IMG/VR virus record: IMGVR_UViG_2617270978_000023 | Direction: 5' to 3' (one strand) | DNA: 27,371 nucleotides | Source of the DNA: a virus | Lineage: Duplodnaviria > Heunggongvirae > Uroviricota > Caudoviricetes | Shown here: positions 1-27,371 of the stretch, in pieces | Position numbering within the stretch: position 1 is the stretch's first letter | Layout of the letters: each line of letters opens with the position of its first letter | The notes under the pieces: generated by a model | What the model was told of the DNA's origin: nothing | Database searches by the model: none | Seen by the model: the letters and a program-made list of their open reading frames with translations, nothing else | Translations under genes and position numbers: made by a program

Positions 1-2397
1 ATGAAGGCTGAAATCAGCCGTAGAAGTCTGATGAAAACCTCCGCACTTGGCAGTCTTGCGCTGGCAAGCAGTGCTTTCACTCTGCCATTTTCCCAAATGG
101 TCCGGGCGGCAGAGGCTCCGGTAGAAGAGAAAGCGGTCTGGAGTTCCTGCACCGTTAACTGCGGGAGCCGCTGTCTGTTACGTTTGCATGTGAAAGATGA
201 CACCGTGTACTGGGTGGAGTCTGATACGACAGGTGACGACGTCTACGGTAATCATCAGGTTCGAGCGTGTTTACGCGGGCGCTCTATCCGCCGACGGATG
301 AATCATCCTGATAGGTTGAAATATCCCATGAAGCGCGTCGGCAAGCGCGGTGAAGGTAAATTTGAACGGATAAGTTGGGACGAAGCCCTGGATACCATCA
401 GTGATAATCTTCGGCGGATCCTGAAAGATTACGGCAATGAGGCTGTACATGTCCTGTACGGAACAGGCGTAGATGGCGGAAACATCACCAACTCAAACGT
501 CCCGTACCGTCTGATGAACTCTTGCGGTGGTTTTCTCAGTCGCTATGGCAGCTACAGTACCGCACAGATCAGTGCCGCAATGAGTTATATGTTCGGTGCC
601 AATGATGGCAACAGCCCGGATGATATCGCCAATACGAAACTGGTCGTTATGTTCGGAAATAACCCGGCAGAAACGCGGATGAGCGGCGGTGGTGTCACTT
701 ACTACGTCGAGCAAGCCCGCGAACGTTCAAACGCACGCATGATCGTCATCGATCCACGTTATAACGACACTGCTGCCGGGCGTGAAGATGAATGGCTGCC
801 CATTCGCCCTGGCACCGATGGCGCACTGGCCTGTGCGATTGCCTGGGTACTGATTACTGAAAACATGGTCGATCAGCCATTTCTCGACAAATATTGTGTT
901 GGTTACGATGAAAAAACGCTGCCCGCCAACGCACCACGTAACGCGCATTATAAAGCCTATATTCTGGGCGAAGGGCCTGACGGCATAGCTAAAACGCCGG
1001 AATGGGCAGCAAAAATCACCAGCATCCCGGCAGAAAAAATTATCCAGTTGGCACGAGAGATCGGTTCAGCAAAACCTGCTTATATTTGTCAGGGTTGGGG
1101 GCCACAACGACATTCCAACGGCGAGCAAACATCCCGCGCTATTGCCATGCTTTCCGTTCTCACCGGCAACGTCGGCATAAACGGCGGCAACTCAGGCGTA
1201 CGCGAAGGTAGCTGGGATCTGGGGGTAGAATGGTTCCCGATGCTCGAGAATCCTGTTAAAACGCAGATTTCCGTCTTTACATGGACAGATGCCATCGACC
1301 ATGGTACGGAAATGACCGCGACCCGTGATGGTGTTCGTGGAAAAGAAAAACTGGATGTCCCCATCAAGTTTTTATGGTGCTACGCCAGTAACACATTGAT
1401 CAATCAACATGGCGACATCAATCACACCCATGAGGTGCTTCAGGATGACAGCAAGTGCGAGATGATTGTTGGCATTGACCACTTCATGACGGCCTCGGCT
1501 AAGTATTGCGATATCCTGTTGCCCGACCTGATGCCAACAGAGCAAGAAGACCTTATCTCTCATGAATCTGCAGGGAATATGGGCTATGTGATCCTCGCCC
1601 AACCCGCAACCTCAGCAAAATTTGAACGCAAACCCATCTACTGGATGCTGAGTGAAGTCGCCAAACGCTTAGGACCAGACGTTTATCAAACCTTTACTGA
1701 AGGTCGCAGTCAGCATGAATGGATCAAATATCTCCATGCGAAAACGAAGGAACGTAACCCTGAGATGCCCGACTACGAGGAGATGAAAACGACCGGGATC
1801 TTTAAGAAAAAATGCCCGGAAGAACACTACGTCGCTTTCCGCGCATTCCGTGAAGATCCACAGGCAAACCCGTTGAAAACACCTTCGGGGAAAATCGAAA
1901 TTTATTCTGAACGACTGGCGAAGATTGCAGATACCTGGGAATTGAAAAAAGATGAAATTATTCATCCCCTTCCTGCGTATACCCCAGGTTTTGATGGCTG
2001 GGACGATCCCCTGCGGAAAACCTATCCACTGCAGTTAACGGGCTTCCATTACAAAGCGCGTACCCACTCCAGCTACGGCAATATTGATGTGTTACAGCAG
2101 GCCTGCCCACAAGAGGTGTGGATCAACCCCATTGATGCTCAGGCACGCGGTATCCGTCATGGCGATACCGTGCGGGTATTTAACAATAATGGAGAAATGC
2201 TGATTGCCGCAAAAGTGACTCCGCGTATTCTGCCTGGCGTTACCGCCATCGGGCAAGGTGCGTGGCTTAAAGCGGATATGTTTGGTGACCGGGTCGATCA
2301 CGGCGGCAGTATCAATATTCTGACCTCTCACCGCCCTTCACCGCTGGCAAAGGGAAACCCGTCGCACAGCAATCTTGTCCAGATCGAAAAGGTTTAA
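1..2397 (+). CDS. ynfF: DMSO reductase family molybdopterin oxidoreductase catalytic subunit (putative selenate/DMSO reductase); probably 5'-truncated by the window edge
   Basis: 798-aa ORF with a twin-arginine signal (SRRSLMK) and the Cys cluster CTVNCGSRC typical of the N-terminal Fe-S site of DmsA-type enzymes. It is followed 10 nt downstream by a dmsB/ynfG-type start with its own RBS. The native start probably lies a few codons upstream of position 1. Confidence 0.85.
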   Translation: MKAEISRRSLMKTSALGSLALASSAFTLPFSQMVRAAEAPVEEKAVWSSCTVNCGSRCLLRLHVKDDTVYWVESDTTGDDVYGNHQVRACLRGRSIRRRMNHPDRLKYPMKRVGKRGEGKFERISWDEALDTISDNLRRILKDYGNEAVHVLYGTGVDGGNITNSNVPYRLMNSCGGFLSRYGSYSTAQISAAMSYMFGANDGNSPDDIANTKLVVMFGNNPAETRMSGGGVTYYVEQARERSNARMIVIDPRYNDTAAGREDEWLPIRPGTDGALACAIAWVLITENMVDQPFLDKYCVGYDEKTLPANAPRNAHYKAYILGEGPDGIAKTPEWAAKITSIPAEKIIQLAREIGSAKPAYICQGWGPQRHSNGEQTSRAIAMLSVLTGNVGINGGNSGVREGSWDLGVEWFPMLENPVKTQISVFTWTDAIDHGTEMTATRDGVRGKEKLDVPIKFLWCYASNTLINQHGDINHTHEVLQDDSKCEMIVGIDHFMTASAKYCDILLPDLMPTEQEDLISHESAGNMGYVILAQPATSAKFERKPIYWMLSEVAKRLGPDVYQTFTEGRSQHEWIKYLHAKTKERNPEMPDYEEMKTTGIFKKKCPEEHYVAFRAFREDPQANPLKTPSGKIEIYSERLAKIADTWELKKDEIIHPLPAYTPGFDGWDDPLRKTYPLQLTGFHYKARTHSSYGNIDVLQQACPQEVWINPIDAQARGIRHGDTVRVFNNNGEMLIAAKVTPRILPGVTAIGQGAWLKADMFGDRVDHGGSINILTSHRPSPLAKGNPSHSNLVQIEKV

Positions 2398-2407
2398 GGA
2401 GTAGCCC

Positions 2408-2521
2408 ATGACCACACAATATGGATTTTTTATCGATTCCAGCCGCTGTACTGGCTGTAAAACCTGCGAACTGGCGTGCAAAGATTTTAAAGTTGGTTAC
2501 GTATCGTTTAAAATCAATTAG
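2408..2521 (+). pseudogene. ynfG: 5' fragment of the 4Fe-4S subunit gene ynfG, truncated after codon 28 by foreign DNA; the ORF now ends after 37 codons
   Basis: RBS aaggag then ATG. The product MTTQYGFFIDSSRCTGCKTCELACKDFK matches the recalled DmsB/YnfG N-terminus, then diverges into VGYVSFKIN-stop. Only the first CxxCxxC remains, so it cannot form a functional ferredoxin-type subunit. Confidence 0.75.
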
Positions 2522-2566
2522 ATAGCCCGTCATTTCTGCGCTCACACGTCCCAACATTGAAAAACA

Positions 2567-2599
2567 TGCAAAGCTTTGTAAGCCGATGCAAAGCTTTGT
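2567..2599. promoter_or_regulatory. Two tandem copies of ATGCAAAGCTTTGT, each containing the 10-bp perfect palindrome CAAAGCTTTG; candidate operator or integrase arm-type sites
   Basis: Read directly: copies at 2567-2580 and 2586-2599, about 75-110 bp inside the junction. Confidence 0.4.
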
Positions 2600-2886
2600 G
2601 TGTCTCACTTTTGTCCCAATACCAATCCGAATCCACCCTTTGTCATCATTGAGAAATGGCAAGGAAGAAAAGGATGTTACTGCACGATTTGACAAATCCG
2701 CCAGAGCTATCGCATACTGATCGCACTGAACAAATAAGCGGTCTCCGCACCCGATAGCTTTGCGGCTTTTTTATGCCTGCAATTTGGCATAGTTACATCC
2801 GTACAAAGGTCGGGTGGAGAGGCGTAATACAACACCCGCAAGGGGAATATGCCCAGAGCTTCTTATTTGGCTCAGTTGACACCCGA

Positions 2887-2907
2887 CCGCCAGCTACTAA
2901 CTGGCGG
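2887..2907 (+). promoter_or_regulatory. Inverted repeat CCGCCAG-n7-CTGGCGG in the leader of the first antirepressor gene
   Basis: Read directly; lies 30 nt upstream of the ATG at 2937. Confidence 0.35.
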
Positions 2908-2936
2908 TTATAAACTAAACAAATAAGGAGGTCATC

Positions 2937-3221
2937 ATGACCAGTCAACTCATCCCCGTATTCAACGGTTCTATCTCAAACCAAGCAGCCCTTCTATGCA
3001 ATGCTCGCAATCTACACGCTTTCCTTGGGGTTGGTAAACGCTTTGCATCGTGGATAACAGAACGTATTGCTGAATATGGTTTCGTTGAAAATCAGGACTA
3101 TATGATTGCTTCCCAAATTCGGGAAGCAAAAGGTAGAGGCGGTCACAACCGCAAGGAATACCACCTCACCCTCGACACAGCCAAAGAGCTTGCGATGGTT
3201 GACGACTGCGTCCAATACTGA
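2937..3221 (+). CDS. AntA-domain antirepressor-like protein, short paralog (94 aa)
   Basis: Strong RBS aaggaggtcatcATG. The N-terminus MTSQLIPVFNGSIS...NARNLHAFLGVGKRFASWITERIAEYGFVENQDY fits the AntA/AntB antirepressor N-terminal signature. It shares leader and N-terminus with the downstream paralog. Confidence 0.6.
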   Translation: MTSQLIPVFNGSISNQAALLCNARNLHAFLGVGKRFASWITERIAEYGFVENQDYMIASQIREAKGRGGHNRKEYHLTLDTAKELAMVDDCVQY

Positions 3222-3421
3222 CTATACTCCGCGCCGAGGCCTCGAAAACCTCCCAAAAGCGGATTAAACCAACCCCGTCAGTGTTGGATTTTTTATGCCT
3301 GTTATTCAGTGATAGCACAGTGTGCGGTCACATCCCCGATCAATGTCGGGAGGGCGACGAATACAACACCCGCAAGGGGAATAAGTCCGCGGTATCTTTT
3401 GGGCCGTTTCGAGCCTCCCGG

Positions 3422-3438
3422 CACCACATCTTGTGGTG
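3422..3438 (+). promoter_or_regulatory. Inverted repeat CACCACA-tct-TGTGGTG in the leader of the second antirepressor gene
   Basis: Read directly; about 32 nt upstream of the ATG at 3471. Confidence 0.35.
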
Positions 3439-3470
3439 GCATTTCTCGAAAAAAGCCAAAGGAGGTCATC

Positions 3471-4100
3471 ATGACCACTCAACTCATCCCTGTGTTTGAA
3501 GGTACAATCTCAAATGAACCTACGCTTCTGGTGAACGCGCGTGATTTGCATGGATTTTTAGAGGTAGGTAAAGATTTTTCTAACTGGATACGGGCCAGGC
3601 TAAACGAGTATGGATTCGTAGAAAATTTAGACTACATTCTATTTTCGCCAAATTTGGCGAAAACTCCAGGCCGCCGCCGCAAGGATTACCACCTCACCCT
3701 CGACACAGCCAAAGAGCTTGCGATGGTTGAACGTAACGAAAAAGGTCGCCAGATCCGCCGCTACTTCATCGAGTGCGAAAAGAAACTTCGCAACATTCAG
3801 CCAGTACAAGCAGAACCACAGCCGCAATTCACAGCCGAGGAAATCATCCTCCTTTGCTACATGCAGCTCTGGATGGAAAAAGCCCAGGACCTTAGCAAGC
3901 AGCTGTACCCCATAATGAAAGAGCTGAACTCCTCATACACGAACAAGCTGTATGACATTGCGTTTGAGACTATCTACATGGTGACGAAGAACAGAGATGT
4001 GCTACTGAGAGAGGCGGCACGGCTTGACCAGTCGAGTTTCGTAGTTCAGCGGGCCAGACCAATGCTGAAAAGCCTGCGGGCAAGACAATTTGAATTCTGA
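3471..4100 (+). CDS. Phage antirepressor with N-terminal AntA/AntB domain (209 aa)
   Basis: Same RBS as the first paralog (aaggaggtcatcATG). The product starts MTTQLIPVFEGTIS, parallel to the paralog. The six-frame ORF extends to 3309, but the internal ATG with the RBS is preferred. Confidence 0.7.
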   Translation: MTTQLIPVFEGTISNEPTLLVNARDLHGFLEVGKDFSNWIRARLNEYGFVENLDYILFSPNLAKTPGRRRKDYHLTLDTAKELAMVERNEKGRQIRRYFIECEKKLRNIQPVQAEPQPQFTAEEIILLCYMQLWMEKAQDLSKQLYPIMKELNSSYTNKLYDIAFETIYMVTKNRDVLLREAARLDQSSFVVQRARPMLKSLRARQFEF

Positions 4101-4105
4101 TACCA

Positions 4106-4129
4106 AAGGAGCTTCGGCTCCTTTTTTTA
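4106..4129 (+). terminator. Rho-independent terminator after the antirepressor gene
   Basis: Stem GGAGC-ttcg-GCTCC followed by TTTTTTT, directly after the stop at 4100. Confidence 0.7.
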
Positions 4130-4296
4130 TACCTGAACGACAACGCCGCTGAAATCGAAGAGTTAATACAATAAAGAGAAGAGCTCAGTACATTAGATAA
4201 ACATTTTTTATCATTATCTCATTGCCTTTATTCAAAAAAATAGTTACATAACGTTACTAGGTAAAATGCAAACCCTCGCTATTTTTATCAGATTGT

Positions 4297-5523
4297 ATGC
4301 CGGTAACTATAACAAAAATCAGAACTGGAGAAGATGTTTTGTCAGCAGCCATTCACCGCATTGAATGGTTGTTTGAAACATTCTCTTCTGTATGTTTATC
4401 TTTTTCTGGCGGTAAAGATTCCACTGTACTTTTCCATCTTGTAGCCGAAGTGGCCTACAGGAAGAAACGTCGTTTTTCTGTATTGTTCATTGACTGGGAA
4501 GCCCAGTATCAATGCACCATTGATCATATACAGAAGATGCGGATGATGTACCAAGATGTAACAGATACCTTTTACTGGGTTGCACTTCCCCTGACGACAG
4601 TAAATGGTGTCTCGCAGTTTCAGCCTGAGTGGATATGCTGGGAGCCCGGTGTAGAGTGGGTTCGACAGCCACCGGAAGATGCTATTACTGATATGGCGTA
4701 TTTCCCCTTTTACCGCTACGCCATGACTTTTGAAGAATTTGTCCCAGCTTTTTCTTCCTGGTTCGCAAGTAACCAATGTAGCGTGGCAATACTGACTGGA
4801 GTCCGCGCGGATGAATCTCTTAACAGATTTATGGGACTGGTTTCCCAACGAAAACTGAGATATGCAGATGATAAACCCTGGACCACGGCGTCACCTGAAG
4901 GTTTTTACTACACCATGTATCCGCTGTATGACTGGAAAACCAACGATATCTGGGTATATAACGCTAAAACCTGTGCAATCTACAATCCTCTGTATGATTT
5001 GATGTACCGTGCAGGCATTCCTCTACGTAATATGCGTGTCTGTGAGCCTTTTGGCCCGGAACAGCGTAAGGGACTATGGCTTTATCATGTTCTGGAGCCA
5101 GAAACTTGGGCACGGATGTGTGAACGAGTATCTGGTGCTGCCAGTGGGGCTCTTTATGCCAATGAAAGCGGGGCCTATTTTGCCCTGCGTAAACGGATGT
5201 CAAAACCATCCCATCATACCTGGCGCAGCTATGCGTTCTTCCTGCTGGACGTAATGCCGGAAAGAACGGCTGAACACTACCGCAACAAGATAGCAGTTTA
5301 CCTGCGCTGGTATCAGAACCGGGGATTCCCGGATGATATCCCGGATGAACAGGAAAATGATCTGGGCTGCCGGGATGTTCCCTCCTGGCGACGTATTTGT
5401 AAGACTCTCATAAAGAATGATTTCTGGTGCCGAACGCTCTCCTTCAGCCCCAACAAACCCCGGCACTATGAACGTTACCTGCAGCGTATGAATGAAAGGA
5501 GGAAGGAATGGGGAATTCTGTGA
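4297..5523 (+). CDS. ibrA: PP-loop ATPase / PAPS-reductase-like (DndC-like) protein, IbrA-like (408 aa)
   Basis: PP-loop motif SFSGGKDS near the N-terminus. Length and pairing with a ParB-like gene match the recalled ibrA/ibrB pair. The start has no strong SD, so its position is uncertain. Confidence 0.65.
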   Translation: MPVTITKIRTGEDVLSAAIHRIEWLFETFSSVCLSFSGGKDSTVLFHLVAEVAYRKKRRFSVLFIDWEAQYQCTIDHIQKMRMMYQDVTDTFYWVALPLTTVNGVSQFQPEWICWEPGVEWVRQPPEDAITDMAYFPFYRYAMTFEEFVPAFSSWFASNQCSVAILTGVRADESLNRFMGLVSQRKLRYADDKPWTTASPEGFYYTMYPLYDWKTNDIWVYNAKTCAIYNPLYDLMYRAGIPLRNMRVCEPFGPEQRKGLWLYHVLEPETWARMCERVSGAASGALYANESGAYFALRKRMSKPSHHTWRSYAFFLLDVMPERTAEHYRNKIAVYLRWYQNRGFPDDIPDEQENDLGCRDVPSWRRICKTLIKNDFWCRTLSFSPNKPRHYERYLQRMNERRKEWGIL

Positions 5524-6152
5524 CACCAGAGGTGGAGGTGCTGAGCAAGATGATTCGACAGTACTTCAGTCAGGAACAATCTGAAGAGAAAACCATACAG
5601 GCCCTGAACCATCTCCGCTGCGTACTCCATGAGATCAGCCCCTTTGCTCAAGAACCAGTGGACTGTGTGCTGTGGGTAAAAGCGGATGAAATTGTCGCTA
5701 ACGATTATAATCCCAATGTCATGGCCCCAAGCGAAAAAAAATTACTGAAACAATCTCTGGAAAAAGACGGTTTTACTCAACCAATTGTTGTTTCGGAAAA
5801 AACAAGCCATTACCTGGTGGTGGATGGTTTTCATAGGCAGTTACTAGGTAGAAGAACAGTTACTGGAAAACGCCTGAAAGGCTGGCTACCAGTAACCTGT
5901 ATTAATCCAGACCGAAAGGGACAAACCTCACGTATTGCCGCGACTATCCGACATAACAGAGCCAGGGGGAAACACCAGATAACCTCAATGTCTGATATTG
6001 TCAGAGATCTTTCACGTCTTGGCTGGACTGATGAACGTATCGGAACAGAACTGGGGATGGACCAGGATGAAGTTCTGAGGTTAAAGCAGATTAGCGGGCT
6101 AACGGAGTTATTTCAGCAGGCAGATTTCAGCCCTGCATGGACTGTTACATAA
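5508..6152 (+). CDS. ibrB: ParB/sulfiredoxin-like nuclease-domain protein, IbrB-like (214 aa)
   Basis: ParB N-terminal-type motif VVDGFHRQ. The start overlaps the ibrA stop by 16 nt, with RBS aggagga upstream, suggesting translational coupling. Confidence 0.65.
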   Translation: MGNSVTPEVEVLSKMIRQYFSQEQSEEKTIQALNHLRCVLHEISPFAQEPVDCVLWVKADEIVANDYNPNVMAPSEKKLLKQSLEKDGFTQPIVVSEKTSHYLVVDGFHRQLLGRRTVTGKRLKGWLPVTCINPDRKGQTSRIAATIRHNRARGKHQITSMSDIVRDLSRLGWTDERIGTELGMDQDEVLRLKQISGLTELFQQADFSPAWTVT

Positions 6153-6240
6153 AGTTAGGTTAGGCCTGTGGAGCCGGGGAATCGGAATTAAACATCTTCC
6201 CTCCCCGGTAAATACAAATAAGGGCTGAACATCATCCCGA

Positions 6241-6765
6241 CTACCTCAGATCACCTAATAATATATCAAGATTATTTTGCGCATTAATGCTATTCGCCAT
6301 TACTGTTGCTGCTTCTGGCAACTTTCCAAGAGCAATAAATATATTCTTAAGGCTGATTGGAATTGATGAACCATGCGGATCGCGCCACTCACCGCAAATT
6401 CTGTGAGTTTCATCACAAAGCCTGAACGCATCCCAACCTCCATATTGACCAAAAATTATGTCCATTGACTCTATTTCTGCGGGCGATAACTCCCCCAGCT
6501 CATCAACAGAAGAAAATGTACGCCACATTTCAACCTTATGATCCGCTACATCAGATATCCATGATTCCCACGGACTGTACTCGTTTTCACTTCCATCCTT
6601 AACCAAAGAATATGTCTGCGATAAAACGGGTCCTTTGTTCATAGAGAAATAATGATCACCACTAATGGGAAAACCATACAACTCCATTGCTTTGCGGTCA
6701 GAGAGATACATCAGCTTAATGAAACGCATAGATCCGCCATGTTTTTTCAGCAAATACGCTGCCAT
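6241..6765 (-). CDS. DUF4065 / Panacea-domain-like protein (SocA/GepA-type; candidate antitoxin) (174 aa)
   Basis: The N-terminal pattern IKLMYLSDRKAMELYGFPISGDHYFSMNKGPVLSQTY resembles the recalled DUF4065 signature (LKLQKLLYY...G.P....GPV..Y). It sits 150 nt downstream of the giant ORF on the same strand. Confidence 0.45.
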   Translation of the reverse strand: MAAYLLKKHGGSMRFIKLMYLSDRKAMELYGFPISGDHYFSMNKGPVLSQTYSLVKDGSENEYSPWESWISDVADHKVEMWRTFSSVDELGELSPAEIESMDIIFGQYGGWDAFRLCDETHRICGEWRDPHGSSIPISLKNIFIALGKLPEAATVMANSINAQNNLDILLGDLR

Positions 6766-6915
6766 TTACGCAACTTTTTCTTCATTAAACATAAATCGGC
6801 TCTCTGTCTCACATGAAATACTCTTTCTGACTATATGTTAATAGCTCCGGTTATTACAGGTTAATGTGTGTTTATTTCTTAATCAGCCCCGCACTTCCGT
6901 ACGGGGCCATTTCTG

Positions 6916-9900
6916 TTAATCCACTCCCACTTTTTTGTTGTACTCGCGGTTAAAGCGATCCACGGCAACCTTCATATCCCGCTCTACCGATTTCACCATC
7001 GCCGCCTGCTGCGCCAGACTGAGAGAACTGTCGGCATAAATGGCATCGCGCTGTTTGCGCAAATCCTTCAGTCTCTTCCGGGTATCCTGCATAAGCCCGT
7101 TCATCAACAATTTTCCGTTGTTCTCGTCAATGAACGCCGTTCTTTCTGCACCGGTCAGACTCTTCAGCTCTGCGTGATACTGCGCAACCTCTGTCATCCG
7201 GTCGTACATCTTCTGCTGGTCTGCATACGGCATCACCTCACCCGAAATTTTCCCCAGGAAGGGCACCTGCTGCTCCGGTATATCAATACCGTTCAGCGAT
7301 TTCACCGCCGCATCTGTGGTTTTGGAAATGAAGCGCCCTGTCCCTCCGGAGATATAGTCAATCCAGAATTTCAGCGATTCCGGTGTGATATCCACCGCGC
7401 CGGGACGATACTGGCTGCCACCTGAGAACGCATTCAGCCAGGATGCAAACGCCTTGTACGCCTCAGGCGTTGAACGTCTGCCCAGTTGGCTGTCCGGTTT
7501 CGGTGTGCCAAATGGCATGTTCTCCTGGTAAATCTGCGCCCCCATGAAGTTTTCATTCATGGCAAGGTTCGCAAACGGACGCAGAATGGTCGGCGCTGCA
7601 TTTTTCAGCAATGCCCCGGACAGTGTTTCCGACGTTTCACTGCCCACAGGACTGAATGCCCCCAGGATACCACCGACAACATTACCGGCAGCACGTGAAG
7701 CAGTCAGGTCGCCCGCTGCCACACCTTCAGCAGTATGCCCGAGCAGGAAGAAAACGTTGTACCCGTAAGGCAGAGGAATACTCCAGTACTCTCCGGCCTT
7801 GCCCCCGAACACCGATTTCATAATGACGAGGTTACGCTCTTTCACATGAGACGGCACCTTGTCATACCAGTTAACCCCGTCATCATCCTCCCCCGCAACA
7901 CTGCGGTTAAGCGAGCCAAGCAGATAACCCGCTCCCACAGCTGCAAGCGCGATTTTCTGCGGTACATTGAGATTCTTCCAGCGAAGGCGCTCCGGTAACG
8001 GCCCGTCGCCATTAAGATGTCCGAGCGTTCTCACCAGGTTTGCGGTCCCCTGAATGCTGGCGTTGGCAAACATATACAGCGAGTTCATCAGCGCTCCCTG
8101 CTCACCACGACGGTTAAAGTTCACCGTCATGTTTTTGGCAAGAGATGCCGCCTGCTGGCGTGACAAACCGGCATCACGGGCGTGTTTATAGGCAGAAAGA
8201 CGCAGAGCGTTTTCAACCGCGCCGTTGGCATCCTCGACCAGGTTCAGGAACGAATGCCATGCACCGATACTCTGGCCTTTCCATCCTCCCTTCGCCAGCG
8301 ATACAAGGCGATCCATTTCCTTCTGCTGGCCTTCAAGGTCACCCATGTTAAACCAGCCGGTTTTACCTCCATCCTCAACAAACTCTTTCCACACCTTCTG
8401 CCACTGCGCACCGTTGCCCGTGAGGGTTTTACCACGCAGACTGGCGTATACGGCAGACATGGCAGACCGGCTGTCTTTCACCACAGCCAGGGCGGATAAG
8501 TTATCCAGCACTTTCAGTTTACCGTCGCTCCTTCCCTGCTCAGCCTTCAGGTTCATCACCGCCGTCTGCACGTCACGGATGAAGTTACTGACCAGAAATT
8601 CCGGGTTATACGACGTGTTCACCGTTGCCAGGAAACGGTTAACTTTCCCCAGCGTACGGATTACGGCGTTACTGGTTTCCGGCCCCATGTTCTTCATCGC
8701 ACGCATCAGGCGCGGGTCATGGAGTTTGATGTAGTAAGTTTTGCCGTCCTTTTTGGTGGTGAAGTAGCGATCCGCCATCATTGCCATAGGCACCGGACGT
8801 TCAACAACTTCGCGACGGGTTTCGCCGGTTTCCGGATCAACACGCTCTGCAATCGCCCGCATGGTGTCCGGTTTGTCATCAGTGAATACCTGCCAGTAAT
8901 CCTTATCGGGATTATCCTGCACCAGTTTCAGGAAGGCGTTACCCACTTCGTTTTTGCGATTGCGGATCAGCGATTCGCTCAAATCCTGTATCGCCTGAGT
9001 GGAAGGAGACTGTGCGCGGGATGCACGCCCCATGGCCTGCCTGCTTTCACGTCCGCCGATGGTGAAGCCCTTACCTGTACGGGGCAGTGACACCACACCG
9101 TCAACATCCTGACCTTTCAGGGGAACGTAGTAACGGTAGGCGTTCTGCCAGGCATCCACCACACCGCTCTCTTCCAGTCCGGCCTCACGGATAAGCTCAC
9201 GGCGACGGGCCAGCATATCGTCAACAATCCCTGCCAGACGGTCATACTGTGCCTGTTTGCCACTGTTACGCACACGCTGCATGATTTCCGCCGCTTCCGC
9301 GTTGGTCATCCCCGAACCGCCGTCCGGCATTTTCGGGTTGATTTTCGCGATATGCGCGTTACGTTCCGGCGCGTGACGGGCGTAGAGGTACTCATCCAGA
9401 TCGGCCTGCGCAATTTTGTAGTCCGCCAGTAATTTAGCCAGTGGCTGAACGTAGCGCTCCTTCATCACGTTCAGGTCGTTTTCCGCCTTCCCGTGGAAGA
9501 GTTCTTCCGCCATATAAGCGTTGTTACTGTCGTCTATTTTTCCGCCAGTTTTACGGATATTCTCCTGAACAGCTTTCAGCACCTGGAATTTATCCTGCAT
9601 CTGGCGCACAAAACGCGATGCAATTGTCTCTTCCGGTGTCAGACTGCTGGTACGGGAGTAATACGGCCCCTTGCGAATATCTTCAGGATAGAGTATTTTA
9701 TCTACAGAGCCGCGATAAGAACGCTCCTCTTTGGGCAATTGGAGCCCACTGTACTGAGGGTTATCGCGGCTTAATTTCTCCTTCCGGTAAAGCGTTAATC
9801 CAGCCATTTCCATACTTTTCAGCTTTTTCCCGTTTTCCGTACCGTAAACAGATGCCACCTTGTTAATTTCCAGACGTTTATCTGTCGCCTTCATATGCAC

Positions 9901-12900
9901 TGCCGAGACGACCGGATCACCATTTTTATCCACAGCATCAAGCAGCATCACAACCGCATTTCTTTCTGTCGCGGAACGGTAAATTGCATCCGGATTGTGC
10001 ATCAGTTCCGGAAGTCTCTCGATAACATCCATTGGCACCACATGTTTCACGCCATTGGTAGCCTTCCGCACAGTGTCGCGGGAGATAACCAGCGGCAAAT
10101 CTGGTGCGCCAAGGTGGCGCAATACCGGCGGCGTACGCCCGATGTTTGCAGTCATTGCACCAGAACGTAACGACTTCATCATTCTGGCAAGGTCATCACG
10201 ATAACGCTCGCCCTCACCTTCCGGCACTTTGAACGGATCAGGCTTACCGCTACGGGAGTACTGAGACGATGCGCCAGCGCCATCCTCACGCGGCGTGTAA
10301 CCTTCCCGCACACGCTGGCCTAACGTGCGAATAGTTTCGCGAACAAGTCTGATATCGTTCAGCTCTGTCGGCTTCAGTAACCCCGTGCGACGCAGTACCC
10401 CTTTGACCAGGGCAACAACACGCTCCCACGCCGCCACAAATTTATTCGGCTGTTTCTCCGCCATATGTGCCAGAAATTCACCTGCCTGCACTTCCGGTGA
10501 TTCCTTACCATAAGACGCATCAACCTTACGCCAGGCGTCACGGATGGTGGCGTTATCACTGTCACGGGTTTTCAGTACGGTCTTAATAATCGTCTGATAT
10601 TCCGCTGGCGTGACTACATGCTCCATTGCATGGTGGATAATCTCGTGACGCAGCTTCTCGCGAACGGTCCGCCCGTCAGGAATGTTATCCGCCACCAGGA
10701 CAATTTCACGTTTATCCGGACGATAGAACGCATGCACCCTGCCGTAACCGTCGAACGATTCCCCCGCCAGCGCTTCAGCCTCTTTCTGTGACTTCACCAC
10801 GCGGACCTTCAGGTCACTGTCCTTAATGCCACTCATCACGCCACGGGCAACCGCTTCAACCTGCGGGACCGGGCTGCCTTTGGCTTCCGCACTGCGGTTA
10901 ACATCCGAAATGAGATTGCCTTCAGGTGTGCGGGTCACGCCCTTACGGGAATAAAACGCAACGCCCTTGTCCGTCTTACGGGTTTTCAGCGTACTGAACA
11001 GGTGATCGAATGCATCACGAATACCGCCATCCAGTTCCGCATTCGTCGGATAAGCCCAGGTGTTATCTGTGTTGTGCTCAGGTGCCTTACGGATATTGAC
11101 CAGATAATCATTCTCCACGCCAGCCGTACGCGCTTTATCCTGAACATAACGCTCAAAGGCACGCGCCGCCATTTCAACATCCGTTGACCAGTACGGTTTT
11201 GAGCGCACCTCATCGAGAAGCGCTGAACGACGCGGCATGTCACTGCTGTTGATCGCTTTCATCACGCCTTTAAACGCGTCGTAAACCTCCTGACGTACCG
11301 GATATTCCGCATAAACATATCTGCCGTCTTTAAATACGCGCCCGGCACGCTGTGCTTCCGTCATATAGTCGCCACCTGACGTGATCTTCCCGTCAGTGGA
11401 AACATCATAACGACCAAAATAATTATCCAGTGAATGGAACCATTCGTGGGCCAGCGCCCCCGGTCCGTTACCTTTTGTCAGGTTGATTGCCACCTCACCC
11501 GGCTCATAGTGTGCCGCCGCCTTACCCTTACCACGGGCACCAAAAGCAAGCCCAAGACGACCGTTCAGAGAAAGCGCTTTTGTCGGCACGTTCAGCACAT
11601 CAGCCAGGTCATGCAGCGAGTCATAAGCCCGGTTCAAATCAGCCTGACGACGCGGACCTTCCACATAATTACCAAACTGCACACCACGAAAACCAAACGC
11701 ATCGCTGAACTGCTTCGGTGAGACATCACCCTTGCGGCGTTCTGGCCCGGTACGATCGCGGTTGGTGGCGTTACGCTGCTCCTCACGGGAAATCTCACGC
11801 ATCTCCTTCACATGACGAACAAGCTCATCACGATGTGAATCAATGTACTTACGCGCATCACTGGCTGACTTAAAGCCACCTCTCACCCGCATTTTGTTTT
11901 TGCCGTAAGCAATAAAAATATCGCCACTGCGGGTATTCCGGTATACGTCAAAGCTGATTTTGTCATCCGGTGACGGTGCTGTTTTTTCATCACCTTTCGC
12001 CTGTGATTTTTCCTCCTGCTCTGCAAACCAGGCTTTTGCCTTTGTCAGTAATTCATCCCTGCTTTCCGAGAAAAAGAGATTGCTCCCCTTATTGTCCTTA
12101 TTGCGCAGTGAATAAAGTTTCCGTGGCGGATCGTAACGTTTCCCTCCTGCCGCCTGATACACACCGGATACCACCCGATAAGCAGAAGCCTTGTCTATCT
12201 GCGAGGGTGGCAGCGTGCGTAACAGTTGCCATGTGTCCGCGTAACGGGCGGGCATTCTGCCTTCCATCCACTCAGCAAGCCGTCCGGCAGTCACTTTTCC
12301 TTCCAGCATTCCCGCCACACTTGTGCGGATGCTCTTTACACTCTCCACCCACTTCACTGCATTGAGTTTCGTCTTCGCCGGAATATCGCTACGATACAGC
12401 GCTATCATTGCCAGGGTATCAGCATCGGCACCTTCGTTCGCCAGTTTTGCGTAGTCCGGTTTCGGGAACACTTTGCTCAGCGGCTGCGTGAAATAATCCC
12501 TGTCTTCCAGCGTTTTACCCAGTGTTTCGGCAAGCTGTGCATAACGGTGTTTTGCCGCGCCCTTAATCTCCTCGCCAAAGTCTTCAATTTTTGCACCACG
12601 CGCCTGCTGGTGAGTGCTCGGTTTATCTACCGGCACCGGCACCTCAGTATCCGGAACATCGGTTATGGTCTGGCGATTATCCCCGGTCTGTCTGCGTGCT
12701 TCTGCCTGCTGTGCCAGTTCCGGAAGGGAGTCACGAACCATACGAGGGAGTGATTCAGGATGTGGCATATCAACCCCACGCTGTTCAGGTGCAGGAAGTC
12801 CTTCACGCACTGGTGCTGTGGCGTTCTGCTCATCCGGTGACGGCAGACCACGACGAACCGGTTCGCTCTCCAGTATTTCCCCCTGGCGACCAGCGGCATT

Positions 12901-15279
12901 TTCCGGTGCCTGCGCACGTCCTTTCTGGAAACTCTGGCCCTTCACCTCACCGGTTGTGGTAAAACGACCACCACGTCCGGCCTGATTTTCATCCGGCGTA
13001 CGCGCCACTTCTCCTGGTAACGGATATCCCTGTCCGGGATGAATATCGCCGGGAGCGGGAAGGCGTGGACGCTCAGTTAACTCCTGTGCTGTCGGACCGG
13101 CATCACCTTCAGCCATCTGTGAACGTACAAGCTCCTCTGCCGTCGGCGCGTTGCCACGGGCAAGGCGGGCCTGCACTTCTGTATCATCCCCCGTGAAACC
13201 ACGGAATCGCGGGTCACGCATGAACGCGGGCTGCTCCATCGGTTCAGCATCAGCAATACGCTCTCCGTCAGCCAGGGTGTTAATGGTCTCCGTTGCCACA
13301 TCTTCAGAGAACGCAGGATTATCCATTTCAACGGCATACTGATTCTCGCCTTTCTTCACTACGGACGGTTTCAGGCCGGTGGCGCTGGCATTGCGGAAAA
13401 CGTCGCTCCCCAGAGCACTTTTTTCATCCGTGAAATAACGGTTGTCCGGACGCACCTTTTCAATGCGTTCTGCTGGTCTGGACGCACCACTCCCGTTAAT
13501 TTCAATACGAACTTCATCCGGATCGCGGAACCGCACCGTCGGGTAAATACTCCCGTCGCCATCATCCGCATTTTCCGGCTGTGGCTGTGCCTCCGGTCTG
13601 GCCTCCTGCTGAGGGCGAAGCACATCACGGATAGCCTGTAACTGCTGCTCTTCAGTATCAGTACGCCCTTCCTTCAGGCTGAGTTTTCGGTATTCCTCAA
13701 GCAGTTCAGGGCGCGGCTTCGCCTTCAGCTCATCCATCACCGCCTGTCGCTTCGCCTGTTCATCCAGTTCATTTAACAGCTGGCTGGCGGCTTCCCGGCG
13801 ATGAACGGCAGACGTGTCTCCCTCAGGTGCCATATCCGCATCAGCATACTGTTCCAGAAGTTGCTCGCGATTCATGCCCTGCATGGATTCGCGATGCTGT
13901 GCCACCGGATCAGCCGGTTCGGGTTGCGGGGCTGCTTCACCCTGCTGTACGACTTCAGCCTCACGCATGGCGGTTTCTTCTGCGGCCTGACGTTTTCCAC
14001 GATATCCGGCAACCGCACCGAACGGTGCGCCCATCGCAGCACCAAGGGCTGCACCTTCGATCGTTGCGTCAGCCACGCCCTCCCACGGTGACACATCCAT
14101 TCCGGCGGTCTCACGCAATGCCGTGTTTTCCTGATAGCGTGAATAGCCACCCTGCGCCGCATTAATCGTCCCCTGTTCCGTGGCATTTCTGACAATGCCG
14201 CTTTTAACGGTCTTCGCCGTGCCCCGCATCGCCAGATTAAACAACTGAGCATCGCCCAGTTTTGCCGCCATGGCATTCACAGCCAGCAATTCAGGATCGG
14301 TTGCCAGCTGCGCGCGCACCTCATCGGCAACACGCTCTTTTGCCAGATCCATTTTCTGGCGATCAGTAAGCTGTGCGTGCTGCGGATCTGCATCAATTGA
14401 CAAAAACGTCTGCTGAAATTTCGGGGACTTCGCCAGCTCAGAGTAATCCGCGTTAAGAACAGAGTCTGCTGCTGCCATTGCACTCTGCCCCTGTGCGCTG
14501 GCTGAGGAATGGGTGATCAGGCCTGCCTGGAATAAATCCGGCATTTTTTTATCGACAGCTTCTGCTGCCAGTGCGGTAGCTCTTTCCGGCTGCATCCCTG
14601 CCGCAATGTATTTTTTCTCCAGCCCGGCGGTCAGCACTTTTCGCAGAGTGACTTCACCCAGCTTTTTAGTCACACCGCCTGCAACCATATCCGGTACAAG
14701 CGCACCAATCAGGTTTACGCCCTTCGCCACCCAGACCGCAGAATCATCATATCCTTCAGTCATCGGTGTATTCAGCGCCCGCTGCGCCCCCGGCGACATC
14801 TTGCCAGTCAGCCATTCATCCGAGGCTTTAGCGCCGCCACTGACTGCCTTGCCTGTGACCTTCAGACCTTTACCGACAGTATCAGTAACCGCATTTTTTC
14901 CATCAGGCAGAGTGTCGATGACCTCATCCGCCCCCTTGCTGCCACCGACAAAAATATCCTGAACAGTTGCGACTCCCGGCAGCCCCATACGGCTGAACTC
15001 ATTTAAAATACGCGCTCCTGTTTTTACCGGGCTCTGAATCATCGCATCACCGAGTCCACGGGCCATTTCCCCTGCCCCCCGGACGGACTGGGCGACACCT
15101 TTCCCCATAGTTGGCAATACATCGCCCAGGCTGAACGACGTGCTGTTGTCCTTCCAGCGATTGGGATCGGAGAAAAACGCATCATAGCTGTCAGTCTCGC
15201 CCGGCTGCTGAATGTTCAGGCTGTTGCGGTTCTGGTTGCCAAATTGCGCTTCAGGGCGCTGTTCATCGGAATAAGCCAT
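6916..15279 (-). CDS. Giant 2787-aa phage protein with two HExxH zinc-peptidase-like motifs; candidate polyvalent or injected virion protein
   Basis: Uninterrupted 8.4-kb ORF. Contains HEWFH at 11434-11448 (about aa 1278) and HEIIHHAMEH at 10618-10647 (about aa 1545). The N-terminal 430 aa are Gly/Ala-rich; about aa 430-860 are Pro/Gln/Glu-rich low complexity. Antisense ORFs across it are short. Confidence 0.85.
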   Translation of the reverse strand: MAYSDEQRPEAQFGNQNRNSLNIQQPGETDSYDAFFSDPNRWKDNSTSFSLGDVLPTMGKGVAQSVRGAGEMARGLGDAMIQSPVKTGARILNEFSRMGLPGVATVQDIFVGGSKGADEVIDTLPDGKNAVTDTVGKGLKVTGKAVSGGAKASDEWLTGKMSPGAQRALNTPMTEGYDDSAVWVAKGVNLIGALVPDMVAGGVTKKLGEVTLRKVLTAGLEKKYIAAGMQPERATALAAEAVDKKMPDLFQAGLITHSSASAQGQSAMAAADSVLNADYSELAKSPKFQQTFLSIDADPQHAQLTDRQKMDLAKERVADEVRAQLATDPELLAVNAMAAKLGDAQLFNLAMRGTAKTVKSGIVRNATEQGTINAAQGGYSRYQENTALRETAGMDVSPWEGVADATIEGAALGAAMGAPFGAVAGYRGKRQAAEETAMREAEVVQQGEAAPQPEPADPVAQHRESMQGMNREQLLEQYADADMAPEGDTSAVHRREAASQLLNELDEQAKRQAVMDELKAKPRPELLEEYRKLSLKEGRTDTEEQQLQAIRDVLRPQQEARPEAQPQPENADDGDGSIYPTVRFRDPDEVRIEINGSGASRPAERIEKVRPDNRYFTDEKSALGSDVFRNASATGLKPSVVKKGENQYAVEMDNPAFSEDVATETINTLADGERIADAEPMEQPAFMRDPRFRGFTGDDTEVQARLARGNAPTAEELVRSQMAEGDAGPTAQELTERPRLPAPGDIHPGQGYPLPGEVARTPDENQAGRGGRFTTTGEVKGQSFQKGRAQAPENAAGRQGEILESEPVRRGLPSPDEQNATAPVREGLPAPEQRGVDMPHPESLPRMVRDSLPELAQQAEARRQTGDNRQTITDVPDTEVPVPVDKPSTHQQARGAKIEDFGEEIKGAAKHRYAQLAETLGKTLEDRDYFTQPLSKVFPKPDYAKLANEGADADTLAMIALYRSDIPAKTKLNAVKWVESVKSIRTSVAGMLEGKVTAGRLAEWMEGRMPARYADTWQLLRTLPPSQIDKASAYRVVSGVYQAAGGKRYDPPRKLYSLRNKDNKGSNLFFSESRDELLTKAKAWFAEQEEKSQAKGDEKTAPSPDDKISFDVYRNTRSGDIFIAYGKNKMRVRGGFKSASDARKYIDSHRDELVRHVKEMREISREEQRNATNRDRTGPERRKGDVSPKQFSDAFGFRGVQFGNYVEGPRRQADLNRAYDSLHDLADVLNVPTKALSLNGRLGLAFGARGKGKAAAHYEPGEVAINLTKGNGPGALAHEWFHSLDNYFGRYDVSTDGKITSGGDYMTEAQRAGRVFKDGRYVYAEYPVRQEVYDAFKGVMKAINSSDMPRRSALLDEVRSKPYWSTDVEMAARAFERYVQDKARTAGVENDYLVNIRKAPEHNTDNTWAYPTNAELDGGIRDAFDHLFSTLKTRKTDKGVAFYSRKGVTRTPEGNLISDVNRSAEAKGSPVPQVEAVARGVMSGIKDSDLKVRVVKSQKEAEALAGESFDGYGRVHAFYRPDKREIVLVADNIPDGRTVREKLRHEIIHHAMEHVVTPAEYQTIIKTVLKTRDSDNATIRDAWRKVDASYGKESPEVQAGEFLAHMAEKQPNKFVAAWERVVALVKGVLRRTGLLKPTELNDIRLVRETIRTLGQRVREGYTPREDGAGASSQYSRSGKPDPFKVPEGEGERYRDDLARMMKSLRSGAMTANIGRTPPVLRHLGAPDLPLVISRDTVRKATNGVKHVVPMDVIERLPELMHNPDAIYRSATERNAVVMLLDAVDKNGDPVVSAVHMKATDKRLEINKVASVYGTENGKKLKSMEMAGLTLYRKEKLSRDNPQYSGLQLPKEERSYRGSVDKILYPEDIRKGPYYSRTSSLTPEETIASRFVRQMQDKFQVLKAVQENIRKTGGKIDDSNNAYMAEELFHGKAENDLNVMKERYVQPLAKLLADYKIAQADLDEYLYARHAPERNAHIAKINPKMPDGGSGMTNAEAAEIMQRVRNSGKQAQYDRLAGIVDDMLARRRELIREAGLEESGVVDAWQNAYRYYVPLKGQDVDGVVSLPRTGKGFTIGGRESRQAMGRASRAQSPSTQAIQDLSESLIRNRKNEVGNAFLKLVQDNPDKDYWQVFTDDKPDTMRAIAERVDPETGETRREVVERPVPMAMMADRYFTTKKDGKTYYIKLHDPRLMRAMKNMGPETSNAVIRTLGKVNRFLATVNTSYNPEFLVSNFIRDVQTAVMNLKAEQGRSDGKLKVLDNLSALAVVKDSRSAMSAVYASLRGKTLTGNGAQWQKVWKEFVEDGGKTGWFNMGDLEGQQKEMDRLVSLAKGGWKGQSIGAWHSFLNLVEDANGAVENALRLSAYKHARDAGLSRQQAASLAKNMTVNFNRRGEQGALMNSLYMFANASIQGTANLVRTLGHLNGDGPLPERLRWKNLNVPQKIALAAVGAGYLLGSLNRSVAGEDDDGVNWYDKVPSHVKERNLVIMKSVFGGKAGEYWSIPLPYGYNVFFLLGHTAEGVAAGDLTASRAAGNVVGGILGAFSPVGSETSETLSGALLKNAAPTILRPFANLAMNENFMGAQIYQENMPFGTPKPDSQLGRRSTPEAYKAFASWLNAFSGGSQYRPGAVDITPESLKFWIDYISGGTGRFISKTTDAAVKSLNGIDIPEQQVPFLGKISGEVMPYADQQKMYDRMTEVAQYHAELKSLTGAERTAFIDENNGKLLMNGLMQDTRKRLKDLRKQRDAIYADSSLSLAQQAAMVKSVERDMKVAVDRFNREYNKKVGVD

Positions 15280-15290
15280 ACAGACTCCAT

Positions 15291-15315
15291 AAAAAAACCC
15301 GGCACAATGACCGGG
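15291..15315 (-). terminator. Intrinsic terminator-like hairpin immediately upstream of the giant ORF start
   Basis: Minus-strand reading: stem CCCGGTCATTGTGCCGGG then TTTTTTT, then ggag and the ATG at 15279. Confidence 0.55.
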
Positions 15316-15347
15316 TATCAGGAAATAGTATTAACGGGAATGGTGAA

Positions 15348-16613
15348 TTACTGCGCGTAATTCTGTTTCAGACCACGGATAAACTCAGATGCAGAGGCCG
15401 CACTATCATCTCTGGCCTGTTCCCCCCTGGCCTTTTGAATACGGAGAAAATTCGCATACCCGTTCTCCAGCAATTTCTGATTCTGAGGCTCCAGCATTTC
15501 TGGCTGACGGGAAGCAACTTCTCTGGCGAATGCCTGCTTATCCGGATCATCACCCGCCCAACTGGTAATCCCTTGTTGAATTTTTTGCTGCTGAATTTGC
15601 TGCTGATACTGCGGCAGTCCCATCGAAGCATAATATTGCGTCACTGCTCCCTGCGCATCACCGCCGTCCTGTGCAACCTTTATCGCTACCTGGCTGGCTC
15701 CTTTCTGAAGTTGATCCGCAGAAAGTCCCTGCTGCTTCGGCGTGAAATAGCCGAAATTTTTCGAAATTTCCGCGAATTTACTGCGATCCCTGACAAGCTC
15801 AACAGCCTTATCAACAGGCACCGCCAGCACGGTTTGATCATCAGGATGTGCACTGCCGTATTCCGTAACGGGTTTATGTGCTGTAGAGCCATCACTGTAT
15901 GTGAGATCAAGGCCGATAAGTATGTACCCTTCCTGCTGTGCCGGTACTATACTGCCAATCCTGGCCTCTTTTATCGTCTTTTTCCCGGTTGAATCGGGCA
16001 TGCCAATACGCTGTTGCAGTTCCGGGCCAAACACCCCGGAAAGGACATCAAGATTCTCCGGCGTATTAAGTGAAGCGATAGCCCTGTCCGGCTTGTCATC
16101 AAAGATTTTTTGCAGGTTGTTCACGGCCTGACCCGCTTTCGCTACATAGCCATCATTCGCCATCAGCCTCAGCGGATTACCCTCTGACAACTGGCCGTAA
16201 AGACGCATTGCTGCATCCCGATCGCCAGCATCCACAGCCTTTCCAAGCGCCGCCATCACAGGCTGATCGCGCGCCAGCATATCGTTATACTCAAGCCGTC
16301 GCTGGTTGTATTTCTGCATCCGGAGTCGCTGCTGCTCCATACCCAGCGACGCATTCCGGTAATTCTGGTTGGCGTTAAACTCCCTTTCCTGCAGTGCATA
16401 ATTACGGTCGTCGACTTTGGCTCTGTAATCAAAGTTCCGCTGATCAACGTCTTTATTATGTTCAAACTGCGACTGTGCAAATTCAAAATCGCGCTCGTTA
16501 TTTTTCTGTTGTTGAGCAAGCTGTGCTTCTCGCAAACCAAGTTCCTTACGACGGGTCATTGCCTGGTCAACCGTGCTGAATCCGGCAAGTAAACCCTGTG
16601 CAAATCCGCTCAT
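15348..16613 (-). CDS. Hypothetical phage protein (421 aa), Gln-rich with coiled-coil character
   Basis: Long ORF tightly packed with its neighbours on the same strand; no recognisable motif. Confidence 0.6.
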   Translation of the reverse strand: MSGFAQGLLAGFSTVDQAMTRRKELGLREAQLAQQQKNNERDFEFAQSQFEHNKDVDQRNFDYRAKVDDRNYALQEREFNANQNYRNASLGMEQQRLRMQKYNQRRLEYNDMLARDQPVMAALGKAVDAGDRDAAMRLYGQLSEGNPLRLMANDGYVAKAGQAVNNLQKIFDDKPDRAIASLNTPENLDVLSGVFGPELQQRIGMPDSTGKKTIKEARIGSIVPAQQEGYILIGLDLTYSDGSTAHKPVTEYGSAHPDDQTVLAVPVDKAVELVRDRSKFAEISKNFGYFTPKQQGLSADQLQKGASQVAIKVAQDGGDAQGAVTQYYASMGLPQYQQQIQQQKIQQGITSWAGDDPDKQAFAREVASRQPEMLEPQNQKLLENGYANFLRIQKARGEQARDDSAASASEFIRGLKQNYAQ

Positions 16614-16623
16614 TCACCACTCC

Positions 16624-16875
16624 TTAAAACAAAGAACCAGCAATACCACCTATGACAGCACCAATAGCCGCACCGGGGAGACCACCAACAGCAGCGCCCA
16701 TAGCTGCACCCGTACCAATTCCCGTGCCGATATTCTGTTTGTTCTGCGCTTTCTGTTGCGCCGCCATCTGTTTGTTCGCGGCCTCAATTTCTTCACGTCG
16801 TCTGTCGGCATCACTTATTCCCTGTAATGCCTCACGCCGCGACTGATTCGCAATATCCAGTAAACCGTATCCCAT
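16624..16875 (-). CDS. Small glycine-zipper membrane protein (83 aa)
   Basis: C-terminal GTGIGTGAAMGAAVGGLPGAAIGAVIGGIAGSLF is a GxxxG-rich hydrophobic segment; the start is 11 nt after the upstream gene. Confidence 0.55.
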   Translation of the reverse strand: MGYGLLDIANQSRREALQGISDADRRREEIEAANKQMAAQQKAQNKQNIGTGIGTGAAMGAAVGGLPGAAIGAVIGGIAGSLF

Positions 16876-16884
16876 ATTGCCCCC

Positions 16885-17331
16885 TTACGCTGACACCAGT
16901 TTTCCGCCAACACTCAGTTGTTGTCTTGCAGGTGCAGAAGCCCCCGTCAGTATGTTCATCTGGCGATCCTGCTCTGCTTCACGGATACCATTTTTCGCGC
17001 CAGCAATTGCCAGAGCATTACGCAAACCCAGTGTGTTACTGTTGGGATTATCCGGGCGGCTTACCCCGTATCTCGCCATCTGGTTATCCTGCGCCATCTG
17101 CGCTGTACGGAGACTGGAAGTGGCAAGGCCGCCCACCCGGGCAAGCTGTGCATTCATCAGGCTGTTGTTCTCACCAAGGTCAGCCAGCCTTGCCACGCGG
17201 GGCAAATATCTGGTTCGCCAGTCGTCGTATTGCTGGCGTGTCAGCGCGGCGGATGTCTGCCAGTCCCCCTGTGGGCGGGCTGCGCCTGAATAACCAGCCC
17301 TTGCGAGAGTTTCGTATTTGCCATACTCCAT
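16885..17331 (-). CDS. Hypothetical phage protein (148 aa)
   Basis: ORF in a tightly packed same-strand gene series. Confidence 0.5.
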   Translation of the reverse strand: MEYGKYETLARAGYSGAARPQGDWQTSAALTRQQYDDWRTRYLPRVARLADLGENNSLMNAQLARVGGLATSSLRTAQMAQDNQMARYGVSRPDNPNSNTLGLRNALAIAGAKNGIREAEQDRQMNILTGASAPARQQLSVGGKLVSA

Positions 17332-17333
17332 AA

Positions 17334-27371: not shown

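Follow-up and report, generated by a model that had tools for sequence, protein, structure and literature searches.

A 933W-like temperate phage of about 62 kb, belonging to the phiPOC-J13/75/02 Stx/PhiR5_2 group, has almost certainly integrated into ynfG here, with the seven base pairs TTTAAAG at positions 2486–2492 as the crossover core at its integrase-distal att junction. All positions are those of the window, the whole stretch of 27,371 nucleotides that was analysed, and the integrase-distal junction corresponds to attR in the lambda convention. In the mechanism that we propose, a P22-family tyrosine integrase recombined attP, which carries the core TTTAAAG, with attB within codons 26–29 of ynfG, the exchange falling inside the 7-bp identity and nothing being lost or duplicated beyond the core. 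The integrase would bind inverted half-sites at the core, together with GTCCCA repeats in both arms. ynfG is thereby split into a 28-codon 5' stub extended by nine phage codons, and a promoterless 3' part that lies beyond the window, beside the integrase gene ~62 kb away, and ynfH-dmsD would be cut off from the FNR-dependent ynfE promoter.

The chromosome gives way to phage DNA inside ynfG

The left part of the window is host DNA and is divided as follows from the phage DNA to its right:

Positions 1–2397, plus strand: ynfF, last 798 codons and stop, an intact host gene (100% identical to ynfF of E. coli H8, 0 amino-acid differences)
Positions 2408–2521, plus strand: chimeric ORF of 37 codons, made up of 28 native ynfG codons (2408–2491) and nine phage codons, then TAG (from the sequence and the ORF list)
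Positions 2493–27371, no strand assigned: integrase-distal part of a 933W-like lambdoid prophage (Sepvirinae, phiPOC-J13/PhiR5_2-like), continuing past the window (from alignment and Pfam)

As a reference we used E. coli H8, whose ynfE-ynfF-ynfG-ynfH-dmsD locus carries no insertion. Compared base by base, window positions 1–2492 matched the intact ynfF-ynfG of this strain with 0 mismatches (100% identity), and identity across 2493–2600 was only 28%, as for random sequence. Codon 28 of ynfG is the aaa at 2489–2491, and nucleotide identity runs one base longer, to G2492. Megablast of the segment 2200–2800 against 5,426 complete E. coli genomes gave the same edge: its matches broke off exactly at window position 2492 in more than 5,200 genomes, and the whole window-side junction was present in 82. 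Because 2,492 nt of perfect identity are followed by unrelated sequence, and because the breakpoint recurs in dozens of independent genomes, the junction is not due to chance.

The chimeric ORF starts with the ATG at 2408, ends with the stop codon at 2519–2521 and encodes MTTQYGFFIDSSRCTGCKTCELACKDFK followed by VGYVSFKIN. A sequence-only reading of the window had held that the ynfG frame is native up to codon 28 and then meets nine foreign codons and a stop, and that an element boundary lies at about 2492 within a protein-coding gene rather than a tRNA, with all DNA to the right being phage-like. Direct reading, the ORF list and the H8 comparison confirmed the first of these points. The boundary was likewise upheld, as identity to H8 stops at 2492 and a tRNA scan of the whole window found none; an intact ynfG running on colinearly beyond 2492 had been named as the contrary case, and H8 ynfG diverges from 2493. 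To the right of the boundary, the Escherichia phage PhiR5_2 covers 92% of the DNA, with 96% identity. We recommend annotating the 37-codon ORF as a 5' fragment of ynfG at a prophage junction.

A 7-bp core is common to the four att sites

The attP site was first reconstructed from the two junctions, and was afterwards located in uninterrupted form in IMG/VR by an exact-pattern scan. With the core in the middle, the four sites read:

attB, intact ynfG of H8 (locus L003): GCAAAGAT-TTTAAAG-ATCTTGGC
Window junction: GCAAAGAT-TTTAAAG-TTGGTTAC
Integrase-side junction, lysogen SW071611 (locus L002): GCAACAAC-TTTAAAG-ATCTTGGC
attP, unrecombined, IMG/VR contig (locus L010): GCAACAAC-TTTAAAG-TTGGTTAC

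Within the window, the core region comprises:

Positions 2479–2485, plus strand: CAAAGAT, host half of the core region (read from the sequences)
Positions 2481–2485, plus strand: AAGAT, left arm of the attB inverted repeat AAGAT-TTTAAAG-ATCTT, a candidate core-type integrase half-site (putative binding)
Positions 2486–2492, no strand assigned: TTTAAAG, common core or overlap, the only stretch common to attB, attP and both junctions

Comparison of the four sites revealed that the flanks of TTTAAAG are unrelated and that the core alone is shared. The BLAST edges concur, since identity to ynfG stops at 2492 and, on the integrase side, resumes at the first T of the core. Alignment to an uninterrupted ynfF-ynfG locus, which had been suggested earlier as a way to find a duplicated core, thus yielded this 7-bp sequence. 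Judged from the four sites, strand exchange took place within TTTAAAG, in codons 26–29 of ynfG, with cleavage inside the 7 bp or at their edges. In attB the core is bounded by the perfect inverted repeat AAGAT/ATCTT; by analogy with lambda, a 7-bp overlap would be expected to sit between two core-type half-sites in this way. In attP, CAACTTTAAAGTTG forms a perfect palindrome.

The 78 nt ahead of the core and the 540-nt 3' fragment, core included, add up to the 618 nt of intact ynfG, so the exchange was conservative. Together, both junctions restore ynfG exactly, with no target-site duplication or deletion, and the recombination, being conservative, should therefore be reversible by excision.

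One uninterrupted attP was recovered by the exact-pattern scan, in IMG/VR contig IMGVR_UViG_2579778634_000010 (L010), and none was found in the phage collection, where the matching records are all linearised at att. In L010 the integrase gene is separated from the core by 52 nt, and the core runs directly into an arm that is 99.85% identical to window 2493–3841, which implies that the phage DNA of that sample was excised or circular, or else lay in tandem. The contig is isolate-derived, and its positions 11043–13614 join the integrase and antirepressor ends via the unrecombined attP.

We also considered the paralogue dmsB as a secondary site. This appears unlikely, as its equivalent position reads TACAAAG-ATTTGAC, with two mismatches in the overlap. 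Across the 5,426 complete E. coli genomes, matches to the integrase-side junction adjoin ynfG only.

In relatives, the integrase gene lies at the opposite junction

Pfam searches of the major ORFs of the window found no integrase domain in any of them, in agreement with the earlier claim that no integrase lies within 25 kb. In SW071611, the closest lysogen, the stop codon of a 387-aa integrase gene is located 52 nt from the 3' 540 nt of ynfG, and this 3' part is followed by ynfH and dmsD; by coordinates, the prophage spans ~61.9 kb (about 62 kb) between its two cores. Both the 3' part of ynfG and an integrase, which the sequence-only reading had proposed to look for at the other end of the element, are thus present in this relative, which supports the earlier claim that the window shows the integrase-distal end. 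A gene placed by the other junction, ~62 kb away as in relatives, would explain why the window holds no integrase.

The integrase of the relatives is a tyrosine recombinase (PF00589, E = 1.5e-45, Pfam). This 387-aa protein is encoded 52 nt from the core in SW071611, L010, phiPOC-J13 and PhiR5_2, its position in the window's own genome being beyond the window. The SW071611 protein is identical to that of phiPOC-J13 at 386 of 387 residues, and to that of PhiR5_2 at 387 of 387 in an ungapped comparison (99.7% by tblastn). The integrase-side junction was present in 89 of the 5,426 complete E. coli genomes. From the arrangement in relatives, the integrase of the source strain would be expected ~35 kb past the right end of the window.

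The window might instead show a decayed remnant that has lost its integrase end, the disruption of ynfG being fixed and irreversible in the source strain. The visible 25 kb contain no integrase, the other end lies beyond the window, and decay does occur at this locus, several prophage and ynf genes of lysogen 2014C-3338 being annotated as frameshifted or partial. We nevertheless consider a remnant, which the sequence-only reading had kept as its alternative, unlikely: the visible 25 kb are colinear with complete, inducible phages (PhiR5_2, 92% coverage), very long ORFs (2,787, 567, 422 and 421 aa) are intact, and SW071611, the closest lysogen, carries a full 62-kb prophage with integrase. The absence of an integrase from the window is uninformative, because in this phage type the gene is expected ~35 kb past the window end. 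For the favoured reading, a temperate prophage of full length whose other junction lies beyond the window, completeness is suggested by its relatives.

P22-type arms surround a different core

The phage arm next to the core contains two candidate arm-type sites and, between them, a pair of repeats:

Positions 2548–2553, plus strand: GTCCCA, candidate arm-type integrase site, first in this arm (position kept in ST104 attP; putative binding)
Positions 2564–2603, plus strand: two copies of ATGCAAAGCTTTGT (2566–2579 and 2586–2599), 20 bp apart (repeat search)
Positions 2613–2618, plus strand: GTCCCA, candidate arm-type integrase site, second in this arm (position kept in ST104 attP; putative binding)

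Around the attP core there are four same-strand copies of GTCCCA, two at the 3' end of the integrase gene and two in the window arm, and all four positions are conserved in attP of the P22-like phage ST104. Since GTCCCA is not enriched across the window (8 found versus 12.7 expected), the reading of these motifs as candidate arm sites draws on their position and on their conservation with the P22-like attP.

The ATGCAAAGCTTTGT pair can fold into a 17-bp hairpin that is followed by CUCACUUUUG, a U-rich tract, and is thus terminator-like (-22.7 kcal/mol, z = -4.6 for folding versus shuffles). This hairpin is conserved in ST104 attP (locus L007, 2495–2535, alongside window 2564–2603). In attP it is found on the strand along which an integrase transcript would extend, and in the prophage form it is displaced to the end opposite the integrase, directly downstream of ynfF-ynfG'. 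In lambda, sib/tI holds a comparable position relative to the integrase gene. Speculatively, the pair may bind accessory proteins and/or, in the phage form, end transcription of the integrase gene in the manner of sib/tI.

Integrases of the P22/ST104 type, whose target is the thrW tRNA, are 70–72% identical to the one described here, as is the integrase of phage phi458. The attP of ST104 shares the pair of GTCCCA motifs that lie within the 3' end of the integrase gene, and its other arm likewise contains GTCCCA, two ATGCAAAG(C)TTTG repeats 20 bp apart and a further GTCCCA, this second arm being nearly identical to window 2537–2620. Both ST104 attP and the window-type attP have a heterobivalent lambda-type architecture. 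In contrast, the ~100 bp around the core differ, with a tRNA-Thr 3' segment in ST104 and CAACTTTAAAGTTGG here. [quoted passage not shown] The thrW target of the P22 Int family is accordingly not the one used here, as the core lies in ynfG and the tRNA-derived segment of ST104 is absent.

Divergence of the integrase from ST104 Int is greatest at residues 91–150 (43–57% identity) and 271–300 (53%), and its N-terminal 90 residues are ~77% identical. This pattern suggests that the module kept arm binding and altered core recognition, the diverging residues falling where the core is presumably bound. Its arms being the same and its protein 70% identical, the module probably works like P22 Int, but is not of the same specificity class.

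In lambda, a 7-bp overlap with inverted core half-sites, arm repeats and an integrase beside one junction only accompany reversible conservative recombination, and 933W integrates in wrbA, interrupting a protein-coding gene. The ynfG module, with its candidate half-sites and arm sites and, in relatives, an integrase beside one junction, is alike in layout and, for 933W, in the interruption of a gene; its core sequence and its target are different.

Predicted consequences for the host

YnfG has 16 cluster cysteines in four groups, and the stub retains the first group only (Cys14, 17, 20 and 24), 12 of the 16 Fe-S cysteines being lost. At the integrase-side junction, the frame leading into the 3' part has an in-frame TAG and then reads ..QVVSNNFKDLG, with no cysteine motif; we therefore rejected the possibility that the phage restores the 5' end of ynfG there. 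Neither a ribosome-binding site nor a substitute N-terminus for ynfG' was seen at this junction. Because 12 of the 16 cysteines are removed and the integrase side offers no replacement N-terminus, the Fe-S subunit YnfG is inactivated, as had been predicted for this 4Fe-4S subunit from the window.

ynfEFGH-dmsD forms one FNR-activated operon (PMC3688515), in which YnfG is the proposed electron-transfer subunit between YnfE and YnfH (PMC5203670). Because about 62 kb would be inserted in this one FNR-activated operon, ynfH-dmsD would be uncoupled from the ynfE promoter, and a polar effect on ynfH-dmsD, which integrase read-through or an internal promoter might offset, can reasonably be expected. 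The lysogen would lack YnfG, and hence a functional YnfEFGH selenate reductase.

Insertion could conceivably do more than inactivate a gene. We regard it as very unlikely that lysogeny rewires DmsD expression under prophage control, or that it acts as a reversible switch on anaerobic S-oxide/selenate respiration. Prophage control of DmsD, the chaperone of DMSO reductase, could come from the move of ynfH-dmsD to directly behind the integrase gene and of the hairpin to a place after ynfF-ynfG'; if true, precise excision would restore the operon in Stx-phage lysogens. As a full account of the locus, the insertion would be adaptive, either a reversible regulatory switch ('active lysogeny') that restores ynfG or a source of integrase read-through driving ynfH-dmsD. 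The conservative recombination, by which excision would restore ynfG precisely, is consistent with this account, as is the arrangement in SW071611, where the integrase gene points the same way as ynfG'-ynfH-dmsD and precedes it by only 52 nt, the terminator-like hairpin having moved to the other end; DmsD is moreover required for DmsABC maturation (PMC12096835). However, the insertion occurs in only ~1.5% of E. coli genomes, a pattern resembling ordinary sporadic lysogeny, repression of the integrase is the rule in lysogens, and ynfG' has no visible ribosome-binding site or replacement N-terminus, all of which make an adaptive insertion highly improbable compared with the site-specific integration of a temperate phage.

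In lysogen 2014C-3338 (L001 15288–20198, NZ_CP027452.1), the two genes that precede the disrupted ynfG, ynfE and ynfF, are both annotated as frameshifted pseudogenes. These frameshifts could be sequencing errors or, alternatively, decay of an operon that has lost its use.

ynfG is an established integration site

[quoted passage not shown] Insertions in ynfG are also on record for the S. sonnei 75/02 Stx phage (PMC5447701), the Stx1a prophage of E. coli RM10410 (PMC10562709) and a clinical STEC isolate (CIDM; bioRxiv 10.1101/2024.05.07.593058). The junctions occur in ~1.5% of complete E. coli genomes (82–89 of 5,426). A junction that is not site-specific, produced in ynfG by illegitimate or homologous recombination, IS-mediated rearrangement or an assembly chimera, might be suspected because the window has a single junction and its boundary lacks both a tRNA and a long direct repeat, but is vanishingly improbable given the base-exact same breakpoint in 82–89 independent complete genomes and in Shigella phage records, the existence of a matching attP, a reciprocal junction that restores ynfG exactly, the experimental reproduction of ynfG integration with phiPOC-J13, and the absence of any detected IS or transposase in the window.

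The prophage of the window is a new instance of a known phage–site pair, differing mainly in its cargo genes, and ynfG, as the established integration site of phiPOC-J13-type Stx phages, is already in use for Stx-prophage typing. The present analysis adds a base-exact site, with the core TTTAAAG in codons 26–29 and the attB half-sites AAGAT/ATCTT; a P22-type integrase module that appears to have retained its arms while its core specificity shifted from a tRNA to a protein-coding gene; and a physiological prediction for lysogens, namely loss of YnfG and possible reduction of DmsD.

phiPOC-J13 (a Shigella phage; Diegovirus POCJ13, Sepvirinae), integrated in S1742/ynfG, thus shares its target gene with the window prophage, and its att arm is the same: the end of its record is identical to window 2493–2612 and ends exactly at 2493. 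It carries stx1a, the corresponding region of the window prophage being beyond the window. The accessory regions differ, with ibrA/ibrB-like genes, a SocA/Panacea gene and a YadA-anchor adhesin in the window versus DUF551, Ea22-like and DUF4752 genes in phiPOC-J13, which lacks the IbrA/IbrB pair. The 75/02 Stx record ends at the same core and arm as the window prophage; both this phage and the RM10410 prophage are Stx1-converting and have other cargo genes. PhiR5_2 (PV340546.1) is the closest phage record. It shares IbrA/IbrB and Lom, and its 61.5 kb run from an integrase end to an antirepressor end; it differs by ~4% divergence and some missing segments. We found no publication on the PhiR5_2 integration site.

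Gene content of the prophage

The best genome match was a prophage at the same chromosomal place in another E. coli; as it covers 96% of the query at 96% identity, it belongs to a different strain. Among phage records, the phage part of the window aligns with PhiR5_2 at 92% coverage and 96.4% identity, and with phiPOC-J13 and 75/02 Stx at ~73% coverage and ~91% identity; many Stx1/Stx2-converting 933W-like phages also align. Over the late and accessory region, colinearity with reference members of the Sepvirinae reaches 72–92% coverage at 90–96% identity. No stx is annotated in PhiR5_2 or in the SW071611 prophage, and in the window prophage the Q-stx-lysis region would fall beyond the right end. 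The main genes assigned in the window are:

Positions 2937–3221, plus strand: short AntA-domain gene, 94 aa, the first phage gene past the junction (Pfam AntA, E = 1.8e-25)
Positions 3471–4100, plus strand: antirepressor gene with AntA and P22_AR_C domains, 209 aa (Pfam)
Positions 4297–5523 and 5508–6152, plus strand: IbrA/IbrB pair (PhiR5_2 annotation), overlapping genes (alignment, Pfam)
Positions 6241–6765, minus strand: SocA/Panacea-domain (antitoxin-type) gene (Pfam)
Positions 6916–15279, minus strand: large polyvalent protein of 2,787 aa with LPD38, LPD5, LPD1 and MuF_C, intact (Pfam)
Positions 18913–19650: Lom/Ail outer-membrane protein (Pfam)
Positions 23949–25613, minus strand: cargo-like (moron) region between tail fiber genes
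Positions 23949–24419, minus strand: ORF of 156 aa with no family match
Positions 24510–25613, minus strand: YadA-anchor trimeric autotransporter adhesin, 367 aa

Pfam further assigned a tail tip fiber protein and a DUF4376 protein, and detected no IS, transposase or recombinase in the window. The IbrA-like protein is a PAPS-reductase/DUF3440 protein that gave weak PAPS-reductase/BrxP/DndC-like hits in PADLOC and NCBIfam scans of the accessory ORFs, and the IbrB-like protein (214 aa) gave only a weak ParB/Noc-like match. The SocA/Panacea gene lies directly downstream of the gene for the 2,787-aa polyvalent protein and is co-oriented with it; a search for a partner toxin gave no candidate ORF of at least 30 aa adjoining the SocA/Panacea gene. 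Large polyvalent proteins of this kind are typical of 933W-like phages, and one other ynfG lysogen has the gene annotated with a frameshift.

The short AntA gene is the same as gp79 of phiPOC-J13, which is annotated with 95 aa. The T-runs at ~2765–2775 and 3288–3296 were considered as intrinsic terminators shielding the antirepressor genes and rejected, as they fold no better than shuffles (z = -1.2 and -0.5). Two full-length matches to RF02221 (sRNA-Xcc1) were found in this region, at 2808–2896 and 3345–3430, both on the plus strand, scoring 69.1 and 73.4 bits where the Rfam gathering score is 53. Each copy precedes an AntA-domain gene, ~40 nt ahead of its ribosome-binding site, and both fall within a tandem duplication of ~534 nt, their outer stems differing by compensatory changes. 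A paper on APSE phages reports the RF02221 family upstream of an ORF6N-domain gene. This arrangement suggests that the RF02221 element serves antirepressor-like genes as a cis-acting 5' leader and is not only a trans-acting sRNA.

Follow-up and report, generated by a model that had tools for sequence, protein, structure and literature searches.

A 933W-like prophage of lambda immunity, inserted in ynfG, carries at its end two tandem genes for AntA-domain proteins of 94 and 209 aa, and parts of the leaders of these genes are identical, which raises the question of whether these shared parts are the remains of a duplication or the working elements of two separately controlled genes. The window analysed here is the whole 27,371-nt stretch of the IMG/VR record IMGVR_UViG_2617270978_000023. 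The original prediction, made from the sequence, read the locus as a mosaic duplication that yielded a truncated antirepressor variant, with a different inverted repeat in each leader hinting at separate control. Its sequence statements on the tandem AntA genes all hold, with small coordinate corrections, and the presence of two paralogous antirepressor modules is borne out. The open reading frames at 2937-3221 (94 aa) and 3471-4100 (209 aa) both match Pfam AntA, with E values of 1.8e-25 and 1.1e-26 and scores of 89.8 and 93.6 bits against a PF08346 cutoff of 27, while Pfam finds the P22_AR_C domain only in the long one. The common leader stretch comprises 24 nt (AATACAACACCCGCAAGGGGAATA, 2826-2849 identical to 3360-3383), the common ribosome binding region has 19 identical nt that include the SD and the start codon (AAGGAGGTCATCATGACCA, 2925-2943 and 3459-3477), and the inverted repeats are found at 2887-2907 (7-bp stem, CCGCCAG/CTGGCGG) and 3422-3438 (6-bp stem, CACCAC/GTGGTG). 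An internal stretch common to both genes is also present, but it is longer than had been claimed.

According to our analysis, the locus probably consists of two tandem cassettes of the immI (P1 c4-ant) type, that is, separately addressed antisense-RNA locks on antirepressors. The elements of the first cassette are the following:

2689-2718 (+): promoter-like site at the left boundary of module 1 (TTGACA, 18-nt spacer, CATACT; 10/12 consensus)
2725-2738 (+): upstream target boxes of module 1 (a1 ACTGA, 2725-2729; b1 CAAATAAG, 2731-2738)
2745-2772 (+): terminator-like hairpin T1 in the module 1 leader (CCGCA, 11-nt loop, TGCGG, TTTTTT)
2808-2896 (+): sRNA-Xcc1-family RNA copy 1 (RF02221, 69.1 bits, gathering score 53, full-length)
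2808-2817 paired with 2880-2888 (+): closing stem P1 of RNA 1, followed by GCCA at 2889-2892
2826-2848 (+): conserved hairpin-1 core of RNA 1
2856-2873 (+): hairpin 2 of RNA 1, with the antisense stretch at 2859-2869; the junction J follows at 2874-2880
2887-2907 (+): hairpin 3 of module 1, which is the first inverted repeat; its 5' arm takes in the GCCA tail
2912-2931 (+): downstream target boxes of module 1 (a2 AAACT, 2912-2916; b2 CAAATAAGGAG, 2920-2930)
2937-3221 (+): short AntA-domain-only gene, 94 aa, 'AntB'-type
3159-3202 (+): 44-nt block repeated exactly at 3687-3730, located where the AntA domain ends and at the right end of unit 1

Homology to the modules of other phages starts at the -35 hexamer of module 1, and the sequence upstream of it differs between phages. 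Read from the sequence, a1 is complementary to J and b1 to the hairpin-2 loop, and the duplex of RNA 1 with a1b1 has an energy of -19.5 kcal/mol. At the downstream site, 2859-2869 forms a contiguous 11-bp helix with 2920-2930 (duplex of -18.8 kcal/mol), b2 overlaps the SD AAGGAGG (2925-2931), and a2 has a weak, 4-bp match to J. The T1 hairpin of this module was missed by the terminator scan because its loop exceeds 8 nt; the motif TTTTTTATGCCTG, which follows T1, is common to both modules. The second cassette contains the following elements:

3199-3228 (+): promoter-like site of module 2 (TTGACG, 18-nt spacer, TATACT; 10/12)
3236-3259 (+): upstream target boxes of module 2 (a1 CTCGAAA, 3241-3247; b1 CCCAAAAG, 3252-3259)
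3269-3294 (+): terminator-like hairpin T1 in the module 2 leader (CCAAC, 9-nt loop, GTTGG, A, TTTTTT)
3309-3331 (+): imperfect 23-bp palindrome, GTGATAGCACA-G-TGTGCGGTCAC, between T1 and RNA 2
3345-3430 (+): sRNA-Xcc1-family RNA copy 2 (RF02221, 73.4 bits, gathering score 53)
3345-3354 paired with 3414-3422 (+): closing stem P1 of RNA 2, followed by ACCA at 3423-3426
3360-3382 (+): core of RNA 2
3388-3407 (+): hairpin 2 of RNA 2, with the antisense loop TCTTTTGG at 3395-3402
3407-3413 (+): junction J of RNA 2, TTTCGAG
3422-3438 (+): hairpin 3 of module 2, which is the second inverted repeat
3445-3465 (+): downstream target boxes of module 2 (a2 CTCGAAA, 3445-3451; b2 GCCAAAGGA, 3455-3463)
3471-4100 (+): full-length antirepressor gene, 209 aa, with an AntA N-domain and a P22_AR_C C-domain (Pfam)

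The promoter-like site of module 2 overlaps the 3' end of the short open reading frame and precedes all of the copy-2-type modules examined. Its a1 box sits in the loop of a small hairpin formed by GAGG (3236-3239) and CCTC (3249-3252), a2 is complementary to J, and b2 overlaps the SD AAGGAGG (3459-3465); the pairing helices are of 8 and 7 bp. RNA 2 forms duplexes of -21.8 kcal/mol with a1b1 and of -19.8 kcal/mol with a2b2. The 209-aa product matches PHROG 377 'anti-repressor Ant' (E value of 2.3e-96), a search for an informative solved-structure match for the antirepressor gave none, and the terminator scan places a terminator at 4105-4124, 3' of the gene.

Both RNAs in the window are full-length members of the sRNA-Xcc1 family: they cover positions 1-87 of the 87 in the RF02221 model above its gathering score of 53 bits, and they have a closing stem around two hairpins and, in hairpin 1, the motif AAUACAA-N-ACCC-GNAA-GGGG-AAU with an exact core. 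The founder of the family, sRNA-Xcc1 of Xanthomonas campestris, lies in an integron cassette upstream of symE and has been described as an sRNA that acts in trans and is linked to virulence. From Enterobacteria to Acidobacteria, Bacteroidota, and Verrucomicrobia, the 23-nt core pattern, with its 21 specified bases, is matched exactly. The 24 nt common to the two leaders, which had been taken as a duplicated piece, are this core, and since the core is invariant throughout the family, their identity reflects constraint and not a recent duplication.

A scan of viral contigs for the exact core gave 114 unique downstream ORFs, most of them starting 72-97 nt past the core. Antirepressor-type N-domains are present in 91 of these 114, distributed among AntA (21), KilA-N (20), Bro-N (17), P22_AR_N (14), Rha (11), and ORF6N (8); when each species is represented by a single genome, 50 of the 102 downstream genes are of the antirepressor type. 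The spacing from the core to the start codon is 80-99 nt in 71/114 loci. In Xanthomonadaceae, the RNA precedes symE or genes of unknown function, and complementarity between loop and SD is not obvious. Transcripts of family members are known from Xanthomonas, as an 88-nt Northern band (PMC2996969), and from Xylella, by RNA-seq (PMC12189769). No paper in the literature searched describes a general association of sRNA-Xcc1 with antirepressor genes or a mechanism like that of C4; a paper on the APSE phage only remarks on one copy upstream of an ORF6N gene.

The strongest indication of what these RNAs address comes from the comparison of loops and targets. In a set of about 170 non-redundant loci, two boxes are complementary to the hairpin-2 loop and the junction, one on the SD of the downstream gene (about 45 nt on) and one upstream, before the terminator hairpin; most family members have a T1-like hairpin that separates the a1/b1 boxes from the RNA. 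Covariation was evaluated with permutations of duplex energy and helix length, comparing cognate with non-cognate pairs. At the downstream site (32 nt before the start codon), the cognate mean is -20.0 kcal/mol versus -12.6 for non-cognate pairs, a difference reached in 0 of 10,000 permutations, and an independent genome set gives -20.6 versus -16.6 kcal/mol (0/10,000). The upstream sites behave in the same way (-29.5 versus -23.5 kcal/mol, 0/10,000 permutations). A helix of at least 11 bp, such as that of module 1, occurs in 63 of 6006 non-cognate pairs. The 78 leaders contain 64 distinct target segments, most of which end 5-11 nt before the start codon, and compensatory pairs can be seen by eye, e.g., UUAUUUG/CAAAUAA against UUGUAAG/CUUACAA. 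RNAalifold on a MAFFT alignment of 41 leaders found no consensus pairs because loop lengths vary and the boxes are out of register, so the evidence for covariation rests on the permutation tests of cognate versus non-cognate pairs.

Within the window, RNA 2 binds the sites of module 1 with -7.4 and -11.7 kcal/mol, versus -19.8 and -21.8 for its own, whereas RNA 1 is predicted to bind the SD region of module 2 with -17.8 kcal/mol, versus -18.8 for its own; since RNA 1 pairs fairly well with this region, orthogonality is one-directional in this crude measure. The antisense part of RNA 1 is identical to that of Stx2 phage VT2-Sakai. In addition, the leader and N-domain of module 1 are replaced by other alleles in which matched pairs of loop and target are kept.

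These results change the role given to the inverted repeats. Separate control, as an idea, survives in spirit, but its specificity lies in the hairpin-2 loop and the junction, and the repeats are instances of a positionally conserved third hairpin, predicted with variable sequence in 69 of 78 leaders. The two stems are followed by TTATAAAC and GCATTTCT. As intrinsic terminators they lack the T-run, that of module 1 being followed by TTAT, and the terminator scan reported neither. A terminator function of hairpin 3 was ruled out since no T-run follows it in the examples inspected.

The arrangement is that of the C4 system. C4 (P1/P7, RF01695, in clan CL00128 with c4-a1b1; isrK and C4 in N15) is encoded, as here, in the 5' leader of an antirepressor operon. 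In the P1 record, a1/b1 precede C4, a2 closely follows it, and b2 is placed 10 nt ahead of the icd start, which is the layout of the window, and the Rfam consensus of C4 follows the same design of a closing stem, a structural hairpin, a hairpin with an antisense loop, an antisense junction, and CCACC. In both, the loop of the second hairpin is antisense to b2 on the SD and the junction is antisense to a2, the second box pair, a1/b1, is located upstream, a tail containing CCA or CCC comes after the closing stem, and the addresses differ from phage to phage. Most of the 78 leaders have CC plus A or C within 4 nt after the 3' strand of P1, the commonest four-base tails being ACCA (13), CCAC (11), GCCC (10), CCCT (9), and CCCA (8). 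A leader terminator between a1/b1 and the RNA is common to N15, the modules of the window, and the C4 module of PhiR5_2. The latter phage, 100% identical to that of the window, has isrK/c4-a1b1 and C4 directly upstream of its third antirepressor gene in the same layout, with the T1 terminator again followed by TTTTTTTATGC.

Despite this resemblance, the covariance models of C4, c4-a1b1, and isrK found no match in 2650-3500 even at E values up to 10, whereas matches to the C4 model are clear in P1, in N15, and at the third antirepressor of the same phage; homology to C4 is thus unproven and the resemblance may be convergent. We therefore describe the RNAs of the window as having the same design as C4 without being members of its family. 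Their closing stem is of 9-10 bp, compared to 17 in C4; an extra hairpin 3, not found in C4, separates the RNA from a2; and the small icd-like ORF between RNA and ant in P1, whose translation C4 targets directly, is missing, the first ORF, 41-45 nt past the RNA, being the AntA gene. Unlike C4, the regulated ORF is then the antirepressor itself, without translational coupling. The taxonomic range of sRNA-Xcc1 is also far wider. Where C4 has a simple UUCG hairpin, hairpin 1 contains an ultraconserved internal motif of 23 nt with a GNAA tetraloop. Such extreme conservation of the core is not accounted for by a simple antisense role.

In the mechanism that we propose, each cassette is read in the order promoter, a1/b1, T1, sRNA-Xcc1 RNA of 85-90 nt, hairpin 3, a2/b2, and antirepressor gene, so the RNA would form the 5' part of the mRNA of its own antirepressor. 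Pairing of a2/b2 with the hairpin-2 loop and the junction would occlude the ribosome binding site and leave the antirepressor untranslated in the lysogen, while pairing of the loop and junction with a1/b1 in the nascent leader would probably favour termination at T1 and so feed back on the cassette as a whole. Repression by this pairing, action of the RNA in trans, and attenuation of transcription at T1 are all suggested by analogy with C4 of P1/P7 and with N15. By the same analogy, the RNA would undergo processing, perhaps with RNase P cutting at a stem followed by RCCA; here, the signature is one of sequence alone, P1 being followed by GCCA in RNA 1 and ACCA in RNA 2. C4, with an acceptor-like stem and a 3' CCA, is reportedly excised from the operon transcript by RNase P (Hartmann and colleagues, 1995). 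As the two RNAs have different addresses, the two genes would be locked separately, module 1 giving a truncated, AntA-domain-only product and module 2 a complete antirepressor. The address of RNA 1 being that of the VT2-Sakai module, this RNA could act on such a phage in trans.

The same elements could also form a cis-acting switch, similar to a riboswitch or sensing a factor, instead of a diffusible antisense RNA, with hairpin 1 binding a ligand or a universal host factor, pairing with a1/b1 leaving the SD free (ON), and pairing with a2/b2 blocking it (OFF). Such a switch would account for one antisense segment with two alternative sets of partners on a single transcript, for the minimum-free-energy fold of the module 2 leader (3235-3485), in which the upstream boxes pair with the hairpin-2 loop and J region, and for a core whose conservation across phyla exceeds the needs of a scaffold hairpin, the C4 counterpart being a plain UUCG stem-loop. 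We nevertheless regard it as unlikely: there is no known ligand or factor, C4, with the identical layout in P1, is annotated as binding sites in the icd-ant mRNA and repressing translation, c4 is reported by Citron and Schuster (1990) to regulate ant through complementary regions, and the Xanthomonas RNA is a discrete 88-nt species (PMC2996969), which fits a released RNA. Equally tentative is the idea that hairpin 1 serves as the handle by which a universal factor or ligand toggles the address loop between a1/b1 decoys and a2/b2.

The antisense-lock reading must also be compared with that of a mosaic duplication with a decaying pseudogene, in which the leader pieces have simply not yet diverged and ordinary promoters and inverted repeats exert control. 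The units extend over 2689-3198 and 3199-3726, each beginning with a -35 TTGAC and joined at a TTGA microhomology, with TTGA after each unit; in agreement with the proposed mosaic duplication, this junction fits a tandem duplication or a cassette insertion. The 44-nt block (3159-3202 identical to 3687-3730) likely marks a recombination tract: the coding DNA around it is only ~70% identical, giving a chance of ~1.5e-7 for such an identity (0.7^44, with per-site matches taken as independent), and the homology of module 1 to the H0160 module of VT2-Sakai ends at 3202. With a dS of about 1.5 between them, the copies are not recent.

The first gene is truncated, as had been predicted. Its residues 21-89 match positions 1-66 of the 68 in the Pfam AntA model, PGAP annotates it as a pseudogene that lacks the C-terminus, and the matching gene in the GenBank record of phage Stx2a_F451 is likewise annotated as a pseudogene. 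It also aligns end to end with PHROG 6904, residues 1-94 against 1-95 of a 95-residue profile. Its last six codons and stop (GAC GAC TGC GTC CAA TAC TGA) come from the module 2 promoter, and the resulting DDCVQY tail is identical in ten sampled alleles of 92-95 aa. The N-domain alleles of the short gene are recombinant copies of full-length genes on one fixed junction. Estimates of dN/dS between short alleles are 0.34-0.35, a value that is uninformative on the short gene because recombination has shuffled these alleles, and an argument for selection from it was dropped.

The two pseudogene annotations, the tandem-duplication signature at TTGA, and a tail that is a by-product of promoter sequence favour decay, but we consider this reading quite improbable, since the 24-mer occurs unchanged in unrelated phyla and precedes genes of six unrelated N-domain families, module 1 retains an intact promoter, a1/b1, T1, RNA, b2, and SD with a perfect 11-bp match between loop and SD, its leader and N-domain alleles have been swapped with the match kept, and the inverted repeats are conserved in position, without T-runs in the examples inspected. 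That sRNA-Xcc1 is instead a trans-acting, Hfq-dependent regulator of host or virulence genes, as proposed for Xanthomonas and Xylella in a literature that describes it as trans-acting under HrpG/HrpX with many predicted host targets, and that its adjacency to antirepressors is incidental, is very improbable, because those targets are computational predictions only, the start-codon spacing is tightly conserved, and the loop co-varies with the SD region of the adjacent gene, which an incidental position cannot explain.

Tandem short and long AntA genes directly upstream of ibrA/ibrB homologues, as found here, are described for the AntA/AntB pair (Pfam PF08346), and across the AntA domain the short copy has 98% identity to a 150-aa protein listed in databases as 'AntB'. 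The pair is said to have been first named by Sandt and colleagues in 2002, in the IbrAB island of E. coli ECOR-9; its description, as far as checked, says nothing on leader RNAs. Small RNAs are also tied to antirepressor control in P22 (sar) and in Salmonella Gifsy (IsrK), sar being an opposite-strand transcript across the ant start and IsrK having a different structure (Rfam RF01394).

Other forms of control of the two genes were considered. No match to the LexA consensus was found near 2689-2718 or 3199-3228, and control by LexA, as in antirepressors of the Gifsy type, was rejected. In the spacer of the module 1 promoter, CCGCCAGAG resembles part of a lambda operator (OR1); control by lambda CI through it was rejected, as the same spacer occurs as CCTCCAGAG in VT2-Sakai, presumably of a different immunity type. 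The palindrome at 3309-3331 is possibly an operator. Half of it is missing in module 1 (13-nt gap), and the rest of the phage genome contains no further copy, for which reason the palindrome was rejected as evidence of CI control. The microRNA-size RNA 24B_1, reported to affect d_ant of phage 24B, maps between lom and vb_24B_43 and not to this locus.

If the antisense-lock reading is right, the RF02221 matches annotated in many genomes would be read anew, as RNAs with a loop addressed to the ribosome binding site of a neighbouring gene that is mostly an antirepressor, whereas the literature links them to virulence and to predicted host and plant targets. Control in the style of P1 immI would then reach beyond a few phage groups, to prophages in several phyla, and the 64 natural pairs of loop and target would be a possible source of mutually orthogonal translational repressors. 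The address common to RNA 1 and VT2-Sakai bears on cross-talk between prophages, the control of induction, and toxin release. Should hairpin 1 indeed be the handle for a toggling factor, the family would be a widespread programmable RNA switch responding to a cellular signal that does not depend on LexA or RecA, through which prophages fire antirepressors and integron cassettes fire toxins such as SymE, and the orphan RNA 1 would also be a trans-immunity device against Stx phages with the same address.

With respect to function in related phages, deletion of ant in phage 24B, which may or may not be the orthologous gene, left superinfection unchanged, and a role of ant in efficient prophage induction was proposed (Fogg et al., PMC3064807). 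The phage of the window has three putatively RNA-guarded antirepressor modules, two of the sRNA-Xcc1 type and one with a canonical C4.

The window is best read as carrying a tandem pair of C4-like antisense-RNA locks, each with its own address, on antirepressor genes; one of the locks guards a truncated gene. When the window was scanned against Rfam, two matches were obtained, both full-model and both to RF02221 (sRNA-Xcc1; gathering score 53), here called RNA 1 and RNA 2. The elements of the two modules are as follows; where two sets of coordinates are given, module 1 comes first.

2808-2896, RNA 1, sRNA-Xcc1 copy 1 (Rfam, 69.1 bits)
3345-3430, RNA 2, sRNA-Xcc1 copy 2 (Rfam, 73.4 bits)
2689-2718, promoter-like site of module 1, TTGACA-18-CATACT
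3199-3228, promoter-like site of module 2, TTGACG-18-TATACT
2725-2729 and 3241-3247, upstream target box a1
2731-2738 and 3252-3259, upstream target box b1
2745-2772 and 3269-3294, T1, the terminator-like hairpin of the leader
2887-2907 and 3422-3438, inverted repeats (hairpin 3)
2912-2916 and 3445-3451, downstream target box a2
2920-2930 and 3455-3463, downstream target box b2, on the SD
2937-3221, + strand, short AntA ORF, 94 aa, AntA domain without P22_AR_C
3471-4100, + strand, long AntA ORF, 209 aa, AntA domain and P22_AR_C

The tandem AntA ORFs, common leader piece, SD and start, internal stretch and inverted repeats described in the original prediction are all present: a 24-mer (2826-2849 and 3360-3383), the SD-and-start block (2925-2943 and 3459-3477) and a 44-nt internal stretch (3159-3202 and 3687-3730) are identical between the copies, the other coding DNA being about 70% identical. 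The 24-mer, taken there for a duplicated leader, is instead the invariant hairpin-1 motif of RF02221, and the differing inverted repeats, offered as a hint of separate control, are an additional hairpin 3 that is predicted in 69 of 78 leaders.

The RNA comprises a closing stem, hairpin 1 with its motif and a GNAA tetraloop, a variable hairpin 2 and a short junction, J, back into the closing stem. The 23-nt core pattern of hairpin 1 (2826-2848, 3360-3382; 21 specified bases) is exact across loci L128-L247, a conservation far above what a scaffold hairpin should need. The T1 loops (2750-2757, 3274-3281), together with those of related loci, have in common (A/C)CCCGNNAG, in forms such as ACCCGATAG and CCCCGTCAG; this motif resembles ACCCGNAAG of the RNA core. 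Between T1 and RNA 2 lies an imperfect 23-bp palindrome, GTGATAGCACA-G-TGTGCGGTCAC (3309-3331), operator-like in appearance; no second copy was found in the phage genome, and module 1 shows a 13-nt gap at this position. A tail of CC plus A or C comes after the closing stem in the majority of the 78 leaders. It recalls the CCA-dependent RNase P processing of C4 reportedly described by Hartmann and colleagues in 1995, and the present RNA may be processed as well.

The bases complementary to the hairpin-2 loop lie immediately 5' of the downstream SD and inside it, and when the leaders are placed side by side, loop and target change together:

Window copy 1, loop CUUCUUAUUUG, target CAAAUAAGGAG
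Shigella phage 75/02, loop CUUCUUGUAAG, target CUUACAAGGAG
Locus L008, loop UCUUUGAAG, target CUUCAAAGG
Locus L014, loop UCUCGUUGA, target UCAACGAGG

A second box, located between hairpin 3 and the SD, is the complement of J (UUUCGAG/CUCGAAA, UUCUAA/UUAGAA and UUCUUAA/UUAAGAA, for example). Duplex energies in the viral set (78 leaders, non-redundant) averaged -20.0 kcal/mol for cognate vs -12.6 kcal/mol for non-cognate pairs, and the cognate mean was reached in 0 of 10,000 permutations; the genome set of 89 leaders gave -20.6 vs -16.6 kcal/mol, also with 0 of 10,000. The longest contiguous helix had a median of 8 bp in cognate and 6 bp in non-cognate pairs, and most of the 64 distinct target segments end 5-11 nt ahead of the start codon. 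Both boxes are duplicated upstream of the RNA, followed by the terminator-like hairpin and then the motif TTTTTTATGC, and here too the cognate mean is the more favourable one (-29.5 vs -23.5 kcal/mol; 0 of 10,000 permutations). The analysis establishes the complementarity, its covariation and the layout in common with C4; by analogy with C4, pairing of the RNA would be expected to repress the antirepressor gene, possibly with attenuation of transcription at T1.

No pairing of RNA 2 with the module 1 boxes is predicted (-7.4 and -11.7 kcal/mol vs -19.8 and -21.8 on its own), and RNA 1 reaches -17.8 kcal/mol on the module 2 SD region vs -18.8 on its own, mainly through the SD itself. The separate control originally proposed is therefore plausible, through the hairpin-2 loops and not the inverted repeats. 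In the VT2-Sakai H0160 module, the antisense part of the RNA and the b2 box have exactly the sequences of RNA 1 and of the module 1 b2 box; acting in trans, RNA 1 could affect a Stx phage that shares this address, whether resident in the same cell or incoming.

The sRNA-Xcc1 modules repeat the design of immI, the antirepressor control region of P1, part for part, as the matching C4 layouts of P1, N15 and PhiR5_2 indicate. The P1 record places C4 RNA at 48343-48419, with a1/b1 upstream, a2 directly after and b2 10 nt ahead of the icd start; in its sequence, the C4 loop and b2 form one complementary pair (UCACUAAC and GUUAGUGA), the junction and a2 another (CUGUCAA and UUGACAG). The order in the Rfam C4 alignment is closing stem, UUCG hairpin, hairpin with a 12-nt loop, junction and CCACC. 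N15 has isrK and C4 ahead of its antirepressor operon. Escherichia phage PhiR5_2, to which the prophage of the window is 100% identical, has a canonical C4 module of its own in the nin region (L249:16298-17224, outside the window), whose box layout matches that of the sRNA-Xcc1 modules, with T1 followed by TTTTTTTATGC:

16298-16385, isrK/c4-a1b1
16412-16496, C4
16550, third antirepressor gene

PhiR5_2 therefore has three RNA-guarded antirepressor modules with two RNA types. The C4 covariance model did not detect the sRNA-Xcc1 modules of the window, which are therefore regarded as a variant of the same kind and not as members of the C4 family. Compared with C4, their closing stem is shorter, hairpin 1 is elaborate and ultraconserved, hairpin 3 is extra and an icd-like ORF is lacking.

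IMG/VR was scanned for the exact core AATACAANACCCGNAAGGGGAAT, and in most loci an SD-bearing ORF begins 72-97 nt past it. Antirepressor-type N-terminal domains of six Pfam families were found in 91 of the 114 unique products (AntA 21, KilA-N 20, Bro-N 17, P22_AR_N 14, Phage_pRha 11, ORF6N 8), and 32 products additionally have P22_AR_C; the RNA thus travels with antirepressor-like gene starts, whatever the domain family. A second scan, with one genome per species, found the exact core in Gamma-, Beta-, Alpha- and Deltaproteobacteria, Acidobacteria, Bacteroidota and Verrucomicrobia, with antirepressor-type downstream products in 50 of 102 cases. In Xanthomonadaceae (Rhodanobacter, Dyella and Xanthomonas relatives; L134, L141, L147, L195, L200, L202 and others), the RNA precedes a family of ~220-250-aa proteins (MSTFDSDDLETTGYFLPEDSQLRLK...) with no Pfam match; loop-to-SD complementarity is not obvious at these loci, and the RNA may work differently there. 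The tandem arrangement is not unique to the window, as two modules occur in an IMG/VR contig (L101:7043-7286), two in Oxalobacter (L194:5418-7286) and five, at ~385-nt spacing, in Xylella Temecula1 (1,313,466-1,315,082; PMC12189769).

The proposal of a mosaic duplication yielding a truncated variant holds in part: the anatomy of the module junction fits, and the truncation of the short gene coincides with the end of its AntA domain. Both units, 2689-3198 and 3199-3726, have TTGAC at their start and TTGA after them, a pattern characteristic of tandem duplication, or of the insertion of a second cassette, at TTGA microhomology. Homology of module 1 across phages starts at its own -35 hexamer and stops at 3202, and an identical AntA 3' end is fused to TTGACG ahead of every copy-2-type module examined. 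The module 2 promoter, through its -35 and spacer, supplies the last codons of the short ORF (GAC GAC TGC GTC CAA TAC TGA). All ten of the short alleles sampled, 92-95 aa in length, have the resulting DDCVQY tail; in a Salmonella allele the tail has diverged at the same length. A separate PHROG, with a profile of 95 residues, represents the short form, and module 1 keeps all RNA and target elements. Phages have evidently exchanged the region of the N-domain and RNA, a likely crossover site being the 44-nt block, so dN/dS is uninformative about selection on the short product.

sRNA-Xcc1 was reported as a Xanthomonas sRNA of ~88 nt by Northern blot (PMC2996969) and has been portrayed as a virulence-linked, trans-acting sRNA with targets predicted in Xylella (PMC12189769). 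In integron cassettes of Xanthomonas it has been noted to precede symE (bioRxiv 10.1101/2025.06.18.660453), and in APSE phages a single copy has been noted ahead of an ORF6N gene (bioRxiv 10.1101/2020.03.17.996009). It is also among the sRNAs listed in STEC genomes (PMC12370729). A link to C4-like antirepressor control was not found in the literature searched, the coverage of which was incomplete.

The window starts with E. coli ynfF (1-2397), adjoined by a short 5' piece of ynfG (2398-2510), the 4Fe-4S subunit gene of the YnfEFGH selenate reductase, which is the insertion site; the prophage ends within it, at ~2509. The late region of PhiR5_2 is short-tailed and 933W-like, and its cI-cro intergenic region corresponds to lambda OR. 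Inward from the phage end, the first genes met are the two AntA genes, which are transcribed in that direction. Directly 3' of them are IbrA-like (PAPS-reductase and DUF3440) and IbrB-like (ParB N-domain) genes (4297-6152), labelled in the phage record as co-activators of prophage gene expression, and then two genes on the opposite strand:

6241-6765, - strand, Panacea (SocA-like antitoxin) domain gene, without obvious toxin partner
6916-15279, - strand, 2787-aa LPD38-domain protein with a HEWFH zincin-like motif, marked frameshifted in one chromosome record

Finally, a direct repeat, ATGCAAAGCTTTGT, occurs twice, 20 bp apart, at 2564-2603, each copy containing the palindrome CAAAGCTTTG; located ~60-90 bp inside the prophage end, these repeats may be arm sites for the integrase or an accessory factor.

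What the first reader, a model, noticed from the sequence alone, without database searches (positions are those of the whole stretch)
4297..6152. Overlapping PP-loop/PAPS-reductase-like and ParB-like gene pair (ibrAB-like)
A 408-aa protein with a canonical SGGKDS PP-loop is translationally coupled to a 214-aa ParB-N-domain protein (DGFHR). This domain pairing parallels DndC-like and DndB-like components of DNA sulfur-modification systems, and matches the ibrA/ibrB pair known as regulators of Eib immunoglobulin-binding proteins. An Eib-like autotransporter is encoded about 19 kb away in the same element. The mechanism of such pairs is poorly defined; a role in DNA modification or phage defence is an inference only.
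Basis: partly seen in the sequence, partly recalled or inferred. Interest (0 to 1): 0.75.

Follow-up and report, generated by a model that had tools for sequence, protein, structure and literature searches.

The report
Known ibrAB prophage gene pair
This is a real, overlapping two-gene unit of the already named ibrA/ibrB family, an ATP-using PP-loop enzyme plus a shortened ParB-like DNA-binding protein, at the end of an E. coli prophage. The family is common and already annotated, but its biochemistry is still unknown.

Summary
ORFs 4297-5523 (408 aa, SGGKDS) and 5508-6152 (214 aa, DGFHR) overlap by 16 nt, and a strong Shine-Dalgarno sequence lies inside the first gene. Profiles confirm PAPS_reduct+DUF3440 and a ParB-N/HTH protein.

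The DNA is 99.8-99.9% identical to E. coli prophages and to phage PhiR5_2, where the genes are annotated IbrA/IbrB. Related alleles occur in 1930 of 5426 complete E. coli genomes. K-12 ybdN/ybdM are 57%/61% identical paralogues. So the pair is already known.

New constraints:
- The two genes are adjacent in all 115 related loci that have room to show it, from Proteobacteria to Actinomycetota, CPR and an Asgard archaeon, including lytic phages.
- Both genes are under strong purifying selection (dN/dS about 0.06).
- IbrA keeps the ATP-type PP-loop and the PAPS-reductase-fold core but has no conserved cysteine. It is therefore neither a CysH-type reductase nor a DndC-type Fe-S sulfurtransferase.
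- IbrB is a ParB N-domain plus HTH, without GERR and without a C-terminal dimerisation domain.
- Neighbouring genes are DNA-centred (replication, nin region, terminase).

Best guess: IbrB targets DNA for ATP-dependent adenylyl-transfer chemistry by IbrA, and activation of the eib-like gene is a consequence. This is inferred, not shown.

The parts
4105..4124 (+). Intrinsic terminator (8-bp stem, T-run) ending the upstream antirepressor gene. It sets ibrAB apart as its own transcription unit.
   Evidence: terminator scan; sequence AAAGGAGCTTCGGCTCCTTTTTTTTAT
4125..4296 (+). AT-rich (33% GC) upstream region with no consensus sigma-70 promoter. It is not homologous to the upstream regions of other ibrAB alleles.
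4297..5523 (+). ibrA: 408-aa PP-loop ATP-pyrophosphatase-fold protein (COG3969; PAPS_reduct + DUF3440).
4405..4422 (+). PP-loop SGGKDS (aa 37-42), 92-98% conserved across 78 diverse family members.
4297..5013 (+). N-terminal PAPS-reductase/FAD-synthase-like alpha/beta domain (aa 1-239, pI 5.3). Conserved residues: D66, E68, G168xR170xxE173-S174xxR177, D212-W213, D217, Y233.
5014..5520 (+). [not shown]
5497..5523 (+). Coupling junction: Shine-Dalgarno AGGAGG (5497-5502), ibrB ATG (5508), ibrA TGA (5521-5523), 16-nt overlap. The junction is conserved in island alleles.
5508..6152 (+). ibrB: 214-aa shortened ParB-like protein (N-terminal helices, ParB/Srx N-domain, HTH). It has no C-terminal dimerisation domain.
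5658..5975 (+). ParB/Srx-type N-domain (aa 51-156, pI 10.0). Motifs: NDYNPN, DGFTQPIVV, VVDGFHR (in place of ParB GERR; nt 5823-5837) and TIRHNRARGKH (in place of ENLQRE).
5976..6107 (+). ParB-type helix-turn-helix (WTDERIGTELGMDQDEVLRLKQISGL), collinear with the HTH of Noc.
   Evidence: (helices 161-195)
24510..25613 (-). eib-like trimeric autotransporter (YadA anchor, EibD-like segment). Candidate regulatory target in the same prophage, by analogy with the published ibrAB phenotype.

Best explanation
Identity (near certain): this is a member of the ibrA/ibrB family. It is an autonomous, translationally coupled two-gene module in the att-proximal accessory region of a 933W-like short-tailed E. 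coli prophage, inserted next to ynfF. The same prophage also carries an eib-like adhesin.

Mechanism (inferred, about 35-40%):
- IbrB is the DNA-targeting subunit. It has a ParB/Srx-type nucleotide-binding N-domain followed by a ParB-type HTH.
- IbrA is an active ATP pyrophosphatase/adenylyltransferase. It has an ATP-type PP-loop on a PAPS-reductase/CysD/FAD-synthase fold, and a basic helical DUF3440 domain suited to binding a nucleic-acid polymer.
- Made in fixed proportion from overlapping genes, the two proteins act together on DNA. IbrA uses ATP to adenylylate, and so activate or covalently modify, a group on IbrB-bound DNA.
- The chemistry is sulfur- and thiol-independent. It is not PAPS reduction and not Dnd-type phosphorothioation.
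- The one published phenotype, higher expression of otherwise silent prophage eib genes, would then be a downstream effect of the altered DNA on silencing or repression.

Shown here: the gene anatomy, the domain and fold assignments, the conserved catalytic motifs, the absence of any conserved cysteine, obligate pairing, purifying selection and the DNA-centred genomic contexts.

Inferred: physical complex formation, DNA as the substrate, adenylyl transfer as the reaction, and the link to eib expression in this prophage.
For: Anatomy and coupling:
- 16-nt overlap with an internal AGGAGG, conserved at dS of about 1.
- dN/dS is 0.057-0.073 for ibrA and 0.054-0.055 for ibrB.

Obligate pairing:
- IbrB lies next to IbrA on the same strand in 38 of 38 viral loci and 77 of 77 genome loci that have room to show it. 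These span many phyla and include an Asgard MAG.
- The homologous block shared between E. coli contexts is just the two ORFs.

IbrA is an enzyme of the ATP-using branch:
- SGGKDS, D66/E68, GxRxxESxxR, DW...D.W and YN..YD are 85-100% conserved in 78 members at 31-58% identity.
- The N-terminus matches CysD, TilS and PP-loop models.
- No cysteine is conserved above 49%, and there is no co-varying Cys set.
- The DUF3440 half has pI 9.5.

IbrB:
- The profile matches ParB, Noc and Spo0J N-domains.
- It is collinear with Noc through the HTH.
- The N-domain has pI 10.0.

DNA-centred contexts:
- SNF2 or SF2 helicase, Prim-Pol or a DNA pol III alpha-UDG fusion lies next to the pair.
- NinG lies nearby.
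- A terminase gene lies directly downstream in L042, L026 and lytic mycobacteriophage Athena, whose gp4-gp5 are family members.
- Helicase genes lie directly upstream of IbrA-IbrB in Streptococcus phage PY1.

Precedent: ParB/Srx proteins partner DNA-modifying enzymes (DndB, DpdB).
Against: - No modified base or backbone has been tied to these genes, and none was testable here.
- No donor-supplying third gene is conserved.
- The only experimental phenotype is regulatory (Sandt et al. 2002, as cited in PMC7649339). A pure transcription-factor model could explain it.
- The IbrB structure prediction failed (pLDDT 48), so its nucleotide pocket is inferred from motifs alone.
- No A-B fusion proteins were found among 150 representatives, so complex formation is unproven.
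- A syntenic, H-NS/CitR-silenced copy (ybdNM) sits in the core genome of Enterobacteriaceae. That is unusual for a phage DNA-modification system.
- E. coli strains carrying these genes have been methylome-sequenced often without a reported novel mark (my own knowledge, not checked).
Confidence: 0.38

Rival explanations
1. IbrB is a nucleotide-gated ParB-like transcription activator or anti-silencer, working like Shigella VirB or plasmid KorB. It would bind or spread on DNA and relieve H-NS-type silencing of AT-rich prophage genes such as eib. IbrA would be an accessory enzyme that controls IbrB or its nucleotide ligand, and DNA would not be chemically modified.
For: - The published phenotype is activation of eib expression (Sandt 2002 as cited; the paper is not held).
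- IbrB has a ParB N-domain plus HTH collinear with the CTP-binding protein Noc.
- The eib-like gene and its roughly 800-nt upstream region are AT-rich: 35-39% GC against about 52% for the prophage.
- In K-12, derepressing ybdNM by deleting citR coincides with up-regulation of the nearby cit genes and of the flagellar and cys regulons.
- ibrB is co-induced with perC in STEC on epithelial cells.
Against: - ParB's GERR is replaced by DGFHR and ENLQRE by RHNRAR.
- The protein ends about 20 aa after the HTH. It lacks the C-terminal dimerisation domain that closes ParB/VirB clamps (clamp requirement from my own knowledge).
- A fully conserved catalytic partner is kept everywhere, including lytic phages and replication or packaging modules with no silenced morons to activate.
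- No motif is shared between the ibrA and eib upstream regions beyond chance: three 10-mers, none of 11.
- Upstream regions are not conserved between alleles.
Confidence: 0.3
2. A minimal Dnd/Ssp-like DNA phosphorothioation (sulfur) system, with IbrA playing DndC/SspD and IbrB playing DndB.
For: - The superfamily pairing is the same: PP-loop PAPS-reductase-like plus ParB/Srx.
- There are weak hits to DndC (TIGR03183 E=0.0012; PADLOC DndC E=4.5e-5) and to BrxP (E=1.6e-7).
Against: - The DndC score is 17.8 bits against a cutoff of 290.4.
- No cysteine is conserved in the family, whereas DndC Cys280 is indispensable for its 4Fe-4S cluster.
- No DndD, DndE or cysteine desulfurase is found in the window, and no third gene family recurs among the neighbours of the 80 genome loci.
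- IbrB gives no hit to any DndB model at E<=0.01.
Confidence: 0.04
3. An auxiliary metabolic gene: a true PAPS/APS reductase or sulfotransferase that boosts host sulfur assimilation, as the PGAP name 'phosphoadenosine phosphosulfate reductase' implies.
For: - Pfam PAPS_reduct match.
- PGAP and PHROG names.
- Fold match to APS/PAPS reductases.
- The cys regulon goes up when ybdNM is derepressed in K-12.
Against: - No conserved cysteine, so the thiol nucleophile of CysH-type enzymes (C-terminal ECGLH motif, my own knowledge) is absent.
- NCBIfam CysH/PAPS-reductase scores are 25-33 bits against cutoffs of 154-254.
- The PP-loop is the ATP type, as in CysD, TilS and DndC.
- An obligate DNA-binding ParB partner and DNA-metabolism neighbours make no sense for sulfate assimilation.
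Confidence: 0.03
4. A phage DNA packaging or replication accessory factor. For example, IbrB could act as a terminase-small-subunit-like recognition protein with IbrA as its ATP-using helper. The E. coli island and prophage copies would then be leftovers.
For: - The pair sits immediately upstream of the large terminase in mycobacteriophage Athena (gp4-gp5-gp6).
- It sits upstream of the small terminase in L042 and near terS/terL in L026.
- It lies inside replication modules in L107, L109 and Streptococcus phage PY1.
Against: - In this window the pair is at the att-proximal accessory end, more than 15 kb past the tail genes and far from any packaging gene.
- It is kept under purifying selection in non-phage islands of O157:H7 and ST131.
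- It is also kept as syntenic chromosomal ybdNM, where no packaging occurs.
Confidence: 0.08
5. An anti-phage defence system, or a phage counter-defence (anti-restriction) module carried as a prophage moron.
For: - It lies in a variable prophage end beside an orphan Panacea/SocA antitoxin-domain gene and a 2787-aa polyvalent protein.
- It is carried on phages, islands and plasmids.
- PP-loop plus ParB/Srx proteins recur in BREX type 4, Dnd and Dpd systems.
Against: - There is no match to any of the 5027 PADLOC models beyond the weak BrxP/DndC hits, and none at all for IbrB.
- No nuclease or effector partner is conserved.
- The syntenic core-genome copy across enterobacterial genera is atypical for defence genes.
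- The pair is present in lytic phages.
- A counter-defence role through self-modification of phage DNA is not excluded, and it overlaps with the best explanation.
Confidence: 0.1

Closest known systems
IbrA/IbrB of E. coli ECOR-9 (Sandt, Hopper & Hill 2002, J Bacteriol 184:3640) and their island and prophage homologues
   Same: - Overlapping ibrA-ibrB gene order and the same domain pair.
- The window DNA is 99.8% identical to phage PhiR5_2 genes annotated IbrA/IbrB.
- The proteins are 90-91% and 86-87% identical to the O157:H7 and ST131 island copies.
- It is associated with eib-type adhesin prophages.
   Different: - Here the pair and an eib-like gene sit in one inducible-type prophage, about 19 kb apart. 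In ECOR-9 the pair lies on a separate island (my recollection of the paper, which is not held).
- Identity to the ECOR-9 proteins themselves was not measured.
YbdN/YbdM of E. coli K-12 (b0602/b0601)
   Same: - 57% and 61% protein identity over the full length.
- Same order, with a 28-nt overlap.
- Function uncharacterised.
   Different: - Chromosomal and syntenic across Enterobacteriaceae, next to citR(ybdO), dsbG, ahpCF and ybdL.
- Repressed by CitR, while the adjacent citR gene is H-NS-regulated.
- Not on a mobile element.
DndB/DndC (and SspD) of DNA phosphorothioation systems
   Same: A PP-loop PAPS-reductase-like ATP pyrophosphatase paired with a ParB/Srx-superfamily protein carrying a DGxHR-type motif. 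Both are DNA-directed.
   Different: - No Fe-S cysteines.
- No DndA/IscS-DndD-DndE partners.
- Model scores are far below the cutoffs.
ParB-family CTP switches (ParB/Spo0J, Noc, KorB, VirB)
   Same: The N-domain motifs (NPxxP-like box, QPI(V/L)V, GxxR) and a following HTH are collinear with Noc and ParB.
   Different: - DGFHR replaces GERR and RHNRAR replaces ENLQRE.
- There is no C-terminal dimerisation domain, and no ParA or parS.
- Pfam ParB_N scores below its gathering score.
CysD / FAD synthase (PAPS-reductase-like adenylyltransferases)
   Different: - IbrA carries the extra basic DUF3440 domain.
- It has an obligate DNA-binding partner.
- It has no CysN partner and no FMN-related context.
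Phage lambda NinC
   Same: A PAPS-reductase-family protein of unknown function in a phage early (nin) region. IbrAB sits beside NinG in locus L036.
   Different: As far as I know, NinC has no adjacent ParB-like partner. The two sequences were not compared here.
DpdA/DpdB 7-deazaguanine DNA modification
   Same: A ParB-like NTPase (DpdB) assists a DNA-modifying enzyme. PP-loop enzymes (QueC-type) belong to the same pathway.

Membership tests
ibrAB family (COG3969/DUF3440 protein + IbrB-like ParB protein) | First protein has PAPS_reduct + DUF3440 domains above the curated cutoffs | tested here: met
   Pfam 61.3 bits (cutoff 22.5) and 114.8 bits (cutoff 25). phrog_2302 289.8 bits.
ibrAB family (COG3969/DUF3440 protein + IbrB-like ParB protein) | Second gene immediately downstream on the same strand, overlapping, encoding an IbrB-type ParB-N/HTH protein | tested here: met
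   16-nt overlap. phrog_2159 306 bits. PGAP name 'IbrB-like domain-containing protein' on identical DNA. The pair is conserved in 115 of 115 loci with room.
ibrAB family (COG3969/DUF3440 protein + IbrB-like ParB protein) | High identity to genes that public records call IbrA/IbrB | tested here: met
   99.8% DNA identity and 100% IbrA protein identity to PhiR5_2 IbrA/IbrB.
ibrAB family (COG3969/DUF3440 protein + IbrB-like ParB protein) | Identity to the founding ECOR-9 IbrA/IbrB sequences | not tested
ibrAB family (COG3969/DUF3440 protein + IbrB-like ParB protein) | Raises expression of prophage eib genes | not testable with these tools
   Only co-location with an eib-like gene could be shown.
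PAPS/APS reductase (CysH) | PAPS-reductase alpha/beta fold | tested here: met
   [not shown]
PAPS/APS reductase (CysH) | Conserved catalytic cysteine (and Fe-S cysteines in APS reductases) | tested here: not met
   No Cys is conserved above 49% in 78 family members, and there is no co-varying Cys set.
PAPS/APS reductase (CysH) | Score above the NCBIfam equivalog cutoffs | tested here: not met
   NF002537 32.9 bits (cutoff 154); TIGR02057 31.2 bits (cutoff 254.2); TIGR00434 24.7 bits (cutoff 165.1).
DndC / Dnd phosphorothioation system | DndC equivalog score | tested here: not met
   TIGR03183 17.8 bits (cutoff 290.4). PADLOC DndC 20.6 bits.
DndC / Dnd phosphorothioation system | 4Fe-4S-binding cysteines (for example C280) | tested here: not met
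   No conserved cysteines. The requirement is stated in PMC11662687.
DndC / Dnd phosphorothioation system | DndD, DndE and a cysteine desulfurase encoded alongside | tested here: not met
   The window neighbours are antirepressor and Panacea genes. No third gene family recurs among the neighbours of the 80 genome loci.
DndB | Match to DndB/DGQHR models | tested here: not met
   The only NCBIfam hit for IbrB is nucleoid_noc at 23 bits. There is no DndB hit at E<=0.01 and no PADLOC hit. The DGFHR motif resembles DGQHR only as a short motif.
ParB (partition/CTP-clamp) family | ParB N-terminal domain | tested here: inconclusive
   Pfam ParB_N scores 19 bits, below the 26.3 cutoff. The family profile hits ParB 4umk at E=3.4e-6, plus Noc and Spo0J. 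This supports superfamily membership, not family membership.
ParB (partition/CTP-clamp) family | GERR and ENLQRE nucleotide-binding/catalytic motifs | tested here: not met
   The aligned positions read DGFHR and RHNRAR. Only the last Arg and the Asn are kept.
ParB (partition/CTP-clamp) family | C-terminal dimerisation domain and a ParA/parS partner | tested here: not met
   The protein ends about 20 aa after the HTH when aligned with Noc. No ParA gene lies nearby.
N-type (PP-loop) ATP pyrophosphatase superfamily | SGGxDS PP-loop on a Rossmann-like fold | tested here: met
   [not shown]
Known anti-phage defence systems (PADLOC v2) | Match to a defence-system protein model | tested here: not met
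   Only weak BrxP (28 bits) and DndC hits for IbrA, and none for IbrB.

The most novel reading that the evidence does not exclude
IbrA/IbrB, together with K-12 YbdN/YbdM and the homologues in lytic phages, could be a two-protein machine that installs a DNA modification not yet described. The modification would be sulfur-independent and initiated by adenylylation, and it would be targeted by a shortened ParB-like protein. If so, a new epigenetic or anti-restriction mark is widespread in phages and lies latent in the core genome of Enterobacteriaceae. The activation of silenced virulence genes such as eib would be its read-out.
Probability: 0.2. Interest if true: 0.8.

Novelty: already known. 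Interest (0 to 1): 0.3.

Why it matters
The find itself is ordinary. The same genes are in public records under the names IbrA/IbrB, about a third of complete E. coli genomes carry a close allele, and K-12 has paralogues.

What remains open is the biochemistry. No activity has been assigned in the 20-plus years since the genetic description, and the automatic name 'PAPS reductase' is almost certainly wrong.

The constraints assembled here turn 'function unknown' into a short list of cheap experiments on a tractable E. coli phage (PhiR5_2) and on ybdNM:
- obligate pairing across domains of life;
- an intact ATP-type active site with no cysteine;
- a ParB-like partner lacking the clamp features;
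- DNA-centred neighbourhoods, including lytic phages.

If the pair controls eib-type adhesins, it also bears on serum resistance and adherence of LEE-negative STEC and of extra-intestinal strains.

Tried and rejected
- **Literature.** Ten full-text searches found no mechanistic study of IbrAB, YbdNM, DUF3440 or COG3969. The founding paper is not held.
- **Solved structures by sequence.** No close relative of either protein.
- **AF2 of IbrB.** It failed with a 38-sequence alignment at 74-91% identity (pLDDT 48), so no fold search was run on it. The afdb50 library was unavailable.
- **Natural IbrA-IbrB fusions.** None among 150 family representatives. Two apparent hits are short chimeric fragments, and the long proteins carry insertions. 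The apparent fusion in L029 is a frame artefact of a GC-rich contig.
- **A shared IbrB site.** The ibrA and eib upstream regions share only three 10-mers and no 11-mer, about background. Upstream regions of four alleles do not align. Short inverted repeats in 4000-6300 are unremarkable.
- **A conserved metal site in DUF3440.** C249, C368 and C378 are each present in 41-49% of members but do not co-occur.
- **A conserved third gene.** There is none family-wide. Lineage-specific neighbours exist: SNF2 helicase, a small ORF between A and B, and homing endonucleases.
- **Defence-system membership.** Rejected.
Full report
**1.

- The six-frame ORF list gives exactly 4297..5523 (+, 408 aa) and 5508..6152 (+, 214 aa).
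- SGGKDS is residues 37-42 of the first protein. DGFHR is residues 106-110 of the second.
- The genes overlap by 16 nt. A strong Shine-Dalgarno sequence (AGGAGG, 5497-5502) lies inside the end of the first gene, 5 nt before the second ATG.
- An intrinsic terminator at 4105-4124 closes the upstream antirepressor gene. The 172 nt before ibrA are 33% GC and have no consensus sigma-70 promoter.
- Pfam scores the first protein well above cutoff for PAPS_reduct (61.3 bits) and DUF3440 (114.8 bits).
- The second protein reaches only 19 bits on ParB_N (cutoff 26.3). It scores 306 bits on the PHROG 'ParB-like' family 2159. A 23-sequence family profile hits solved ParB, Noc and Spo0J N-domains, best E=3.4e-6.

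**2. Where it sits**

- The window starts in the chromosomal gene ynfF (1-2397; molybdopterin oxidoreductase domains) and then enters the end of a prophage.
- Gene order after ynfF: two antA/antB antirepressor genes, ibrA, ibrB, a convergent SocA/Panacea-domain gene, a 2787-aa polyvalent protein (LPD5, LPD1, MuF_C, LPD38), lom, tail-fibre genes, and a YadA-anchor adhesin at 24510-25613.
- The adhesin has a segment matching EibD.
- The ibrAB DNA is 99.8-99.9% identical to 19 complete E. coli genomes and to phage PhiR5_2, whose record annotates the genes as IbrA and IbrB.

**3. It is already known and common**

- 1930 of 5426 complete E. coli genomes hold a match, mostly at about 84% nucleotide identity. 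66 places are on plasmids.
- In O157:H7 and ST131 these alleles sit as isolated two-gene units in IS-littered islands.
- Homology between contexts begins and ends at the two ORFs, and the upstream regions do not align. The mobile unit is therefore just the gene pair.
- Against those island alleles, dN/dS is 0.057-0.073 for ibrA and 0.054-0.055 for ibrB, at dS of 0.84-1.36. The overlap junction is preserved.
- E. coli K-12 has chromosomal paralogues ybdN/ybdM. They are 57% and 61% identical to the window proteins and overlap by 28 nt.
- The ybdNM locus is syntenic across enterobacterial genera, next to citR(ybdO), dsbG, ahpF and ybdL.
- The only papers found on these paralogues report that CitR represses ybdNM and that 'YbdM is completely uncharacterized'.
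- Ten literature searches found no mechanistic work. The 2002 paper that named ibrAB as activators of eib expression is not in the held library.

**4. The pairing is obligate and ancient**

- The IbrA family has 317 clusters (at 50% identity) with E<=1e-30.
- An IbrB homologue lies next to IbrA on the same strand in 38 of 38 viral-contig loci and 77 of 77 genome loci that have enough flanking sequence.
- These loci span Proteobacteria, Bacillota, Actinomycetota, Bacteroidota, Planctomycetota, Lentisphaeria, CPR lineages and an Asgard MAG. IbrA identity runs down to 28%.
- No third gene is conserved family-wide.
- No A-B fusion was seen among 150 representatives.

**5. What IbrA is and is not**

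- In 78 full-length members at 31-58% identity, these motifs are 85-100% conserved: the PP-loop SGGKDS, D66/E68, G168-x-R170-x-x-E173-S174-x-x-R177, D212-W213...D217-x-W219 and Y229-N230-x-x-Y233-D234. IbrA is therefore a working enzyme.
- No cysteine is conserved above 49%, and the partly conserved ones do not co-occur.
  - This removes the thiol nucleophile of CysH-type reductases (my own knowledge of the ECGLH motif).
  - It also removes the Fe-S ligands that DndC requires (Cys280).
- NCBIfam scores are an order of magnitude below the cutoffs for CysH, CysD and DndC.
- The full SGGKDS loop is the ATP-binding form shared with CysD, TilS and DndC. The likely chemistry is attack on the alpha-phosphate of ATP, giving adenylyl transfer with release of pyrophosphate.

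**6. What IbrB is and is not**

- The family alignment shows invariant NDYNPN, DG(Y/F)TQP(I/V)V, VVDGFHR and TIRHNRARGKH, and a C-terminal ELGMxxDEVLRLKQ helix-turn-helix.
- The alignment to ParB puts NDYNPN on ParB's NPYQPR box, QPIVV on QPVLV and DGFHR on GERR.
- The alignment to Noc continues through RHNRAR (on ENLQRE) and the HTH.
- IbrB is therefore a ParB/Srx N-domain plus a ParB-type HTH, with two differences from clamp-forming ParB proteins:
  - its nucleotide-pocket motifs are altered;
  - it ends about 20 residues after the HTH, so it has no C-terminal dimerisation domain.
- The DGxHR form of the motif is the one seen in enzymatic or regulatory ParB/Srx members such as DndB (my own knowledge). 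However, no DndB model is hit.
- The structure prediction for IbrB failed (pLDDT 48). These points therefore rest on sequence alone.

**7. Context says DNA**

Outside E. coli the pair lies in the following settings:
- beside SNF2 or SF2 helicases, a primase-polymerase, or a DNA pol III alpha-UDG fusion;
- beside NinG;
- followed by arrays of homing endonucleases;
- directly upstream of terminase genes (L042 and L026).

Among cultured phages, 220 records encode an IbrA relative. They include Flavobacterium, Streptococcus, Arthrobacter and cluster-B Mycobacterium phages.

In mycobacteriophage Athena, gp4 and gp5 are bona fide family members (E=1.7e-57 and 2.2e-41 against the family profiles). 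They sit immediately before the large terminase.

In Streptococcus phage PY1 the order is helicase-IbrA-IbrB.

The function is therefore not confined to lysogens or to silenced accessory genes.

**8. Link to eib**

- The eib-like adhesin family of this window occurs in only 49 of 5426 genomes, with a median of 3 copies per genome.
- All 19 genomes with the >=99% ibrAB allele are among those 49.
- In several of them one copy lies 19-21 kb from ibrAB, as it does here. This physical linkage explains the co-occurrence, so it is not independent evidence of regulation.
- The eib-like gene and its roughly 800-nt upstream region are AT-rich (35-39% GC), as expected for a silenced horizontally acquired gene.
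- No motif is shared with the ibrA upstream region beyond background.

**9. Most likely mechanism and rivals**

*Best explanation (confidence about 0.38).* IbrB targets DNA and IbrA performs ATP-dependent adenylyl-transfer chemistry on it. This is a sulfur-independent covalent activation or modification. Gene activation is a consequence.

It accounts for:
- the universally conserved active site;
- the obligate DNA-binding partner;
- the basic extra domain;
- the DNA-metabolism neighbourhoods, including lytic phages;
- the precedent of ParB/Srx proteins assisting DNA-modifying enzymes (DndB, DpdB).

Its weaknesses are that no modification is known, that no donor gene is conserved, and that the only phenotype is regulatory.

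*Main rival (about 0.30).* IbrB is a VirB/KorB-like nucleotide-gated activator or anti-silencer, with IbrA as an accessory enzyme. This fits the genetics and the AT-rich target. It fits poorly with the missing clamp features and with the pair's presence in lytic phages.

*Other rivals.*

| Rival | Confidence | Main objection |
|---|---|---|
| Dnd-like phosphorothioation | 0.04 | Contradicted by the cysteine and cutoff tests |
| True PAPS reductase | 0.03 | Contradicted by the cysteine and cutoff tests |
| Packaging or replication accessory | 0.08 | Does not explain island and chromosomal copies |
| Defence or counter-defence | 0.10 | No PADLOC support; overlaps with the best explanation if the modification protects phage DNA |

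**10. Verdict**

- The finding is real and correctly identified. It is an already known, widely annotated gene pair.
- Interest is modest (0.3). Its value lies in the unresolved biochemistry of a very widespread, strictly paired module and in the misleading 'PAPS reductase' label. The presence of the pair in this window is not itself of interest.

Noticed in passing
window 2808-2896 (+) and 3345-3430 (+): There are two copies of the Rfam family sRNA-Xcc1 (RF02221; 69 and 73 bits, gathering score 53). Each lies just upstream of an antA/antB antirepressor ORF (2937-3221 and about 3471-4100). This looks like a conserved structured leader or sRNA tied to antirepressor genes. The long GTG-start ORF 3309-4100 probably starts at Met55 (3471) instead.
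   Followed up: partly
window 6241-6765 (-) and 6916-15279 (-): An orphan SocA/Panacea antitoxin-domain gene (70.7 bits) lies directly downstream of a 2787-aa polyvalent protein gene (LPD5, LPD1, MuF_C, LPD38). No toxin partner is evident, and only 88 nt separate it from ibrB. It may neutralise a toxic domain of the polyvalent protein.
   Followed up: no
window 1-2500: The prophage end abuts ynfF. In strain UPEC-245U, PGAP annotates a truncated 4Fe-4S protein fragment (ynfG) at the junction, so the phage integrates into ynfG.
   Followed up: partly
window 24510-26409 (-): The eib-like YadA-anchor adhesin has an AT-rich upstream region of about 800 nt. The family occurs in only 49 of 5426 complete E. 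coli genomes but at a median of 3 copies per genome. All 19 genomes with this ibrAB allele are among them. The adhesin passenger domain is mosaic between strains: only the first 290-630 nt of the plus-strand query, which correspond to the gene's 3' membrane-anchor end, are shared.
   Followed up: partly
L125 (E. coli K-12 NC_000913.3 634747-636569): ybdM/ybdN are 61%/57% identical paralogues of IbrB/IbrA with a 28-nt overlap. A published citR(ybdO) deletion derepresses them, and the flagellar, cys and cit genes rise at the same time (PMC9068703). Whether that depends on YbdNM has not been tested.
   Followed up: partly
L020, L022, L024, L031, L032, L034 (metagenomic phage contigs), just downstream of ibrB: One to three homing endonuclease genes (NUMOD3-HNH or LAGLIDADG) are stacked immediately after ibrB in several unrelated phage contigs. 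The ibrAB 3' end appears to be a preferred landing site.
   Followed up: partly
L126 (Mycobacterium phage Athena 1-5236): The left genome end reads ParB-like gp1, two small genes, IbrA-like gp4, IbrB-like gp5, then the large terminase gp6, which overlaps gp5. IbrB occupies the slot where a small terminase subunit would normally be.
   Followed up: partly
L095 8167-8592, L101 1772-2215; L094, L095, L115, L119, L120 upstream genes: One sub-lineage has a small extra ORF between ibrA and ibrB (141-147 aa, 36% identical between L095 and L101, no Pfam match). Five loci, L095 among them, have an SNF2-type helicase gene directly upstream of ibrA.
   Followed up: partly
L107 2493-5816; L109 8179-12152: In a CPR (WWE3) contig the pair follows a DNA polymerase III alpha-uracil-DNA-glycosylase fusion. 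In a Flavobacterium contig it precedes an SF2 helicase and a primase-polymerase. In these loci and three others (L090, L098, L106) the gene order is reversed (B then A), and the ORF carrying the IbrB domain is longer (about 230-440 aa).
   Followed up: no
window 17990-18900 (by comparison with L002 34471-34611): On the near-identical prophage of UPEC-245U, PGAP annotates a Hok/Gef toxin gene and a 'bacteriocin' gene between the polyvalent-protein region and lom. These were not examined in the window.
   Followed up: no

Follow-up and report, generated by a model that had tools for sequence, protein, structure and literature searches.

The giant gene and its neighbors

The 27,371-nucleotide stretch of phage DNA analyzed here (the window) is dominated by one gene, which takes up 30.6% of its length. 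It encodes the giant protein, already described, of the short-tailed (933W-like, Sepvirinae) Stx-type prophages of E. coli. The gene and the features immediately upstream are as follows:

15348-17990, minus strand: four genes (218, 148, 83 and 421 aa) directly upstream of the giant ORF, linked to it through virion detection in phi24B, Sp5 ORF79 and the K249 gene order
15277-15315, minus strand: translation start region, read directly from the sequence
6916-15279, minus strand: giant ORF of 2787 codons, one unbroken reading frame

The ORF starts with the ATG at 15279-15277. A Shine-Dalgarno sequence, GGAG, lies 6 nt 5' of it (15288-15285), and a terminator-like hairpin (CCCGG-N8-CCGGG followed by seven T residues) is found 5' of the start at 15315-15291. 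The longer start annotated for 933W in RefSeq corresponds to an ATA codon here. The original prediction, which described a single ORF of 2787 aa spanning almost a third of the window but gave no strand, is confirmed, and the strand is minus.

There is practically no chance that the ORF is a sequencing or assembly artefact in which frameshifts have joined several genes. A few older GenBank records do split the region into small ORFs, e.g., "hypothetical protein (x19)" in AP005154. However, at least 80% of the ORF is present in 186 phage records at 92-97% DNA identity, and it is intact in these records as well as in 423 complete E. coli genomes; the gene was found in 426 of 5426 such genomes (~8%). 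The orthologues are annotated in RefSeq as single CDSs of ~2800 aa, Vibrio phages encode homologous giants of 2400-3200 aa, and peptides of the phi24B orthologue were recovered mainly from the first-listed gel slices. A fusion of frameshifted genes, against which the prediction had to be checked, was thus rejected.

No named family had been assignable at first; this no longer holds. PHROG 616 matches the protein end to end, and the ORF is an allele of 933W L0134 (NP_049532), Sp5 ORF80 (ECs1242, 2793 aa) and phi24B gp47 (2811 aa), with 92-97% DNA identity. Length, neighbors and position at the prophage end by the tail genes all agree. Protein identity to L0134 is 84-99% per 100 residues except at residues 801-1000, where divergence is largest (68-83%); small indels occur at residues 832-891, in the linker described below. 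In this 933W-type prophage the tail/late region ends with the giant gene, which is downstream of the tail genes. Unlike the 933W, Sp5 and phi24B reference alleles, this prophage sits in ynfG, and its best complete-genome match is 98.8%. No stx gene was found within the window. Short-tailed Stx phages are vehicles for the spread of Shiga toxin genes in E. coli, and about 8% of the complete genomes of this species carry the giant gene.

The phi24B counterparts of the four upstream genes (gp51, gp50, an 86-aa protein and gp48) were all detected in virions. The essential gene ORF79 of Sp5 (PMC5155283) is the counterpart of the 421-aa gene, and Vibrio phage K249 has the same order of upstream cassette and giant gene. 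Searches of the four against PHROGs and Pfam returned no function beyond a Gly-zipper. Together with the giant protein, they probably constitute an ejection-protein cassette.

Terminal modules and linker

The giant protein is organized as follows, from N- to C-terminus:

13990-15279, minus strand: conserved N-terminal module, residues 1-430, Gly/Ala-rich and conserved in distant giants
12592-13989, minus strand: Pro/Gln/Glu-rich disorder-prone linker, residues 431-896, from composition, charge-hydropathy and TOP-IDP
11698-12591, minus strand: start of cargo module 1, residues 897-1194, with Pfam LPD5 at 1045-1194 and an AF2 model
10990-11718, minus strand: zincin-like domain 1, residues ~1188-1430, from HEWFH conservation and the modelled fold
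10240-10890, minus strand: zincin-like domain 2, residues ~1464-1680, from a conserved HExxH and downstream Glu
9775-10050, minus strand: MuF_C domain, residues 1744-1835 (Pfam PF18819, E=3.3e-18, profile positions 8-99 of 103)
6919-9657, minus strand: conserved C-terminal module, residues 1875-2787, from homologues, AF2 and BFVD

Four Pfam domains were recognized: LPD5, LPD1, MuF_C and LPD38. All were defined from polyvalent proteins of phages and conjugative elements, in line with the multi-domain polyvalent layout that had been predicted. Pfam searches (E<=10) with the isolated HExxH segments, the N-terminal module, the stretch preceding LPD5 and parts of the C-terminal module gave nothing usable, and the whole protein had no match among PDB sequences by phmmer.

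The N-terminal 430 residues contain 19-33% Gly+Ala, as had been noticed from the sequence. Conservation in distant giants, and in Vibrio phage K249 as well, extends over residues ~150-430. Two moderately hydrophobic segments, 181-199 and 407-425, are Gly-zipper-like, and a weak Gly-zipper match was obtained in the Pfam search (E=0.017, E<=10). The module also has a colinear match to PHROG 2206, "virion RNA polymerase" (E=2.7e-4). It is proposed that the module is a membrane- or ejectosome-anchoring domain. The whole protein has only one further moderately hydrophobic segment (2439-2461); since the Kyte-Doolittle values of all three are only 1.2-1.4, they were rejected as transmembrane helices and membrane insertion is not established.

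Pro, Gln and Glu account for 19-33% per 100 aa of the linker (here residues ~421-896, window 12592-14016), which falls on the disordered side of the charge-hydropathy plot throughout and has the highest TOP-IDP scores in the protein. These are composition proxies, and the charge-hydropathy plot is a crude one because regions that model as folded are also flagged. The low-complexity segment originally placed at 12700-13990 is borne out, its lower end to within ~100 nt, and so is its disorder-prone composition; a block at residues ~683-808, however, shows 37-46% identity in distant homologues, so the linker is not wholly a featureless spacer.

The large C-terminal region of the original prediction turned out to be a conserved module of ~900 aa. 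At its core is LPD38 (PF18857; residues 2470-2675, window 7255-7872, E=3.4e-48). As modelled by AF2 (pLDDT 86.1, pTM 0.84), the module consists mainly of helices, with one small beta subdomain; the hydrophobic segment 2439-2461 lies within it. Over its whole 913 aa it has 245 homologues, which occur with other cargo or stand alone. In BFVD the whole fold is found again at the end of many phage giants, with TM scores of 0.6-0.88 over ~900 columns; against the PDB, no solved structural relative was found. A stand-alone copy in Amphritea (981 aa) lies in a prophage remnant beside int, xis and YqaJ genes; it is probably truncated and hence uninformative.

Among relatives, the N-terminal and the ~900-aa C-terminal modules are kept and the middle domains are exchanged. 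The 2502-aa giant of Vibrio phage K249 has in common with the present protein only the N-terminal module (29% identity), zincin-like domain 2 (32%) and the C-terminal module (41% over 914 aa). The giant of Vibrio phage D274 carries helicase, methylase and ExoX cargo on the same LPD38 end. Elsewhere the C-terminal module is joined to ART, methyltransferase, LT_GEWL or RelA/SpoT domains.

Zincin-like and RNase-like domains

Two separate HExxH signatures had been predicted, and they are confirmed at residues 1278-1282 and 1545-1549. The protein has only 36 His; shuffled versions contain on average 0.029 HExxH motifs, and of 5000 such shuffles 0.08% contain at least two. No Pfam model covers either motif. 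In homologues the motifs fall in conserved positions, each with a conserved downstream Glu, which upholds the suggestion of metallopeptidase-like activities and answers the objection that the motifs might not be conserved.

The first domain is preceded by a DFGxxIxGA motif at residue 900 and a conserved stretch leading into LPD5 (1045-1194). Its HEWFH is encoded at 11434-11448. In 71 sequences of 24-63% identity, H1278 is conserved in 99%, E1279 in 100% and H1282 in 99%; the candidate third ligands, E1369 (11173-11175) and E1376 (11152-11154), are each 97% conserved. In the AF2 model, which has a zincin fold, both Glu residues lie on a helix at model positions 327-345 (residues 1367-1385). Pfam LPD1 (1355-1434) corresponds to the C-terminal helices of this domain, which carry the conserved Glu. 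The modelled domain resembles protein endopeptidases: MtfA (M90), anthrax lethal factor and the Pro-Pro endopeptidases (M34), and thermolysin. Identity to lethal factor, the Pro-Pro endopeptidases and MtfA is only 11-14%, with no Pfam or MEROPS-type family match, and unlike the M34 and M90 zincins the domain is preceded by LPD5 and has its two helices separated by a large insert. LPD5 plus zincin-like domain 1 also occurs as a stand-alone protein of ~335 aa. In all three phage contigs examined it is encoded among small early-type genes, which fits an intracellular effector; the aligned N-termini show no obvious signal peptide, and the two observations together point to a cytoplasmic target.

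The second signature, HEIIHHAMEH (residues 1545-1554, window 10618-10647), is conserved in part: HEIIH (10633-10647) stands, and the trailing HAMEH varies. A word-indexed search for homologues of this domain returned only close fragments, and an exhaustive search of representatives was required; at E<=1e-3 it recovered 417 cluster representatives, the majority of them giants. In 143 representatives of 25-77% identity, conservation is 99% for H1545, 100% for E1546, H1549 and E1601 (10477-10479), and 92% for E1608 (10456-10458). The same five residues are invariant in A4. The isolated segment had no Pfam match (E<=10; the best was Peptidase_M76, E=0.2), and the domain profile found only chance helical matches among PDB sequences. 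Mutual duplication of the two zincin-like domains is not borne out: their hhalign alignment (E=0.015) is limited to the strand and the HExxH helix.

The MuF_C domain belongs to the PBECR family, a predicted RNase fold and not a metallopeptidase (Iyer et al. 2017). The MuF_C-bearing homologues retrieved are all close enterobacterial relatives and thus no guide to how well the domain is conserved.

Judged from residue conservation, both zincin-like domains are probably active peptidases. They might instead be inactive relics in a purely structural protein, serving as an internal scaffold, as ballast for DNA pressure or in tube formation. The parts best conserved across phages are indeed the non-enzymatic end modules, and the PBECR domain in MuF of phage Mu is inactive by the prediction of Iyer et al., so that such domains can degenerate. 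Yet conservation of the metal ligands and catalytic residues stays at 97-100% down to ~25% identity while their neighbors vary. Invariant catalytic residues amid variable neighbors are typical of active enzymes, which weakens the relic explanation and makes it improbable.

Packaging and proposed function

In phi24B virions gp47 accounts for 10,962 PSMs, a count exceeded by the capsid protein alone, and despite this abundance it is absent from the cryo-EM map (phi24B preprint). Packaging, raised as a possibility in the original prediction, thus has published support. The gp47 peptides come mostly from the first-listed (probably high-mass) gel-slice samples, as a smear with no discrete fragments, and so give no sign of processing within the virion. 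Deletion of Sp5 ORF80 yields DNA-filled, normal-looking heads, yet no plaques and no lysogens, and the heads do not bind anti-tail-fiber antibody (Mondal et al. 2016, PMC5155283). The gene, essential for infectious particles, takes up ~14% of the ~60-kb phage genome.

Mondal et al. (2016, PMC5155283), who noted a COG1483 match, considered that the protein serves tail assembly, perhaps as an energy-using AAA+ ATPase, with its role in morphogenesis and not in delivery. The location of the gene downstream of the tail genes agrees with this, and the lack of tail-fiber labelling is explained no less well by a role in tail attachment than by that of a purely internal cargo. The phenotype does not separate the two views, because a packaged protein could also stabilize tail attachment. 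The AAA+ ATPase idea was rejected: the Walker A motif ([AG]xxxxGK[ST]) is absent from all 2787 residues, and no ATPase family was matched in Pfam, NCBIfam or PHROGs. Moreover, the phi24B orthologue is very abundant in purified virions but not part of the resolved tail or capsid, which is unexpected for an assembly factor. A role in morphogenesis is, on balance, unlikely.

The preferred reading, to which we assign a probability of about 0.6, is that the giant protein is a capsid-packaged polyvalent protein, expelled into the cell with the DNA and built of chassis, linker and cargo. Residues 1-430 and the helical residues 1875-2787 would form the delivery chassis, whose function would be essential for making infectious particles. 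The ~470-residue disorder-prone linker would give a beads-on-a-string layout, and the exchangeable cargo in the middle would consist of LPD5 with zincin-like domain 1 (HEWFH), zincin-like domain 2 (HEIIH) and the RNase-like PBECR/MuF-C domain. The protein would be expressed late and incorporated into the head, as virion mass spectrometry showed for orthologues. Once the needle detaches, it would be released through the tail with the four upstream-encoded proteins. By analogy with N4 gp50, the N-terminal module might then join the envelope or an ejectosome and the cargo would enter the cytoplasm; it is by inference, too, that we take the protein to be injected into the host. From their conserved residues and fold, the two zincins are predicted to cut the polyprotein into working units and/or to cleave host proteins, and the RNase-like domain is predicted on the same grounds to act on RNA.

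The phi24B preprint assigns the metallopeptidase a different target: the protein would be an ejection protein that digests peptidoglycan, opening a trans-periplasmic conduit to the inner membrane. Wall-degrading cargo does occur on the chassis, since homologues of the C-terminal module include some with an LT_GEWL lytic transglycosylase. Ejection proteins of other podoviruses, such as T7 gp16, also have a wall-degrading domain. Unlike the T7 gp16-type protein, however, the giant protein has no lysozyme or lytic transglycosylase domain by Pfam. The preprint places the peptidase activity in MuF-C, which is of the RNase-type PBECR fold, and the HExxH domains resemble protein endopeptidases rather than LAS, M23 or M15 wall peptidases. 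The stand-alone LPD5-zincin proteins, with their early-type gene neighbors and no obvious signal peptide, also argue for a target in the cytoplasm. Peptidoglycan digestion is accordingly considered a poor prospect.

Relation to other giant phage proteins

The giant protein resembles the phage-type polyvalent proteins (Iyer, Burroughs, Anand, de Souza, Aravind 2017), in which unrelated domains are combined in one large polypeptide in a late/virion gene context. At least two unrelated domains are present in its 2787 aa, and the gene lies in a phage beside late genes. Shared with that class are zincin-like hub domains, for which polyprotein processing is predicted, PBECR/MuF-C, and LPDs including the phage-only LPD38. 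933W is not mentioned in the text of Iyer et al. (2017). Unlike in their scheme and that of Pfam, neither zincin here falls under a Pfam model, LPD1 is the tail of zincin-like domain 1, and LPD38 is the core of a ~900-aa module. The interpretation first drawn from the sequence is thus supported, for a gene already in the literature.

The virion RNA polymerase of phage N4, gp50 (3500 aa), is likewise a giant that a podovirus carries in its capsid and that reconstructions do not show, and its gene, like the giant gene here, comes just after genes for smaller ejection proteins (gp51, gp52). An HExxH peptidase domain has been predicted in it by Iyer et al. Unlike N4 gp50, the giant protein has no RNA polymerase domain and none of the vRNAP Pfam domains. 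Homology is not supported, apart from the single match of the N-terminal module to PHROG 2206 (E=2.7e-4): BLASTP between the two proteins gave no significant similarity, LPD38 is absent from N4 gp50 by Pfam with no similarity at the C-terminus, and hhalign of zincin-like domain 2 with the HExxH region of N4 gp50 (residues 2050-2550) was weak, aligning the strand and HExxH helix at E=0.0027 and 11% probability. The best reading, by analogy, is that the giant protein would work like the N4 virion RNA polymerase, though probably not as its homologue.

Phage P1 DarB and the DarB-like giants (PHROG 10089), and the D274 giant, also belong to the capsid-delivered polyvalent class. PHROG 10089 matches the giant protein at residues 350-489, in the N-terminal part, and 2348-2675, in the C-terminal part. 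Unlike these giants, the present protein carries two peptidase-like domains and one RNase-like domain as cargo, with no helicase or methyltransferase; this leaves no place for an anti-restriction role through DNA methylation.

A more general idea is offered tentatively, as something possible though doubtful: the N- and C-terminal modules may be a delivery chassis common to many phages, which helps to build a trans-envelope ejection device and carries exchangeable effectors. Those of the Stx phages would be two self-processing zincins and an RNase, and other phages employ one of them, LPD5 plus zincin-like domain 1, as an early gene standing on its own. In that case, Pfam LPD1 and part of LPD5 would be pieces of one unrecognized peptidase family, whose target would be a host or defence protein. 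Targets offered for mutation are E1279 and E1546, together with the two terminal modules. Such mutants could be used to study the packing of a 300-kDa protein, its passage out through a narrow tail and its part in taking over the host or disarming it, and the exchangeable-cargo layout could serve protein delivery by phage particles.

Identity and distribution of the giant gene

The giant protein is encoded by one long reading frame with the following features:

6916-15279, minus strand: giant ORF, 2787 codons, uninterrupted, 30.6% of the window
15279, minus strand: ATG start, with GGAG 6 nt upstream
15291-15315, minus strand: intrinsic-terminator-like hairpin (CCCGG-N8-CCGGG), then seven T
11434-11448: HEWFH, residues 1278-1282
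10618-10647: HEIIHHAMEH, residues 1545-1554

The extent of the ORF, its two HExxH motifs, the Gly/Ala-rich start (residues 1-430) and the Pro/Gln/Glu-rich segment were all correctly described in the original prediction, which left the strand unstated; a frameshifted fusion of genes, the artefact it had allowed for, is excluded. The hairpin follows the stop codon of the 421-aa gene and precedes the Shine-Dalgarno sequence of the giant gene. The RefSeq start of the 933W gene, 13 codons upstream, falls within the hairpin, and the codon here is ATA. Residues ~421-896 form the Pro/Gln/Glu-rich segment, for which charge-hydropathy and TOP-IDP proxies indicate a tendency to disorder. Within this supposed linker, residues ~683-808 (window 12855-13232) show 37-46% identity to two distant giant proteins, P0129 and P0136, and may be a short functional element, e.g., a binding or cleavage region.

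By megablast, 186 phage records, all from short-tailed Stx-type phages of E. coli or Shigella, carry the giant gene at 92-97% identity with no less than 97% of its length aligned. Among them are 933W, VT2-Sakai (Sp5), Stx2-converting phage 86, PA28, and TL-2011c. Of 5426 complete E. coli genomes, 426 have the gene too, with a maximum of three copies in one genome. A named family, which had seemed out of reach, can be assigned: the protein matches PHROG 616 end to end and is the counterpart of 933W L0134 (NP_049532, "LPD5 domain-containing protein"), encoded downstream of the tail genes near attR. Protein identity to L0134 is 84-99% per 100 residues except in residues 801-1000, where it is 68-83% with small indels.

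The gene, its essentiality, the presence of its product in virions, the Pfam domains, and the idea of a packaged and ejected polyvalent protein are already published; the giant gene is therefore counted as already known. Four points are added, as useful, incremental leads on a phage group of medical importance: i) each of the two HExxH motifs appears, from sequence, to be the conserved core of a peptidase-like domain missed by current Pfam, LPD1 belonging to the first of these domains; ii) MuF-C is RNase-like rather than a peptidase; iii) the protein has conserved ends and an exchangeable middle, with a ~900-aa C-terminal fold that has no solved relative; and iv) the upstream genes resemble an ejection cassette.

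Two peptidase-like domains

Four Pfam domains were found which, together with the two peptidase-like domains, bear out the proposed multi-domain polyvalent architecture:

residues 1045-1194: LPD5
residues 1355-1434: LPD1
residues 1744-1835: MuF_C
residues 2470-2675: LPD38

No Pfam model covers either HExxH motif, and scans of the isolated segments at E<=10 returned nothing. The giant protein contains 36 His; shuffled sequences have a mean of 0.029 HExxH motifs, and 0.08% have two or more.

Among homologues of the first peptidase-like domain (zincin-1, HEWFH; residues 1188-1446) are many proteins of ~335 aa that stand alone and are annotated LPD5+LPD1. H1257, E1259, H1278, E1279, W1280, H1282, D1285, E1369, and E1376 are 97-100% conserved among 71 sequences of 24-63% identity. 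In a confident AlphaFold2 model of residues 1041-1440 (pLDDT 87.5, pTM 0.80), a first helix and a three-stranded sheet precede the HExxH helix; an insert follows, and then a helix bearing both Glu. NCBIfam CLCA_X spans exactly 1176-1431, with a score below the model cut-off. Given this span, the modelled zincin fold, and the conservation, one zincin-like domain runs from the end of LPD5 through the unmodelled gap and across LPD1. LPD1 is, in the model, its C-terminal helical part and carries the presumed third ligand. The Pfam boundaries thus divide one structural unit (window 10978-12147), with the predicted catalytic core in the LPD5-LPD1 gap.

At E<=1e-3, an exhaustive HMMER search with the second domain (zincin-2, HEIIH; query residues 1440-1738) retrieved 417 cluster representatives, chiefly proteins of 1500-6000 aa; some relatives have two copies. 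In 143 aligned representatives (25-77% identity), conservation is 99% for H1545, 100% for E1546, H1549, and E1601, 90% for G1551, and 92% for E1608. The HEIIH part of the predicted HEIIHHAMEH signature therefore stands, whereas H1550 and H1554 of the "HAMEH" part are not conserved in this set. The pattern is the HExxH+E of gluzincins. Zincin-2 matched no curated family or PDB sequence, and a zincin fold is proposed for it from the alignment.

Both motifs thus occupy conserved positions in homologues (71 and 143 sequences), each with a conserved downstream Glu, in keeping with the metallopeptidase-like activity originally suggested. That the two domains are inactive relics is unlikely, because their ligand and catalytic residues are 97-100% conserved.

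A 2026 phi24B preprint (doi 10.64898/2026.04.10.717836) lists the domains of the orthologue gp47 as LPD5, LPD1, LPD38, and "Muf-C metallopeptidase", and proposes that gp47 is packaged in the capsid as an ejection protein and degrades peptidoglycan with its peptidase. Iyer et al. 2017, who defined polyvalent proteins and the LPD, MuF-C/PBECR, and zincin-like MPTase domains, place MuF-C in PBECR, with an RNase-type fold; the metallopeptidase label is therefore mistaken. Peptidoglycan digestion, based on this mislabelled domain, also fits poorly with a protein-endopeptidase-like fold and with the early-gene setting of the free-standing homologues. Small early-type genes, rather than the structural module, surround the stand-alone LPD5+zincin-1 gene in each of the three phage contigs inspected, and the aligned stand-alone proteins have no obvious N-terminal signal peptide. 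An intracellular target is therefore favored for them.

Conserved ends and an exchangeable middle

BLASTP comparison with the distant giants and the 2502-aa giant of Vibrio phage K249 delineated conserved blocks at residues ~150-430, 683-808, 897-1045, 1447-1690, and 1880-2785. The K249 giant has only the N-terminal module (29% identity), zincin-2 (32%), and the C-terminal 914 residues (41%) in common; LPD5/zincin-1 and MuF_C are absent by this comparison. The 3162-aa giant of Vibrio phage D274 (L003:2692-12180) joins ExoX-C, SF2 helicase, and methyltransferase domains, a DarB-like cargo, to the LPD38 C-terminal module found here too, clearly illustrating how cargo can be swapped on one frame.

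The C-terminal 913 residues have 245 homologues, which stand alone (~900-1000 aa) or follow ART-PolyVal, methyltransferase, LPD3, or other N-terminal parts. In a confident AlphaFold2 model (pLDDT 86.1, pTM 0.84), this module is largely helical and includes a small beta subdomain. In a Foldseek search of predicted viral structures, the whole fold (TM 0.6-0.88 over ~900 columns) forms the end of many phage giants, including those annotated LT_GEWL, RelA/SpoT, and type I methylase.

Packaging and proposed ejection

The best-supported picture is a polyvalent protein that would be packaged in the capsid and then ejected. Packaging, suspected originally, has been shown for an orthologue: phi24B gp47 (2811 aa) is abundant in virions and missing from the cryo-EM map (doi 10.64898/2026.04.10.717836). 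Its 10,962 PSMs in the proteome table are second only to the major capsid protein, and occur mostly in the first-listed gel-slice samples, taken to be from the high-mass part of the gel, and a smear extends below them. Once ejected, the N-terminal module may associate with the membrane, the peptidase-like domains may process the protein itself, as Iyer et al. 2017 proposed for MPTases after delivery, or cleave other putative substrates, and MuF_C may act as an RNase.

Essentiality has also been shown for an orthologue. Deletion of Sp5 ORF80 (ECs1242, 2793 aa) left no plaques and no lysogens; mutant heads were DNA-filled and normal in appearance, and anti-tail-fibre antibody was not bound (Mondal et al. 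2016). These authors assigned ORF80 to tail formation and noted an AAA+ match (COG1483). An AAA+ tail-assembly factor would account for the missing tail-fibre labelling, but the giant protein has no P-loop or ATPase match, and the virion abundance of gp47 is left unexplained. The labelling defect may instead reflect an internal protein needed for stable tail attachment.

The closest worked example of a packaged and ejected giant is N4 gp50, thought to thread through the 35-Å channel of the tail like beads on a string, a layout common to the giant protein with its ~470-residue linker. Homology is not supported: the giant protein has no RNAP domain, N4 has no LPD38, and BLASTP finds no similarity. 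The sole links are a PHROG 2206 match to the N-terminal part (E=2.7e-4) and a weak hhalign match at HExxH.

Directly upstream lie four further genes:

15348-17990, minus strand: genes for 218, 148, 83, and 421 aa

Beyond a Gly-zipper in the 83-aa product, no function was assigned to them. Their phi24B orthologues, gp51, gp50, an 86-aa protein, and gp48, are in the virion proteome table of the preprint (doi 10.64898/2026.04.10.717836), where the 86-aa "bacteriocin homologue" is set aside as a contaminant and gp48 is tagged "transcription factor?". The 421-aa gene corresponds to the essential Sp5 ORF79 (Mondal et al. 2016), and K249 has a matching order of gene sizes ahead of its giant gene. With the giant gene, the four look like an ejection-protein cassette, resembling those of podoviruses: N4 gp52-gp51-gp50 and T7 gp14-15-16 (PMC8605104).

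Prophage setting

The window covers a prophage end:

1-2397: molybdopterin oxidoreductase (ynfF in the closest genome)
1-2397 and 2397-2937: host/prophage junction
2937-4100, plus strand: two AntA/AntB-type antirepressor ORFs, the first 94 aa and fragment-like
4297-6152, plus strand: PAPS-reductase/DUF3440 gene and overlapping IbrB-like gene (IbrA/IbrB-type pair)
6241-6765, minus strand: SocA/Panacea-domain gene

In the closest genome, the prophage is inserted in ynfG, truncated to a 4Fe-4S protein remnant, and the antirepressor equivalent is flagged as a partial pseudogene. The last two entries lie between the giant gene and the prophage end; in K249 a PAPS reductase also directly follows the giant gene. 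GC content, ~0.52 in the rest of the late region, falls to 0.385 at 19001-20000 and 0.346 at 25001-26000. A Lom-family outer-membrane gene (18913-19650) coincides with the first of these dips, as would fit a moron.
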